Positions 1 through 50,796 of a stretch of 50,796 bases of DNA are shown here, piece by piece; within the stretch, counting starts at the first letter, position 1; every line of letters starts with the position of its first letter. A program made the position numbers and the translations under genes. The notes under the pieces were generated by a model. The model was not told the origin of the DNA. It worked only from the letters and a program-made list of their open reading frames with translations, and ran no database searches. The stretch lies in contig JAUWZV010000002.1 in the NCBI GenBank assembly GCA_030615105.1, forward strand, positions 1 through 50,796. Direction: 5' to 3'. This DNA comes from Desulfobacteraceae bacterium. Its GTDB lineage: Bacteria > Desulfobacterota > DSM-4660 > Desulfatiglandales > B25-G16.

Positions 1-1
1 C

Positions 2-481
2 CCTAAAGATATACAGGCCAGGGAGGCCCTCTTTGATATCTATCAGAGGCAAAAAAGGAATGATTTTGCCTTTAATCAAGCCCTAGAACTCATCAAAGTT
101 CTCCCAAGGAAGATTTCCTACTATAGGTACATATTTAACTATCTTACAGCCCTTGACGAATTTGAACAATTAGCTAATTACATGCTTAAAGGTGTGAAGG
201 TAAATCCAAAAAATTTTGAATTACGCCAGTATCTAATTCTGGCCTACCTCAAATTGAAAAAAAATGAGTTAGCTGTAAAAGAAATTAAGCAAGCTCTGAA
301 GTTGAGGCCAAATAATACCAATCTACTCCACCAGCTTGCTAAGATAAAGGAAGTGGCAGGCAGCCTTGATCAAGCCTTACAAGTGTATAAAAGGATTCTT
401 GATATCTCCCCAGATGACGAAAAGGCCGAAGAGGCATATCTCAGGCTAAGGCTAAAACTATTGCATGAGGGAAAAAGGTAA
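2..481 (+). CDS. TPR-repeat protein, 5' end outside the window
   Basis: Frame 2 is open from base 2 to the stop at 479-481. It shows TPR-like helical repeats (LAYLKLKKNELAVKEIKQALKLRPNN; LDQALQVYKRILDISPDDEKAEEAY). It sits just upstream of the EPS export block. Confidence 0.7.
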   Translation, partial: PKDIQAREALFDIYQRQKRNDFAFNQALELIKVLPRKISYYRYIFNYLTALDEFEQLANYMLKGVKVNPKNFELRQYLILAYLKLKKNELAVKEIKQALKLRPNNTNLLHQLAKIKEVAGSLDQALQVYKRILDISPDDEKAEEAYLRLRLKLLHEGKR

Positions 482-1009
482 GTGATCATGGGGGATCAGG
501 TGCCAAAAGCTAATTTTTCTCACTCTTTGAATCTAACTTACATTATTTATTTCTCCTTAATAGTTCATTCTAAATTTCCAAGTAATGTCTTCTTTATTTT
601 TGATCGAATCTTAAATCAAATGAAATAATAACACAGCACGGCAAATTTAAAGAGGTGCTCAACATTATCACAACGTTCTTTTAAGAACAACCTTTCATTT
701 ACTTCTTATATCTCCCTTGATTATGTTTATACCTAGGATCTAGGATTTCCCTGAGAATTGTTCCGGGCCAAAAGTCTCTCCCTTTATTCATCTCGATAGA
801 TATGGAATCCAGGGCAGATATCATCACATGCCTTGAGGTTTTGAAATATGTCAAGAATAAAGATTTGAGGTCTCAATATCATTAAGTATGTACTTTTTTA
901 CTAAAAAGTGGAATTTTATTTCTTATTAAATTGGTATTTTCTTTCATATTATGCGCATAAACCCTGAGTGATGCTACTGCAACTATTTAAAATCTAAAGA
1001 GATAATAAA

Positions 1010-1026
1010 CGGCCTAAATTTTGCAT
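1010..1026 (+). promoter_or_regulatory. Candidate sigma54 (-24/-12) promoter for the EPS operon
   Basis: cGGCct-N5-TTGCAt: GG at 1011-1012 and GC at 1023-1024 have the exact spacing of the consensus TGGCAC-N5-TTGCW. It lies about 235 nt upstream of the first EPS gene. This is a motif match only. Confidence 0.3.
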
Positions 1027-1040
1027 GATTTTTGCATATA

Positions 1041-1081
1041 TTTAATTAATTAACCTTTAGTTTTAATTAATTAATCTTTAG
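1041..1081. repeat. Tandem 20/21-bp repeat, each unit holding the 12-bp palindrome TTAATTAATTAA
   Basis: tttaattaattaacctttag (1041-1060) is followed directly by ttttaattaattaatctttag (1061-1081). It lies in the long AT-rich leader upstream of the chain-length determinant gene. Confidence 0.8.
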
Positions 1082-1259
1082 ATGTGCATTTTCCACATAT
1101 CCAATTCACAAAGCTATACAGTAAGTCTGACTATTCAGATCGACATTGCATCCATGTGATATTGAATGATCCTCTGGTTACAAAATGCCGTGTGACTGAT
1201 AGATTTGATCATGGTCAACCCTTAGATAGGTCATTATTCCTAAAAGGCAGAAGAAAGAA

Positions 1260-2858
1260 ATGCAGGCACCAGAAACAACAAAAACATCCCTTAGAGATTT
1301 ATTATATGTGGTTTTCAAGCGAAAGAGTGTGATTCTGCTTTTTTTCACCGCCACCTTTTGCACCGTTACTATTGGTACGCTACTGATCAAGCCCACCTAC
1401 GAAGCCACATCTCAGATCCTAGTCAAGATTGGCAGGGAAGATCTCTATGTGCCGACGGTGCCGACCAGCGGCACCTCGGCCCCATCAATGAACATCAATC
1501 GCGAGTCACAGATGAACTCCGAGATTGAGATCATCAGGAGCCGATCTCTGACCGAAAAGGTGGTGGAGTTCCTGGGACCAACGGCTCTTTACAAAAACCC
1601 GAATGATAAGGACCAGAGTATTTTGAGGGGCTTTCTCCCAGGTGATCACGCCCTACAATCACCTGTTGAGAAAGCTATATTTAAGCTTCATAAGGCTCTC
1701 AAGAAGGGTAAGCGGATTATGATAAGCTTTCTTCTAAGAGCTCAAGCCCAGCTATCGCCCATGGAGAAAGCTGTATTGAAGTTTCAGAAGGATCTCACGG
1801 TCGAAGGGGTCAGGAAATCAAACGTGATCGAGATAAGGTTTAAACATAAGGACCCGCAAATGGCCGCCACCGTGGTCAACAAACTTATCAACCTGTATAT
1901 GGACCGCCACCTTCACGTTCATAAGAACCCACAATCCTACACGTTCTTCCAGCAGCAATTCCAGACTTTTAAAAACAAACTGCGCCAGGCCGAAGAAAGG
2001 CTTAAGGCCTTTAAGAAACGGCACGGCATCACCTCCATCGATGAGGAACGAAGCCTTCTCCTTAGACAGGAATCTGACCTTGGAGCCGCATTGAACCAAA
2101 CTCTGAGCCAGGAAGCCGAGACTGAAAACCGAGTTCTCCGAATTCGCCAGCAGCTGGCCACCACACCAAAAACCATTCCACATGGAGAAGAGATTGAACA
2201 TAATCGCCTTTTGATCAACACCCTTGAGACACGTCTAGTTGAGCTGGAGCTCGAGGAGAAGGAACTGCTCTCCAAGTATACTGAGCAGAACCGCCTGGTC
2301 CAGAATGTCAGAGGTGAAATCCACATAGTCCAAGAGAGGCTAGCCGAGCAGGAGAGCAAACGCTACGAAAAGAGCAGCTCTGGGCTGAATGTGACTTACC
2401 AGCGTCTAAAAGAAGAGCTTTTCCGAAATGAAGCCGAGCTGGATGCCTTGAAAGGCAAGAAGGAAACCCAGAGTGCACAGCTTGCTGACTACCAGAGAAG
2501 CCTCGAAAGACTCAACCGAAGCGAGTTGAGGCTCAACCAGTTCCAGCATGGGATAGATAGCGCTCGGCAAAACTACAAACTCTACCTGACCAAGTTCGAA
2601 GAGGCCCGGATCTCCAATGCTATGGACACGGAAAAGATAGCCAACGTCAGCGTGATTGAGCCAGCACAACCGCCGCTCAAGCCCGTGAGCCCAAAGGTCT
2701 TGTTGAACATAGTGCTTGGCGTCCTCCTGGGGGCGTTTGGAGCTATCGGGCTGGCCTTTTTTATGGAATATCTTGATGATAGCCTGGAGAGGACCGAGGA
2801 TGTTGAAGATTATCTCAAGCTACCCGTTCTGGCCTCAATACCGGAGTTAAAGAAATAG
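1260..2858 (+). CDS. Polysaccharide chain-length determinant (Wzz/GumC/EpsF-type)
   Basis: 532 aa. It has an N-terminal Wzz-type segment with a TM helix (SVILLFFTATFCTVTIGTLLIKPTYEATSQILV), a long coiled-coil middle and a second TM helix near the C-terminus (VLLNIVLGVLLGAFGAIGLAFF). Confidence 0.85.
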   Translation: MQAPETTKTSLRDLLYVVFKRKSVILLFFTATFCTVTIGTLLIKPTYEATSQILVKIGREDLYVPTVPTSGTSAPSMNINRESQMNSEIEIIRSRSLTEKVVEFLGPTALYKNPNDKDQSILRGFLPGDHALQSPVEKAIFKLHKALKKGKRIMISFLLRAQAQLSPMEKAVLKFQKDLTVEGVRKSNVIEIRFKHKDPQMAATVVNKLINLYMDRHLHVHKNPQSYTFFQQQFQTFKNKLRQAEERLKAFKKRHGITSIDEERSLLLRQESDLGAALNQTLSQEAETENRVLRIRQQLATTPKTIPHGEEIEHNRLLINTLETRLVELELEEKELLSKYTEQNRLVQNVRGEIHIVQERLAEQESKRYEKSSSGLNVTYQRLKEELFRNEAELDALKGKKETQSAQLADYQRSLERLNRSELRLNQFQHGIDSARQNYKLYLTKFEEARISNAMDTEKIANVSVIEPAQPPLKPVSPKVLLNIVLGVLLGAFGAIGLAFFMEYLDDSLERTEDVEDYLKLPVLASIPELKK

Positions 2859-3055
2859 TTTTATTGGTTCATCTGGTTCAATTGGATTTGCGGATTTAGG
2901 TGGTTTGATGAGCGGGATTAATTTTATCGATTCTAGTCGCTATGATTATTGAAAAAAAGAACTTGCTATTACCTAGTCCAGGCCTTCACTTCAAACAAGA
3001 GTGTGGTGAGGAGAAAGAATGTGACCAATAAAACCAATTGAACAAGGTATTGCTC

Positions 3056-4417
3056 ATGTATTGCAACTTTTTTGGATTTTCTGAAAGGCCCTTTGATTTG
3101 ACGCCGGACCCTAAGTTTCTCTACCTGAGCCGTTGTCATGTGGAGATGCTCGCTGCCCTTACCTACGGGATTCACGAACGGCGTGGATTTATCACAATGG
3201 TAGGCGAGGTGGGCACAGGCAAGACCTTGCTGCTCAATACCGTACTGGATCGACTCGATAAGAACACTAAAGTGGCCTACATTTTCAACACCGACCTGAC
3301 CTTTAGGCAAATGTTGATCACGGCCATTGTCGACTTGGGGCTGGCAAAGTCAGTAAAGAGCATATCTAAGGACCAAGCGCTCCATCGGCTGAACGACTTT
3401 GCCATCCGGCAACTGCCTTTAGGCGGCAATGTGGTGCTTATTGTGGATGAGGCCCAGAATTTGAAACAACGTTCTATGGAAAACTTACGGCTTATTTCTA
3501 ACCTGGAAACCCACAAGCACAAATTAGTCCAGATTGTCCTTTCCGGCCAACCAGAATTGGACACCAAGCTGAACCAGCCTGAATTGAGGCAGCTCGCCCA
3601 AAGGATCAGTCTCAAGCGCTATATCACTGCCCTCAATGAAAAAGAGACATACGAGTACATACGGCATCGCCTGAGAATTGCAAACTATAAGGGTCCATCC
3701 CTCTTTAATCGAAGGACACAACAATTGATCTGGGAATATTCCGGGGGAGTGCCGCGAAAGATCAATGTCCTCTGCGACAATGCCCTCCTGATCGGTTATG
3801 GATTAAGGAAAAAGAAAATCGATGCAGACGTGGTGAAGGAAGCTATTAACGATCTCAGCTGGAGCCCCTATTCTAGAACTATTGAGACCCAAGCTGCGAT
3901 TACCATGGAGCAGCAGGCCCCACAGTTAAAAACAAGCGCTTCTCGACGTCGCCTCGCCTTAGCTGCAAGTTTGGTGCTCGCCGCCAGCCTCATTCTTTTC
4001 GTGGTGCTTCTCTTTGGAAATCCACGCCTCAAACTCCAAGAGTGGGGATCTTTTCTGCCTCGTGCTCTAATTCGAGCCTTGTCCACAAGCGAGACGGAGA
4101 GCACCGATCAATCTTCCACATCTATCGTCGATCAACTTCATGGCTCTCAGAACCCGGATGGGATGCCGGTGCAAACACAGAAAGAGGGTCCAGCTGTGAA
4201 TCCAGAGGCAGTTGCAGGAGAAAGGGATGAGGCCCTGCCCGATCAATCAAGGGTTGTGATCGCCAAGCCAGGGGACAGTCTATTTAGTATCATCATTCGG
4301 ACTTACGGGAAATATGACGGGGCCATATTAAATGCTGTGCTCAACGAAAATCCTGAGCTACTAAGTCCAGATAAGATTCCCGTGGGGCAGGTCATCAAAA
4401 TACCGAAGGTTGACTGA
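3056..4417 (+). CDS. ExeA/GspA-like AAA ATPase with central TM segment and C-terminal LysM-like domain (PEP-CTERM-locus secretion ATPase type)
   Basis: The ATG at 3056 gives MYCNFFGFSERPFDLTPDPKFLY, a typical ExeA N-terminus. Walker A is GEVGTGKT and Walker B is LIVDEAQNL. A TM helix (LALAASLVLAASLILFVVLLF) and a LysM-like end (VIAKPGDSLFSII...GQVIKIP) follow. The ORF track start at 3038 is a TTG. Confidence 0.85.
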   Translation: MYCNFFGFSERPFDLTPDPKFLYLSRCHVEMLAALTYGIHERRGFITMVGEVGTGKTLLLNTVLDRLDKNTKVAYIFNTDLTFRQMLITAIVDLGLAKSVKSISKDQALHRLNDFAIRQLPLGGNVVLIVDEAQNLKQRSMENLRLISNLETHKHKLVQIVLSGQPELDTKLNQPELRQLAQRISLKRYITALNEKETYEYIRHRLRIANYKGPSLFNRRTQQLIWEYSGGVPRKINVLCDNALLIGYGLRKKKIDADVVKEAINDLSWSPYSRTIETQAAITMEQQAPQLKTSASRRRLALAASLVLAASLILFVVLLFGNPRLKLQEWGSFLPRALIRALSTSETESTDQSSTSIVDQLHGSQNPDGMPVQTQKEGPAVNPEAVAGERDEALPDQSRVVIAKPGDSLFSIIIRTYGKYDGAILNAVLNENPELLSPDKIPVGQVIKIPKVD

Positions 4418-4515
4418 TTAGCTTGATTGGTTTGATATGATAGGTTTAATTGTGTTGGTTGAAGTGAAATAAACAGTTCAAATTAAGCCAAAAGATCATG
4501 CTTTAGGAGAGCACA

Positions 4516-5259
4516 ATGGGAAGAACGCATGAGGCCCTTAAAAGGGCTGAAAAAGAGTATCAGGAGAACCTCCTGGGTGCTTTACGCGAACCGCTACCTA
4601 AATGGGTGACCCCTTCCAAATGGGCCTCGAATCATACTGCCATAGAGTGGTATGAGGATCTCAAGACCAATTTATTAACCCGCTACCCCGATAGATCCAT
4701 TAAAACCATTCTGTTCAACGGCACCCAACATGGGGGCGGATGCTCCACAACAGCAGTCAACTTCGCAACTGCCTTGGCCAAGAATTCCAAGCTCAAGGTG
4801 CTCCTGGTCGATGTGAATCTGAGAACTCCTAGCCTCCACGAGGTCTTCAAAATCGATCACACACATGGTCTGTCTGATTTTTCTGCCAATAGTGATTCGA
4901 TGGCAGATCAGATCAAGAAAGTCGGGCCAGGGAATCTTTATGTGCTCACCTCCGGCGGGAACTATTCCATTCCCCTTGGCCTTTTTGAATCCAGTGAGTT
5001 CGACCAATTTCTCAAAACAGTCCGTAAGAAGTTTGACTACATCATCCTGGACGCACCACCGATACCTCGATTTTCGGAGTGCCGGATCCTCGCCCGCAAG
5101 GCTGATGGCGTGGTTCTAGTGCTCGAGGCAGGAAAGATTCGGCGGCAGGTTGCACTCAATGCCAAAAAAGCAATAGAAGACGCTGGGGGAAAGCTTCTGG
5201 GAGTTGTTCTCAACAGGAAGAAGCACTACATCCCGAAATGGATATACAGACGAATATAA
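4516..5259 (+). CDS. BY-kinase-like (CpsD/CapB/EpsG family) P-loop ATPase with degenerate Walker A
   Basis: MinD/ParA-type fold. It carries KVLLVDVNLRTPSL (Walker A' region) and YIILDAPPI (Walker B). The P-loop reads GTQHGGGCSTT where the family has GEGKS/T. A good RBS (aggag) precedes the ATG. Confidence 0.75.
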   Translation: MGRTHEALKRAEKEYQENLLGALREPLPKWVTPSKWASNHTAIEWYEDLKTNLLTRYPDRSIKTILFNGTQHGGGCSTTAVNFATALAKNSKLKVLLVDVNLRTPSLHEVFKIDHTHGLSDFSANSDSMADQIKKVGPGNLYVLTSGGNYSIPLGLFESSEFDQFLKTVRKKFDYIILDAPPIPRFSECRILARKADGVVLVLEAGKIRRQVALNAKKAIEDAGGKLLGVVLNRKKHYIPKWIYRRI

Positions 5260-5332
5260 CCTAAAACTCCTAAGGAGAAAGTAATAATATCCTTCATCCT
5301 TTGACCTTAAAAGGGGAAAAAGACTGGTGAAC

Positions 5333-6058
5333 ATGAAAAAAATTTATGTTATTTTTGCTTTGGCAATAGTTATCCTTGCTATGCTTTTAGGGTGTGTTTC
5401 GCAGAATGCTGTGTTGAAATACGAACCTCCCCCCGTAGCAACTGCACCTCAGGAACCACCAGAGTATTTCATCCAACCAGGCGATGAATTGGATATCAAG
5501 TTCTTCTACAACCCAATCCTCAATGAGACTATCGTAGTGCGACCTGACGGAAAGATCTCTCTTCAATTGGTTGACGAGGTCCGGGCAGCAGGCCTCACCC
5601 CTGCCCAGCTGGATGATGTGCTCACCCAGAAATATGCCAAGGAGCTGAAAAAACCCGCAGTCACGGTCATTGTCAGATCCTTTACAGGGTGGCAGGTCTA
5701 TGTGGGGGGGGAGGTCAACACTCCAGGGCTCATCAATCTCGCTGTCGGCATGACCGCCCTACAGGCCGTGATCAATGCAGGAGGACTCAGGGAGACAGCT
5801 GAACCAGCAGGTGCGATTGTCATCAGAAAGGGGAGGGATAACAAGCCTATCCCATTTCGGGTAGATTTGAATGCGACGATATACGGGAAGGGAGACACAT
5901 CCAACTTCCAGCTAAAGCCCTCCGATATTGTCTACGTACCCAAGTCATCTATCGCTAAGGCAAACAAATTTGTGAACCAGTATATTGAGCGGCTGCTGCT
6001 TTTTCGCGGCATTAACTTTGGCTTTTCATATGAGGTCCATGCTGCCGAGCCAAAATAG
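5333..6058 (+). CDS. Polysaccharide export lipoprotein (Wza/Poly_export + SLBB type)
   Basis: Lipoprotein-type signal MKKIYVIFALAIVILAMLLGC. Poly_export signature IQPGDELDIKFF...VVRPDGKISLQLVDEVRAAGLTPAQLDDVL. The track start at 5327 is a GTG two codons upstream. Confidence 0.85.
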   Translation: MKKIYVIFALAIVILAMLLGCVSQNAVLKYEPPPVATAPQEPPEYFIQPGDELDIKFFYNPILNETIVVRPDGKISLQLVDEVRAAGLTPAQLDDVLTQKYAKELKKPAVTVIVRSFTGWQVYVGGEVNTPGLINLAVGMTALQAVINAGGLRETAEPAGAIVIRKGRDNKPIPFRVDLNATIYGKGDTSNFQLKPSDIVYVPKSSIAKANKFVNQYIERLLLFRGINFGFSYEVHAAEPK

Positions 6059-6203
6059 CAGTATTGGGGCTGATGGGTTAAAGTTTGAAGATCACTCTGT
6101 TTGAAGTAGAGGTATTAGAGGTAGTAGTATAATTAGCTCTTTTTTGACACATGCCTTGTACAAAAAACGTGCCGTTTTTTTTAGAAATTAAGGAGATATT
6201 TTT

Positions 6204-7394
6204 ATGACGAGGCCTGGTAGCTGTCTTAATCCACTAACTCGCTTTCAGGAAAAGGGAGGATACGTGGAGGGCATTTATCCTGTCAAAGAATTCCACGCCG
6301 TTCTTAGGCGTGAGCGCGCACGCTCAGACCGCACTGGTGGTAGGTTATCGCTCATTATTTTCGACATGGGCGATAGGCATACGGACCAAACTGCTGCGCG
6401 TCGCCTGGCGCATATCCTCACCCAGCGAATGCGATCAATAGATGAAATGGGATGGTTCGACACATGGCGCCTCGGTGTCGTCCTGCCCGATACACCTGCT
6501 GAGGGTGCTTCGAAGCTTGCCAACGATATATGTCAGAAATTTACTATTAAAAATAAAATGGTGTTCCCTATCTTCAAGATTTATACATACCCCTCAGATT
6601 GGTTGCCCGGATTTAAGGAGAATCCCCCAAATCATCCATCCGTAAAGACCGACCTCGACGGAAGTGTTCCGTCTGCGACACAGTCAGACAAAGCCAAAAT
6701 CTTGAACTGCAACAGCCTCATAGAGGGACTTGAGCCTCTCTTGGTCAAGCAGATGCCTGCTTGGAAGCGCGGGATAGATATTCTCGGGTCAGTATTTGGG
6801 CTCGTTCTTCTATTTCCGGTGTTTTTGCTTATCTCCATCGTAATCAAAATCGTATCACCCGGCCCAGTTTTCTTCAAACAGAAAAGAGTGGGATACTTGG
6901 GTAAGCCTTTCAATTGCTTGAAGTTTCGTACTATGCATCCAAATGCAAATTCATTTGCATATGAACAGCATCTAAGTGAATGTATCAACAGTGATAATCC
7001 CTTTAACAAATTGGATAATGATGATTCTCGAATTATGCCCTTTGGAAAACTATTACGCAAAACTAGCCTAGATGAAGTGCCCCAACTCCTCAATGTACTT
7101 CGAGGTGAAATGAGCCTAGTTGGGCCTCGTCCAGATGTCCCTTATTCGGTGCAGCGTTACACCCAGTGGCACCACAACCGATTAGATACTTTTCCCGGAC
7201 TGACTGGTCTCTGGCAAGTAAGTGGAAAGAACAGAACGACCTTCAAGGAAATGATTCGCTTGGACATCACTTATACTCAGCAAAGATCATTTTGGTTAGA
7301 TTTTAAGATATTACTGAAAACCGTACCCGTCATTATCACTCAAGCTTTCGATTCTTTGTTAAAACGAAAAGATGAAGAACATGCTTACATTTAA
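6204..7394 (+). CDS. Priming phosphoglycosyl (bacterial sugar) transferase with N-terminal degenerate GGDEF-like domain
   Basis: The C-terminal half has the bacterial sugar transferase signature (SPGPVFFKQKRVG...KFRTM...DEVPQLLNVLRGEMSLVGPRP) after one hydrophobic helix. The N-terminal ~120 aa align to the GGDEF fold (LSLIIFDM...RSIDEMGWFDTWRLGVVLPDT). A strong RBS (aaggag) is present. Confidence 0.85.
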   Translation: MTRPGSCLNPLTRFQEKGGYVEGIYPVKEFHAVLRRERARSDRTGGRLSLIIFDMGDRHTDQTAARRLAHILTQRMRSIDEMGWFDTWRLGVVLPDTPAEGASKLANDICQKFTIKNKMVFPIFKIYTYPSDWLPGFKENPPNHPSVKTDLDGSVPSATQSDKAKILNCNSLIEGLEPLLVKQMPAWKRGIDILGSVFGLVLLFPVFLLISIVIKIVSPGPVFFKQKRVGYLGKPFNCLKFRTMHPNANSFAYEQHLSECINSDNPFNKLDNDDSRIMPFGKLLRKTSLDEVPQLLNVLRGEMSLVGPRPDVPYSVQRYTQWHHNRLDTFPGLTGLWQVSGKNRTTFKEMIRLDITYTQQRSFWLDFKILLKTVPVIITQAFDSLLKRKDEEHAYI

Positions 7395-7532
7395 GTAATT
7401 TATAATATTAACCTGTAGATACTTGATCATTATTATCAATGATAAAGAAGATTGCTAATTAGAAGAGCAATAGTTCAAATCAGTCATTTGACTCAAAGAT
7501 AACTGCATCAAAAATATCTTTGGAGGTGAAAA

Positions 7533-8549
7533 ATGATGCAAAGAGTTCTTAACATCGCGGTAGTAGGCTTTGGCTATTGGGGGCCGAATATAGTAAGAAA
7601 TTTTCATGCCATTGAAGGCACCCGGGTCATTTCGGTTTGTGACAGAGAATCAACTGCCCTAAAACGCGTCAAAAAGTCTTATCCCAGTATACAAACATCT
7701 ACCGATTTTAATAAAATAATATATTCTCCGGACATCGACGCAGTCGCTATTGTTACACCAGTCTCTGCGCATTATGAATTGGCCAAAAAGGCCCTTGAAA
7801 ATGGAAAGCACATTTTTGTGGAAAAGCCCTTTACATCTACAGTTGCCCAAGCAGAAAAATTGATAGAACTGGCAGATAAAAAGAATCTTAAAATTATGGT
7901 TGATCATACGTTCCTTTTTACCGGCGCTGTTAGAAAAATAAAGGAATTAGTTGATAATGATATATTGGGAGATTTGTATTATTACGATTCCATGAGAGTA
8001 AATCTGGGGCTTTTTCAGCATGACATTAATGTAATCTGGGACCTCGTGCCACATGATCTATCCATAATGGATTTCCTCATCGATGAGAAAGTTGACGCCA
8101 TTATAGCTAGTGGCAAACCACATTTTGGCAATGAACTCGAGGACATCGCCTTCATTACGGTCTATTTTACTAACAACATAATTGCCCACTTTAATGTCAA
8201 CTGGCTATCCCCAGTTAAAGTTAGAACAACACTTATAGGTGGTGAGAAAAGGATGCTAGTCTGGAATGATTTGGATGCAGATGAAAAAATTAAGGTATAT
8301 GACAAAGGTGTGAAAGTTGAGAATAATGAAGGTATATATAATTTACTTGTAAGTTATCGATCCGGTGATATGTGGGCGCCTAAAGTAGAGCAAACCGAAG
8401 CTCTAAGAGCTGAAGCAGAATATTTTGTTGATTGTATCCTAAATGATAAGACTCCATTTAATGATGGGCATGCTGGTTTGAGAGTAATAAAAATGTTAGA
8501 GGCATCTAATAAATCATTAAAGAATGAAGGAAAAATGGTTAAATTATAA
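7533..8549 (+). CDS. Gfo/Idh/MocA-family NAD-dependent sugar oxidoreductase (WbpB/WlbA-like UDP-sugar 3-dehydrogenase)
   Basis: N-terminal Rossmann motif IAVVGFGYWGPN and the EKP motif (VEKPFTS). It is adjacent to an LbH acetyltransferase and a DegT aminotransferase. Confidence 0.8.
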   Translation: MMQRVLNIAVVGFGYWGPNIVRNFHAIEGTRVISVCDRESTALKRVKKSYPSIQTSTDFNKIIYSPDIDAVAIVTPVSAHYELAKKALENGKHIFVEKPFTSTVAQAEKLIELADKKNLKIMVDHTFLFTGAVRKIKELVDNDILGDLYYYDSMRVNLGLFQHDINVIWDLVPHDLSIMDFLIDEKVDAIIASGKPHFGNELEDIAFITVYFTNNIIAHFNVNWLSPVKVRTTLIGGEKRMLVWNDLDADEKIKVYDKGVKVENNEGIYNLLVSYRSGDMWAPKVEQTEALRAEAEYFVDCILNDKTPFNDGHAGLRVIKMLEASNKSLKNEGKMVKL

Positions 8550-8639
8550 GATTCAACATTATCTGGCCAAGTCTTAATTATAATTTAATTCAAAATCAAA
8601 AACAGAAAGATATTTGCCGATATAAAGGTAATAAGCAAG

Positions 8640-9170
8640 ATGAATTATGTATGCGTATCCGATGATGTCCAATTGGGTAAAAATGTCAAGCTCTCAAAAT
8701 TTATTAACCTTTACGGATGTAGTATTGGAGAAAACACCAAGATCGGAGCTTTTGTTGAGATTCAGAAGAATGCCAAGATTGGAAAAAATTGCAAAATTTC
8801 CAGCCATACCTTCATCTGTGAGGGAGTAACTATTGAAGACAATGTATTTATCGGTCACGATGTTACTTTTATCAATGATACATACCCACGTGCCGCAAAC
8901 CCTGAAGGTACTTTGCAAACAGAAAAAGATTGGAAAGTAGAACCAACAGTGGTTAAGAATGGAGCATCGATTGGTTCAGGTGCAACCATTCTAGCTAACA
9001 TAATCATAGGTGAAAAAGCCATCATCGGTGCAGGCAGTGTAGTGACCAAAGATTTACCAGTAGGGGCAATTGTTGCCGGTAATCCTGCAAAGATAATTAG
9101 AAAAATCAGGGAGGAAGAACATGAAAGTCCCGTTTCTGGACCTCAAAGCACAGTACGAATCCATACATGA
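8640..9170 (+). CDS. Left-handed beta-helix (hexapeptide) N-acetyltransferase, WbpD/WlbB-like
   Basis: Repeated hexapeptide pattern (IGENTKIGAFVEIQKNAKIGKNCKISSHTFI...GASIGSGATILANIIIGEKAIIGAGSVV). Its 3' end overlaps the next gene by 50 nt. Confidence 0.8.
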   Translation: MNYVCVSDDVQLGKNVKLSKFINLYGCSIGENTKIGAFVEIQKNAKIGKNCKISSHTFICEGVTIEDNVFIGHDVTFINDTYPRAANPEGTLQTEKDWKVEPTVVKNGASIGSGATILANIIIGEKAIIGAGSVVTKDLPVGAIVAGNPAKIIRKIREEEHESPVSGPQSTVRIHT

Positions 9171-10230
9171 TGGAATTACGGATGCGATACAGCAGGTTTT
9201 AGATAGTAGTGCCTTTGCCGGTGGACCGTTTGTTGACCGGTTTGAAAAGGAGTTTGCCTCATTCTGTCATTGTCAATACGGCATCGGTGTAGGTAGTGGG
9301 ACCGAAGCCCTCTGGCTGGCCCTTTTAGCCCACGGAATCGGCTGTGGAGATGAAGTCATTACTGTGCCTAGCACCTTCATTGCAACAATAGAAGCTATCA
9401 GTTTCTGTGGGGCCAAGCCAGTCTTTGTGGATATAGATGAGCAAACATATAATATGAACCCCGATTTACTTGAAAATACCATCACACCCCAAACCAAGGC
9501 CATCATACCCGTTCATCTATTCGGTCAGATGGCTGACATGGATCTCATCATGGAAATTGCCAAGGCGCGCGGATTGGTTGTTATTGAAGATGCGTGTCAA
9601 GCGCATGGGGCGCAATATAAAGGTAGGCGGGCGGGGTCAATCGGCGACGCAGGATGTTTCAGTTTTTATCCTGGAAAGAACCTAGGAGCTTATGGAGAAG
9701 CAGGTGCCGTGGTCACTAATAACCTTAATTTAGATAGAAACACTAGGATGTTGCGGGACCATGGACAGGCGAAGAAGTATTATCATGCGATGATCGGCTG
9801 GAATGCTCGCATGGACGGTTTGCAGGGTGCCGTCCTAGGTGTGAAACTCAAGCACCTTAATTCATGGAATGAAGCACGCAGGGAGAATGCAAAACTCTAT
9901 AATGAACTGCTGGCCGATTTAGACGGTACAGTCGTTCCCAGAGAAGCTGATTATGCAAAGCACGTTTATCACATTTACGCCATTCGCGTTCAAAATCGTG
10001 ATGGTCTAATTAAGGCTTTATTGGAAAAAGACATCCACTGTGGTATTCACTACCCGTTACCTTTGTATCTTCAAGAGGCTTATCATTTTATGGGCCTGGG
10101 AAAGGGAAGTTTTCCAGTAGCTGAAAAGTGCGCCGAAGAATTGGTCTCACTGCCAATGTTTCCGGAACTCAGCAAAGAACAAATAGAATACGTTGTGACC
10201 AAAATTAAACATTTTTTAGGCAATCAGTAG
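9121..10230 (+). CDS. DegT/DnrJ/EryC1/StrS-family PLP aminotransferase (WbpE/WlbC-like)
   Basis: MKVPFLDLKAQYESI start, IEDACQAHGA, and the lysine motif CFSFYPGKNLGAYGEAG. Confidence 0.9.
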   Translation: MKVPFLDLKAQYESIHDGITDAIQQVLDSSAFAGGPFVDRFEKEFASFCHCQYGIGVGSGTEALWLALLAHGIGCGDEVITVPSTFIATIEAISFCGAKPVFVDIDEQTYNMNPDLLENTITPQTKAIIPVHLFGQMADMDLIMEIAKARGLVVIEDACQAHGAQYKGRRAGSIGDAGCFSFYPGKNLGAYGEAGAVVTNNLNLDRNTRMLRDHGQAKKYYHAMIGWNARMDGLQGAVLGVKLKHLNSWNEARRENAKLYNELLADLDGTVVPREADYAKHVYHIYAIRVQNRDGLIKALLEKDIHCGIHYPLPLYLQEAYHFMGLGKGSFPVAEKCAEELVSLPMFPELSKEQIEYVVTKIKHFLGNQ

Positions 10231-10233
10231 CGC

Positions 10234-10977
10234 ATGCATTCTCCATCATTTAGTCCTCCGCCTTTGGACTTAGCCTTGAGGCCTGACGAAATCCATGTCT
10301 GGTGTGCTTCCTTGGATCAACAGGTATCACGATTTCAGATGCTATCACAAACACTCTCTCTGGACGAACACCTCAGAGCTGAACGGTTTCATTTTGAAAA
10401 AGACATAGAACATTTTATCGTTAGCCGTGGAATACTAAGAATGATTTTGGGATGTTACTTAAATATTGAGCCAAATCAGTTGCAATTCTGTTATGGAAAG
10501 AATGGAAAACCTGCGCTCGTTGATACATTTGGCAGCGGAATCGTTCATTTCAATCTATCTTGCTCAGACGGGTTAGGCCTTTATGCTTTCACCCAAGACC
10601 ATGAAATAGGTGTGGACATCGAACGCATCCGCGACATTCCCGAGATGGATCAGATAGCTAAGCAATTTTTTTCTATAAATGAAAATGATGTCTTTGTTTC
10701 ACTCCCTGAAAACAGAAAGAAGGAAACTTTTTTTAAGTTCTGGACCTGCAAGGAGGCCTTTATAAAGGCAACAGGAGACGGTTTGTCTCGGCCCTTGGAC
10801 AAGTTTGACGTATCCCTGGTCCAAGGTGAACCAGCTAAGCTACTAAGAATAGAAGGAGATTCAAAGGAAGTACCTTATTGGTCCATTCAGGAGTTGAAAC
10901 CGGCCTTCGGATTCGCGGCTGCTTTAGCTATAGAGGAGCAAGGCTGGTGCTTTCATTGTTGGCAATGGTTGGGATAG
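10234..10977 (+). CDS. Sfp-type 4'-phosphopantetheinyl transferase
   Basis: GKNGKPAL, GVDIERIR and FWTCKEAFIKATGDGLS motifs. It starts 3 nt after the aminotransferase stop. Confidence 0.85.
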   Translation: MHSPSFSPPPLDLALRPDEIHVWCASLDQQVSRFQMLSQTLSLDEHLRAERFHFEKDIEHFIVSRGILRMILGCYLNIEPNQLQFCYGKNGKPALVDTFGSGIVHFNLSCSDGLGLYAFTQDHEIGVDIERIRDIPEMDQIAKQFFSINENDVFVSLPENRKKETFFKFWTCKEAFIKATGDGLSRPLDKFDVSLVQGEPAKLLRIEGDSKEVPYWSIQELKPAFGFAAALAIEEQGWCFHCWQWLG

Positions 10978-11225
10978 ATAGTTATTATCGAATAAACTTA
11001 GGGCAGTAAAATATCAAACTTGGATTTTTCTGATACCCCATATTTTTTGTGCTGCGCGGAGGGTCGATATGAAAATACACCTCTCAGAATCGACTATTTT
11101 TCAGGAAGATCGACTGCCTCTGCTTCTTACCAAGGCTTTGATTTCCTCGTTCCGAATTTCACGGTTTGAAATCTGTTTCCCAACTTTTTGCTCCTTTATC
11201 TTGGTGCCGGGTTGATAGCATTTTA

Positions 11226-12437
11226 ATGATTAGAAGAAACCTTTTAAAATTACTTGCCATATTAGGACTCGGTTCTGTGGCGATCTTTTCTATAGAATCA
11301 TCGTTCATGAGACGGATCATTTATAAAATCGAAGACCTATTTAAGCCAATGGCTAAACTGCCGCCCGATAGCGAGAGGGAAGAAATTAATCTCTTAAGTG
11401 AAGGCTATACTGCTTCAGTTGAAATGACATTGAATTCGAGGTGCACAAGCGATTACGATGAAAATCCTAAAAAGTTCCATTGGGGCATGTTTGATAGAAC
11501 AAAGAAGCTTTCTGATGCACAAATAGAAAAAATAGTTCATCAAGCCAAAATACCTCGTTTTACTGGTGGGAAGGTGGAAATTCGACCTAAGCGTAATGTG
11601 CTGAATTTTGTAATCGACAATCATGCTTCGGGACTCCTAAGAGACTGGATGATGGTCGAAAGTGGCATGCAGCAGCAAGCGATAGGGTTAATTTGCGCAG
11701 CTAGGGGCGTTGGTATGGTCTTCAGGAGTCTCGGCCATGATGGGACCATTATCTCAGATACGGACTATGCAACCATAAAGATTAAATTGGATGCTATGAA
11801 GCCGACCTATGAGGGGTCGTTTTGGAGCAGTTCTCCTCCCATGGTCACAAAGCCCTGGTTGAGAGGGAATTTGCCAGAGCCTGTTAGAGATGGGAATAAG
11901 CCACTGATATCTGTTTTAGAAAACCTGAAGATCGAAAATAGGGGAGGCAAGAGATCAACGGATGAGTCAGTGAGCCAACTTCTTTGGGCTGCCAGGGGAA
12001 GAACTCCTCATTTTTATAAATCAAGGCCATGGGGTATGACGATACCTACATGTCGAGGTGAACAGAATATTTCAAACGTCTACCTGATCTCGGATTATAA
12101 ATTGTTTAGATATATAAATTGGCATAGAAATAGGCCAACGCATTCATTGAAGGTGCAGGGTGAAATAGAAATCGATTCCCAGAACGAACTGACAAAATTA
12201 TTTCCATTAGGTAACTGTTTTATTGTTATGGGGAAGAATGACAATTTTGCGAGAGCCCTTTGGGAAGTTGGGTATCAGCTACTGAACCTAATGCTGCAAG
12301 CACAAGCTTTGGATTTAGCTTTTAAAGCAATCCTGTTGGATGAAAATCAAAAAAAAACATTTCGAACTATAGGCATTATGGATCCTGTAGCTGCTTTGTT
12401 ATTGAAGCGCAAAAGTGGGCATCTTGAAATCCTCTAG
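11226..12437 (+). CDS. Tat-signal protein with SagB/ThcOx-like nitroreductase-fold C-terminal half
   Basis: The ATG at 11226 gives MIRRNLLKLLAILGLGSVAIFS, a twin-arginine-type signal. Later, VSQLLWAARGRTPHFYKSRPWGMTIPTCRGEQNISNVYLISDYKLFRY resembles the LLWAA.G...R..PS.G....Y pattern of SagB-type dehydrogenases. The track start at 11166 is a TTG. Confidence 0.55.
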   Translation: MIRRNLLKLLAILGLGSVAIFSIESSFMRRIIYKIEDLFKPMAKLPPDSEREEINLLSEGYTASVEMTLNSRCTSDYDENPKKFHWGMFDRTKKLSDAQIEKIVHQAKIPRFTGGKVEIRPKRNVLNFVIDNHASGLLRDWMMVESGMQQQAIGLICAARGVGMVFRSLGHDGTIISDTDYATIKIKLDAMKPTYEGSFWSSSPPMVTKPWLRGNLPEPVRDGNKPLISVLENLKIENRGGKRSTDESVSQLLWAARGRTPHFYKSRPWGMTIPTCRGEQNISNVYLISDYKLFRYINWHRNRPTHSLKVQGEIEIDSQNELTKLFPLGNCFIVMGKNDNFARALWEVGYQLLNLMLQAQALDLAFKAILLDENQKKTFRTIGIMDPVAALLLKRKSGHLEIL

Positions 12438-12466
12438 AGAAATATTAATCGTTGTTTTATAGCAAT

Positions 12467-14431
12467 ATGCCAGAAGTTTCTATGGACAAAATGATTATTC
12501 ACAGGGTGTTCGAAAATATAGTAGAACGATTCCCTAAAAATATAGCTGCCGAAGACAGTGCACGATGCGTGACGTATCAGGAACTGAATGCATACGCAAA
12601 CCGCATTGCAGATGCCATAGACGAGCTTAATGTTAACGCCAAAAGCATCGTAGGCATCTACTTCGAGGCGTCCATTGAGTATATCGCGGTTGTGCTCGGA
12701 GTGTTGAAGGCTGGGGCCATTTTTATGCCACTGAGCCCACGGTTCCCAGATAAACGCCTTATCTCTATCCTGAACAACACGGAACCCAACATTTTCATCA
12801 CGGGCGCACATCTGGAGAATGAATTGACTCTAAAGTTGAAAAATCCCGGCCTTTCTCTCTGCGCAAAGCACATGCTTGTGCTCAAGGATAGGAGCACATT
12901 TAGGGTGAAGGTTTTGCCCAGCGGCACTTCCGTGGCCAATGAGCACAATATGACTGATGAAAATCTGCCTCTTAGGACAGAACCGGACGATGGGTGCTAC
13001 ATTGTCACCACCTCCGCTTCCACAGGGGAACCGAAAGCAATCCTCGGTTGTCAGAAGGGACTAACCCACTTTATCCGCTGGGAAATCGACGAATTCGGTC
13101 TGAATAATGGTGTGCGGGTGAGCCTGCTTTCTCCTGTGACCTTCGACGTGAGCCTGCGGGATATCTTCATACCACTGATTGCAGGGGGAACGCTCTGTAT
13201 ACCAGATGAGGAAACGAGGCACCATCCGGGGAAACTGTTCAAGTGGATGCAGGACAGCGATATCACACTTACGCACATCGTCCCAACTCTTTTTCGCTTA
13301 GTTACGAGGGAAATTAAGGACTTGGGCGGCAGTGAGGACGCATTGCCAAATCTGGAATACGTCCTGATCGCTGGGGAGGCATTGTATGGGAGCGATGTTA
13401 TCAAGTGGCGGCAAGCCACTGGAAATCGCGTTGAACTCGTCAATATTTATGGGCCCTCTGAGACGACGCTTGCGAAGTTATTTTTCCGAATAAGAGATGA
13501 AGAGTTTGTTCCGCACGAGATTGTGCCTATTGGCAAGCCAATCCCGAATACTGAGATATTGCTTTTTAGAAATGGCCAACTCTGCGCTGCAGGTGAAACC
13601 GGGGAGATTTACATCAAGACCCCTTTCATGAGCAAAGGCTATTACAAGGCCCCGAAATTAAATAGAATGTCCTTTGTGCAAAATCCGCTTGTGACGGACC
13701 GGAAAGATATTATCTATAAGACTGGTGACCAGGGGAAATTGATGCCTGGCGGGAACCTGCGGTTCGAAGGCAGGCTCGATGGGCAGATCAAGCTTTACGG
13801 CAATCGCGTTGAGATCGGTGAGATCGAAGTCCTTCTCAGGCAACACCCCCAAGTGCGGGAAGCGGCTGTTGCCGCGAGAGAGGATGCCTTTGGAAACAAG
13901 CGGCTTGTCGGGTATGTAGTGCCTGAACAGGGGGAGAAACTTACAGTGGACTCTCTTCGTAGATTCATAGGGGATAAATTACCCGACTACATGGTACCTG
14001 CCGTGTATGTAACCTTGAAAGCGCTACCCTTAACACACAATGAAAAGATTGATAGAAGAGCGCTTCCTGAACCTGATCAAGCGCGACCTGAAATGGAGCA
14101 GCCTTATGTCTCTCCTTCCACTGTTTTGGAGAGAGCTTTATCCGGTATTTGGTGCTATGTTTTAGGCCTTGAACGGGTTGGCGTTCACGATAACTTCTTC
14201 GATCTCGGTGGGACCTCGATTTTAGCCGCAAAGCTGACTATGTTGCTGGAGAAGGAGCTTGGGATCGAACTGCCTATCGTCAAACTATATCAATATGCAA
14301 ATATAGGCTTTTTGGCGGAGTACTTGAGTCAAGGGCAGAGTTATCAGCCATCCTACGAAAAAGTCCAGGATAGGGCGGAGCGGCGGAGGGCTGCTTTTTC
14401 ACGTCGAAAACGGTCAACAATGAGAAGGTGA
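12467..14431 (+). CDS. NRPS loading protein: adenylation domain + peptidyl carrier protein (A-PCP), no condensation domain
   Basis: A-domain cores: TSASTGEPK (A3), FDVSLRDIF (A4, with the Asp typical of alpha-amino acid substrates), NIYGPSETT (A5), YKTGDQGK...GRLDGQIKLYGNRVEIGEIE (A7/A8) and PLTHNEKIDRRAL (A10). The PCP motif is FFDLGGTSILAAKL. The start is ambiguous (TTG 12452; ATG 12467, 12482 or 12491). Confidence 0.85.
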   Translation: MPEVSMDKMIIHRVFENIVERFPKNIAAEDSARCVTYQELNAYANRIADAIDELNVNAKSIVGIYFEASIEYIAVVLGVLKAGAIFMPLSPRFPDKRLISILNNTEPNIFITGAHLENELTLKLKNPGLSLCAKHMLVLKDRSTFRVKVLPSGTSVANEHNMTDENLPLRTEPDDGCYIVTTSASTGEPKAILGCQKGLTHFIRWEIDEFGLNNGVRVSLLSPVTFDVSLRDIFIPLIAGGTLCIPDEETRHHPGKLFKWMQDSDITLTHIVPTLFRLVTREIKDLGGSEDALPNLEYVLIAGEALYGSDVIKWRQATGNRVELVNIYGPSETTLAKLFFRIRDEEFVPHEIVPIGKPIPNTEILLFRNGQLCAAGETGEIYIKTPFMSKGYYKAPKLNRMSFVQNPLVTDRKDIIYKTGDQGKLMPGGNLRFEGRLDGQIKLYGNRVEIGEIEVLLRQHPQVREAAVAAREDAFGNKRLVGYVVPEQGEKLTVDSLRRFIGDKLPDYMVPAVYVTLKALPLTHNEKIDRRALPEPDQARPEMEQPYVSPSTVLERALSGIWCYVLGLERVGVHDNFFDLGGTSILAAKLTMLLEKELGIELPIVKLYQYANIGFLAEYLSQGQSYQPSYEKVQDRAERRRAAFSRRKRSTMRR

Positions 14432-14434
14432 CAT

Positions 14435-17400
14435 ATGATTAATTCTCAGAGTAGTGAAGAGCTAGGGGGTGTTGTAATCATCGGTATGGCTGGCCGCTTC
14501 CCCGGCGCAGCCAATGTCGACGATTTGTGGAAGAATTTATGTAAGGGTGTAGAATCGATTACGTTTTTTAATGATGACGAGTTGGACCCAAGCATTGACA
14601 CCATCCTTAGGAACAATGTCAACTACGTCAAGGCCAGGGGAATTCTCAAGGATGTTGACAAGTTCGATGCGGCATTCTTCGGTATAAGTCCCCGAGAGGC
14701 CGAAATTATGGACCCACAGCAGCGCATTTTTCTGGAAGTTGCGTTTCAGGCTCTTGAGAACGCAGGTTATAATCCGGATTCCTTTGATGGCTTGATTGGA
14801 GTATATGGCGGTACAGGTGTCAATACATATTTTGCCAGAAACGTCTCCGCACATCGAAACCTGATCGAGACATTCGGTGAACATCAGACGAACATAGCAA
14901 ATGCACCGGATTATTTGGCCCCCCGCGTTTCATATAAGCTGAATCTTAGAGGCCCGAGCGTGAGTATGTACACAGGATGCTCTCTGTCGTTGGTGGCCGT
15001 CTGCCATGGCTTCGACAGCTTGATGAGCTACCAATGTGATATGGCATTAGCTGGTGGAGTTTTTATTGAGTGTCCCCAGAATAGCGGATATTTATACCAA
15101 GAAGGTGAAATATTTTCTGCTGACGGACATTGCCGGCCTTTTGATGCACGGGCTCAAGGTACCGTGTTTAGTAATGGTGCTGGCATTGTTGTGCTCAAAC
15201 GTCTTGAGGATGCTCTAGAAGACGGGGACTGCATCTACGGGGTGATTCGAGGAACCGGACTTAATAACGATGGTTTCAAGAAGATGAGTTTTACGGCGCC
15301 CAGCGTCGATGGCCAGGCTGAAGTAATAGCAATTGCCCATGCAAATGCAGACGTAAACCCCGAAACGATTTCCTATGTTGAGACTCACGGTACAGGGACG
15401 CCAGTGGGAGATCCTATTGAAATTGCTGCTTTGACACAAGCGTTTCGCGCAAAAAGCTCAGCGAAGAATTTCTGCGCGATTGGCTCCATCAAGAGTAACA
15501 TTGGGCACCTGGATGCGGCTGCTGGAATTGTAGGGCTCATCAAAACCACTCTGATGCTTCATAACAAGGTACTCCCCCCAAGCTTGCACTTTGAAGAACA
15601 CAATCCAAAAATCGATTTTACAAACAGTCCGTTCTACATGAATACCAAGCTGTCGGAATGGGAAACCGATGGGGCACCTCGACGAGCCGGGGTTAGTTCG
15701 TTTGGGGTCGGCGGAACCAACGCACATCTAGTGCTCGAAGAAGCTCCTGTTATCGCAGCATCTGATCCTTCCAGGCCCTGGGTATTATTACCTCTCTCGG
15801 CTAAGACGAGTAGAGCCTTAGGCTTAGCGGCGATAAATCTTGTTAATCACTTAAAGCAGCACCCACATTTGAACCTTTCAGATGTTGCTTACACCCTTCA
15901 AATTGGACGGAAGGCCTTTAATCATCGAATGATTGCTGTCTGTAAGGATCTCCAAGATGCTGTGAACAATTTGGAAACACAAGATTCACAACAGGTAATT
16001 ACATCCACTCTAGAGACCACCACTCGAGACATTGTGTTCATTTTTTCTGGTCAGGGTTCACAGTACGTAAACATGGGGTTGGAACTTTATAGAACTGAAA
16101 CAATATTTGGAGAACAAGTAGATCTCTGTTCAGAAATTCTTAGGCCTCATCTTTTACTTGATTTACGGGATATCCTATATCCAGACAAGAAAAATGTCGA
16201 AGAAGCAGCACAAAAGCTGAAAGAAACATTCATTACCCAACCCGCATTGTTTGTAATTGAATATGCCCTAGCAAAACTATGGATGGCATGGGGAGTGCAT
16301 CCGTTTGCTTTAGTAGGTCATAGCATCGGTGAGTACGTAGCCGCTTGCCTGGCAGGGGTATTTTCCCTTGAAGATGCCCTATCAGTTGTATCCACACGCG
16401 GCCGACTCATACAGGAACTCCCCGCTGGTTCTATGCTGGCGGTTTTTCTTTCGGAAGAGAGTATTCAGCCATTCTTAAATGAAAAGATTTCTCTGGCGGT
16501 TATAAACGGTCCTTCTCTTTGTGTCGTTTCCGGTGAAAAAGAGGCTATTGAAGGTTTGGAAAAAGAGCTTTCTGTTAGGAATGTGGATTGTCGGCGTCTG
16601 CATACGTCTCATGCATTTCATTCAAAAATGATGGAACCGGTTCTAGAGGAATTTACTGAAAAGGTAAAAGAACTTAGACTGAATCCTCCACAGATTCCCT
16701 TTGTTTCAAATGTCACTGGTACGTGGGCTACTGCGGATGAAGCAACGAACCCGAGTTATTGGGCCACCCATCTGCGCCAAACAGTTCGCTTCTCAGACTG
16801 TCTAGAAGAGTTGTTGAAAGAACAAAACAGGGTTCTTTTGGAGGTTGGACCGGGACAGACAGCTAGCACGTTGACAGACCAGCATCCAAATAGGAAAAGG
16901 AGACAAATTATTCTTTCTTCGACTCGCCATCCGAATCAACAAAAATCGGATGTTGGTTTTATCTTGAACACCCTTGGCCGACTCTGGCTTGCTGGCATTC
17001 AGGTGGATTGGTCTGGATTTTATGCAGATGAGAATCGTCATCGCCTCCCATTGCCTAATTACCCATTTGAGCGCAAGCGTTATTGGATTGACACAGGAAA
17101 ACAAATATTCACTAGTGTTTCCACGGCGTCAAAATCACACGAAGAACTTGAGAAGAGCCCTGTCGGGGATCAAACGCAGTCAGTGCAGAAAATTGAAAAT
17201 AAATGTGACTACAGTTTTACTGATGATATCGAAAAAACTGTTGCCAATATCTGGGAAGAATTACTTGGTATTGATGAGGTGGGAATTCAAGATGATTTCT
17301 TTGAGTTGGGTGGAAGTTCTATAATAGCCGTTCGTTTGTTTGCTCAGATCGAGAAAATATTTGGTAAGAGACTTCCCTTATCCACCCTTTACGAAGCGCC

Positions 17401-18301
17401 AACTGTCAAGCAACTGTCTGCTCTCCTTCGCAGAAAGGAATGGGAAGCACCTTGGGACTCTTTGGTAGATATTCAGTCTGGTGGCTCTAAACCGGCATTT
17501 TTCTGTATACATGGGGCAGGTGGCAACATACTAATTTATCGTGATCTCGCGCGTCATCTTGGCCCTGATCAGCCAGTTTATGGCTTGCAATCACAGGGAC
17601 TGGATGGAAAACAGACTCTACATACCTCCATCGAGGACATGGCTGCTCATTACGTCAAAGAAATAAAAGTCGTACAGCCTGATGGCCCTTATCTTCTCGG
17701 GGGATATTGCATGGGCGGTACAGTGGCTTTGGAGATAGCCCAGCAACTCTATGCGAGAGGTGAGAAGGTAGCACTGTTGGCCTTATTAGAAACCTACAAT
17801 TTTTCAAATAATCCACCTCAGTCATTGCTTGAAAGTTTTTACTATAATATGCAAAAGATCGAATTTCATTGGCGTAACTTCTTGCTTCTGGAATCAAAAG
17901 AGAAATTCACATTCATTAACGAAAAGCTGAAGGCTGTCAAAGGAAGAAGGAAAGTGTGGTTGGGCATGATAACATCAAAACTAGGCAACATTTTTCACAA
18001 TGCTAATGGACAGTCTTCAATTCTATCAGAGATTTGGCAGATCAACGACGATGCCTCACTCACTTATGTACCGAAGCCCTACCCAGGGCCAATTACCCAA
18101 TTTGTGCCAGTTAAAGAATACGCCCGCCATGAAGGCCCGGGACTCGGGTGGCATGACCTGGCTCGTGGGGGTCTGGAAATACACCAATTACCTGTCTATC
18201 CTGCAGGAATGCTTGTAGAGCCATTTGTTCATATCTTGGCAGGGAAATTAAAGGGTTGTATCCAAAAGGCATTGGAAAATGACTCTACCAATAAAATATA
18301 A
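14435..18301 (+). CDS. Type I PKS module KS-AT-carrier protein-thioesterase (no KR/DH/ER)
   Basis: The KS has Cys (TGCSLS, codon at 14978-14980) and both His motifs (ETHGTGT, KSNIGH). The AT has GHSIGE (Ser codon 16322-16324) and HAFHS (the malonyl-type motif). The carrier motif is FFELGGSSIIAVRLF. The TE region is FFCIHGAGG...LGGYCMGG. It starts 3 nt after the A-PCP stop, with an RBS (gagaaggtga). Confidence 0.9.
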   Translation: MINSQSSEELGGVVIIGMAGRFPGAANVDDLWKNLCKGVESITFFNDDELDPSIDTILRNNVNYVKARGILKDVDKFDAAFFGISPREAEIMDPQQRIFLEVAFQALENAGYNPDSFDGLIGVYGGTGVNTYFARNVSAHRNLIETFGEHQTNIANAPDYLAPRVSYKLNLRGPSVSMYTGCSLSLVAVCHGFDSLMSYQCDMALAGGVFIECPQNSGYLYQEGEIFSADGHCRPFDARAQGTVFSNGAGIVVLKRLEDALEDGDCIYGVIRGTGLNNDGFKKMSFTAPSVDGQAEVIAIAHANADVNPETISYVETHGTGTPVGDPIEIAALTQAFRAKSSAKNFCAIGSIKSNIGHLDAAAGIVGLIKTTLMLHNKVLPPSLHFEEHNPKIDFTNSPFYMNTKLSEWETDGAPRRAGVSSFGVGGTNAHLVLEEAPVIAASDPSRPWVLLPLSAKTSRALGLAAINLVNHLKQHPHLNLSDVAYTLQIGRKAFNHRMIAVCKDLQDAVNNLETQDSQQVITSTLETTTRDIVFIFSGQGSQYVNMGLELYRTETIFGEQVDLCSEILRPHLLLDLRDILYPDKKNVEEAAQKLKETFITQPALFVIEYALAKLWMAWGVHPFALVGHSIGEYVAACLAGVFSLEDALSVVSTRGRLIQELPAGSMLAVFLSEESIQPFLNEKISLAVINGPSLCVVSGEKEAIEGLEKELSVRNVDCRRLHTSHAFHSKMMEPVLEEFTEKVKELRLNPPQIPFVSNVTGTWATADEATNPSYWATHLRQTVRFSDCLEELLKEQNRVLLEVGPGQTASTLTDQHPNRKRRQIILSSTRHPNQQKSDVGFILNTLGRLWLAGIQVDWSGFYADENRHRLPLPNYPFERKRYWIDTGKQIFTSVSTASKSHEELEKSPVGDQTQSVQKIENKCDYSFTDDIEKTVANIWEELLGIDEVGIQDDFFELGGSSIIAVRLFAQIEKIFGKRLPLSTLYEAPTVKQLSALLRRKEWEAPWDSLVDIQSGGSKPAFFCIHGAGGNILIYRDLARHLGPDQPVYGLQSQGLDGKQTLHTSIEDMAAHYVKEIKVVQPDGPYLLGGYCMGGTVALEIAQQLYARGEKVALLALLETYNFSNNPPQSLLESFYYNMQKIEFHWRNFLLLESKEKFTFINEKLKAVKGRRKVWLGMITSKLGNIFHNANGQSSILSEIWQINDDASLTYVPKPYPGPITQFVPVKEYARHEGPGLGWHDLARGGLEIHQLPVYPAGMLVEPFVHILAGKLKGCIQKALENDSTNKI

Positions 18302-18340
18302 GTTGCGGTTTATCATCCCACTATCTAAAGGAAATCAACG

Positions 18341-19270
18341 ATGAATTACTGTAGGGTAAGAAACATTTTTTACTATAATTTGAAACCATTCATTCGAAGA
18401 GAAGTCCAGATTTGGTTACGAGCCAAAGTTGCTAATCTAAAAGTTAGATTAAACTCAAGAGATTGGCCAATTGATGAGAATGCTGGCAAATTGCCTGACA
18501 ATTGGATAGGATGGCCAGACCAGAAAGAGTTTGCCTTAGTCTTGACGCATGACGTAGATACAGCGCGGGGTCAAAAGAGATGTTACCAATTGATGGAAAT
18601 AGAAGAGCGATTAGGATTTAGGTCTTCCTTTAATTTTGTTCCTGAGCGATATGAAGTCTCTTCTTCACTTCGTGCTCACCTTTTAAAATACGGATTTGAA
18701 GTAGGCGTCCATGGCTTGAATCACGATGGGAAACTTTTTTCATCAAAAATGGTTTTTGATAAAAGAGCTGCAAAAATCAATCAGATCCTGAAAAAGTGGT
18801 CGGCGGTTGGATTTCGCTCCCCTGCCATGCATCATAATTTAGATTGGATCGGTGATTTGAATATAGATTATGATGCTTCAACATTTGATACAGATCCCTT
18901 TGAACCACAGCCCGATGGCGTTGGAACGATATTTCCATTTTGGGTTAAGGCGCCATCCGCTATGAGAGGATTTGTGGAGCTCCCATGCACATTGCCTCAG
19001 GATTTCGTATTATTTATTCTCCTCAAACAGAAAGATATAAACATTTGGAAACAAAAATTGGATTGGATTGCTGAAAGAGGTGGGATGGCCCTTTTAATCA
19101 CTCATCCTGACTATATGAACTTTGGCAAAGAAAAGCTTGGACTGGAAGAATTTCCAGTTGAATATTATGAGCAGTTTCTAATTTATACAAAAACCAAATA
19201 TGAACACAGGTGCTGGCATGTTTTGCCGAAGGACATTAGCCGTTTCTGGTCAACGAATATTGTTAAATAG
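18341..19270 (+). CDS. Polysaccharide deacetylase-like (CE4/NodB-type, ArnD-like) protein
   Basis: LTHDVDTARG resembles the DVDT.RG first motif of ArnD-type deformylases/deacetylases, and conserved His residues follow (GVHGLNHDG, ITHPDY). The family call is motif-level only. Confidence 0.5.
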   Translation: MNYCRVRNIFYYNLKPFIRREVQIWLRAKVANLKVRLNSRDWPIDENAGKLPDNWIGWPDQKEFALVLTHDVDTARGQKRCYQLMEIEERLGFRSSFNFVPERYEVSSSLRAHLLKYGFEVGVHGLNHDGKLFSSKMVFDKRAAKINQILKKWSAVGFRSPAMHHNLDWIGDLNIDYDASTFDTDPFEPQPDGVGTIFPFWVKAPSAMRGFVELPCTLPQDFVLFILLKQKDINIWKQKLDWIAERGGMALLITHPDYMNFGKEKLGLEEFPVEYYEQFLIYTKTKYEHRCWHVLPKDISRFWSTNIVK

Positions 19271-19363
19271 GAAAACAAGAAGTCATCCCTTCGAACCGTA
19301 GTCATGAAAGTTCCTATATCAACGGTTCTATAGTCGCACAAAGGTAAATATCAGAAAAACATT

Positions 19364-19506
19364 ATGTGCCAAATATTTGAATATTATAAGTGCAGTTTGC
19401 GGAACTGTAAATATTGGAGGTTAGACCAAGATCGAACGTTGATCTAGCAAAGCATAGAGGGCCGGATAGGTTATTGGAAATAATCAAAAAGATATTTATA
19501 TTTTAA
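19364..19506 (+). pseudogene. Remnant of the N-terminus of a glutamine-dependent asparagine synthase (AsnB-type) gene
   Basis: MCQIFEYYK starts at 19364 (AsnB proteins start MC.IFG). HRGPD at 19453-19467 lies 89 nt downstream of that ATG, against 87 nt in E. coli AsnB, so the two motifs are in different frames. The reading ends at 19506, immediately before the next ATG. Confidence 0.5.
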
Positions 19507-20718
19507 ATGATTCAGTATTATTCCCCAAATATCAACTTTAGAGCACTTTTGAATTTTTTTTATGGAAGTAATTCTCGGGAAAAAATAGTCAGGTACTTTA
19601 AGAATTATACGGGGAAAAAATACATACTATTAACTCACTCAGGACGAAGTTCATTATACCTGGCCTATAAGGCTTTAGATAAAGAGGGTGAGGTTATTAC
19701 TAGCCCATTAACGTGTTTTGTTGCAATCTTACCTTTGCTTTGTGCACAATATAAACCCGTGTTTGTTGACATTGACAGGGACTCACTTAATATTGATGCG
19801 TCTAAGATTGAAGACAAAATTAGTAGTAATACCGTAGCAATACAAGCAATTCATCTAGGCGGCAACTCCGTGGAAATAACTAAAATACGGTCATTGGCGC
19901 TTAAATATAATTTAATACTGATTGAAGATTGTGCACAGGCTTTTGGTGCCACGTATCTAAACAAAAATGTCGGATCTTTTGGCGATGTCGCCTGCTTTTC
20001 GCTTACCAAAAATCTATTTGGTATTGTAGGTGGCATTCTGGCAACTGACAGCATGGAACTATATCAAAAAGCAATGAAAATCCAGGAAAGTTTTGAAAAA
20101 GCATCACAAAAATTTACTTATTATCGGTTATTTAGAAGCTGGCTTGAAACAAACCGAGGTAAAGTTGCCGGAAGATTTCTTTACAACCTTTTAATGAAAA
20201 TGAAAAATTGGTCTGTTAAATACGTAAAAAAAGACCAAAAAAGTATTTTCTATCCCGTACTTAATTATTTGAGAAGGCCTGCTGAAAACAGCTTTAATAT
20301 AACTGCTTTTCAGCTAAATCGCATTGACTATCTTCATAAAAAGAGAATAAATATAGCTAAAGTGTTAAAGGAGCGCCTAAATAGAATACAAAATATTAGT
20401 TTTCAACAGACAAGTGTCGAAAATCAACATTCTTTTTGTAAGTTTTATATTTACTCAGACTATTTTAATAAACAGGATATTGAATACTTAAATAAACAAG
20501 GTATTGAAGCTAAACACCTTGAACAAAACTATCATTTGTTCTATCAGGAAAGATTTGATAGGCAAGATTTACTTAAAGAAAACGCTTCTCTCCAATGCTG
20601 CATTAATTATTATGATACACACGATAGAGTTATCAGTCTTCCGTTACACGAAGAAATGACAAACAAAGACATTGAACATATTAGCAAGATATTAGAACGA
20701 ATACTAAGTCGTGTGTGA
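19507..20718 (+). CDS. DegT-family-like PLP aminotransferase (divergent), in a visibly AT-rich segment
   Basis: GEVITSPLTCF, IEDCAQAFGA and the lysine motif CFSLTKNLFGIVGGIL match the DegT/DnrJ layout. The C-terminal half is divergent. Confidence 0.6.
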   Translation: MIQYYSPNINFRALLNFFYGSNSREKIVRYFKNYTGKKYILLTHSGRSSLYLAYKALDKEGEVITSPLTCFVAILPLLCAQYKPVFVDIDRDSLNIDASKIEDKISSNTVAIQAIHLGGNSVEITKIRSLALKYNLILIEDCAQAFGATYLNKNVGSFGDVACFSLTKNLFGIVGGILATDSMELYQKAMKIQESFEKASQKFTYYRLFRSWLETNRGKVAGRFLYNLLMKMKNWSVKYVKKDQKSIFYPVLNYLRRPAENSFNITAFQLNRIDYLHKKRINIAKVLKERLNRIQNISFQQTSVENQHSFCKFYIYSDYFNKQDIEYLNKQGIEAKHLEQNYHLFYQERFDRQDLLKENASLQCCINYYDTHDRVISLPLHEEMTNKDIEHISKILERILSRV

Positions 20719-20968
20719 GAATATATGACCTGATATTAGAAGTAATTAATCATATGCAGTTGTAATTGCTCAATAGGTCCTGGGGCCACATTTGGATTCT
20801 CGCGGCGGCGCGAATCCAGTGAAAAGCGCGATATAGAAACTTTACCCAGACTCCTTGAGAGCCTATAGTAATATTATTTTCGATTATAAAGGAATTTCTA
20901 ATGTGCAAAATCCAAAAAAATACGAAGGACAATCTAATATCGCACTCGCGTTACGAAAGATTAGCCAA

Positions 20969-22183
20969 ATGAAGAAGGATATATCAATCAATATGATTCG
21001 GATTGCAATGGTGGTTTTTGCAGAGTATCCATCAGATGTTCGCGTCAGGCGTGAAGCAGAAGGTTTAGTCGAAGCGGGAATGGCAGTGGATGTGATCTGT
21101 ACCAGAGGTGATGCGGAGTCGCGAAAAGAAAAGGTTAATGGCGTTAATGCTTATCGAATTAAGCTGAGACGGAAACGGGGCGGCAAATTACGCTATATAT
21201 GGCAGTGGAGCTATTTTATTATTGCGGCATTTACGAAATTATCTTGGCTATACTTGATCAAAAAATATCGCGTCGTTCATTTGCATAATATGCCGGACTT
21301 CCTGGTGGTTGCCGCTCTCCTGCCCAAATTGACCGGGTCCAAAATAATCCTTGACTTACATGACCCAATGCCCGAAGTCTATATGACAAAATACTCGATG
21401 GCTGAATCTCATCCGGTCATACGGCTCCTAAAAATCGTCGAAAAGTGGTGTATTGGATTTGCTGATCTGGTGATTACTCCCAATATCTCGTTTCGTAATC
21501 TATTCATTTCTCGAAGTTGCCCCAGTTGGAAAATTCACATTGTGATGAATTCCCCTCAAGAGGAAATCTTCCAAAAAAATAACTTATATCAAAACAAACA
21601 TAAGACACTGAACAGAGGTGACTTTGTTATTATGTATCATGGCCATATTTTTAAAATGTATGGTCTTGATACGGCTATCGAGGCAGTTGCCCGGGTGCGA
21701 GAGCAGATTCCTAACCTAATGTTGCATGTGTACAATGATGGCGATTTCTTGGAGCATATTCAAAAACAGGTTGATGATTTAGGTCTCAAGGATATTGTGA
21801 AATTTCATGGGAAGGTGCCTGTAGAAAGCATCGCTGCAGCCATTGCATCTATTGATGTAGGAATCGTTCCGAACAATATGACACCTTTTACGAACTTGAA
21901 TTTCCCGACTAGAATTTTGGAGTTTTTGATTAGGAATAAACCTGTTATTGTATCTAAGACTCAAGGTATTTGCGATTATTTTGATGAGAACTCTATGTTT
22001 TTTTTTAAAGCTGGTGACGATAGAGATTTAGCAAGACAAATAATAAAAGTATATTCCGATCGCACGATGAGGAAAGATATCATCGATAGAGGAGTAAATA
22101 TTTGGAAGCAACACAGGTGGAACGTACAGAAAAAGTATTTAGTTAAAATAGTAAACCAGGTTTTAGAAAAAAATATCAATTAA
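20969..22183 (+). CDS. Glycosyltransferase, GT4-like (GT-B fold)
   Basis: IRIAMVVFAEYPSDVRVRREAEGL is a typical N-terminus. HLHNMPDFLVVAA...LDLHDPMPE and a C-terminal GT-B half follow. The first ATG is at 20969 (alternative 20993). The track start at 20855 is not an ATG. Confidence 0.7.
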   Translation: MKKDISINMIRIAMVVFAEYPSDVRVRREAEGLVEAGMAVDVICTRGDAESRKEKVNGVNAYRIKLRRKRGGKLRYIWQWSYFIIAAFTKLSWLYLIKKYRVVHLHNMPDFLVVAALLPKLTGSKIILDLHDPMPEVYMTKYSMAESHPVIRLLKIVEKWCIGFADLVITPNISFRNLFISRSCPSWKIHIVMNSPQEEIFQKNNLYQNKHKTLNRGDFVIMYHGHIFKMYGLDTAIEAVARVREQIPNLMLHVYNDGDFLEHIQKQVDDLGLKDIVKFHGKVPVESIAAAIASIDVGIVPNNMTPFTNLNFPTRILEFLIRNKPVIVSKTQGICDYFDENSMFFFKAGDDRDLARQIIKVYSDRTMRKDIIDRGVNIWKQHRWNVQKKYLVKIVNQVLEKNIN

Positions 22184-22318
22184 ATAATCATGAAAAATTA
22201 ACAATGTTCATTCAAAATATTTGAATCTAAATAAATTACAGAGAAATGGTAAGTATTAGAATTTATCCCAAAGCTACACGGCCCTTGAATAAAGTAGGTA
22301 AAAAAATTTAAAAAGCAT

Positions 22319-22665
22319 ATGAATCTTGGAAAATATGTAAAATTTATAGGGTTTATTCACAGTCCCGACTATTACGACATCTATCAACTGCTGATATATG
22401 TTTAAATCCTGAATTTAGAAATGAGTACACTGATTAAACAATGATAAAAATTATTGAGTATATGGCCTCAGGAAAGCCCATAGTTCAGTTCGAAACGACA
22501 GAAGGCAAAGCATCAGCAGGTGCGGCAGCCATTTATGTAACAAACAACGATGAAGTCGAGTTTGAGGCTGCGCTTATGTTTGAGGGAACTTGCGAGAGCC
22601 AGATCGGCAAAACCGAAGTCGGTATCCATTTTTTTGAAAGCCATAATTTCCTCCTAAAGGGTTGA
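22319..22665 (+). pseudogene. C-terminal stump of a GT4 glycosyltransferase (frameshift plus in-frame stop)
   Basis: VKFIGFIHSPDYYDIYQ shifts frame into TADICLNPEFRNEYTD-stop-TMIKIIEYMASGKPIVQFETTEGKASAGAAAIYVTNNDEVEF. This is the conserved GT4 tail (ADI..NP...EYMA.GKPIV) broken by a TAA at 22435-22437. No N-terminal half is present. Confidence 0.7.
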
Positions 22666-22838
22666 AATGCTGGAAGAAACATAGCACAGAGTGAGTTGTA
22701 AAGCATGTAAAAACAACAGATTGAAGCACATTATAAACAATATTTTTACAATAAACAGCACAACTTCGAAATCATTCTGATGACGTTTTGGTTGGGTTGT
22801 GCAAACGTCTCAAAGTGCCTCAAATTGAAGGGAGACTT

Positions 22839-23345
22839 ATGATGGGCAAGATCATAGCATATCTGAGAGTATCGACCGACCAGCAAGATTTGAATAATCA
22901 GAAACACGAGATTGAATCATACGTTAAAAAGCTGCACATGCAGATCGACGAATGGGTTGAAGTTGAAATCTCTTCGAGAAAAAATATGCACGACAGGCGC
23001 ATTGCAGAGCTGATTCAGGATCTGAAAAAAGGTGACAAGCTGATAGTCTCTGAGCTGTCGCGGTTGGCAAGGTCGATGCGCGAGACGTACAACATCGTGC
23101 ACGACATCGCAAAGCGAAAAGTTGAACTGCATGTTATCAAGCAGAATCTCGTTACGAAGGAAACCAACGATCTTTCAACCAAAATCTATATGAACTCTTT
23201 TGCTATGGCAGCGGAGATCGAGCGTGACCTCATTTCGCAACGCACAAAAAACGGTCTTGCCGTGCAAAAGCAGAAGGTAAAAAGCTCGGTAATCCGACTG
23301 CGCAGAACAAAGTGCTGGGGAATCGAAGACATCGTCTTTACCTAA
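22839..23345 (+). CDS. Small serine recombinase (resolvase/invertase) catalytic domain, C-terminally frameshifted or truncated, no HTH
   Basis: MMGKIIAYLRVSTDQQ (nucleophile Ser motif) and LIVSELSRLARS are present, with an RBS (gaagggaga). The usual ...AKA.GKKLG.P continuation (RAKAEGKKLGNP) is in the -1 frame near 23265-23300. Both frames stop by 23353. Confidence 0.7.
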   Translation: MMGKIIAYLRVSTDQQDLNNQKHEIESYVKKLHMQIDEWVEVEISSRKNMHDRRIAELIQDLKKGDKLIVSELSRLARSMRETYNIVHDIAKRKVELHVIKQNLVTKETNDLSTKIYMNSFAMAAEIERDLISQRTKNGLAVQKQKVKSSVIRLRRTKCWGIEDIVFT

Positions 23346-23390
23346 ACCTTTAATTTGTATATAGACTCAAAAAATACAAGATAAAATCCT

Positions 23391-24671
23391 ATGATAGACC
23401 CCAAAAATAATACGAAGTCACATAAGTCCTTATCCATAACTTATATTTTATTGTATTTTCCGCATCTTACTGAAACGTTCGTTGCTGAAGAAATTATGGC
23501 TGTTCAGTCACTTGGGATTCAGGTGCAAATTGTCTCCCTTTTGAAGCCACGGAAAGGTCCCGTACAGCCTCTTTCTAAGGAATTGTTAAAGCATGCATTA
23601 TATGCGCCCAGCTTGCTGAGACCTACTCTATGGAGAGCGCATTACTATTTCCTACGAAGGTCAAAGCACCTTTATTTTCAGTTACTTCTGACTTTGTTAC
23701 GTTCTCCTTTTTCCCCAAAATCTATTGTCTTGCTGACTAAACGGTTGGTAATTTTTTTTAAATCCGTGGCCGTAGCATATGAACTGAAGGATAGCGGTAT
23801 TCGGCTCCTTCACAGCCATTTTGCCTGGCTTTCGGCCGCAGGCGGTATGATTGTGTCTCAATTACTTGATCTTCCATTTACGATTACGACACACGCCTTT
23901 GATATTTACTCAAGGAAAAATGATCTTTTTAAACTGACAACTAGGGCGGCTGACCGCATTGTGGCTATATCTGAATACAACAAGAAAGTCATGCTAAAAT
24001 TGAGTAGCGACTTGAACGCGAAACAAATTGAAGTAATTCACTGTGGGATAGACCTGAATAGTTTTCAGGCGGCAGATGAAAAACCTACTATTAATGAAAT
24101 ATTCCAAATTACTTCAGTTGGTAGCCTGGTTGAGAAAAAAGGACACGAGTACTTGATTCGTTCTTGCAAAGAGATGGAAGTTCAGGAAATAGATTTCCAG
24201 TGTGTCATTGTTGGTAGTGGGGAACTCAGACAACCGTTACAAACATTGATTCAAAATTTAAACCTGGAAGATAAGGTTATTTTGGCCGGAGCTCAGGTAC
24301 AGCCCTGGGTGCGAGATAGATTAAGCAAAAGTGATCTGTTCGCTTTGGCTTGCGTGGTGACAGATGATGGGGGGCGTGATGGTGTTCCAGTGGCAATGAT
24401 GGAAGCGCTGGCTATAGAGGTGCCTGTTGTCTCTACCTCAGTGTCTGGGATTCCAGAGCTGATTCGGCATGAAGAAACCGGGTTATTGGTGCCAGAAAGA
24501 GACGCAAAAGCTCTGGCAGCAGCCATAGCCCGCCTGGCAAAGGACAAACCTTTGCGCCAGAAGCTGGCCAGGAATGGGCACACCCTGGTTGAGACAGAAT
24601 ATAATATCTCCAAAAGTGCAACCCGACTGGCCGGACTGTTCCAACAGGTCATTGAGGAGCGGGGAAAATGA
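23391..24671 (+). CDS. Glycosyltransferase, GT4 (WcaL-like)
   Basis: ITYILLYFPHLTETFVAEEI N-terminus. C-terminal GT4 signature DGVPVAMMEALAIEVPVVSTSVSGIPELI. Confidence 0.8.
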   Translation: MIDPKNNTKSHKSLSITYILLYFPHLTETFVAEEIMAVQSLGIQVQIVSLLKPRKGPVQPLSKELLKHALYAPSLLRPTLWRAHYYFLRRSKHLYFQLLLTLLRSPFSPKSIVLLTKRLVIFFKSVAVAYELKDSGIRLLHSHFAWLSAAGGMIVSQLLDLPFTITTHAFDIYSRKNDLFKLTTRAADRIVAISEYNKKVMLKLSSDLNAKQIEVIHCGIDLNSFQAADEKPTINEIFQITSVGSLVEKKGHEYLIRSCKEMEVQEIDFQCVIVGSGELRQPLQTLIQNLNLEDKVILAGAQVQPWVRDRLSKSDLFALACVVTDDGGRDGVPVAMMEALAIEVPVVSTSVSGIPELIRHEETGLLVPERDAKALAAAIARLAKDKPLRQKLARNGHTLVETEYNISKSATRLAGLFQQVIEERGK

Positions 24672-25327
24672 ACGGTCAGCCATCAACAACGAAAAAGTCC
24701 AATGAATTTAAGCGCCCAATTGTTGTGGGTGTCGCCGGAGGAACGGGATCAGGTAAAACCACTGTCGTCAGAGAAATTTTAAAAGCGCTTGATCCCGACG
24801 ATGTGTTGGTCATTCAGCACGACTCATATTACAGAGATCGCAGTCACCTGCCAAGCGAGGAACGTGCAAGCATTAATTACGATCATCCTGATGCTCTCGA
24901 AACTTCACTCTTAGTAGAACATTTGAGGCAATTGTCAGTGGGACAAGCAGTGGAAGTGCCCATCTATGATTTTGCCATTCATATTAGAAGACCCGAGTGC
25001 CGACGCGTTGAGCCTTGTAAGGTAATTGTGGTTGAAGGGATATTGATTCTGGCTGATCCTGAGTTGCGAGAATTGTTTAATATTAAGGTCTTTGTTGATA
25101 CCGATGCCGTTATTTGTTTTATTCGCCGTATGGAGCGAGATATCGCCGAACGAGCCCGGACACGAGATTCGGTTGTTAGACAATACTTGGAAACAGTACG
25201 ACCGATGCACCTCGAGTTTGTTGAGCCAAGTAGACGGTATGCTGACGTAATAGTGCCGGAGGGAGGCTATAACTCAGTTGCTGTGGATATGCTCATTACA
25301 AAAATCAGATCGGTGATCGAACGTTGA
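24668..25327 (+). CDS. udk: Uridine kinase
   Basis: VGVAGGTGSGKTT P-loop, with HDSYY and NYDHPDALE motifs. Its start overlaps the upstream stop (ATGA). Confidence 0.85.
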   Translation: MNGQPSTTKKSNEFKRPIVVGVAGGTGSGKTTVVREILKALDPDDVLVIQHDSYYRDRSHLPSEERASINYDHPDALETSLLVEHLRQLSVGQAVEVPIYDFAIHIRRPECRRVEPCKVIVVEGILILADPELRELFNIKVFVDTDAVICFIRRMERDIAERARTRDSVVRQYLETVRPMHLEFVEPSRRYADVIVPEGGYNSVAVDMLITKIRSVIER

Positions 25328-25349
25328 ATGCTAGCGCGGTTGGTGTTCT

Positions 25350-26786
25350 ATGGCTTTTCATTTACCGAGGAAATTGAGTTTACCGGAAGGTTTTCGCCAG
25401 ATGCCTGGTGTTCGGAAAATTATGCGGCTAGACAAAAAGGATGAGACCCTCAGAACGCACGTACTTCTCTCGGGCCTCTCTCTCGTACTTGGTTTAATAC
25501 TAGGTTGCCTAGTGGTCAATGTACCCCTTCTTTTTTTATTGTTTGGCATAGGCGGATTAATATTTGCTTATTTGCTTCTCTTTAATATCGAAATAGCCAT
25601 CATACTCGCTCTTTTGGCTCTGAATCCGCTAGCATACTATGACTATTTAGGGGGAGGAACTGCCGTTCACCCCAAAGGCCTGATGGGGCTAGCAATCGTA
25701 GGTGGTGCTATATACTTCTTTTTGTTCAATAAGATCGATTATTCTCGCTTGCCTGTCTTTAAACCTTTTCTGGGCTTTTTGATAGTATGCCTTGTTTCTT
25801 TGGTGTTTGTCGAAGACCACTTTATGGCTGGTCTGACGGTGACTCTTAGACTGGCAACCGCCCTGGCAATTTATGCTGTATTGCTTTACAAACTTGATTC
25901 GATAAGGAAGGTCAGATGGGTGATCGCCGCGATAGTTGCCGCCCCGATCTGGCCTACGATTAGCGGACTGTTGGGGGTTGCTGGGAAAGCGGGAGAGACG
26001 TTCAGCAATGCGGAGACTGCCAGGCTTGGTCACTCGGGTTCAGGCGTCTATCTAGCGATAATCCTGACGCTATGCCTGGTCCATTTCTTGAACGCCAAGG
26101 AGAATTCAAAACGTCTCTTATGGGGGAGCTTAACTGGTCTGTTTGGGACCGGCCTCTTTTTCACTTACGGACGCGCCGGGTGGATAGGCTTTCTGGTCGC
26201 GATGATTGTCATTGGTCTCATGAAGCACAGAAGGATGCTGACATTTCTTCCAGTGCTGTTGATCTTAGCGCTAATGATGCTACCAGCTATTTCCCAACGT
26301 TTTTCTGATATAGATATCGGCAAGTTGGATGATAGAAGTTCCAGTACGTTAGCTATGCGTATTGAGCTTTGGCAAGCGTCGACACAGGTCTTCAAGACTC
26401 GCCCGCTGCTCGGCGTGGGGTATGGTGTTGATAGATATCGAGTGAGTGAATACCTGGGCCAATACGAGTGGATGATCCACAATGACTATATGGCGGTCTT
26501 GGTTAGCACCGGTTTGGTGGGATTCATTATCTTCATGTTCTGGCACGGTCAATGGTTGGCAGTGCTTCTCAAAGTCTATAGAGTGACCGAGTATGAGTAT
26601 GACAAAATGATAGCGCTTGCAGTGTTTGCTGTTTTTATCACTTCTCTTGTGGTTCGTATCACTGATAATGTACTTTACGATACCCACAAGATGTATCCGC
26701 TCGCCGCTCTGGTAGCGGCTACCCTGGCCCTTTCTCGCATAAGAACGGAAGAGGAAGCCCGGAAATCAGACCTGGATCTGTCCTAA
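25350..26786 (+). CDS. O-antigen ligase/polymerase family membrane protein (Wzy-like)
   Basis: Polytopic membrane protein with the Wzy_C-type segment FFTYGRAGWIGFLVAMIVIGL and a periplasmic loop. It sits next to a flippase. Confidence 0.7.
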   Translation: MAFHLPRKLSLPEGFRQMPGVRKIMRLDKKDETLRTHVLLSGLSLVLGLILGCLVVNVPLLFLLFGIGGLIFAYLLLFNIEIAIILALLALNPLAYYDYLGGGTAVHPKGLMGLAIVGGAIYFFLFNKIDYSRLPVFKPFLGFLIVCLVSLVFVEDHFMAGLTVTLRLATALAIYAVLLYKLDSIRKVRWVIAAIVAAPIWPTISGLLGVAGKAGETFSNAETARLGHSGSGVYLAIILTLCLVHFLNAKENSKRLLWGSLTGLFGTGLFFTYGRAGWIGFLVAMIVIGLMKHRRMLTFLPVLLILALMMLPAISQRFSDIDIGKLDDRSSSTLAMRIELWQASTQVFKTRPLLGVGYGVDRYRVSEYLGQYEWMIHNDYMAVLVSTGLVGFIIFMFWHGQWLAVLLKVYRVTEYEYDKMIALAVFAVFITSLVVRITDNVLYDTHKMYPLAALVAATLALSRIRTEEEARKSDLDLS

Positions 26787-26796
26787 GGTCATCGTT

Positions 26797-28374
26797 ATGA
26801 CTGATGCAAATAGAACCGCTAGCCCAAAAGCCTTGGCCTCCAGCCAGCGGCATGGCAATGACAAGCGGCCAAAGATTATGGAGATAGCTATAGGGGGTGG
26901 AATAGTCCTCACAGGTGAGACGCTGGGCAGGGCTATTGTCTACTTCTACACTTTCTTTTTGGCCAGAACCATTGGCGTAGAGGGTCTGGGTCTTTTTACC
27001 TTGGGCCTAGCTGTTGTCAGCATAGCCTTCTCTTTGGCCACGTTGGGGTTGACTCAAGCAATCGTACGTTTTGGCGCGATTTACGCCACAGACGGTGAGA
27101 AAGCCAGGCTAAATGATATTCTGGTTAAGTCTTTTAGTATATCGCTGGCCGCAGGAATTTCTGTGACCCTGGGTCTGTTAACTCTGGCTCCATGGCTTTC
27201 CAACAATATCTTTAATGCTCCCCATCTGACCCCTGTCTTGATTCTGTTGGGTCTAACAATTCCCTTTACGATAGCTAGGAGCATATTTCTAGCTACCACT
27301 CGAGCGTTCAAAATAGTTTGGATGTTCACTCTGGTCGAGAGGCTATTTTTGACGATTTGCACGCTGGTTCTGACCATCGCCTTGGTTGCCTTAAGTCTGG
27401 GGCTACGGGGGGTTTGCATTGCGCAAATTATTTCATCTGTTTTGGCTGCTTTTCTTTCCTATTACCTGCTGAGCCAAATATTGCCTGGCGTTTTCAAGAG
27501 GCGTGAACCGGGTGTTTCCACAGCGACCTTACTCAAATTCTCTTTACCGCTTTCGGTAGTAAGTCTGATCCATTTCACCTATGAGCGCACAGAAACGATT
27601 TTCCTCGGCTTTATGAGCAACGTAGCCAACGTCGGCATTTACAATATTGCCTTGCGAACGGCTAACTTTGAAATCATGTTTGTGCACTCACTCAGTGTTA
27701 TCTTTTCCCCATTTATTTCCGACCTTTATGAGCGGAAGGCGATGGCAGAGCTGGAGAGTCTTTATAAGACGACTGCTCAGTGGTCATTCACAGTAGGTCT
27801 GGCAATGTTTATGATCTTTGTGATATTCTCTGAGCCAATTCTGGGGCTATTTGGCAGCGAGTTCAAGAAGGGTACAACCGTGCTAGTGATATTGGGCGTT
27901 GGTCAATTGGTGAACGCCGGGGTGGGGCAGTCTGGATATTTGCTGGTGATGACGGGACATTCTGGCCTGGCCTTGATGAATACCATCGTGCTTCTAGCTT
28001 CCAGTGTAATCCTGGATGTGACACTTATCCCTAGATATGGTTTACTGGGAGCAGCCATTGCCGGTTCTCTGGCAATAATGATCTTCAGCGTGCTGCGTGC
28101 GGCGCAAGTTTACCATATCTTCAAGATGCATCCATTCAAGCGCGCTTTTTGGAAACCAGCAGTGGCCGGGATGGTAGCCATGTCGGCTACTTATACTCTT
28201 CGGCTCGTCTTTTTTGCAGGACGAGACACACTAGCTCTTTTTGTTCTGTCACCTATCTTTCTCTCACTCTTTATCTTGGTAATCTACAAGCTGGGGCTGG
28301 AAAGCGACGATAGAGTGGTGCTCTTGACCATATGGAACAAGATGAAAGGATTCCTTCCACTCCCCGTGAAGTGA
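26797..28374 (+). CDS. Polysaccharide flippase (Wzx-like, MOP superfamily)
   Basis: About 12-14 hydrophobic helices across 525 aa, the typical layout of a polysaccharide biosynthesis protein. An alternative start at the internal Met (MEIAIGG) is possible. Confidence 0.75.
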   Translation: MTDANRTASPKALASSQRHGNDKRPKIMEIAIGGGIVLTGETLGRAIVYFYTFFLARTIGVEGLGLFTLGLAVVSIAFSLATLGLTQAIVRFGAIYATDGEKARLNDILVKSFSISLAAGISVTLGLLTLAPWLSNNIFNAPHLTPVLILLGLTIPFTIARSIFLATTRAFKIVWMFTLVERLFLTICTLVLTIALVALSLGLRGVCIAQIISSVLAAFLSYYLLSQILPGVFKRREPGVSTATLLKFSLPLSVVSLIHFTYERTETIFLGFMSNVANVGIYNIALRTANFEIMFVHSLSVIFSPFISDLYERKAMAELESLYKTTAQWSFTVGLAMFMIFVIFSEPILGLFGSEFKKGTTVLVILGVGQLVNAGVGQSGYLLVMTGHSGLALMNTIVLLASSVILDVTLIPRYGLLGAAIAGSLAIMIFSVLRAAQVYHIFKMHPFKRAFWKPAVAGMVAMSATYTLRLVFFAGRDTLALFVLSPIFLSLFILVIYKLGLESDDRVVLLTIWNKMKGFLPLPVK

Positions 28375-28450
28375 CCTTATGATAGGCGGGATTAACCTGT
28401 GTGGAACACCTTAGTGGTCCAGCAAGGATGTTTGTAGGATATTGAGGATT

Positions 28451-29644
28451 ATGAAACCAATACTCATCTTTTTTTTCGACGCACTCAAGCCGGAAAGCTT
28501 GCAATACATGCCATTTCTTAGCTCCTTTGCCTACCAAAGACGAATGCGAGCAGAGTTGGGCCATTCGGTTACGTGTCACCCTTCCATGTACAGCGGCGTT
28601 CATCCCAACCAGCATCTGCAATGGTTCGTCTGGAGATATGACCCCGTTTACACGCCTTTCAAATGGGCGCGGGTGTTCCAATATCTGGGATTTATGGACA
28701 ACCTGCCCGCCCGCTACTTCCTGCATAAATGCACCCGCATGTTCCGCGAGGAGAATACCTCCTGGTTCGGCGTACCCCTCTTAGTCAACCTGCCACTTAA
28801 ATACTGGCCTTACTTCAACGTGGTAGAGGACCGAGCCTGGGATGAGCCTGGCTACCTTACGGAGTATCCTACTATCTTTGACATTCTGCGCCAACAAAAC
28901 ATAGATTTTGAAATCGTGGGCATGGTTAAGGGGGCTGGCGACGAGTTCGTACAGATCGGACAGCACGAGTTCAAGGAGATTCGTCCCTGGACTTATTTCT
29001 TTCTGGGCAGTGTAGACGCTTATTCCCATCGCTACGGTCAGGACGCACCCGAGACGGTTGAGAGACTGCGCAAGCTGGACCGATTAGTCGAAGTCAAATA
29101 CGAGACTTATTGCCTCCGCGTACCCGATTTCGACGTTTTCGTCTTTTCCGACCATGGTCATATCCGGGTCGAGAAGCGTGTGGACATCCATACCATTTTC
29201 CGGTGCCATGGTCATAACTTGCACAAGTTCATTAACCTGGTCGAGTCCAACTATGCTCGGTTCTGGTTCCGTAACGACGATGAGCGTGCTACCGTGGAGC
29301 GTATCCTGTCCACTATCAAGGAAGGCTTCGTTCTCACCGACGAGCACTTTCGTCGTTACCACTTGGAGATGCCCGACAACCGCTATGGTGATCTGATCTT
29401 CTATCTCGATGCACCCGCTATCTTTTCCAAGACCATCTGGGGCTTTAGTCGCAAGCAACGCTCCATGCATGGCTATCTACCCGACCATCCTGACTCTGAC
29501 GGTCTCTTCCTCAGCCAGCAACCTTTGATTGAAGGTACTCACGCGGAACTGGTGGATGTATTGCCAACTCTACTGGATTCACTGGGGTTACCTGTCCCAG
29601 ACTATGTGGATGGGCGTGTGCTGTGGCAACGAGCAAGGAGATAA
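28451..29644 (+). CDS. Alkaline-phosphatase-superfamily enzyme (type I phosphodiesterase/nucleotide pyrophosphatase-like)
   Basis: ILIFFFDALKPE (metal Asp region), GHSVTCHPSMYSGVHP (nucleophile Thr region, T.P.H.S..TG-like) and FVFSDHGH. The ATG is at 28451. The segment looks GC-richer than its neighbours. Confidence 0.55.
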   Translation: MKPILIFFFDALKPESLQYMPFLSSFAYQRRMRAELGHSVTCHPSMYSGVHPNQHLQWFVWRYDPVYTPFKWARVFQYLGFMDNLPARYFLHKCTRMFREENTSWFGVPLLVNLPLKYWPYFNVVEDRAWDEPGYLTEYPTIFDILRQQNIDFEIVGMVKGAGDEFVQIGQHEFKEIRPWTYFFLGSVDAYSHRYGQDAPETVERLRKLDRLVEVKYETYCLRVPDFDVFVFSDHGHIRVEKRVDIHTIFRCHGHNLHKFINLVESNYARFWFRNDDERATVERILSTIKEGFVLTDEHFRRYHLEMPDNRYGDLIFYLDAPAIFSKTIWGFSRKQRSMHGYLPDHPDSDGLFLSQQPLIEGTHAELVDVLPTLLDSLGLPVPDYVDGRVLWQRARR

Positions 29645-29645
29645 T

Positions 29646-30869
29646 ATGAGCAAGTACACAGTTCTAGACGATCGCGATCCCATCGTGTATCAGACCATAG
29701 AAGATCATATGCAGCAGATCGTCGCGGCGGTCCTATCTCGCATAAGGCCGCGGGCGATTATCCTGCGCGGCAGTTTTAGCCAGGGTGAGGGTAGCGTGGT
29801 TGTCGAAGGAAACCGCTTGCACTTCCTCAGCGATTATGAGTTGGTGGCGATCACGCCACATTACCGACATCGCCATTGGCTGCAAACGGTTGCCCGGCAA
29901 ATGACGGCCCAATTGGGAGTGAAAACCAGCATCTCCAGGATTCACCCGAACAATATCATGCGCAACAGCCTGGGCAATTTACCCATCAGGGACATCGCTC
30001 GGCCCACCATCGCTATGTACGAAGTACAAAACGGGGGACGCACACTTTATGGGGAGCACTTGTTGAACCGGGGGCCAGCCATTGATCCCCGTACCTTGGA
30101 TATTTGGGCCGGGATACGGTTGATGTTGAACCGCATGGCCGAGTCGCTAGACCATTTGCCACAGACAAGCACGGACTGGGAGGCACTACACTGGGCCAAC
30201 AAGACGGTGTTGTCCTGCGCCGAGGCTTTGCTTATTGTCCATGGGCAATACCATTTCTCCTATGCGGAACGGGGCCGTCGCTTCGCAGATCTGGTGCCTG
30301 ATCTGGATACAGTAGTGGCGCGGGCGAGCCATCTACCCGACCTGGTGCGCCGTGCGATTGCCTTCAAACTACGTCCCTCCCTCAATTTGTACCCTGAGCC
30401 AATGACAGTGATTTGGCAGCAGGTCAAGCAAGCCTGCGATGCCACATTAAGTTACGTGATCGAAAGGTATCTAGGCTTCTCATTTAGTAGCTATGCTGAG
30501 TTTCCCGAGCGCTACTTGAGCCAACTTAAAATACAAAACAAGATAGGAATGAGTAGGTTATGGCCGTTGCCTGCTCCGCTCTCCCAAAACTTATTTCTCA
30601 TCCTGAAATCTCTCCGCGCCCGGCGTTGCCCGGTATTAGGCCTCATCACTCACGCCACGTATCCGGCCTACCAAATAGTTTTCTCTGTCGTACCGCTAGT
30701 ATTCCTAGGAAGCGGTGAAGAGGTATTACGAGAGGCACATCGTTGGCTGGGGAAGGTAAGCCGCCTTGAGGCACCCCGGGTGGAACATCAAGCAGAGTGG
30801 GATTACCTACGAGGCTGTATTGTGCAGGCATGGAAGGATTTCTGTTATGGTATGTTTGGTGCAATATAG
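29646..30869 (+). CDS. Hypothetical protein, possible nucleotidyltransferase-fold N-terminus
   Basis: An RBS (aaggag) precedes the ATG at 29646, 1 nt after the upstream stop. ILRGSFSQGEGSVV...LSDYELVAI resembles the GS...D.E minimal NTase motif. I recognise nothing in the rest. Confidence 0.55.
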   Translation: MSKYTVLDDRDPIVYQTIEDHMQQIVAAVLSRIRPRAIILRGSFSQGEGSVVVEGNRLHFLSDYELVAITPHYRHRHWLQTVARQMTAQLGVKTSISRIHPNNIMRNSLGNLPIRDIARPTIAMYEVQNGGRTLYGEHLLNRGPAIDPRTLDIWAGIRLMLNRMAESLDHLPQTSTDWEALHWANKTVLSCAEALLIVHGQYHFSYAERGRRFADLVPDLDTVVARASHLPDLVRRAIAFKLRPSLNLYPEPMTVIWQQVKQACDATLSYVIERYLGFSFSSYAEFPERYLSQLKIQNKIGMSRLWPLPAPLSQNLFLILKSLRARRCPVLGLITHATYPAYQIVFSVVPLVFLGSGEEVLREAHRWLGKVSRLEAPRVEHQAEWDYLRGCIVQAWKDFCYGMFGAI

Positions 30870-30877
30870 GGGGCAAG

Positions 30878-31060
30878 GGCAGGAAGGTGGCCAATATACA
30901 ACTCATCAGCAATCTCGATGAGAGCTGCTTTCGTGAGTAGCGTATAATGATGTTGAACGCGGTTCGGCAGTGGATAGGGTTACTGGGCCAATTAGAGCCA
31001 CCGTCGTCGGAGCCACACGTTGAGTGGAACCATCTACGTCAGCAGCTGATCTGGAATTAG
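30878..31060 (+). pseudogene. Diverged duplicate of the 3' end of the preceding gene
   Basis: LNAVRQWIGLLGQLEPPSSEPHVEWNHLRQQLIWN-stop aligns with LREAHRWLGKVSRLEAPRVEHQAEWDYLRGCIVQAW of the 29646-30869 product (11 identities over about 35 positions by eye). An in-frame TAG lies at 30938-30940. Confidence 0.45.
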
Positions 31061-31328
31061 AAAGTTTTCTGTTATTGATAGTAAGTATCTTGGATTATGA
31101 GGTGCAGCTATGGGGCTAGCAGACAGACTAAGAGTTGAGACCTTTGAAAAACTCGTCAGATTTCCGATTTTATGATTTTGTCAATTTTTCAGAAAAGTCG
31201 AAGTGATAATTACAGTAAATTATACTTAATAATTTGACCAATGGTCTATGATAATGCTGCATATTAGCCCTGCAAAAGGCTCATTTTGAAGTGGTTTGCC
31301 CGAATATTGTTCTCCGGGCGCACCCATG

Positions 31329-31357
31329 CCCCGTAGATCCGGAAGGTCGTACTGGGG
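31329..31357 (+). repeat. 29-nt imperfect palindrome, copy 1
   Basis: ccccgtagatccggaaggtcgtactgggg, just past the transposase stop codon. Confidence 0.8.
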
Positions 31358-31418
31358 TCTCCACCCTATACGGTGGCAACCCTTAGTGTTTTTAAGCCTC
31401 TTGTAATATTGTAGGCTG

Positions 31419-31454
31419 CCCCGGTTAAATGGTTTTCAAATTTAACTGGGTAAA
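31419..31454. repeat. Minimal 36-bp copy of the TIR element (two ends separated by 9 nt)
   Basis: The sequence is ccccggttaaat-ggttttcaa-atttaactgggtaaa. It adds 12 in-frame codons (VYPVKFENHLT.) to the transposase C-terminus relative to the IS5 layout. Confidence 0.65.
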
Positions 31455-31604
31455 CTTGACGATACCAACAGTCGAATTTGTTTTTAGTGATGGTAGTAAA
31501 CCGGGCTCGTTTTGCTTTATCATGAAGATGACTGAGTCCGAAATATTGTTCTACAATATAACGTACCTTTGATATTTTTTTATTACGTTCTTTTTCATAG
31601 GAGG

Positions 31605-31732
31605 TTTACCCAGTTAAATTGCTGGAGAATATGAATAGAAAGCTTTTAACTGAAAAACAAATTATTATGAATAAATTAAGCATCTTGATTTCACACCCTC
31701 CAGCAGATGCGAAGCATATTTAACCGGGTAAA
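31605..31732. mobile_element. 128-bp non-coding (MITE-like) member of the TIR element family
   Basis: tttacccagttaaat (31605-31619) ... atttaaccgggtaaa (31718-31732). A second inverted pair lies just inside (ctggag / ctccag). It interrupts the transposase reading frame. Confidence 0.7.
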
Positions 31733-32093
31733 TTTAGCAGTAGTTGAATCTTTGCGCATTATGCCGTCAGCGATTTTATTTCCAGCCAGGAAGTCTCGAT
31801 TGGGTTTTCCGGCATATCCTTTATCAGCATATACTTTTTCGATTTTTTGTTTGGTATGACGGCTGTAAACAGTACAATACGGGAGATAGTTGGTATCGTT
31901 AACAGAAGAAGGGGTAATGGTTGTGGCCAGAATAAAGCCGTGATTGGTATCGACAGCCGCATGTTCTTTAAGTCCGTAATGGGGTTTATCTTTTTGTACA
32001 ACCCAATCCGAGTCCAGATCCCGAGAGAACTTTTTGGGTTTTCCGTTTTTATCCAGCTTGCCTTTGGGAGTATTCATTTTTTCTTTAAATTCT

Positions 32094-32378
32094 TTTACCC
32101 AGTTAAATTGCTTGAGAGTTGAATGTATTATACTTATGTTTTACAAAGTGAAAAAGACAGGAATTTTTATGTCGGTTTTACTAAGGATCTCAAGCAAAGA
32201 TTTGATCAGCATAATAAAGGCATTGTAGAATCTACAAAAGGCAGAAGGCCTTTCAAATTGATTTATTATGAGGCGTGCTTAAATAGGAATGATGCAACAA
32301 ATCGTGAGAAGTATTCTAAATCATATCATGGAAGAATGTTTGTAAAGAAAAGGCTCAAGTCTTATTTAACTGGGTAAA
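32094..32378 (+). mobile_element. 285-bp TIR-bounded element carrying a GIY-YIG nuclease gene
   Basis: The perfect 15-bp TIRs are tttacccagttaaat (32094-32108) and atttaactgggtaaa (32364-32378). The inner inverted pair is cttgag / ctcaag. The ORF stop codon lies inside the right TIR. The element replaces the missing part of the IS5 transposase gene. Confidence 0.7.
32123..32377 (+). CDS. Small stand-alone GIY-YIG (URI-domain, YhbQ-like) nuclease
   Basis: 84 aa: YYTYVLQSEKDRNFYVGFTKDLKQRFDQHNKG...PFKLIYYE...NREKYSK. This matches the Y.Y.L...YVG.T.DL..R...HN.G...P..L.Y.E...RE..K pattern. Confidence 0.8.
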   Translation: MYYTYVLQSEKDRNFYVGFTKDLKQRFDQHNKGIVESTKGRRPFKLIYYEACLNRNDATNREKYSKSYHGRMFVKKRLKSYLTG

Positions 32379-32414
32379 TCTGGTTTTCCAGTTCAGGATC
32401 GGAGTTGATACCTG

Positions 32415-32443
32415 CCCCGTAGGTCCGGAAGATCGTACTGGGG
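32415..32443 (+). repeat. 29-nt imperfect palindrome, copy 2 (same orientation)
   Basis: ccccgtaggtccggaagatcgtactgggg differs from copy 1 at 2 of 29 positions. Here it is flanked by ctg/cag, which extends the stem. It forms part of a 36-nt in-frame insertion (CPSTIFRTYGAG) in the transposase N-terminus. Confidence 0.8.
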
Positions 32444-32905
32444 CAGAACCACTTTTGCAGCAGCATGCATTTAAACAGCAGCATCGGGGGATATGCATCA
32501 GCGCCTTCGCCGCTGGTGCCCACGGTATAGTGACTTAATAAAATGGCTTCAATCCTTGACCATTCAATTGATTTATCCAATTTTTCCATTAGCTTAAGAC
32601 TTCGGTTGTGTTTTAAAGAAGAGGCAAGAGCAAGATCGGCGAATCCTAAGGAGCTGTCCATTTTTTTAAAATCCATATCATCCTCCAAGTGGTTGAATTA
32701 TGAGAATAACATGGCACAAAACGGTGGGTAAATCAAGTTAAATCAGCAGATTAAAGTTATTCTCATCGATATTTTTGGAGAAAATAATCAAAACAAACTG
32801 CACAGATTTTAAGAGAAATCATTAAACCGATGGATTTTAACGGGGTTGTGCAAAGGTCCCGTTGTTTCGCTTCCATATTTGGAAGTATAACACAGAGAAA
32901 TATAA

Positions 32906-33103
32906 AAAACGACTATAACTACTATTCCACCCTATTCACCTAAACTAAATCCGGTTGAAAGGGTGTGGAAGAATCTGAGATACTACGTGACTCATAATAC
33001 TTTCTTTGAAAATCTTGGAGCACTTGAAAATGCAATAATTGAATACTTAAGAAATCCCGCCAAACCTAACAGACGATTAAAATCATTATACTGCATTAAT
33101 TAA
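32906..33103 (+). pseudogene. C-terminal stump of an IS630-family transposase
   Basis: IPPYSPKLNPVERVWKNLRYYVTHNTFFENLGALENAIIEYL is the conserved LP.YSP.LNP.E..W..LK tail. No upstream transposase body is present. Confidence 0.7.
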
Positions 33104-33135
33104 TACTCTTACTATAGTCCGTTGGGCTTATTAAA

Positions 33136-36100
33136 TTACCTCACAACTATAAAGTTCTGTGGTGCATTTGGTGCATCGTCCGTGGGGGTAACTCCATATT
33201 CAAATGCGCCAATGTCGGGACCATTACCATTGTAGGTTTGTGTAGGATAAATAATTTCACCTTCGTCAATGGCCGGACTATTTTGGGTTAGAGTGAAATC
33301 CCAGGATGATGGGTTGGTAAATAAGGGATCGGCAAATAACGAACTGGAAGCGTGGGTGTAATTATCAAAGGCGGTATTAGTGCGTCCGAAATATAAATTG
33401 TTGCCTTTGGTGGTAAATTCGGTTTGAGAGGATCTAACATAGTAAGCTTTGGGTTTATAGGCGATGTTATTTTTAAAAACAGTGACGATTTGATTTGTAG
33501 CGGCTCCGGAAACCATAAAGCTATAAGAATTATTAAAACCAACTACGGTGTTGTTATAAATTTGTGCCTGGCGGACATTGTTATTATAATCATGAGTAAA
33601 AGCCTGGAAACCGTTGTCTGGCTTGTCCGGAGATACGGTATATTTGCCAGTATCAATAACTAAGTTGTAGCGGAAAATACTGTCGGTGTTTACTTTGATT
33701 CCATTAGTGCAGTCTTGGACTTTGTTGTTTTCAAAGATAATATTTGTAGGTGTAGAGTCGTTTAAATCTGACCAGTCTGCTGTGGCTAAACCAGATTTGC
33801 CGTGGGCATCATGAACAAAATTATTTTTTACCAGTATGTTGTAGCTGGCTATGCTGGTTTTCTCGGGGATATCTTCTTGAAGGACATGGATGCCATGACC
33901 ATCACCTTCCCAACAGGGATAGTCTTTTCTCATGTCATAAATTTCACTATCTAAAATTTGAATATTGTGGTTGCCTCCCTCAAGATCTATGCCATCTCCG
34001 CTTGGTTCTTTGATTTCTACATTTTGAATGAGAATGTGGTGACCACCAATGCCGACAGTAATGCCGTCAACATGGGTATAAGTACATGGGGAAGAGCTAC
34101 GATTTCCGGCATATCTGAGTTTTAAGCCGATTATTTGCCAATAAGAGTTATTATTTAGATCGATATTAGAGACGTTGGCAAGACCAATACCGTCGATCCA
34201 GACTGCTTCATTGGCTTTAGCTCTCAGGGTAATCCAATTATTGGCATTACCGCTTTTATTAATATTGACGGCTTCATTGTAAGTGCCAGAGTGGACTTCA
34301 ATAATATCTCCCGGCACAGCTGCGTTGATGGCCTGTTGTATAGTGGTATAGTTGCAACCACCGGTTTGGCATACTGTGATGGTGGGTGGTGGGTCGTCCG
34401 TAATGGTCACTGTAATTGTCAGTATGGCCGTGTCACGGTCACCATCGCTGTCACAGATTTCATAGGTGACTGTGTCCGTGCCGTTAAAGTTCGTGCTCGG
34501 AGTGTAATCGATGCTGTCGTTGGTGGGGTCATTCGGCGTGCCGCCGTTGTTGACAGCAGCGATGCCGTTACTGGGTCCAGTGGTAATCGTGATGTCATCT
34601 GCGGCCAGCTCGTCGCCCCCAAAGTCGTCATTGACGGTTACATTGATGTTGGTGGTGCCCGAGTCTTCCGCCACTGTTGTCGCATCGTTATGGGTGTTAG
34701 GCTCAGATCCCCCAAAATCAGACGGCAATGTACCACCGCCAAGCTCAAAAATTGTCTTGGTGAGGTCTGTTCCGCCTTTACCGTCCAAACCGCCTTTTGT
34801 ATCATAACCACTTTCCACCATTGCAGCTTTGATTCTATCATTCATCGGCCAGGGCCATAATGTTTCGTTTGTAAGTACTCCGTCAACATATCTATATTGA
34901 ATTTTAGCACCGACTGATTGACCGCTTACTTTTGGACGATTTTCTTCAGATAGACCATATTGAAGAATATTGCCGCACTTGCCAACCAAATCAGGATTAG
35001 TTCCAGTAGTATAATGAGAAGGAGCAGAACCTCCATAATCGTCACCAGCATTATTATAAAACATAATATAATCGAAGGTAGTTCCGTCATTTACTCCATT
35101 GTGTGAAGAAATAGAATCTGTCTGAATAATATATTTCATTAAACTACTGCCAACATTATCAATATAATTGGCATCATTCTCAATACCGTTACCACCACCG
35201 ACAAGTGTCACATATTCTGCTGTAAAAGTTTGATTTTTGATGGCAAAATTTGTCAGACCGAATGACACATCAGTATAGGACAAAAAATTCTTAATTTGGA
35301 TATTGGTATTTTTGAATGCGGCATCACTAAACTTCGCAACGACTCTTGGTTTCTGATAGTTAGCATTTTGACTGCTAAGGATATACGCGATATTTCCGAA
35401 AAATTTATAGCTTGTGCCTATCAAGTTTTCATCATCAGCATATACTCCTCCTAATACCATACCTTCTTGAGTTAAATCTGGGTAAGCGTCCCATGTAGAA
35501 ATGCAATTTTCAATTGTCTGATTAGTGCTATTATATGTCAAAGACATTCCAATACCAAAATTTGAAGTAAGCGTGTTTCTGTATGTCCAGCGTGCAAAAC
35601 ATCTCCTGAATGTAACCTCATCAGCATAATAGGATGAGAATGTTTTTCTCGCCTTGCCCCAACCCGCGCAGTCCTCAAATGAAACATTTGACGAATTATA
35701 CACAAAAAATATATTGCAGTTTAATGTCGCTGAAGCGTCCCATCCAATCACTCTCCTTATTATAATGTTTTCCGAATTATTTCGAATAATCATTACGTTT
35801 CCATCCCAATTATTTCCCGGATTAGTCATGTTAAAGCCTTCTAATACAAACCATTTATTGCTATTTAGAACAACCGGAGTGTTTGTACTTTGACCATCAA
35901 TTAGCACATCACCCTCATTCAGCGCCTTTATCTTTATCGGCTTGCCGTCTGTGCCGCTTTTCCCATCAGGTGGATCAATCATCGAGTCAGCTCCAGTGTA
36001 GGTACCATTTAACAGGTATAACGTATCTCCTCGAGAAGCAACACTCCAGAAATCACTTATTTGAAATGAACTTGTTGGCGAACTGCCATCTCCTCCACCA

Positions 36101-36210
36101 GTTGGCGAGGCGTAATAGGTTGCGGCCCAGGTTGCTGAGCACATAACAAAAACGGTGAGGATAGTCAATATTGTGACTTGAAGTTTATTCCTAGATTTGG
36201 TCTTACTCAT
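33136..36210 (-). CDS. Large secreted protein: two right-handed beta-helix (pectate-lyase-like) modules flanking a cadherin/Ig-like insert
   Basis: The ATG at 36210 has an RBS (aggagaaagcaga) and a signal peptide ([28 protein letters not shown]). The N-terminal motif is [16 protein letters not shown]. The central segment [23 protein letters not shown]...[37 protein letters not shown] is cadherin/VCBS-like. The second module begins with [16 protein letters not shown] and has many NN..H/D beta-helix rungs. Confidence 0.8.
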   Translation of the reverse strand: [1024 protein letters not shown]

Positions 36211-36818
36211 TCTGCTTTCTCCTATAATGGAAACTATTGCAGCCTTGTCACACACAGGAGTTTCTTGATGAAATGTGCCGACAAGTAATATCTTCCTACT
36301 CATTTTGCTGGTTTTATTTTCATAATTATTCCACTATTTCAGTGGCATGATCTGTCTCAGTAGATCTGAATTGCTCTTCCTCAATCTTTGCTATATCTGT
36401 ATGAGTCTTTCTTAGGGTCTAAATAGTCAGCATTATTTCATACATTGCCCTAAAATTCCACCCAATCCTGATTAATATCTCTCAATCTTCATCTGTATCA
36501 GGATTGTGGGCGGCGATCCCAGAGCAATTGACTTCATTGTCATTGTGGCTAAATGCAATCGGTGTGCCATTTAAAACCCAAGAACAAGGTTAATCTCCTA
36601 TGAATTAGCCATGCAAGAAAACCCCTTGTGAACTCATAAAATCAGAGTTGCTTGTACGAAAGGCTATATATTTTATAAAGATCAGGGGTAGCGCTGCAGG
36701 AAGTAGTGTGACAAAGGTGTATGAAATAGCATACAAGATGAGGACAGGTGACTGAGAAAAAGCGGTTACTCGAATATTCTATGTATGGCTCATTGTCTAG
36801 CCGATAACGGTTTGAGAT

Positions 36819-37118
36819 TTAACAACTTGTTCGACTGTCCGGTAGCTTTTTCCTAATGGCTACTTGGATGCCTTTGCAGGGAAGTACTTCAGGTAACCTC
36901 ACCTTGGCGGCATTCAGCAACCTCATAAGGAATTCCTGCGGCACTGTAATCCTGCCACAGCAGGGCTGTGCACCATTGACAAACGTATTGCTCATTATTG
37001 TCACATGTTCAGCCCAACCGCCAGACCCACACTTTGTTTTTAATACGAAAGCATACCCGCCCGTTACCTTACTGATATAGTTCACCGACTCAACATAAAC
37101 GGTATCACCTGCGACCAT
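36819..37118 (-). pseudogene. Possible decayed stump of a beta-helix protein N-terminus
   Basis: IQKAASIMVAGDTVYVESVNY resembles the ..A.....PGD.V.V..G.Y opening of the beta-helix modules. There is no signal peptide or upstream frame, and further broken fragments appear downstream (around 36480-36590). Confidence 0.3.
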
Positions 37119-37196
37119 TATACTGGCAGCTTTTTGTATTATTCCCCACGGTAAAGACCTATTTCCTGGGTCGCAATCTGGCGCTTCTGGCCTTTA

Positions 37197-38216
37197 TTAT
37201 TTATGTGTACCTTGGCTTGTTTTGCCTTTCCAGTCAAAGACAATCTGCCCGAGCAACTTGCCATAGTCTGTATACGTTTCCCTGATCCACTCGATGTAAT
37301 TCCTGATACCATCATACAGGCCAAATTCGGGTTTGAATCCCAGTAGTTTGCGTGCCTTGGACATGTCCGCACAATGCCGTAGTATCTCTCCAGGACGGGG
37401 CGCTGCATACTCAGATGTAATTCTGTTCTCTTCACCCAATAGCTCAAGGATTATTTTCGCCAAATTATTTATGGTTATCTCCTCCTCGCCACCTATATTC
37501 ATGGTTTCTCCTATTGCGGCATCGCACTCAGACGCCAGGACAATAGCTCGAACCGTATCGCTGACCTCAAGAAAAGACCTCGTTTGCTCACCGTCGCCGA
37601 ATATCACGGGAGGCAGGCCATTCATAGCCCTGACAACGAACCTGGGAATTACCTCACCATAAAGACCCTCGAAATGCTCCCTCGGCCCATAAGTATTAAA
37701 AAGCCGGAGTACCACGCTGGGCAGGCCATAGGTACGACGATACACTCCAAGGTAGAGCTCTCCTGAAAGCTTGGCGGCTCCATAAGGGGTATTGGACTCC
37801 AACGGGTGGTCTTCTGAAATGGGGATGATTTTCCCATCTCCATATGCTTCAGCCGAAGAGGTGTATACCAGCTTCTGCACTCCGTTCTTGGAGGCGGCCA
37901 TGCATAGGTTCAACGTGCCGGTAGCGTCCACCTCGTGCACCAATTTTGGATCATGAAGTGAGACCCTTACGCATTGAACAGCCAGATGGAAGATAATGTC
38001 GATATTTTTCGTCAGTTCATACATTTTATCCAGGTCACGTATATCGGCCTCAACAAAACGAATGACCCCTTTGGCTACGTGATGCTGTATGTTTTCCATG
38101 CTGCCTGTGGAGAGATTGTCTACCACCAGCACTTCGTTGTTCGGAGCCAGAACATCCACCAGATTGCTGCCGATGAAGCCAGCTCCACCAGTAACTAGGA
38201 TTTTCTTTACGGACAT
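37197..38216 (-). CDS. NAD-dependent sugar epimerase/dehydratase (extended SDR)
   Basis: KILVTGGAGFIGSNL and the YGAAK catalytic motif. The ATG at 38216 has an RBS (agaggtg). The track start at 38222 is a TTG. Confidence 0.85.
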   Translation of the reverse strand: MSVKKILVTGGAGFIGSNLVDVLAPNNEVLVVDNLSTGSMENIQHHVAKGVIRFVEADIRDLDKMYELTKNIDIIFHLAVQCVRVSLHDPKLVHEVDATGTLNLCMAASKNGVQKLVYTSSAEAYGDGKIIPISEDHPLESNTPYGAAKLSGELYLGVYRRTYGLPSVVLRLFNTYGPREHFEGLYGEVIPRFVVRAMNGLPPVIFGDGEQTRSFLEVSDTVRAIVLASECDAAIGETMNIGGEEEITINNLAKIILELLGEENRITSEYAAPRPGEILRHCADMSKARKLLGFKPEFGLYDGIRNYIEWIRETYTDYGKLLGQIVFDWKGKTSQGTHK

Positions 38217-39272
38217 TTTCAAAGCACCTCTTGTTTATTTGGCCTACTTGAATTAGAAGACATCTCAGAATTTATATTACTTATTGAATTCAAATAGCTT
38301 TTAATAATCTTCTATCTGTTCCATTATTCCAATCTGTATATAATTAAATTATATCATATTTAAGTAAAAAATGCAATACTTAATTCTGTGACCTCCTTAG
38401 TAAATCAATAGACTGTTAACACTTACCCTAACATCTTGGCTTAGATTTTCATATTATTTTGTTCTTGGAGCTAATGATAAATGGCTATTCTCGGACAGCC
38501 CCAGCGATACCTGATTTCCTCAGAAATGCTCTGGATAGTTCTTAAAATCCACCAAACAAATATCGGAAGACCTTGGGATGGATGTGCTCACCTTTTTTCA
38601 GCAGTCCGTGTAGTAATTGGGGCCAGGCAATTGTAATAAGGTATTCAATATGGGGGTACCCATCAATGATATCATACCCGGGAAGCCCATTGACGTCATC
38701 ATCCATGCCACGGGCAGTGCTTGGCGCGGATTTGCTGGAACTCCTTGAACCCGAACCAAAACTAAAAAACAAGGCTCAAGTCGAAACATCTGACAACTTC
38801 TTAGGTCGAATAGGGCCATATGTCTGTCCTTGGCCCATATTGAATTGCTTTGCAATTATTAAATACAATTTCTCAGCTTCTAATCCGTAGCAATACTTCT
38901 TGACTTATTGGCTACCCTCGCCTTCTTTTTAAGAAGATCCTCTGCCTATCCATTGTAAGCCCTCCATGCGCTATCCTTTCCTTTATTTTGTCCGCACTGA
39001 TTACCAATTCCTTTGATTGCGATATTTCCTTATGAAACTTCAATGGGGCTTATATCTCCAAATTCGGAACCGAAGACATAATCCTAGCCGCTATTACATC
39101 ATCGGTCTGGATCACTCATCATCTCTGCAGACCTTCCGATATTTGATACCTTGGCATCACTATATATTGTGCTAACTTTCCACTTGACATACAATATCTT
39201 TTGTTTCTATAATCTTTTATCAGAATTGAATTCTATCAAAATATTACAATTAATAAATAGATTGGAGGTATC

Positions 39273-39605
39273 ATGTCTCGCATCATGGTTATCGATGATC
39301 AGGATGGCATTCTGAGCTTCCTTCCAGAGTTGGGCTATGAGGTGAAAGATGCTCAAGATGGGGAAGAGGGAATCGAATTGTTTAACAACGGTTACAACTT
39401 CGATCTGGTAATTACCGAGGTTACTATGCCGGGGATGAGCGGTAATGCAGTAGCCAAATACATTAGAAGCTCAGATAAGCCAGGTACACCGATAGTGGCC
39501 ATTACCAGATCTGGAGATGATATTAATAAGCAATTGTTTGATTTTGTACTGATGAAGCCATTTCCCCTTAAAACTTTAGTAAAGGTAATTAGATTATTTA
39601 TATAA
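39273..39605 (+). CDS. Single-domain response-regulator receiver protein with Glu at the phospho-acceptor position
   Basis: VIDDQD (acidic pair), DLVITEVTMPGMSG (CheY has VISDWNMPNMDG), IVAITRSG (Thr) and VLMKPF (Lys). Confidence 0.75.
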   Translation: MSRIMVIDDQDGILSFLPELGYEVKDAQDGEEGIELFNNGYNFDLVITEVTMPGMSGNAVAKYIRSSDKPGTPIVAITRSGDDINKQLFDFVLMKPFPLKTLVKVIRLFI

Positions 39606-40185
39606 AATTGTAGCTACCCACGGGCTTACGCCCGTGGCACTTAAAATTTGAAATCGAAACTCAGTTGCAATTGACCTTTATCAATTTTCTCTTGAAACTC
39701 CACATATCTTTTGATGACGTCTTCATTAATACCGACTGTGGAGGTAAAAAATCCCGGTGACCAAAATTCATTGCGCCAATATATCTTTTTCACCCATGAG
39801 AAACGTTTTCGTATTTCTCGACTTGTGTTGGCCTTAATCTTACCGACGATGTCGGAAACCGCATATTTGGGAGGAATTATGATGATCAAATGAATATGAT
39901 CCTGTTGAATACTGTATTTTTCAATTTCAACATCAGGGTGATAATCCTGAACATTAAACAATCGTTTTTCAATGAACTTTCTTAATTCACCTTTTAATAT
40001 TTTTTTACGATATTTGGGGATCCAAACAACGTGAAATTGATGATGGTATGCGCCATGTGCACTGAGTCGTATTTGCATAATATAAATATACCATATTTAC
40101 CAAAATCGTGCACATTTACAAAACCTCAAAAGCGCTTTCACCCATGGGCTTACGCCCATGGTCCTCAGCGCAATTTTTGATAGTT
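39606..40185 (-). mobile_element. IS200/IS605-family insertion sequence
   Basis: A Y1/HUH transposase gene is flanked by two near-identical subterminal hairpins in the same orientation: ccacgggc-ttac-gcccgtgg (39618-39637) and ccatgggc-ttac-gcccatgg (40142-40161). The limits are approximate. Confidence 0.8.
39641..40078 (-). CDS. tnpA: IS200/IS605-family transposase TnpA (Y1 HUH)
   Basis: HHQFHVVWIPKYRKKIL, the HUH motif DHIHLII, and RNEFWSPGFFTSTVG with the catalytic Tyr region. Confidence 0.9.
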   Translation of the reverse strand: MQIRLSAHGAYHHQFHVVWIPKYRKKILKGELRKFIEKRLFNVQDYHPDVEIEKYSIQQDHIHLIIIIPPKYAVSDIVGKIKANTSREIRKRFSWVKKIYWRNEFWSPGFFTSTVGINEDVIKRYVEFQEKIDKGQLQLSFDFKF

Positions 40186-40388
40186 CGCGGTAGACTCCAT
40201 CTCGGATGTAGACCTTATCCCCTGGATTAACAACATCTGCTGCCTTTTTAGATGGTTTTAAATGGTGTGGATAAACTCGTGCCATTGTAACTGTCTGAGC
40301 CATTTGGAGAAACATAATAAGTTGTAGCTTGTCTTAAGCCAGGAAAGCCAAATAAAATAATGAGGTATAGAAAACTTTTCTTAATCAT
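40186..40388 (-). pseudogene. N-terminal stump of a secreted beta-helix protein, frameshifted and cut by the IS200/IS605 element
   Basis: The ATG at 40388 opens MIKKSFLYLIILFGFPGLRQATTYYVSPNGSDSYNGTSLSTPFKTI-stop. The next frame continues KKAADVVNPGDKVYIRDGVYRE and then runs into the IS hairpin. The N-terminus parallels that of 33136-36210 (ATYYASP...). Confidence 0.65.
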
Positions 40389-40897
40389 TTTACGCAATCC
40401 CGTCATTTATCAATATCCGGAGATCCAAGGTTGATATGCTCCCTCGACCGATTGGGAATTGGACCCGGTCGTAAAAAGGTCGGAAATTCATCCGAATATA
40501 ACTCTCGGCTCCAACTTGGAGGTGAGATTATACCACACTTAGGCCAGCACGTTCAAACACGATTATAGGACTTCAGCTGCCGCCGTCGGCTATAGAGATC
40601 CGCTTGACTATACTCCGTTCCCGTCCTCATCCTGGGAGATCTGGCCAGCGCTGGAAGAGGGAAGAATTATGATATATATGTATAAAATAAGATACGAAAC
40701 GATGTTAGGTAAACTATGAACACCCTGTATTTATTAATAATATGTTAATAGTCAAATCAAATCAATCACAATTACAAGTATCTGCTACATTGTACGCTTA
40801 CCTATTGACCCACAAGCTTCTTTATCCTATATTACAATAACCCAAACGGAAATTTTTTTACCATTCACACAAGAAACTCACTAAAAGGAGAAACGTC

Positions 40898-41473
40898 ATG
40901 AACAGTCTACATGACCTTGTTTCACGCAACCGGAGCTGTCGACGCTTTGAAGAATCCTACGCTATCCCGCGAGATACCTTGGTAGAGCTGGTGGCACTTG
41001 CCCGATGCACTGCCTCGGCAGCCAACCGTCAGCCCCTCAAGTACATCCTCTCTGCTGACCCCCAAACAAATGCCCGCATTTTCCCTTGCCTAACCTGGGC
41101 TGCCTACCTTAAGGATTGGGATGGCCCTACTCCCGGGCAGCGGCCATCGGCCTACATCGTGATCCTTATAGACGAGACGATCACCAAGGACTGGTGGTGC
41201 GATGATGGCATTGCCGCCCAGACAATTCTTCTGGGAGCTGTAGAGAAGGGTCTTGCAGGATGCATGATGGGGGCAATTCAAAAGGAAAGGCTACGGCGCG
41301 AGCTGGATATCCCTGATCACCTCATGATCAGGCTCGTTCTGGCCTTGGGTAAACCTGCAGAGACAGTGGTTCTTGAAGATCTTGAGCCAGGAGGTGATAT
41401 CCGCTACTGGCGAGACGAAAAAGACATCCACCATGTGCCCAAGCGAAAACTGGAGGAGCTTATCGTCAAATAA
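40898..41473 (+). CDS. Nitroreductase-family protein
   Basis: RSCRRFEE...LVELVALARCTASAANRQPLKYIL is the typical nitroreductase opening. A strong RBS (aaggag) is present. Confidence 0.8.
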   Translation: MNSLHDLVSRNRSCRRFEESYAIPRDTLVELVALARCTASAANRQPLKYILSADPQTNARIFPCLTWAAYLKDWDGPTPGQRPSAYIVILIDETITKDWWCDDGIAAQTILLGAVEKGLAGCMMGAIQKERLRRELDIPDHLMIRLVLALGKPAETVVLEDLEPGGDIRYWRDEKDIHHVPKRKLEELIVK

Positions 41474-41500
41474 TATATCATAGCAAAAAAGTTACCATTC

Positions 41501-41533
41501 ATCTCTTTCCCCTTACATCAAGGGGAAAGAGAT
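41501..41533 (+). terminator. Perfect 14-bp stem hairpin after the nitroreductase gene
   Basis: atctctttcccctt-acatc-aaggggaaagagat. No clear U-tract follows. Confidence 0.45.
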
Positions 41534-41559
41534 ACCTTTAGAATTTTTCAAGTTCTGAG

Positions 41560-41850
41560 ATGAAGATCAAGGTAAAGGGATATTTTACCCTTAGAAAAGC
41601 AATGGACAATAAGGCTGTGTTAGAAATTGAGATGAAAAATGCCTCTCTAGGGGATGTGTTGAAAGATTTGTCCAATAGATTTGGAGAGGGCTTCTCGGAT
41701 TTGATCTTTGACCCGAAAACCAAAGAAGTAAAGAACCATATTTCGATTTTAGTAAATGGCCGCCATTATATATTCCTGCCGAAACGGCTTGCCACTGAAT
41801 TAAAGGAGGGAGATGAGGTAGCGCTTTTCCCTCAGATTGCAGGAGGATAG
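41560..41850 (+). CDS. MoaD/ThiS-family small sulfur-carrier-like protein
   Basis: 96 aa, predicted beta-grasp size, C-terminus ...ALFPQIAGG-stop (diglycine end). Confidence 0.7.
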   Translation: MKIKVKGYFTLRKAMDNKAVLEIEMKNASLGDVLKDLSNRFGEGFSDLIFDPKTKEVKNHISILVNGRHYIFLPKRLATELKEGDEVALFPQIAGG

Positions 41851-41935
41851 TTGTTATCCTAACCTCAGCAGAATTCAAATTTCAGGCTTTCAGGGAGTAG
41901 AAGCCCAAGGTTTGTTAAAGAAAAATGATAGAAAA

Positions 41936-43624
41936 TTAGATCTCCCCTTTTTCTTTCATTCTTTTAATCTCTTCCTCTCTTAAGGCGCGCTTAAATATCT
42001 TCTCAGTCACAGTTAAGGGTAAATCATCTCTAAATTCAATAAATTTGGGAACAGCATATGCGGCCATTTTTTCCCGACAGTAATCAATGATCTCTTGGGC
42101 TTCCACCTTTCCTTTAAAATCATCTCTCAATCTGATAAAAGCCTTTATTCTTTCGCTGCCCGGTCTCTCGGGATCAGGAATACCAATTGTTACCGCTCCC
42201 ACTACAGCTGGATGTTTAAATAAACATTCATCGATTTCTATGGAATAAACCTTCATTCCAGAAATATTGATCATATCTTTGATTCGATCTACCACATAAA
42301 AATAACCATCTTCATCCATCTTACCGAGATCACCGGTTCTCAACCAGCCGTCCTCTTCGAGGCCCGAACCAGCATCCGGCCAGTAACCTTTCATAGTCTG
42401 GGGACCCCTTAGCCAAATCTCACCAACATCACCAAAGGGAACCTCTTTTCCAGTATCGGGATCCACTAGTTTTATATCAGTATCAGGAACGGGTAGTCCA
42501 ATACCAGGCTTGGCTGAAGTTGCAAAGCGTGTGACTTTCGCAAAGGCAGAAATATTGATATGGCTGGCAACGTTTTCAGTAAGACCATAGCCTTCAGAGA
42601 TGGGCATCTTTATTTTTTCCTCAAGTCTTTGAGCAACTTCGGCAGGAAGAGGGGCAGCTGCTGACATAACCATCACGGGCATTCGTTTAATCTCTATTTC
42701 TGGTTGAGCCAACTTTAATAGTTGTGTAGGAACCATAAATAGCAAAAATGGACGATATTCATTCATCAATTGAACAATCATATTAGTATCCCTGGGATCA
42801 GGTACCAAAAAAATTTTTATCCCCCAGTAGATACAAGACTGCATAATATAATGCCCAAAGGCATGAAAAATGGGAACGGACAATAAAGAAGAGGCACTCC
42901 CTCTGTAGGTTGGAAAAGGAGCCATCATCCATGGAAGTCCCTGAAGGATATTAGCTAGCCTTTGATAGTGTGTTATCATGACACCTTTTGGCACACCTGT
43001 TGATCCGCCAGTAAAAGCTAGAATGGCTAGATCATCTGTTGGATCAATTTTTACATCTATAGCTTTAGCCTCATGATCCGCAATCAATTTTCTCAAATGG
43101 TAAGTACCGGGTATTTCTCTTATTTCTTCCGATTCAGCAGGAGAGTAATCTTCATGGGAAGTGACAATAATATTATTAAGCCTTGTTCCGCTTTTCACTG
43201 AGTTAACCAGATCAAGATGCTTATCAAAACAAATGATTGTTTCAGCTCCTGATTCTAGCACCTGGTGTCTTAATTCAGGTGCTTTTAGGATCGGGCTGCA
43301 AGGGACAAGGATAGCTCCTGTTTTAAGAATGGCAAAATCGCTAATGATGAACTGAGGGCAAGTTGGGAGAAAGACGATTATTGTGTCTCCCTTTTTTGTG
43401 CCAAGAGCAATAAGGGCATTTGCCAATTTATCCACCTGGCGTTTTAGTTCTCGATATTTCATTCGTTTTCCAAAATAATAATAAGCATCCTTCCCTGAGA
43501 ATTCTTCTGCTGTTTCGTCTAGAATTGTAAATAGAGGTTTTTTTGGATACTCAATAGTGGTTTTAAGTTTAAAGGGCCCTAGTTTATAACTCTTCAGCCA
43601 GGGTTTATCAGCATAAGACTCCAT
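41936..43624 (-). CDS. AMP-forming acyl-CoA ligase (FadD-like)
   Basis: LAFTGGSTGVPKGV (AMP-binding motif I), EGYGLTE and TGDLGKMDEDGYFYVVDRIKDMI. Confidence 0.85.
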   Translation of the reverse strand: MESYADKPWLKSYKLGPFKLKTTIEYPKKPLFTILDETAEEFSGKDAYYYFGKRMKYRELKRQVDKLANALIALGTKKGDTIIVFLPTCPQFIISDFAILKTGAILVPCSPILKAPELRHQVLESGAETIICFDKHLDLVNSVKSGTRLNNIIVTSHEDYSPAESEEIREIPGTYHLRKLIADHEAKAIDVKIDPTDDLAILAFTGGSTGVPKGVMITHYQRLANILQGLPWMMAPFPTYRGSASSLLSVPIFHAFGHYIMQSCIYWGIKIFLVPDPRDTNMIVQLMNEYRPFLLFMVPTQLLKLAQPEIEIKRMPVMVMSAAAPLPAEVAQRLEEKIKMPISEGYGLTENVASHINISAFAKVTRFATSAKPGIGLPVPDTDIKLVDPDTGKEVPFGDVGEIWLRGPQTMKGYWPDAGSGLEEDGWLRTGDLGKMDEDGYFYVVDRIKDMINISGMKVYSIEIDECLFKHPAVVGAVTIGIPDPERPGSERIKAFIRLRDDFKGKVEAQEIIDYCREKMAAYAVPKFIEFRDDLPLTVTEKIFKRALREEEIKRMKEKGEI

Positions 43625-45496
43625 CTATTTTTCACCTTTATAAATTTGGTTGATAATTTCCTTCAGTCCTAATTCTCTCAATTTCTCTGGGGTTGGCTTG
43701 CCAGTGTTTTTATCCCAACCGCGGAATTCATAGTAAGGATCCAAAAAAATTTCTAATTTATTGACTTGACCTACTGCTGGACCTTCGGGAAGGGGCTCTT
43801 CCAATAATCTCTTTGGTAAGGTATCGTCGGCTCGAGTGAGCCCTTCTCTCACATTGAAGGCTCTTTCCAGATTGTAAATTCTTTCACCGGTTTTTCTAAA
43901 TTCCTCGACCCCAAACTCCCAGCCAGTAAGGGTTGCAATTATATCCGACCATTCCTTGGCATCCAAAGACATTCCCATGAATTTACAAGATCCGGCTGCA
44001 TCAAAAACCGTTAAAGCATCTTCCATATCTTTAACTACCTTCGCTTCCTCGGGATTTTCTTGGAGAGGATCCTTGATTTCACTTTCCTCTATCACTAGAA
44101 AGGGAGTGGCAAGAAAAGTTGGTCCCTGGACATAGGCAGTGATATGGTCACCGCCGCGATTGGCAGTAGCAAAGGCAAGACCAGTAATCTTTGCGCCTCT
44201 TGAATCATATGCTGGCAGTTCAAGGCCCTTAACATTCATAGCAAATCTTTCTGATCCCTGACCCAGTCTTTGAGCAATTCGTCTGGTCCCTTCAGCCAAT
44301 AGATCTCCAACACCTTCCCGTTTGGCAATTTTGTGAACAAGCTTTATCATAGTTTCGGAATTGCCAAAATATATTTCCATCCCTCCGGCACTCTCCTTTG
44401 TTATAATTCCTTTTTCAAAGCATTCCATTATGAAAGCAATCGTACTGCCAGTTGAAATAGTATCCAGACCATAATCATTGCAGAGATAGTGAGCCATTGT
44501 AATTGCTTCAAAGTCGGAGATATCACACATTGCCCCAAAAGTTCCGACGGTTTCATATTCTGGTCCCTCACCTTTTTGTCCAGCATAAGGGCCTTTTCTG
44601 ATTTCTGAATCCCGGCCACATTTAATTGGACAGGCAAAGCAACCCACAGGGCGTACCAGGACCTTTTCACTTAAAGCCTCTCCATTTATCTTCTCAACAA
44701 ACGAGCAGACTCCAGTTTGCCAGTTTCTGGTTGGCAAGCCCCCACAGACATTGACCATATCTAAAACTAAAGTTGTCCCATATGCCTCTAAGCCGGCACT
44801 TAAGATAGATTCACCGAGAAGCTCAAATTGTTTATCAGCTACTTTTTTAAAAGCCCTTTCATCGGCAATTTGGATTTTTCTTGCTCCCCTCACTGCAATA
44901 GCCTTTAATCTCTTAGAGCCCATTACAGCCCCCACGCCGCATCGACCAGCCGCCCGATGAAGGTCATTCATAATTGCTGCGTATTTAACGAGATTTTCTC
45001 CAGCTATACCAATACTGGCAACATTGAATGTCTCACCTAATTTTTGTTTAAGCAGTTTAGTCGTTTCTGAAACATTCTTACCCCAAAAATCAGTTGCATC
45101 TCTGAGTTCAGCCTTTTCATTATCAATTACTAGGTAAACTGGCTTTTCAGATATGCCTTCGAAAATAATGCCATCAAAACCTGAATGTTTAAGGTCAACC
45201 CCCCACCGACCTCCTGAACTGGACTGAGCCCAGATATTGGTTAAAGGAGATTTAGTAACAACACTGTAACGACTGGCACTAGGAGAGGCGGTTCCAGTCA
45301 CGAGACCGGACATAAAGATAAGCTTATTTTCCGGCCCTAAAGGATCTATTCCTGGTCTATTTTCATCAAATAAATATTTACTGGCTAACCCCCGACCACC
45401 TAAAAATTTCTTTGCCATCTCTTCGGGTATCTCTTCTTTGAGGATTTTTCCCTCTGTTAAATTCACTCTTAAAATCTTTCCCATCAACCCAAACAT
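43625..45496 (-). CDS. aor: Aldehyde:ferredoxin oxidoreductase family (tungsten/molybdopterin, 4Fe-4S)
   Basis: MGKILRVNLTEGKI...FLGGRGL N-terminus, Cys cluster VGCFACPIKCG, and GLDTISTG pterin-binding motif. Its stop abuts the ligase start codon. Confidence 0.9.
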   Translation of the reverse strand: MFGLMGKILRVNLTEGKILKEEIPEEMAKKFLGGRGLASKYLFDENRPGIDPLGPENKLIFMSGLVTGTASPSASRYSVVTKSPLTNIWAQSSSGGRWGVDLKHSGFDGIIFEGISEKPVYLVIDNEKAELRDATDFWGKNVSETTKLLKQKLGETFNVASIGIAGENLVKYAAIMNDLHRAAGRCGVGAVMGSKRLKAIAVRGARKIQIADERAFKKVADKQFELLGESILSAGLEAYGTTLVLDMVNVCGGLPTRNWQTGVCSFVEKINGEALSEKVLVRPVGCFACPIKCGRDSEIRKGPYAGQKGEGPEYETVGTFGAMCDISDFEAITMAHYLCNDYGLDTISTGSTIAFIMECFEKGIITKESAGGMEIYFGNSETMIKLVHKIAKREGVGDLLAEGTRRIAQRLGQGSERFAMNVKGLELPAYDSRGAKITGLAFATANRGGDHITAYVQGPTFLATPFLVIEESEIKDPLQENPEEAKVVKDMEDALTVFDAAGSCKFMGMSLDAKEWSDIIATLTGWEFGVEEFRKTGERIYNLERAFNVREGLTRADDTLPKRLLEEPLPEGPAVGQVNKLEIFLDPYYEFRGWDKNTGKPTPEKLRELGLKEIINQIYKGEK

Positions 45497-45601
45497 TTTT
45501 TCACCTCCCTAAATCGCATAGTGCCTAGAATATAGACCGTAGTGTATTGCACCTAAAAAAGTATATCTAAAATCCATCTCCTGTGCACTCCCTCCTTGCG
45601 C

Positions 45602-46174
45602 CTATATACCGAATTTAGTTTTCAATTCTTTTAATAGGGCTTTAAATGCCTTGACTTTCTCTGATTCCAGGTCATCGGGAAATATATCGCTCACTTGACC
45701 TGACAGGTCTACTAATCTAATAGATGCTTGGGCAGCAGCCGTTAGTTTTGCTGCCTTCCTGAATTCAAAGGGCACTAATTTTATCTTGCGAGTGGCTAGC
45801 TCTTTGACTACGTTAAGCTCCTTCTTCATTATTCTTTTCCATCTTTCATACTCTCCTTCAAGAACATAATCCCCGTTTCTACCTGCCTCGCCTGGGACCA
45901 TTCTAACTGAGTGGCATTCACCGTGCCATAAATCTATGAAAATAAAAATATCGTTATCTAATCCGGCCTGAGGGTCAGACTTAAGAACCAGAACCACTGA
46001 GCCTTCCCAGTTTTTAGCAATCTCTTTGTATCGTTCATCCCCTTGAATCTTTTTTTCAAATTCAGAAACCCATTCCGGAGTACCCACTATGTAAGGTTTT
46101 TGTTCTGATTTTTTTCTTTCCTCAACTATTTTGGCATAATTTTCATCCCATTCTTTAGTTCCATATTGATACAT
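45602..46174 (-). CDS. SCP2-like domain protein (hypothetical)
   Basis: FIDLWHGEC...GDYVLEGEYERWKRIMKKELNVVKELATRKIKL fits the SCP2 sterol-carrier-like C-terminal pattern. The function is unknown. Confidence 0.45.
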   Translation of the reverse strand: MYQYGTKEWDENYAKIVEERKKSEQKPYIVGTPEWVSEFEKKIQGDERYKEIAKNWEGSVVLVLKSDPQAGLDNDIFIFIDLWHGECHSVRMVPGEAGRNGDYVLEGEYERWKRIMKKELNVVKELATRKIKLVPFEFRKAAKLTAAAQASIRLVDLSGQVSDIFPDDLESEKVKAFKALLKELKTKFGI

Positions 46175-46762
46175 AATGTAACCTCCTTATATTTATAATC
46201 TATTAATCCTATCATGTTTTTACATCACCATCAAGAAATAGAAAGGCCACAAAGTCCAGGGTAACGTCAAGGTTAAGGGTATGAGTATCTCTTTTTTTGC
46301 TTTATTTCCTTAAACACGTCTCTGTATGGGGCCTCTTCAAAATAGTGTATTTCCGACCAATCAATAGAATCCATTTCTAAAGCCTATATACACCATTTTG
46401 AAACGACCATTAGATTCACCTATATAAGGACATAATAAAAAAGAGATACACATACTCAACAATAAGCTTAGAAATTAATAGGGTATGTTTTAGTTTGAAG
46501 TGACTCTGTCACAAAGTCGGGCCTCGTTTATCGGCAAGGTTTCATTGAGTTTAGGATCTGGCTCGTTGCCAGCATTATTCTTTTCCACTGATCTAATAGG
46601 CCGTTGTTGTCTGTTTCCCTTCAAATTATTTGTAACGTTCAAATGTTTAGGTCCAATTTTCTTCTTGGCTACTACAAAACACAGCGGAATCTTTTATCTG
46701 ATATCGCCTTTCGGAAACAGCCATTAACCCTAAACCTTAATGCCTCTGCCTTAGAACATTGC

Positions 46763-48325
46763 CTATTTATTAGGCATTTGCGACATAATATATTCTGCCA
46801 TAGCGGTGATAGTTAGGCTCGGATTCACCCCAATATTAACAGGTACATTGGAGCCATCCACAATGTAGAGATTGGGGTAACCATGGATTTCTCCAGTAAA
46901 ATCTACTACTCCTTTTTCAGGGGTTTCGCCCATCACAGCTCCGCCTAATATATGGGCTGTGGTTGGGACGTCGAAAAGCACCTCTGGCCATGAACTCATG
47001 GGCTGACCGTCTATTTTTTCACCCATATGCCTAGCAATCTTGTTGGCGATGGGAATATAAGATGGTATTTTTTTAGATCCAGGCACAAGTTCAGAATTCA
47101 TACTTCGTTTACCCAAACGCCACCAACGACGCTTGTAATCAAAACGAATGTGATTCTCTAATGTCTGCATAACCAGCAGAATAGGCGTCCGCGCCCCCCA
47201 GCCAAAGATCCAAAGGGATTTCAAAAACTTTAATGGATGTCGCAATACATTACCAAGAAATCTCACCCAACGAGGCATGCGACCGCCGCCATCAGTAAGT
47301 AATGTTCCCAAAATCCCCATAACATCGGAGCCTTTATTAAACCGCACAACTTCAACATGAGTATTTTCATCTGGATAAATCCCTGATGTAATTGCGATTT
47401 GATCGGAATAATCCGCGTGCTTATCGTTGGCTCTTACGCTAAGCAAAGCTTCAGAGTTGGTACGAACAAAGTTACCCAATTGATCAGAAAGTCTGGGCAG
47501 CAGGCCTTTGCTTTTGCACTCCATGAGTAATTTTACAGATCCCATGACCCCCCCACTGAACACAACACCATAAGCTTGGAAGATTTTTTTTGGATGACGA
47601 AAACCAGTCGATTTTCTGCTAAGAACTTCGTAGCCTTCATCTAAAGGACGAACGCCAATGACTTCCGTTTCAGGATAAATCGCAACACCATACTTATTTT
47701 CTGCCAGATAAAGGTAGTTTTTATCAAGCGTATTTTTACCACCAACGGGGCATCCAATCATACATGCACCGCAGAAAGTACAACCTGTTCTTTCCGGGCC
47801 TTCCCCATGGAAATAAGGATCGGGTACTGTTTTATCCGGTTCGCCGAAGAAAACGCCTACCTCATTGATATGGAAAGTATCTTCCCCACGGATTTCTTTT
47901 CCAATTTCCGCCAAAATTTCATCCGCCTTTCCTACCCGAGGACAGGGGATTGCTCCTAGCATCCGCTTAGCTCGATCATAAAAGGGTGCTAATTTCGCTT
48001 TCCAGTCGCCCGGTCCCCATTCTGGCTTCTTAAAAACCTCATCTGACGGCACGAGTAGCTGGTTGCAATAATTGAGACTTCCGCCACCGACACCAGCGCC
48101 ATGAAGAATAAAAACGTGTTTGAGTAACGAAAGAACCCAGATACCATAAAGCCCTAACTGAGATATCCATAAATATTTACGAAGATTCCAATTGGTATGG
48201 GGAAAGTCTTTAGTGCCATAGCGTTTGCCTTTTTCCAAAACTACTACCTTGTAACCTTTCTCAGCCAAACGCAATGCGGAAACACTTCCTCCAAAACCTG
48301 ATCCAATAATGACATAATCGTACAT
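46763..48325 (-). CDS. GMC-family FAD oxidoreductase (cholesterol-oxidase-like)
   Basis: YDYVIIGSGFGGSVSALRLAEKGYKVVVLEKG (FAD fold) and C-terminal NLYIVDGSNVPVNIGVNPSLTITAMAE. The ATG at 48325 follows an RBS (aaggag). Confidence 0.85.
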   Translation of the reverse strand: MYDYVIIGSGFGGSVSALRLAEKGYKVVVLEKGKRYGTKDFPHTNWNLRKYLWISQLGLYGIWVLSLLKHVFILHGAGVGGGSLNYCNQLLVPSDEVFKKPEWGPGDWKAKLAPFYDRAKRMLGAIPCPRVGKADEILAEIGKEIRGEDTFHINEVGVFFGEPDKTVPDPYFHGEGPERTGCTFCGACMIGCPVGGKNTLDKNYLYLAENKYGVAIYPETEVIGVRPLDEGYEVLSRKSTGFRHPKKIFQAYGVVFSGGVMGSVKLLMECKSKGLLPRLSDQLGNFVRTNSEALLSVRANDKHADYSDQIAITSGIYPDENTHVEVVRFNKGSDVMGILGTLLTDGGGRMPRWVRFLGNVLRHPLKFLKSLWIFGWGARTPILLVMQTLENHIRFDYKRRWWRLGKRSMNSELVPGSKKIPSYIPIANKIARHMGEKIDGQPMSSWPEVLFDVPTTAHILGGAVMGETPEKGVVDFTGEIHGYPNLYIVDGSNVPVNIGVNPSLTITAMAEYIMSQMPNK

Positions 48326-48454
48326 TATTTCTCCTTTGCTATGCATAAACATTTACTAACGTTCAAAAGTCGAGTCGCAATATTTATTTTTTTGGGTAAA
48401 ATATTTAATGTTTAATAAGGCATACCCATATTTCTAGAGTTTTTGTGGGTTTGA

Positions 48455-49243
48455 TCAAGAACTATTGTTATGTTTTTTATTCAGAAAAGCGGCAAGCCCT
48501 CTCTCGTGATCTTTTGAATAGGTAGTAAGAAGAAACTGATCTGCATCCATATAAATACCTGCTCTATCAAGAGCAGCGGTTATAGTGGTTATGGCCTGTT
48601 TTGTCATAGAAACGGGTATAGGCGGTTTTTTGAGAATCTTCTCACCCAGAGCTATAGCAGCTTCCATAGTTGTTCCATCCGTAACCACCTCTTCAGCAAG
48701 ACCCCACGCCAGGCATTTTTTTGCCGACACCCGCTCCCCCAACAAGATCATTTGTTTGGTCTTAGCAGGCCCTATAAGATGAAGTAATCGAGGAATGGAG
48801 CCCCAGCTATAATTTAATCCCAATTCAATCTCAGGTATACGCATGAATGCAGACTGTCCCATGATTCGAAAATCACAGGAAATCACGAGTGAGACACCAC
48901 CTCCCACGCAAAATCCCTCGATAGCTGCAATGGTGACCGGCTCAGTTTCTTCCCAGGCGCGGCAGGCACGCGGTCCTAACATGACCCGTTCTCGCCTTTC
49001 ATCCATAGTCCCACTTACCATTTTTTGGACCTCTGGATCCTTGAGGTCCAAACCGGCACTGAACACCTCTGAAGCCCCGGTCAGGATAACAACACGGATA
49101 CCTGGATCATTCTGAAAGCTCAAAGCAACCTCTTTGAGTTCCCTGAGCATAAGCACAGATAGGGTATTTAATGGTTTCGGTCGGTTCAGGGTCACCGTAA
49201 CCAGAGACCCCTCTCTTTCAACGATCAGCTCACTATATTTCAT
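48455..49243 (-). CDS. Enoyl-CoA hydratase/isomerase (crotonase) family
   Basis: VVILTGASEVFSAGLDL and AAIEGFCVGGG motifs. Confidence 0.85.
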   Translation of the reverse strand: MKYSELIVEREGSLVTVTLNRPKPLNTLSVLMLRELKEVALSFQNDPGIRVVILTGASEVFSAGLDLKDPEVQKMVSGTMDERRERVMLGPRACRAWEETEPVTIAAIEGFCVGGGVSLVISCDFRIMGQSAFMRIPEIELGLNYSWGSIPRLLHLIGPAKTKQMILLGERVSAKKCLAWGLAEEVVTDGTTMEAAIALGEKILKKPPIPVSMTKQAITTITAALDRAGIYMDADQFLLTTYSKDHERGLAAFLNKKHNNSS

Positions 49244-49341
49244 GGAACAACCTCCATCTTAATAAATGCTTGGCATAACAATCATCCACCCTACCCTATT
49301 CTCTTAAGGAGCAAATAATGACCTTGAGAGTTTAGCAATGT

Positions 49342-50796
49342 TCATTTTTGAGCTAATTTAGACTTTCTCATAGAGCCTTTAGCCCTTGTAGACCGATCCC
49401 GTTTCGGAGCTGGCGGGAAATACAGAGAAAAAGTGGTTCCCCCTGAATGATGACAATCTTCTTTGTTTGTGCAAAAGGTGCAAATGCTAATCCTGCCAGG
49501 ACAGATATCACTCTCTTTGGGTATAAATCGACACCTTGAAGAGGTCATATCTATCTTGAAATTATACCGCTCGGAGAATATTTTCATACGTAACAGGTCC
49601 GCCCCTTTCCCCCCGGCATTAAAATCATAAGGTCTTTTTGAGGAATAGCCCATCGCATCTTGTGTAGCAAAGAAACCTTCAAATATCCGTCTCTGAGCTT
49701 CTTCTATAATACCAACGCCGTAGTCACGCACCTCCAATTCAGAACCTTTTCCTTTTTTTTGGACAACGACTTCTATCTTACCCTCATCAGGAGTATTTTC
49801 TATGGCATTCTTTATCAGGCCATCAATCACCTTTTGCAAAGGATCCAGAGGTACATATATGGGTAGTGTAGGAGCAAGGTTGCTTATGATTTCAACCTGG
49901 CGGTGTGAAAATAATAGTTCAACACACTTAAGTCTTTCCTTGACATATTCATCCAGAAAAACTTCTTCTGGTACGATCTCTTTGGGGCCAAATATTTCTT
50001 CAATGCGTTTTCTAACACGTTCAATTATGGGAATCTCTCCAACCTCCTCAGCAATAAGACTTTCCAATTCATCGGTGTACTGATCGAGTATCAGGGAAAG
50101 GAGACCGTAGGTCTTGTGTTGTTTATCCCGCATAATATCTTCCACCTCGTACTCAATATCCTTTATGCGATCCAGATTCCTTTGGGCCCTTTCTATGGCC
50201 GGCTTCCAGGTCTCTTCAGGAAGAGCCACCAATTTTCTTGTTAGTATGTTTAAAGAACTAGCCAGGACTGCGACAGGTGTCTTCAATTCATGGGATAGGT
50301 GGTTGATAACGTTGTCTTTTGCCCGGTTCAAGCTTGTAACCTCCTTGTATGCCTTTTTTAGCTCATTAGAAACCCTGGCATTTTCAACAGAAAGGGCAAC
50401 GGTTCCCCCTATCATGCCTAATAGATCAACATCTGTGTTATCAAAAACCCCTTCCTTTTTATTGATGGCACATAAAACCCCTATAATTCGATCACTACTT
50501 CTCAAAGGTACATCCAGCATATTACGGGAATCATATTCAAGTTGCTTATCCACTACTGAATAAAAATTCGGATCTTTGGATGTATCATGAACAATGATTG
50601 GTTTACCAGTTTTGATGACTTTACCTGATATACCTTTATCTGCAGGAAAACGAATCTCTTTTGCTCTTTTCTCGGTGTCTCTATCCTCATAGGCCGTTCC
50701 CAAAAAAAAGAGTTCCTTCTTCTCCTCATCCAGCAATATGACAATCGCCCCATCAACGTTCAGGAGTCGTTTAATCTCACTGCTGATGTAATCCAG
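49342..50796 (-). CDS. GAF-domain sensor histidine kinase, N-terminus outside the window
   Basis: The frame stays open to base 50796. It has a GAF-like N-terminal part, an H-box (LSHELKTPVAVL), an N-box (LIKNAIENTP) and G-box remnants. A Cys/His-rich segment lies near the C-terminus. Confidence 0.8.
   Translation of the reverse strand: MDYISSEIKRLLNVDGAIVILLDEEKKELFFLGTAYEDRDTEKRAKEIRFPADKGISGKVIKTGKPIIVHDTSKDPNFYSVVDKQLEYDSRNMLDVPLRSSDRIIGVLCAINKKEGVFDNTDVDLLGMIGGTVALSVENARVSNELKKAYKEVTSLNRAKDNVINHLSHELKTPVAVLASSLNILTRKLVALPEETWKPAIERAQRNLDRIKDIEYEVEDIMRDKQHKTYGLLSLILDQYTDELESLIAEEVGEIPIIERVRKRIEEIFGPKEIVPEEVFLDEYVKERLKCVELLFSHRQVEIISNLAPTLPIYVPLDPLQKVIDGLIKNAIENTPDEGKIEVVVQKKGKGSELEVRDYGVGIIEEAQRRIFEGFFATQDAMGYSSKRPYDFNAGGKGADLLRMKIFSERYNFKIDMTSSRCRFIPKESDICPGRISICTFCTNKEDCHHSGGTTFSLYFPPAPKRDRSTRAKGSMRKSKLAQK

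Follow-up and report, generated by a model that had tools for sequence, protein, structure and literature searches.

The window (the whole 50.8-kb stretch of DNA analysed here) contains a Wzx/Wzy exopolysaccharide (EPS) locus, and within it, on the plus strand at 10234-19270, lies an NRPS-PKS block (Table 1). The block comprises genes for an Sfp-type phosphopantetheinyl transferase (PPTase), a Tat-signal double nitroreductase-fold protein (ORF423), an A-PCP loading protein, a KS-AT-CP-TE protein and a CE4-fold hydrolase (ORF309). It is flanked on one side by Wzz, AAA22 ATPase, BY-kinase, Wza, Bac_transf, GFO, Hexapep and DegT genes and on the other by DegT, two GT4, Wzy and Wzx genes, all on the plus strand and all identified with Pfam. 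The locus has the full set of Wzx/Wzy components: an initiating polyprenyl-phosphate sugar transferase (Bac_transf), Wzx (Polysacc_synt), Wzy (Wzy_C), a Wzz/BY-kinase co-polymerase (Wzz plus GNVR and AAA_31/ParA) and Wza (Poly_export plus SLBB).

Table 1. Genes and domains of the EPS locus and the embedded NRPS-PKS block.
Feature	Coordinates	Strand	Evidence
Wzz-type chain-length protein	1260-2858	+	Pfam
AAA22 ATPase	3038-4417	+	Pfam
BY-kinase	4516-5259	+	Pfam
Wza-type exporter	5327-6058	+	Pfam
Polyprenyl-phosphate sugar phosphotransferase	6204-7394	+	Pfam
GFO/IDH/MocA oxidoreductase, UDP-GlcNAc 3-dehydrogenase-like (WbpB-like)	7533-8549	+	Pfam PF01408; NCBIfam NF040723 188 bits, below cut-off; backbone gene in relatives
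Hexapeptide-repeat (LbH) N-acetyltransferase, WbpD/NeuD-like	8640-9170	+	Pfam Hexapep; NCBIfam TIGR03570 77 bits, below cut-off
DegT/DnrJ/EryC1 sugar aminotransferase 1 (DegT1, WbpE-like), backbone gene	9121-10230	+	Pfam PF01041 E 1.6e-122; synteny in relatives
Sfp/HetI-type 4'-phosphopantetheinyl transferase	10234-10977	+	Pfam ACPS + AASDHPPT_N; NF042922 HetI 254 bits, below cut-off; motifs GVDIE, WTCKEAFIK
ORF423, Tat-signal double nitroreductase-fold protein	11226-12437	+	AF2/Foldseek; profile vs PDB; RRxFL motif
A-PCP loading protein	12452-14431 (A ~12509-14047, PCP ~14135-14326)	+	Pfam AMP-binding, AMP-binding_C, PP-binding; TIGR01733
KS-AT-CP-TE-like PKS	14435-18301	+	Pfam; motifs; TE triad analysis
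PKS domains	KS ~14471-15736; AT ~16034-16879; CP ~17237-17428; Cys-type TE-like ~17492-18298	+	
ORF309, predicted cytoplasmic CE4-fold metal hydrolase (deacetylase or deformylase type), backbone gene	18341-19270	+	AF2; Foldseek; catalytic residues
Second, divergent DegT-family enzyme (DegT2)	19507-20718	+	Pfam PF01041 E 3e-54, in two stretches
GT4	20855-22183	+	Pfam, gene calls, phmmer labels
GT4 remnant	22441-22665	+	Pfam, gene calls, phmmer labels
Resolvase	22788-23345	+	Pfam, gene calls, phmmer labels
GT4	23391-24671	+	Pfam, gene calls, phmmer labels
Uridine-kinase-family protein	24668-25327	+	Pfam, gene calls, phmmer labels
Wzy	25350-26786	+	Pfam, gene calls, phmmer labels
Wzx	26797-28374	+	Pfam, gene calls, phmmer labels

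With respect to family, the best or near-best NCBIfam matches of the EPS backbone are to TIGR03007, TIGR03015, TIGR03018 and TIGR03027, all of them XrtA/PEP-CTERM-system models and all with scores below their cut-offs. A phmmer search with the XrtD of Desulfonema magnum found no exosortase homologue within the window, and the one large neighbouring protein that was checked carries no PEP-CTERM tail. Given the low family scores and the lack of an exosortase hit in the window, we do not assign the locus to the exosortase-associated EPS systems themselves, although such a gene may be encoded beyond the 50.8 kb.

The earlier note on this DNA had considered the gaps around the block to be operon-like. 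This applies to the junctions DegT1/PPTase (10230/10234, 3 nt), A-PCP/PKS (14431/14435, 3 nt) and PKS/ORF309 (18301/18341, 39 nt), but not to the 248 nt between the PPTase and ORF423, where there is a promoter-like site, nor to the 236 nt between ORF309 and DegT2. The G+C content of the block (0.42-0.49) matches that of the upstream EPS genes and differs from that of a low-G+C segment in which DegT2 lies close to a resolvase, as seen in the G+C profile. The earlier note had counted DegT2 among the flanking enzymes that could expose sugar amines; among the loci of relatives it has no conserved counterpart, and it is not conserved with the block.

The domain calls for the PPTase, the A-PCP and the KS-AT-CP-TE proteins were confirmed by Pfam and NCBIfam. 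The A-PCP most likely starts at the ATG at 12482, which gives 649 residues, as does the gene call. Its A domain scores 335.6 bits against the 'amino acid adenylation' model TIGR01733 (cut-off 317.4) and has the core motifs of such enzymes (A4 FDVS with the Asp235 equivalent, YGPSE, YKTGD and A10 NEKIDR) together with the Lys517 equivalent, while the PCP has its serine in GGTS, a GGxS motif. The specificity code, whose extraction had been proposed, is DVRHLAILAK (GrsA numbering, checked against 1AMU). The same code is found in eight loci and is similar to that for Ser, except for an Arg at position 239; it matches none of the codes known to us.

The PKS has the Pfam domains ketoacyl-synt (N and C), KS-AT linker, Acyl_transf_1, PP-binding and Thioesterase, and the features required for condensation are all there: a KS with its Cys-His-His residues (TGCS/HGTGT/NIGH), an AT with GHSIG and the substrate motif HAFH, and a CP serine in GGSS. 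The A-domain FD.S aspartate and the AT HAFH on which the earlier note had relied can thus both be read in the proteins, and neither Pfam nor NCBIfam matches a Condensation, KR, DH or ER domain anywhere in the block, as had been claimed. From this domain set, the minimal chemistry predicted at the outset, an alpha-amino acid plus one malonyl unit left unreduced, holds.

What does not stand so easily is release by the thioesterase. The Pfam Thioesterase match covers residues 1023-1122 of the PKS, and the nucleophile is Cys1092 (codon 17708-17710) in GGYCMGG. Glu1119 occupies the Asp position of the triad and Pro1256 the column in which homologues with a canonical Ser/Asp/His triad have their His; the homologue alignment reveals no alternative conserved His in the C-terminal half. 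This is not a canonical terminal thioesterase with a Ser/Cys-Asp-His triad, and with a Cys nucleophile and a Pro in place of the catalytic His, simple hydrolytic release is doubtful. With these residues the domain resembles a transacylase that holds a thioester more than it does a hydrolase. The Cys/Glu/Pro configuration is kept in 75 of 106 homologues and so is under selection. Many single-module proteins of NRPS size that lie outside obvious sugar contexts have the same type of domain.

Neither ORF423 nor ORF309 has a Pfam match (for ORF309, PF01522 gave none at E 1e-3), and both were placed by structure prediction, which together with conserved motifs upholds the readings of the earlier note, a nitroreductase fold with a Tat signal for ORF423 and a CE4-like deacetylase for ORF309. 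The frame of ORF423 opens at 11166, with the probable true start at the ATG at 11226. Its model (AF2 pLDDT 81) is a single-chain double nitroreductase fold, with Foldseek matches to 3eo7, the Acg-like 2ymv and 3hj9. A twin-arginine RRxFL motif is present in 21 of 38 family members, these being all those with a fully called N-terminus. ORF423 is thus predicted to be periplasmic, whereas the assembly line is cytoplasmic. Its homologues adjoin the PKS in 11 of 17 genome loci. Loci that were retrieved via ORF423 or ORF309 are by their selection inclined to contain these genes. ORF309 (AF2 pLDDT 87; Foldseek 3rxz at E 3e-10, ArnD 8t0j and PuuE) has the (beta/alpha) barrel of the CE4 family, with its Asp, His-His metal site, Arg-x-Pro and catalytic His (D71, H124, H128, R159/P161, H255) invariant or almost so across the family, and has no signal peptide visible in its sequence.

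Full-length PKS homologues occur in polysaccharide loci of Desulfobacterota, Nitrospirota, Acidobacteriota and other phyla. When loci retrieved by a single PKS query were compared, 7 of the 21 with this TE type had polysaccharide genes of two or more kinds within 10 kb, as against 0 of the 58 without it (Fisher p = 4e-5). This neighbourhood comparison, which the earlier note had called for, shows the EPS linkage to be conserved. The combination of PPTase, loading module and KS-AT-CP-TE protein is embedded among sugar genes in L082, L083, L085, L186, L187, L002, L007, L028, L077, L089, L093, L098-L101 and L104, the surrounding genes being GT4/GT2, Wzy, Wzx, Bac_transf, GFO, Hexapep, DegT, UDP-sugar dehydrogenase and CE4. 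Some close homologues (L005, L078, L081 and the cyanobacterial L087) lie where sugar genes are sparse or absent within 10 kb, and the overall distribution of the block across the phylogeny is patchy.

The position of the block within these loci is informative. In most relatives the backbone runs Wza – Wzz – ATPase – kinase – PGT – GFO – Hexapep – DegT – FemAB-like – CE4, and GFO plus DegT accompany the CE4-309 gene in 42 of 67 loci of at least 8 kb. In 6/6 loci tested, the gene between DegT and CE4-309 was FemAB/Acetyltransf_6. There is no FemAB-like gene in the window, where the NRPS-PKS block occupies this very slot between the DegT and CE4 genes. A FemAB gene near the CE4 gene is absent from 9 of 11 PKS loci and present in 50 of 72 PKS-less loci. 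However, L082, L187 and L104 have both FemAB-like and PKS genes, so a simple replacement is not strict. In other genomes, genes for a free-standing ACP, for an A enzyme and for an LbH acyltransferase lie near the CE4 gene. Geobacter sp. AOG1 has an ACP, an LbH acyltransferase, an acyl-CoA dehydrogenase and an AMP-ligase near CE4-309; in D. magnum a nitroreductase-like gene, an ACP, a DltA-like A enzyme, a formyltransferase-like gene, KAS III, Hexapep and CE4-309 lie beside an XrtD exosortase, the A enzyme and ACP scoring best against DltA/DltC-type models. In our reading, the FemAB-like transferase (aminoacyl-tRNA-type), the A/ACP/LbH set and the NRPS-PKS are different routes to the acylation of one and the same amine. 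The CE4 and first DegT genes, previously taken for accessories of the NRPS-PKS, are core genes of a very common and usually PKS-less amino-sugar backbone, GFO-Hexapep-DegT-(FemAB-like)-CE4. The broader proposal that the block is functionally tied to the polysaccharide pathway is supported by its repeated occurrence inside such loci, in the same slot by the CE4 gene; the finding that the earlier note had named as a refutation, homologous blocks lying always outside polysaccharide loci, is not what the relatives show.

Our preferred interpretation, to which we give roughly even odds (about 0.5), is that the block is an accessory acylation module in a common Wzx/Wzy (XrtA-like) EPS locus and decorates an amino sugar of the repeat unit. 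GFO, DegT1 and Hexapep would make a UDP-2,3-diamino-2,3-dideoxy-hexose of the GlcNAc3NAc type, from which the cytoplasmic CE4 enzyme would strip one N-acyl group, so that an amine of the nucleotide sugar or of the lipid-linked unit is left free. With both carrier domains primed by the PPTase, the A domain would load a small alpha-amino acid on the PCP, and KS and AT would add one malonyl unit to give a 4-amino-3-oxoacyl thioester, to be received on Cys1092 of the C-terminal alpha/beta-hydrolase domain. Because this domain has no general-base His, the acyl group would go to the sugar amine by aminolysis rather than to water. Wzx would then flip the decorated unit for polymerisation by Wzy, and the predicted Tat-exported flavoprotein ORF423 may alter the substituent or the sugar in the periplasm. 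It is the genomic context that points to the sugar as the site of attachment and to transfer from the carrier protein to its amine. We favour this interpretation on the basis of the domains and motifs, the CE4 fold with its intact catalytic set, the conserved embedding, the slot data, the dissociated ACP/A-enzyme versions near CE4-309 and the conserved Cys/Glu/Pro domain. Several points tell against it: a 4-amino-3-oxoacyl thioester left free can close spontaneously to a tetramic acid, for which no acceptor is needed; some homologues lie in the sugar-poor contexts already mentioned; FemAB-like and PKS genes can coexist; the block is interrupted by the gap with the promoter-like site; loci retrieved via ORF423 or ORF309 have the bias noted above; and the nitroreductase-like protein is predicted to act in a different compartment from the assembly line. 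A bolder version, which we advance only tentatively, is that the NRPS-PKS decorates the EPS directly, the His-less Cys transacylase forming an amide between the 4-amino-3-oxoacyl group (or a cyclised tetramate) and the deacetylated 2,3-diamino sugar, as one of three interchangeable amine-acylation cartridges (FemAB-like, A/ACP/LbH and NRPS-PKS). If true, such cartridges would let many anaerobic sediment and soil bacteria diversify their EPS.

The main competing explanation is that the block makes a free small molecule, either a tetramic acid (pyrrolidine-2,4-dione) by self-lactamisation or an alpha-aminoketone/pyrazine after hydrolysis and decarboxylation. Its place in the EPS locus would then serve co-regulation only, the product being, for instance, a biofilm signal or an antibiotic associated with the matrix. 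Aminoacyl loading, a single malonyl extension and a terminal TE are indeed the known NRPS-to-PKS logic of tetramate synthesis, as in reutericyclin, and the His-less Cys domain could suffice for it, since closure of a five-membered lactam probably needs little catalysis. In addition, this TE type is found in NRPS-sized proteins outside sugar contexts and in the NRPS AB3403 of A. baumannii, and the cyanobacterial L087 resembles an ordinary NRPS-PKS cluster. Nevertheless, co-regulation alone does not account for a position that is fixed beside the CE4 gene across many phyla, or for the use of a slot otherwise held by amine-acylating enzymes. The block has no small-molecule exporter by Pfam, and variants with a starter C domain or a formyltransferase would block the amine needed for simple lactamisation. 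On balance we judge a free product unlikely, if the most serious of the competitors.

The other possibilities seem to us much more remote. That the PKS makes a lipid-like anchor or primer that starts or terminates the polysaccharide, as long proposed for RkpA/WcbR, recalls the PKS genes documented in capsule clusters (PMC3908369), and the starter C variants (L083, L089, L093 and others) could load a fatty acyl group on Ser. In the window, however, the lack of C and KR/DH/ER domains and the single extension leave no means of building a lipid chain, a normal polyprenyl-phosphate sugar transferase is encoded, and the architecture is unlike the reducing mono-modular RkpA/WcbR type, so this is highly improbable. 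We give as little credence to an acyl group destined for some other surface acceptor (a PEP-CTERM/exosortase-sorted protein, peptidoglycan or lipid): exosortase genes do lie beside the relatives L091, L098 and L099, and the backbone matches XrtA-system models best, but the search of the window turned up no exosortase, the one large neighbouring protein checked has no PEP-CTERM tail, and the tightest partners are the sugar-modifying GFO, DegT, Hexapep and CE4. Least probable of all is a mobile NRPS-PKS cassette that landed in the EPS locus by accident of horizontal transfer, with no functional link. The resolvase, GT4 remnant and low-G+C segment 3.5 kb downstream, along with the patchy distribution, might suggest as much, but linkage and slot recur in more than 20 independent loci of several phyla with differing loading modules, and the G+C content of the block fits the upstream EPS genes rather than that segment; the comparative data already largely refute this explanation.

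How novel is such an arrangement? Carrier-protein-dependent glycan acylation is already known as a general kind, and the module layout is therefore less unprecedented than had been thought, given RfbK/RfbL, Dlt and RkpA/WcbR; to our knowledge, though, the combination of an amino-acid-plus-malonate assembly line with EPS amino-sugar decoration has so far not been described experimentally. In LpxC/LpxD and NodB/NodA, a metal deacetylase (NodB being itself a CE4 enzyme) exposes a sugar amine that is then N-acylated with an ACP-borne acyl group, and NodF/NodE are a dedicated ACP and KS. The block differs in having no dedicated LpxD- or NodA-type transferase, in its proposed aminoacyl-derived, beta-keto acyl group and in its proposed acceptor, an EPS repeat unit. 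With Dlt it shares an amino-acid adenylation enzyme and carrier protein for decorating a cell-surface glycopolymer. Dlt-type D-alanylation itself does not fit, as MBOAT (DltB) and DltD have no Pfam match among the plus-strand ORFs of at least 100 aa in 1-30869, and the linkage predicted here would join a PKS-extended acyl group, through an amide bond, to an amino sugar that is made in the cytoplasm.

In the O-antigen of V. cholerae O1, the RfbK carrier protein and the adenylate-forming ligase RfbL/WbeL supply the tetronate that N-acylates perosamine (PMC3441752, PMC12208996). There too an adenylating enzyme and a carrier protein lie within a surface-polysaccharide locus and provide an unusual acyl group for an amino sugar, as we propose for the block, and the dissociated relatives (ACP, ligase and LbH acyltransferase beside the CE4 gene) resemble this system closely. 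The window differs in its fused type I NRPS/PKS modules, KS extension, amino-acid-type A domain and PPTase of its own, in having a Cys TE-like domain and no separate acyltransferase, and in a 2,3-diamino sugar pathway in place of perosamine. RkpA/WcbR likewise place a type I PKS in a polysaccharide biosynthesis/export cluster (PMC3908369), but these are large reducing mono-modular PKS/FAS-like proteins (KS-AT-DH/ER/KR-ACP) of ABC-transporter capsule loci, thought to make lipids, whereas the PKS described here is non-reducing, performs a single extension, is primed by an amino acid and belongs to a Wzx/Wzy locus.

For the TE-like domain, the nearest parallels are the Cys-type NRPS thioesterases ObiF and SulM, with a GxCxG nucleophile elbow (PMC6668435). 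This elbow is shared by the domain in the window and by AB3403. The AB3403 TE (GGWCFGG) belongs to the nearest relatives of solved structure, and it alone among them aligns over nearly the whole domain. ObiF, however, has a Cys-His-Asp triad where the window domain has Pro at the His position. In its predicted chemistry the block also recalls the NRPS-to-PKS tetramate synthases. The reutericyclin pair RtcN/RtcK, for instance, elongates an aminoacyl thioester by a single malonyl unit before a terminal TE releases it, and the block would follow the same succession of aminoacyl thioester, single extension and terminal TE-type domain. Those synthases form stand-alone secondary-metabolite clusters with a canonical TE, whereas the block described here lies in a polysaccharide operon and ends in a His-less Cys domain.

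The NRPS-PKS genes lie within an unbroken run of plus-strand genes that extends in the ORF list from 1260 to about 30.9 kb, and the gene identities in this exopolysaccharide (EPS) locus were assigned with Pfam and NCBIfam (see the table). The earlier note had reported gaps of 3, 3 and 39 nt at the DegT1/PPTase, A-PCP/PKS and PKS/ORF309 junctions, and the ORF list gives exactly these values, along with two long gaps that the note leaves out, one of 248 nt from PPTase to ORF423 and one of 236 nt from ORF309 to DegT2. Its reading of the domains also stands, since Pfam and NCBIfam find no C, KR, DH or ER domain in the NRPS-PKS genes and the claimed motifs (FDVS, NEKIDR, GGTS, TGCS/HGTGT/NIGH, GHSIG, HAFH and GGSS) are all present in the sequence. 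Promoter-like and terminator-like sites were about as frequent as expected by chance (49 promoter-like sites against 38.1 +/- 6.6 expected in shuffled sequence; 17 terminator-like sites against 15.2), which neither support nor refute co-transcription.

Genes of the EPS locus in the window, with the basis of their assignment
Feature	Position	Strand	Assignment
Wzz-type chain-length protein	1260-2858	+	Pfam/NCBIfam
AAA22 ATPase	3038-4417	+	Pfam/NCBIfam
BY-kinase	4516-5259	+	Pfam/NCBIfam
Wza-type exporter	5327-6058	+	Pfam/NCBIfam
Polyprenyl-phosphate sugar transferase	6204-7394	+	Pfam/NCBIfam
GFO/WbpB-like dehydrogenase	7533-8549	+	Pfam/NCBIfam
Hexapeptide acetyltransferase	8640-9170	+	Pfam/NCBIfam
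DegT aminotransferase (DegT1)	9121-10230	+	Pfam/NCBIfam
Sfp/HetI-type PPTase	10234-10977	+	Pfam/NCBIfam
ORF423	11166/11226-12437	+	No Pfam match
A-PCP	12452-14431	+	Pfam/NCBIfam
KS-AT-CP-TE (PKS)	14435-18301	+	Pfam/NCBIfam
ORF309	18341-19270	+	No Pfam match
Second DegT (DegT2)	19507-20718	+	Pfam/NCBIfam
GT4	20855-22183	+	Pfam/NCBIfam
GT4 C-terminal remnant, 74 aa	22441-22665		
Serine resolvase	22788-23345	+	Pfam/NCBIfam
GT4	23391-24671	+	Pfam/NCBIfam
Uridine-kinase-family protein	24668-25327	+	Pfam/NCBIfam
Wzy	25350-26786	+	Pfam/NCBIfam
Wzx	26797-28374	+	Pfam/NCBIfam

Between 19200 and 23400 the G+C content is 0.34-0.39, as against 0.42-0.49 in the NRPS-PKS genes. This stretch, which contains DegT2, a GT4, the GT4 remnant and the serine resolvase, has the look of an acquired segment or of a scar left by recombination within the EPS locus; neither convincing recombination sites nor clear inverted repeats turned up when repeats were sought around the resolvase. 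After Wzx (28442-30869) come a gene of the alkaline-phosphatase superfamily (Phosphodiest) and, overlapping it, a 446-aa ORF without a family match. Downstream of the EPS locus, on the minus strand, 33136-36303 encodes a protein of 1055 aa that has a bacterial Ig (Big_9) domain and no PEP-CTERM-like tail visible at its C-terminus, and at 41936-45496 an AMP-binding CoA-ligase-like gene directly adjoins a tungsten-type aldehyde:ferredoxin oxidoreductase gene, an arrangement indicative of an anaerobic host and, possibly, of a carboxylate-reduction pair.

A scan located homologues of ORF309, the gene just downstream of the PKS, at no fewer than 590 places in genomes. Of the 67 best of these CE4-309 loci (at least 8 kb), 56 have polysaccharide genes of two or more types and 42 have GFO together with DegT. 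The recurrent backbone order is Wza-Wzz-AAA22-BY-kinase-PGT-GFO-Hexapep-DegT-X-CE4-309, in which gene X was of the FemAB/Acetyltransf_6 family in 6/6 loci tested. The window shares this backbone and has no FemAB-like gene; PPTase, ORF423, A-PCP and PKS fill that position instead. A FemAB-like gene lies near CE4-309 in 50 of the 72 loci with neither a PKS nor an A/ACP pair, but in only 2 of the 11 that bear a PKS (PKS and FemAB-like gene occur together in L082 and L187). Eight further CE4-309 loci hold a stand-alone ACP and an A enzyme. In Geobacter sp. AOG1 (L145, 9989-16082) the block is dissociated, in the order CE4-309, ACP, LbH acyltransferase, arginase-fold protein, acyl-CoA dehydrogenase and AMP-ligase, a probable LpxD-like re-acylation set in cultured Geobacterales; in Geomobilimonas luticola JCM 17780 (L132) the ACP directly follows CE4-309 and the A enzyme is further downstream. 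The cultured Desulfonema magnum 4be13 (L091; CP061800, 4817639-4838820) carries a dissociated version of the block, in the order XrtD exosortase, DegT, ORF423 homologue, 81-aa ACP, DltA-like A enzyme, formyltransferase-like, KAS III, Hexapep and CE4-309; a TPR protein gene is also present there.

The association with polysaccharide genes is likewise seen from the PKS. Its full-length homologues are many (about 1280-1300 aa, 53-72% identity), and their neighbourhoods were taken in one set sampled irrespective of content and another from species-representative genomes. In the relatives, PPTase, loading module and KS-AT-CP-TE stand amid GT4/GT2, Wzy, Wzx, Bac_transf, GFO, Hexapep and DegT genes, with UDP-sugar dehydrogenase, AsnB-like, ATP-grasp and CE4 genes as further neighbours, and the hosts are labelled Desulfobacterales, Syntrophales, Nitrospirota, Terriglobia, Chloroflexota and others. 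The earlier note had reasoned that its proposed link would fall if such blocks in relatives always lay outside polysaccharide loci; the linkage in fact recurs. Among the loci from one PKS query, at least two polysaccharide gene kinds are found within 10 kb in 7/21 with this TE versus 0/58 controls that match only KS-AT-CP and are mostly cyanobacterial NRPS-PKS (Fisher p = 4e-5, to be taken cautiously because the loci are not independent samples). Exceptions include L005, L078 and a cyanobacterial locus, L087, that resembles an ordinary metabolite cluster. A role for DegT2 as transaminase of the beta-keto group was dropped, DegT2 not being conserved with the block.

Structural models agree with the folds first proposed for the two genes that lack a Pfam match. 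The AlphaFold model of ORF309 (pLDDT 87) resembles the CE4 enzymes 3rxz (E 3e-10), ArnD and PuuE, and its CE4 catalytic residues vary little or not at all across a very large and well-conserved family (8000 of 8000 scored candidates at E <= 1e-5; 58-75% identity to ORF309 among the 120 matches listed). Since no signal peptide is found in ORF309, the enzyme should act in the cytoplasm. ORF423, which most likely starts at ATG 11226, is modelled (pLDDT 81) as a single-chain double nitroreductase fold with structural matches to 3eo7, the Acg homologue 2ymv and 3hj9; the Tat signal is borne out by a twin-arginine motif, RRxFL, with a hydrophobic stretch after it in every family member with a fully called N-terminus. 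Homologues of ORF423 occur in 19 representative genomes, adjoining the PKS in 11 of 17 informative loci and lying in a polysaccharide locus in all 17.

To assess A-domain specificity, ten-residue codes were taken by alignment to a GrsA fragment, which was checked against 1AMU (identical over chain residues 184-526). The same script recovered GrsA's own code, DAWTIAAICK, and, in other loci, the known codes for Gly (DILQLGMIWK), Ser (DVWHISLVDK), Thr (DFWNIGMVHK) and Asp (DLTKIGHVGK). The window domain gives DVRHLAILAK, which matches no code known to us, and a literature search for the strings DVRHLA/DVRHMA gave no match in open-access papers, where absence is weak evidence. The form DVRH[LM]A[LI]LAK recurs in L001, L002, L085, L092, L099, L186 and L187, the relatives' loci in which a plain A-PCP, either separate from the PKS or fused to it, does the loading. 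The window code resembles that for Ser, with Trp239 replaced by Arg, and an alpha-amino acid is the likely substrate because Asp235 and Lys517 are retained. Glycine, suggested by LgrA as top PDB match, was rejected: the LgrA score sums two A domains, and the window code differs from the Gly code. Relatives of the cassette load Ser via C-A-PCP (nine loci) or Thr via formyltransferase-A-PCP; other codes in the family indicate Gly and a beta-Ala-like substrate. A SAM methyltransferase often adjoins the A-PCP/PKS genes in DVRH-code loci, between PPTase and A-PCP in L001, L002 and L085/L086, and downstream on the opposite strand in L186; the window has none, with ORF423 in its place. L001, L002 and L085 also encode a CE4 protein of larger size (about 445 aa), and an ATP-grasp gene occurs in some loci.

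Judged by its residues, the TE of the window PKS is not a canonical thioesterase. Its nucleophile elbow is GGYCMGG, and Cys is the nucleophile residue in 93% of the 106 homologues; Glu1119 stands at the Asp position, and in the alignment Pro1256 fills the column where canonical Ser/Asp/His homologues have His. The Cys/Glu/Pro set is found in 75/106. Just one His in the domain reaches 90% conservation, His1026, which belongs to an IHGAGG segment close to the domain N-terminus. Among known proteins at large, Cys/(Asp or Glu)/Pro without the canonical His characterises 111 of the 150 best cluster representatives (P0361-P0510; the domain in the window is 17465-18298). Such domains, which occur as stand-alone proteins and within longer ones of about 880 aa (the size of an A-PCP-TE) or about 1300 aa, seem to form a large family whose chemistry has not been described so far. 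One solved structure, the A. baumannii NRPS AB3403, likewise has a GGWCFGG elbow; a PDB search for its His region with only the last 69 TE residues gave chance matches to herpesvirus DNA-binding proteins. By contrast, the Cys-type TEs ObiF and SulM retain a Cys-His-Asp triad (PMC6668435, PMC10510592). A thiol that holds an acyl group in a domain without a general base would be ill-suited to activating water and well suited to handing the thioester over to an amine.

The GFO/DegT/Hexapep trio is a signature of UDP-2,3-diacetamido-2,3-dideoxy-hexose synthesis (WbpB/E/D), and its NCBIfam matches here are below cut-off. Starting from the observed parts list and its conserved context, we infer a route in which the trio would make this sugar, the CE4 enzyme would free one of its amines, and whichever alternative amine-acylation gene set, or "cartridge", the locus carries would re-acylate it; the window cartridge would supply an aminoacyl unit with one malonyl extension, handed over by the Cys domain. 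In the main rival reading, the block's thioester self-cyclises to give a free tetramic acid, which agrees both with the block chemistry and with the presence of this TE type outside sugar loci as well, but leaves the fixed slot unexplained. A function of the block in EPS acylation is, on the genomic evidence, plausible.

If correct, EPS acylation by this block would join secondary-metabolite assembly lines with surface-polysaccharide biosynthesis, two fields usually kept apart. EPS would then be known to bear a further class of substituent, a reactive beta-keto-gamma-amino acyl or tetramate group, which would affect biofilm charge, metal binding and cross-linking. The very large His-less Cys "TE" family would gain a function, and loci of this kind, which genome-mining tools now list under orphan NRPS-PKS "natural product" clusters, may instead serve in glycan tailoring; with its alternative cartridges, the single slot offers a directly testable model for the evolution of EPS diversity. 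In the open-access literature, a weak basis for absence, we saw neither a hybrid NRPS-PKS carrying a His-less Cys domain reported from a Wzx/Wzy EPS backbone nor a slot described as taking any of three alternative cartridges. PKS genes in capsule loci (RkpA/WcbR) are already known, as is the acylation of surface glycans by way of a carrier protein; the block lacks the defining features of the RkpA/WcbR, Dlt and XrtA families and was assigned to none of them. The proposed logic of freeing an amine and then re-acylating it has parallels in LpxC/LpxD and NodB/NodA, in the RfbK/RfbL set of V. cholerae O1, which N-acylates perosamine with tetronate, and in D-alanylation by Dlt.

Follow-up and report, generated by a model that had tools for sequence, protein, structure and literature searches.

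A 281-bp GIY-YIG nuclease unit with a covarying three-way junction in an IS5-family remnant: a possible family of very small bacterial mobile elements

The window, which is the whole stretch of DNA that was analysed, comprised 50,796 nt of contig JAUWZV010000002.1 from a Desulfobacteraceae bacterium, and all coordinates refer to its forward strand. An earlier note on this DNA, made from the letters alone, had described 15-mer arms that bounded three insertions within one inactivated IS5 transposase gene, one of them carrying an 84-aa GIY-YIG ORF, and all of these features were found (Table 1). The 15-mer TTTACCCAGTTAAAT occurred five times in the window with two mismatches or fewer, against 0.14 occurrences by chance, and a count of five was reached in 0 of 100 shuffles. 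A sixth arm, at 31419-31433 on the left of the 36-bp copy, differed from the 15-mer at four positions; its 11-nt core CCCGGTTAAAT was still able to pair with ATTTAACTGGG. The stop codon of the 84-aa ORF lay inside the right arm, and the two larger copies had the common subterminal sequence ttgct(t/g)gaga and differing inner pairs, as had been reported.

The frame of the host transposase was divided into pieces at 32688-32379, 32093-31733, 31604-31455 and 31418 to about 31360. Its DNA was 92-94% identical to an intact 355-aa copy, and the joined window transposase had the intact length of 355 aa, with 87% identity to intact transposases. The arms were not the termini of ordinary nested IS5 copies. 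Both filled and empty alleles were found among homologous IS5 copies, which showed that insertion into new sites had occurred; the states were reciprocal in L002 (site 1 filled, site 2 empty) and L004 (site 1 empty, site 2 filled). For the 124-bp copy, a true empty site was present in the intact IS5 of L082, GCT AAA TTA ACC TCC (GCTAAATTAACCTCC), and the filled sequence in the window was GCTAAATT[...]AACCTCC, without target duplication. Comparison of the window with the intact IS5 copies likewise revealed no target-site duplication, in agreement with the earlier note.

The same comparison of empty and filled sites showed that the outer TT and AA of the repeats were host sequence. The repeats first described stand, but the true element is 2 nt shorter at each end and runs TACCC...GGGTA. 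In the 281-bp unit the 5' arm and a short leader preceded the 84-aa ORF, and the last A (32377) of its TAA stop codon belonged to the host. Although the GIY-YIG copy was present in the IS5 as claimed, it was not a simple insertion, since 234 nt (78 codons) of the host were missing exactly at its right end; the window unit joins two separate insertion sites with the intervening 234 nt lost. At the 36-bp copy, the window had 39 nt where the intact IS5 copies had 3 nt, a net addition of 36 nt that left the host frame intact, as previously stated. This copy folded at -7.2 kcal/mol (z -2.5).

An unrelated 35-nt hairpin repeat, unlisted in the earlier note, was also observed in the IS5 remnant, with two copies at up to 3 mismatches against 0 expected. 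The one at 32412..32446 replaced 2 nt, gained 33 nt net and kept the frame.

Table 1. Coordinates of the insertions, their paired segments and their host in the window.
Feature	Position	Strand	Evidence or remark
IS5-family IS remnant, host of all copies	31150..32858	-	Pfam DUF772 and DDE_Tnp_1; blastn to L083
TTTACCCAGTTAAAT sites	31440-31454(-), 31605-31619(+), 31718-31732(-, 1 mismatch), 32094-32108(+), 32364-32378(-)		
Gene-carrying unit, 281 bp, TACCC...GGGTA	32096..32376	+	empty/filled IS5 comparison; in-frame host restoration elsewhere
GIY-YIG nuclease ORF, 84 aa, stop included	32123..32377	+	PF01541, E 1.8e-16
P1 5' strand (left repeat as first described; outermost TT is host)	32094..32109	+	pairs with 32363-32378
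P1 3' strand (right repeat; outermost AA is host), codons 81-84 (Y L T G) and stop	32363..32378	+	
P2 5' strand, GCTTGAGA	32110..32117	+	pairs with 32188-32195
P2 3' strand, TCTCAAGC, ORF codons 22-25 (D L K Q)	32188..32195	+	
P3 5' strand, AGATTTGAT, codons 26-28 (R F D/E)	32198..32206	+	pairs with 32354-32362
P3 3' strand, CTCAAGTCT, codons 78-80 (L K S)	32354..32362	+	covariation, codon use
Non-coding derivative, 124 bp (128-bp copy as first described, minus host TT/AA)	31607..31730	+	L082 empty site; fold
Minimal copy, 36 bp: P1 only, 9-nt loop; one end degenerate or truncated	31419..31454	.	IS5 comparison
Unrelated 35-nt hairpin repeat, CTGCCCC AGTACGATCTTCCGGACCTAC GGGGCAG	32412..32446; second copy 31327-31357	-	repeat search

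The nuclease gene was the sole ORF of the gene-carrying unit and encoded a single-domain protein of 84 aa, below the 150-aa limit for Ssn proteins. Residues 1-71 were aligned to positions 1-74 of the 78 in the PF01541 profile, and the catalytic residues were conserved, with Y3, Y5, Y16, G18, R26, H30 and E50 invariant across 31 homologues. The AF2 model (pLDDT 90.5) had the GIY-YIG alpha/beta fold. The best Foldseek matches were UPF0213 BH0048 (7.5e-4), Slx1 and I-TevI; structural alignment gave 29% identity to BH0048, and TM 0.64-0.66 with 32-33% identity to Slx1. A family profile searched against the PDB had UPF0213 BH0048 at the top (1.4e-6) and EF2693 at 8.4e-6, and the protein also had a weak match to TIGR01453 (homing endonuclease type). 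The 84-aa protein is a predicted single-domain GIY-YIG nuclease of Slx1/UPF0213/Ssn type, and its family, judged by sequence, appears related to UPF0213/YhbQ but clearly separate from it. The gene was under strong purifying selection (median dN/dS 0.09, dS about 1.8).

Small GIY-YIG nuclease genes (Ssn) that are flanked by hairpin repeats and resemble insertion sequences were described by Chenal et al. (Nat Commun 2025; PMC11893778). Ssn relatives require single-stranded DNA, which they cut beside a hairpin, even one made of two oligonucleotides, and had no action on RNA or duplex DNA (PMC11893778). The suggestion that GIY-YIG genes were undescribed as cargo of repeats has to be qualified accordingly; a literature search that combined GIY-YIG with MITEs, inverted repeats, three-way junctions, PF05635 and insertion sequences brought up the Ssn paper alone.

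Homology searches revealed more than 100 homologues of 84 aa with 75-100% identity, and relatives were encoded in 290 genomic stretches, from which 80 loci were fetched for comparison. These 80 came from Desulfobacterota, Aminicenantes, Brocadiales, Patescibacteria, Gammaproteobacteria and Bacteroidota. An upstream arm complementary to the 3' end of the gene was present at 78 of the 80 loci, so that inverted repeats at homologues elsewhere, on which the earlier proposal depended, do exist; the arms accompanied the gene in six or more phyla, with protein identities of 68-89%. A tblastn search of the PLSDB plasmids found no close relatives, only four weak Firmicutes UPF0213 matches (35-40% identity).

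The targets lay in at least five unrelated gene families without flanking homology, including IS5, PDDEXK_3, Y1_Tnp and ORF6N, and also in 5' leaders. Excision of TACCC...GGGT(A/G) restored full-length PDDEXK_3, Y1_Tnp and ORF6N proteins and the 355-aa IS5 transposase, and full-length host genes were regained on element removal in five families. To judge from the empty sites and the flanks, the target appears to be the centre of TTAA (TT^AA), without duplication and with exceptions at some sites. The first outside flank was T..A in 55 of 77 units and, among the matches listed in the metagenome scan described below, in 79 of 117 short copies. The empty alleles of IS5 sites 1 and 2 were ATA or ATC followed by AA, not ATT followed by AA, so TTAA targeting at these sites assumes synonymous variation. 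The 36-bp copy and one short copy of L002 were at non-TTAA sites, and a clean TT^AA reconstruction failed for L040 and L074. At least 25 of the 80 units were located at one conserved motif of PF05635 genes, the commonest host site, where reconstruction gave no clean TT^AA insertion. An intron-like reading of the PF05635 units was rejected, because the frame-restoring boundaries differed between loci.

Alignment of 78 units from many phyla (alignment A2) showed that the arms and inner repeats form three helices. In P1 the leader pairs with the last codons, in P2 the leader pairs with codons 22-25, and in P3 codons 26-28 pair with codons 78-80. As first described, the arms are inverted repeats, but they form the outer helix of a three-way junction that draws on coding sequence and do not correspond to the TIRs of a classical transposon. 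The second inverted pair does differ between the copies, yet its members belong to P2 and P3, where each pairs with an internal segment of the ORF, and do not pair directly with each other. Direct pairing of the 5'-inner with the 3'-inner arm was rejected as it was absent from the Patescibacteria variants, in which P2 and P3 hold.

Of 2536 helix cells, 94.0% were paired, against 88.7% in shuffles (0 of 500 reached this level), and pairing dropped to 24-53% when the partners were slid. Compensatory changes were found at 13 pairs (174 cells), which supported the selection on arm pairing argued for in the earlier note. P1 (A2 columns 3-18 with 285-300) was 91.9% paired, with compensatory changes at five pairs; P2 (columns 19-26 with 110-117) was 96.2% paired, and five of its eight pairs were changed on both sides in 27-32 sequences, with switches between clades from GC to AU, CG to UA and GC to UA; P3 (columns 120-128 with 276-284) was 95.7% paired, with three such pairs. 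Folding of the unit DNA gave -36.4 kcal/mol (z -4.28), and P1, P2 and P3 were recovered independently by thermodynamics. Of the 33 modelled pairs, which span 66 positions, 32 involved a leader or ORF position, and 27 paired positions fell in 11 of the 84 codons (22-28, 78-84). Synonymous sites were frozen only in paired codons (23, 25-27, 78-84): they were almost invariant in codons 78-84, about two of the six Leu codons were used at codons 23 and 25, and the Arg codon of P3 was almost always AGA.

The gene-less copies retained the fold. The 124-bp copy of the window, whose 5' part matched the gene-carrying unit over about 40 nt, had P1, a P2' formed by TGCTGGAG (31620-31627) and CTCCAGCA (31698-31705), and a P3' consisting of the mini-hairpin ATGC-GAA-GCAT (31707-31717); its DNA fold had z scores of -4.7 (+) and -6.5 (-). 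Mini copies were also located beside units at seven loci (L002, L011, L012, L016, L026, L052 and L055), and a metagenome scan found at least 117 unique minis of 30-60 bp in at least 120 stretches. Among the matches listed, 83 of 117 unique minis had a two-hairpin interior, against 0-5 in shuffles, and 69 of 84 two-hairpin minis had no unpaired nucleotide at the junction. These short derivatives (about 30-60 bp) kept P1, and their interiors, unrelated to the unit, carried two (sometimes one) stable mini-hairpins. A gene-carrying element with a non-coding family, as the earlier note had envisaged with its MITE-like derivatives, was therefore present, but the unrelated interiors argue against an origin of the 30-60-bp copies by simple internal deletion. 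No close GIY-YIG gene was found within the 778 kb around the minis among the matches listed, which is compatible with action in trans.

Taken as a whole, these results favour the view that all three insertions are members of a family of very small mobile elements, in which a folded three-way junction, and not a pair of transposase-binding TIRs, is the part that acts in cis; a probability of about 0.55 is assigned to this reading. Four other explanations were weighed against it.

The junction could act in RNA, controlling translation or stability of the nuclease mRNA or marking the transcript to be processed out of host transcripts, with the minis as terminators, processing sites or decoys and mobility as a separate matter. 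Units usually shared the strand of the host gene, whose start codon often directly followed the unit stop (GGGTAA-ATG), and P1 and P2 enclose the leader, ribosome-binding region and start codon. Both halves of the split PF05635 genes were under purifying selection, which also fits action in RNA; the frame-restoring boundaries, however, vary among these loci, which makes a fixed RNA splice improbable. The helix mismatches comprised 31 G.T and 30 A.C, similar frequencies that give no clear signal for the folding strand or for RNA versus DNA, and 31 versus 17 on the sense strand when one terminal pair was omitted, an excess that would suit RNA. Against this explanation, the gene-less minis keep the junction with nothing to regulate, and those among the matches listed were mostly intergenic and on either strand. 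The d(GCGAAGC)/C-GAA-G type of mini-hairpin, found in the 124-bp copy of the window, L012, L047 and L002, is exceptionally stable in DNA (PMC13037366), and the mini loops are of this DNA type and not of a type stable in RNA. No relevant Rfam match was obtained in the whole window at the gathering threshold or in 31300-32500 at E<=1, and the related Ssn enzymes are inactive on RNA. An RNA role is considered unlikely.

Mobilisation in trans by another transposase (DDE, or an HUH enzyme of IS200/IS605 or RayT type) would make the GIY-YIG gene a passenger and the short copies MITE- or REP-like. The absence of target duplication excludes the usual DDE route, and the Y1 and IS5 genes were met as disrupted targets, not as neighbours, even though IS200-like Y1 genes occur in the same genomes. 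Terminal inverted repeats with short non-coding copies would be expected from such a system, and REP/RayT offers a precedent of hairpin repeats moved by a host-resident enzyme. The arms, however, are tied to this one gene across phyla, and half of each helix consists of the nuclease gene's own codons, so that gene and cis element are inseparable. This explanation is regarded as rather improbable.

A free-standing homing endonuclease gene, spreading by double-strand cutting and repair copying with the inverted repeat incidental or a split target, appears still more doubtful. The protein is a catalytic domain alone, without a DNA-binding domain, the targets lack flanking homology, gene-less minis occupy many unrelated sites, and the three-helix covariation would be left unexplained, although GIY-YIG enzymes include the classic homing endonucleases, the TIGR01453 match and the concentration of units at one PF05635 motif point that way, and target duplication is absent. 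Least probable is a domesticated host system comparable to the Ssn/NTS system of Neisseria, with single-stranded DNA restricted or trimmed at dispersed sites (e.g. in transformation or conjugation) and repeats that serve the host and are not actively mobile, since, despite the analogy to Ssn as the nearest characterised system and the strong, long-term purifying selection on the protein, the elements disrupt genes and accumulate in dead IS copies, filled and empty alleles differ among close IS copies, and the spread across phyla is patchy at high identity, as expected of a horizontally moving parasite.

For the mobile-element reading, the following mechanism is proposed. The junction would fold while the element DNA is single-stranded, in DNA and not in RNA. 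The nuclease, which we infer to be the mobilising enzyme, would recognise both the branched shape and the conserved sequence of P1 and cut at the base of P1, at TT^TACCC and GGGTA^AA, after which host functions would rejoin the DNA ends. Cutting at these positions and rejoining would let the element leave or enter a TTAA at its centre with no duplication; copies that lack the gene would be moved in trans. GIY-YIG enzymes hydrolyse DNA, and no joining activity is known among them, so the proposed rejoining step is without precedent. In the window, two units would have entered one IS5 at two TTAA-like sites, and recombination between the two units, or an adjacent deletion, would then have removed the 234 nt.

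The broadest form of the proposal is put forward tentatively, at somewhat less than even odds: a new class of autonomous bacterial element, the smallest known (281 bp), which uses a structure-specific GIY-YIG protein as its transposase and a perfect single-stranded three-way junction built partly from its own codons, enters and leaves TTAA precisely and without duplication and drives numerous junction-shaped, non-autonomous copies of 30-60 bp across phyla. At 281 bp the element may be smaller than any other self-contained mobile element known in bacteria, and would then set a new lower size limit. If the mechanism is true, a GIY-YIG nuclease class and a folded three-way DNA junction as substrate would join the routes of bacterial DNA movement, the unexplained Ssn repeat systems would gain a direct link to mobility, and an explanation would be at hand for the assembly breaks and split genes that these 84-aa genes and tiny palindromes cause in genomes of Patescibacteria and in those from sediment and groundwater. 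The double-coded unit is an extreme case of overlapping code. The analysis defines empty sites, exact ends and candidate minimal substrates of about 50 nt, and a small enzyme able to recognise a programmable DNA junction could serve in the manipulation of single-stranded DNA.

The closest known system, compared by its description and its published SRM pattern, is that of the Ssn nucleases with their NTS/SRM hairpin repeats. Both have a single-domain GIY-YIG protein of fewer than 100 aa, stem-forming sequences that bracket the gene and many dispersed gene-less copies. In Ssn, however, each flank is a complete hairpin of 20-50 nt. In the present element a single stem is split, with one half on each side of the gene, and coding sequence takes part in two more helices, so that a three-way junction results; exact insertion sites as well as empty alleles were found here and are not shown for Ssn. 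The SRM pattern HGTCWYN0-2YYVSBRHN0-5WNVSBRGN0-2RNCYNB matched nowhere in 30800-33200 of the window and in 0 of 124 minis; over the whole window it matched once, against 0.2 expected, and a control NTS was matched.

Slx1 and UPF0213 (YhbQ, BH0048) provided the best structural and sequence matches of the 84-aa protein. Slx1 cuts branched DNA and is a multi-domain eukaryotic repair enzyme with the partner Slx4. UPF0213 genes are, to our knowledge, single-copy, and we know of none enclosed by repeats.

With IS200/IS605 and REP/RayT the element shares the absence of target duplication, insertion beside a short specific sequence, short palindromic non-autonomous relatives and probably the recognition of ends as folded single-stranded DNA. 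Those systems, in contrast, use an HUH tyrosine (Y1) transposase with a covalent intermediate and a separate hairpin at each end. No Y1_Tnp (HUH) was found in the gene-carrying unit, which has a hydrolytic GIY-YIG protein and a single junction that closes it, and which is about 2.5 times smaller than IS200.

Like MITE/TIR transposons and piggyBac, the element has terminal inverted repeats, a TTAA preference and short non-coding copies, but piggyBac duplicates TTAA and this element does not; a DDE transposase is lacking, and the interiors of the 30-60-bp minis are unrelated to the parent, though the 124-bp copy resembles it at the 5' side. As in integron attC sites, structure prevails over sequence, and interiors vary freely with the fold retained. 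An attC site, however, is a bulged hairpin that lies at the 3' end of its cassette and serves a tyrosine recombinase; in the present family the nuclease gene lies inside its own perfect three-way junction.

The 15-mer TTTACCCAGTTAAAT and its complement occurred five times in the whole window, all inside 31440-32378, against 0.14 expected by chance. The 285-bp, 128-bp and 36-bp copies that the earlier note had described between these repeats were found again, the largest with its 84-aa GIY-YIG ORF. In the 36-bp copy the left arm was degenerate (4 differences from TTTACCCAGTTAAAT), with an 11-nt core still able to pair. The interrupted host was, as had been proposed, an IS5-family transposase, with DUF772 and DDE_Tnp_1 domains matched on the minus strand. 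The host protein was rebuilt by joining the transposase pieces, the missing part being borrowed from a related locus; it had 355 aa, exactly as many as hundreds of IS5 transposases that are intact, with identity of up to 87%. Comparison of the remnant with an intact IS5 copy (L083; DNA 92-94% identical) revealed four interruptions.

The exact ends came from the larger non-coding copy. The intact locus L082 had the empty allele ACT ACT GCT AAA TTA ACC TCC TAT GAA AAA and the window the filled allele ACTACTGCTAAATT[TACCCGG...CTGGGTA]AACCTCCTATGAAAAA; therefore, the element is TACCC...GGGTA, 124 bp in this copy and 281 bp in the gene-carrying copy (the unit). The inner part of the 15-mer is the element end, but its outer TT and AA are host sequence, as the L082 empty site showed. 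The 124-bp copy is inserted at the centre of TTAA with zero duplication, in agreement with the earlier remark that no target-site duplication was consistent. The 36-bp copy represented a net gain of 36 nt over intact IS5, with one end truncated.

The unit in the window does lie within the IS5 gene, but it is not the simple insertion first described: 234 nt (78 codons) of transposase were absent exactly beside its right end. Of two related IS5 copies, L002 had a unit at site 1 (Q-I^N-D) and an empty site 2, and L004 had a unit at site 2 (K-E-I^K-K) and an empty site 1; in the window, one flank of the unit was that of site 1 and the other that of site 2. So one IS5 copy was invaded at both sites and the interval was then lost, via either recombination between the two units or an adjacent deletion. 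L002 also had short gene-less copies (minis, about 30-60 bp) of its own at other positions.

Single IS5 copies were loaded with elements both in the window and in L002, and the remaining 49 kb of the window had no element copies. Dead insertion sequences could tolerate insertions, or could be preferred targets. A different hairpin, CTGCCCC...GGGGCAG (length about 31-35 nt), unrelated to these elements, was present twice in the IS5 remnant, once as one of the four interruptions; no other copy was found in the window, and of 84 loci the only one to contain it was L001, whose DNA is that of the window itself.

Coordinates of the elements, genes and repeats discussed
Feature	Sequence	Position	Remark
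IS5 remnant	window	31150-32858 (-)	three elements
Unit	window	32096-32376 (+)	281 bp
GIY-YIG ORF	window	32123-32377	84 aa; PF01541, 1.8e-16
Unrelated hairpin, copy 1	window	32412-32446	35 nt; 33-nt in-frame gain near transposase N-terminus
Unrelated hairpin, copy 2	window	31327-31357	just past transposase stop codon
Loaded IS5	L002	360-1760	unit and three or four further copies, non-coding or partial
PF05635-splitting unit	L056	1314-1944	
PF05635-splitting unit	L013	1184-1971	
PF05635-splitting unit	L059	1298-1974	
Distant GIY-YIG homologue	L116	5811-6032	
Distant GIY-YIG homologue	L201	10332-10520	
Distant GIY-YIG homologue	L146	6404-6583	

Over a hundred proteins, also of 84 aa, were related to the 84-aa protein with 75-100% identity, many of them from short contigs. 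A family scan with one genome per species gave 290 coding stretches. The best 80 of 290, taken as loci, had 68-89% identity and belonged to Desulfobacterota, Aminicenantes, anammox Planctomycetota, many Patescibacteria, Gammaproteobacteria and Bacteroidota. To judge by the closest relatives of the unit and of the IS5 copy alike, the source of the window is probably a Desulfobacterales-like genome. Whether GIY-YIG homologues elsewhere have flanking inverted repeats, on which the earlier note had made its reading depend, was answered by an upstream arm T(T/C)(A/G)CCCNGTTAAAT in 78/80 loci, 10-35 nt before the start codon. This arm was complementary to the last codons of the gene (...TAT TTA ACN GGG TA(A)), and the invariant C-terminus S-Y-L-T-G thus doubles as the right arm. 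Purifying selection on the nuclease gene was strong (median dN/dS 0.09, dS about 1.8), and its synonymous sites were free to vary except at the paired codons (23, 25-27 and 78-84). The predicted structure (pLDDT 90.5) was nearest to the UPF0213 and Slx1 folds.

Pairing analysis of the 78 aligned units showed that a conserved three-way junction shares its sequence with this selected gene. The outer repeats form P1. In P2, the 5' inner arm, GCTTGAGG in most lineages or AATTTTAAAT in Patescibacteria, was complementary to codons 22-25 (CCTCAAGC or ATTTAAAATT), and in P3 codons 26-28 (AGATTTGAG) were complementary to codons 78-80 (CTCAAATCT), with hardly any unpaired nucleotide at the junction. Paired cells amounted to 94.0%, vs 88.7% in shuffles (0/500) and 24-53% with partners slid. 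Both sides had changed in 13 pairs (174 cells), and in P2 the pair type switched between clades in five of eight pairs. When the unit of the window was folded as DNA by itself, P1, P2 and P3 came out again (-36.4 kcal/mol, z -4.28). The sequences earlier called a second inverted pair are present and are the window's P2 and P3; a helix formed directly between the inner arms was rejected, as it does not hold in Patescibacteria units. Mismatch statistics in the helices gave no indication of which strand folds.

The non-coding copies have the same fold. The 124-bp copy kept P1, its P2' was formed by TGCTGGAG with CTCCAGCA, and its P3' was the mini-hairpin ATGC-GAA-GCAT. Small copies were found near units in seven other genomes, such as the L052 mini, TCACCCTGTTAAAT-CCCGC AAA GCGGG-TTCAC TGAAA GTGAA-ATTTAACAGGGTAA. 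A metagenome scan with the commonest P1 and an interior of 8-38 nt gave at least 120 stretches. Among the matches listed, which held 117 distinct minis, the interior was exactly two hairpins in 83/117 (0-5 in shuffles) and one hairpin in 13 further minis, and 69/84 two-hairpin minis had a junction without unpaired nucleotide. The interiors were mutually unrelated in sequence, so the shape was conserved and not the sequence. Most of these listed minis lay outside long ORFs, and no close nuclease gene was found in the 778 kb around them. Distant GIY-YIG homologues (40-46% identity) lay a few kb from minis in three stretches and may represent further subfamilies, each with arms of its own. In the 117 listed minis, the terminal pair was C.A in 38 and T.G in 28, vs C-G in 5 and T-A in 17; a non-Watson-Crick pair seems to be favoured beside the presumed cleavage point.

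Insertion was precise, duplication-free and repeated independently. The first position outside the element was T..A in 79/117 minis (among the matches listed) and 55/77 units, the second in 62/117 and 42/77, respectively, and the flanks beyond were random. Excision of TACCC...GGGT(A/G) in silico restored a PDDEXK_3 gene (profile 2-117 of 117), an IS200-like Y1_Tnp and an ORF6N, all full-length and in frame. Ends and filled versus empty sites, which the earlier note had wanted defined, were settled by these restored hosts and by the empty alleles in L082, L002 and L004. Most targets were multi-copy, apparently dispensable genes. At least 25 of the 80 units lay, on the same strand, within genes of PF05635, the four-helix-bundle 23S rRNA intervening-sequence protein, at the conserved N-x-x-E-G motif. 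The junction there was not a clean TT^AA and was one residue short, usually with K where the conserved E is expected; both gene halves had dN/dS near 0.1. A predicted 144-aa protein, P0065 (7 member sequences, 5 contigs), had GIY-YIG and PF05635 domains and is probably a unit that lost its stop codon and is read on into the downstream half of the split host gene. In Patescibacteria and similar loci (L021, L032, L037, L041, L054, L063, L072, L077, L080 and L081), the unit often directly followed a TATAAT-like box, with its stop abutting the next start (GGGTAA|ATG); these units appear to occupy 5' leaders, in the same orientation as the gene that follows.

The nuclease may recognise the folded single strand and would cut at the base of P1, as suggested by the nearest folds of its model, UPF0213 and Slx1, by analogy with Ssn and by the DNA-stable loops of the mini-hairpins. 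Slx1 processes branched DNA. ANKLE1, also a GIY-YIG enzyme, is specific for branched DNA (PMC7610144). The small GIY-YIG Ssn enzymes cleave only single-stranded DNA beside a hairpin; two oligonucleotides can supply the stem, and neither RNA nor duplex DNA is a substrate (PMC11893778). Some of the mini-hairpins have GCGAAGC and C-GAA-G loops, which are unusually stable in DNA (PMC13037366).

A classical homing endonuclease gene was ruled out because the protein had no DNA-binding domain and the targets were unrelated, an IS200/IS605 element because there was no HUH enzyme, and a DDE/TIR transposon because there was neither duplication nor a DDE enzyme. No Rfam family covered the element, nor did any paper in the literature searched besides that on Ssn. 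Among systems described so far, Ssn and its NTS/SRM repeats come nearest; the authors remarked on the likeness to an insertion sequence, mobility not being demonstrated (PMC11893778). The published SRM pattern did not match these elements. Unlike in Ssn, the gene here lies inside the stem, its coding sequence builds two of the three helices, and the derivatives are junctions, whereas those of Ssn are hairpins.
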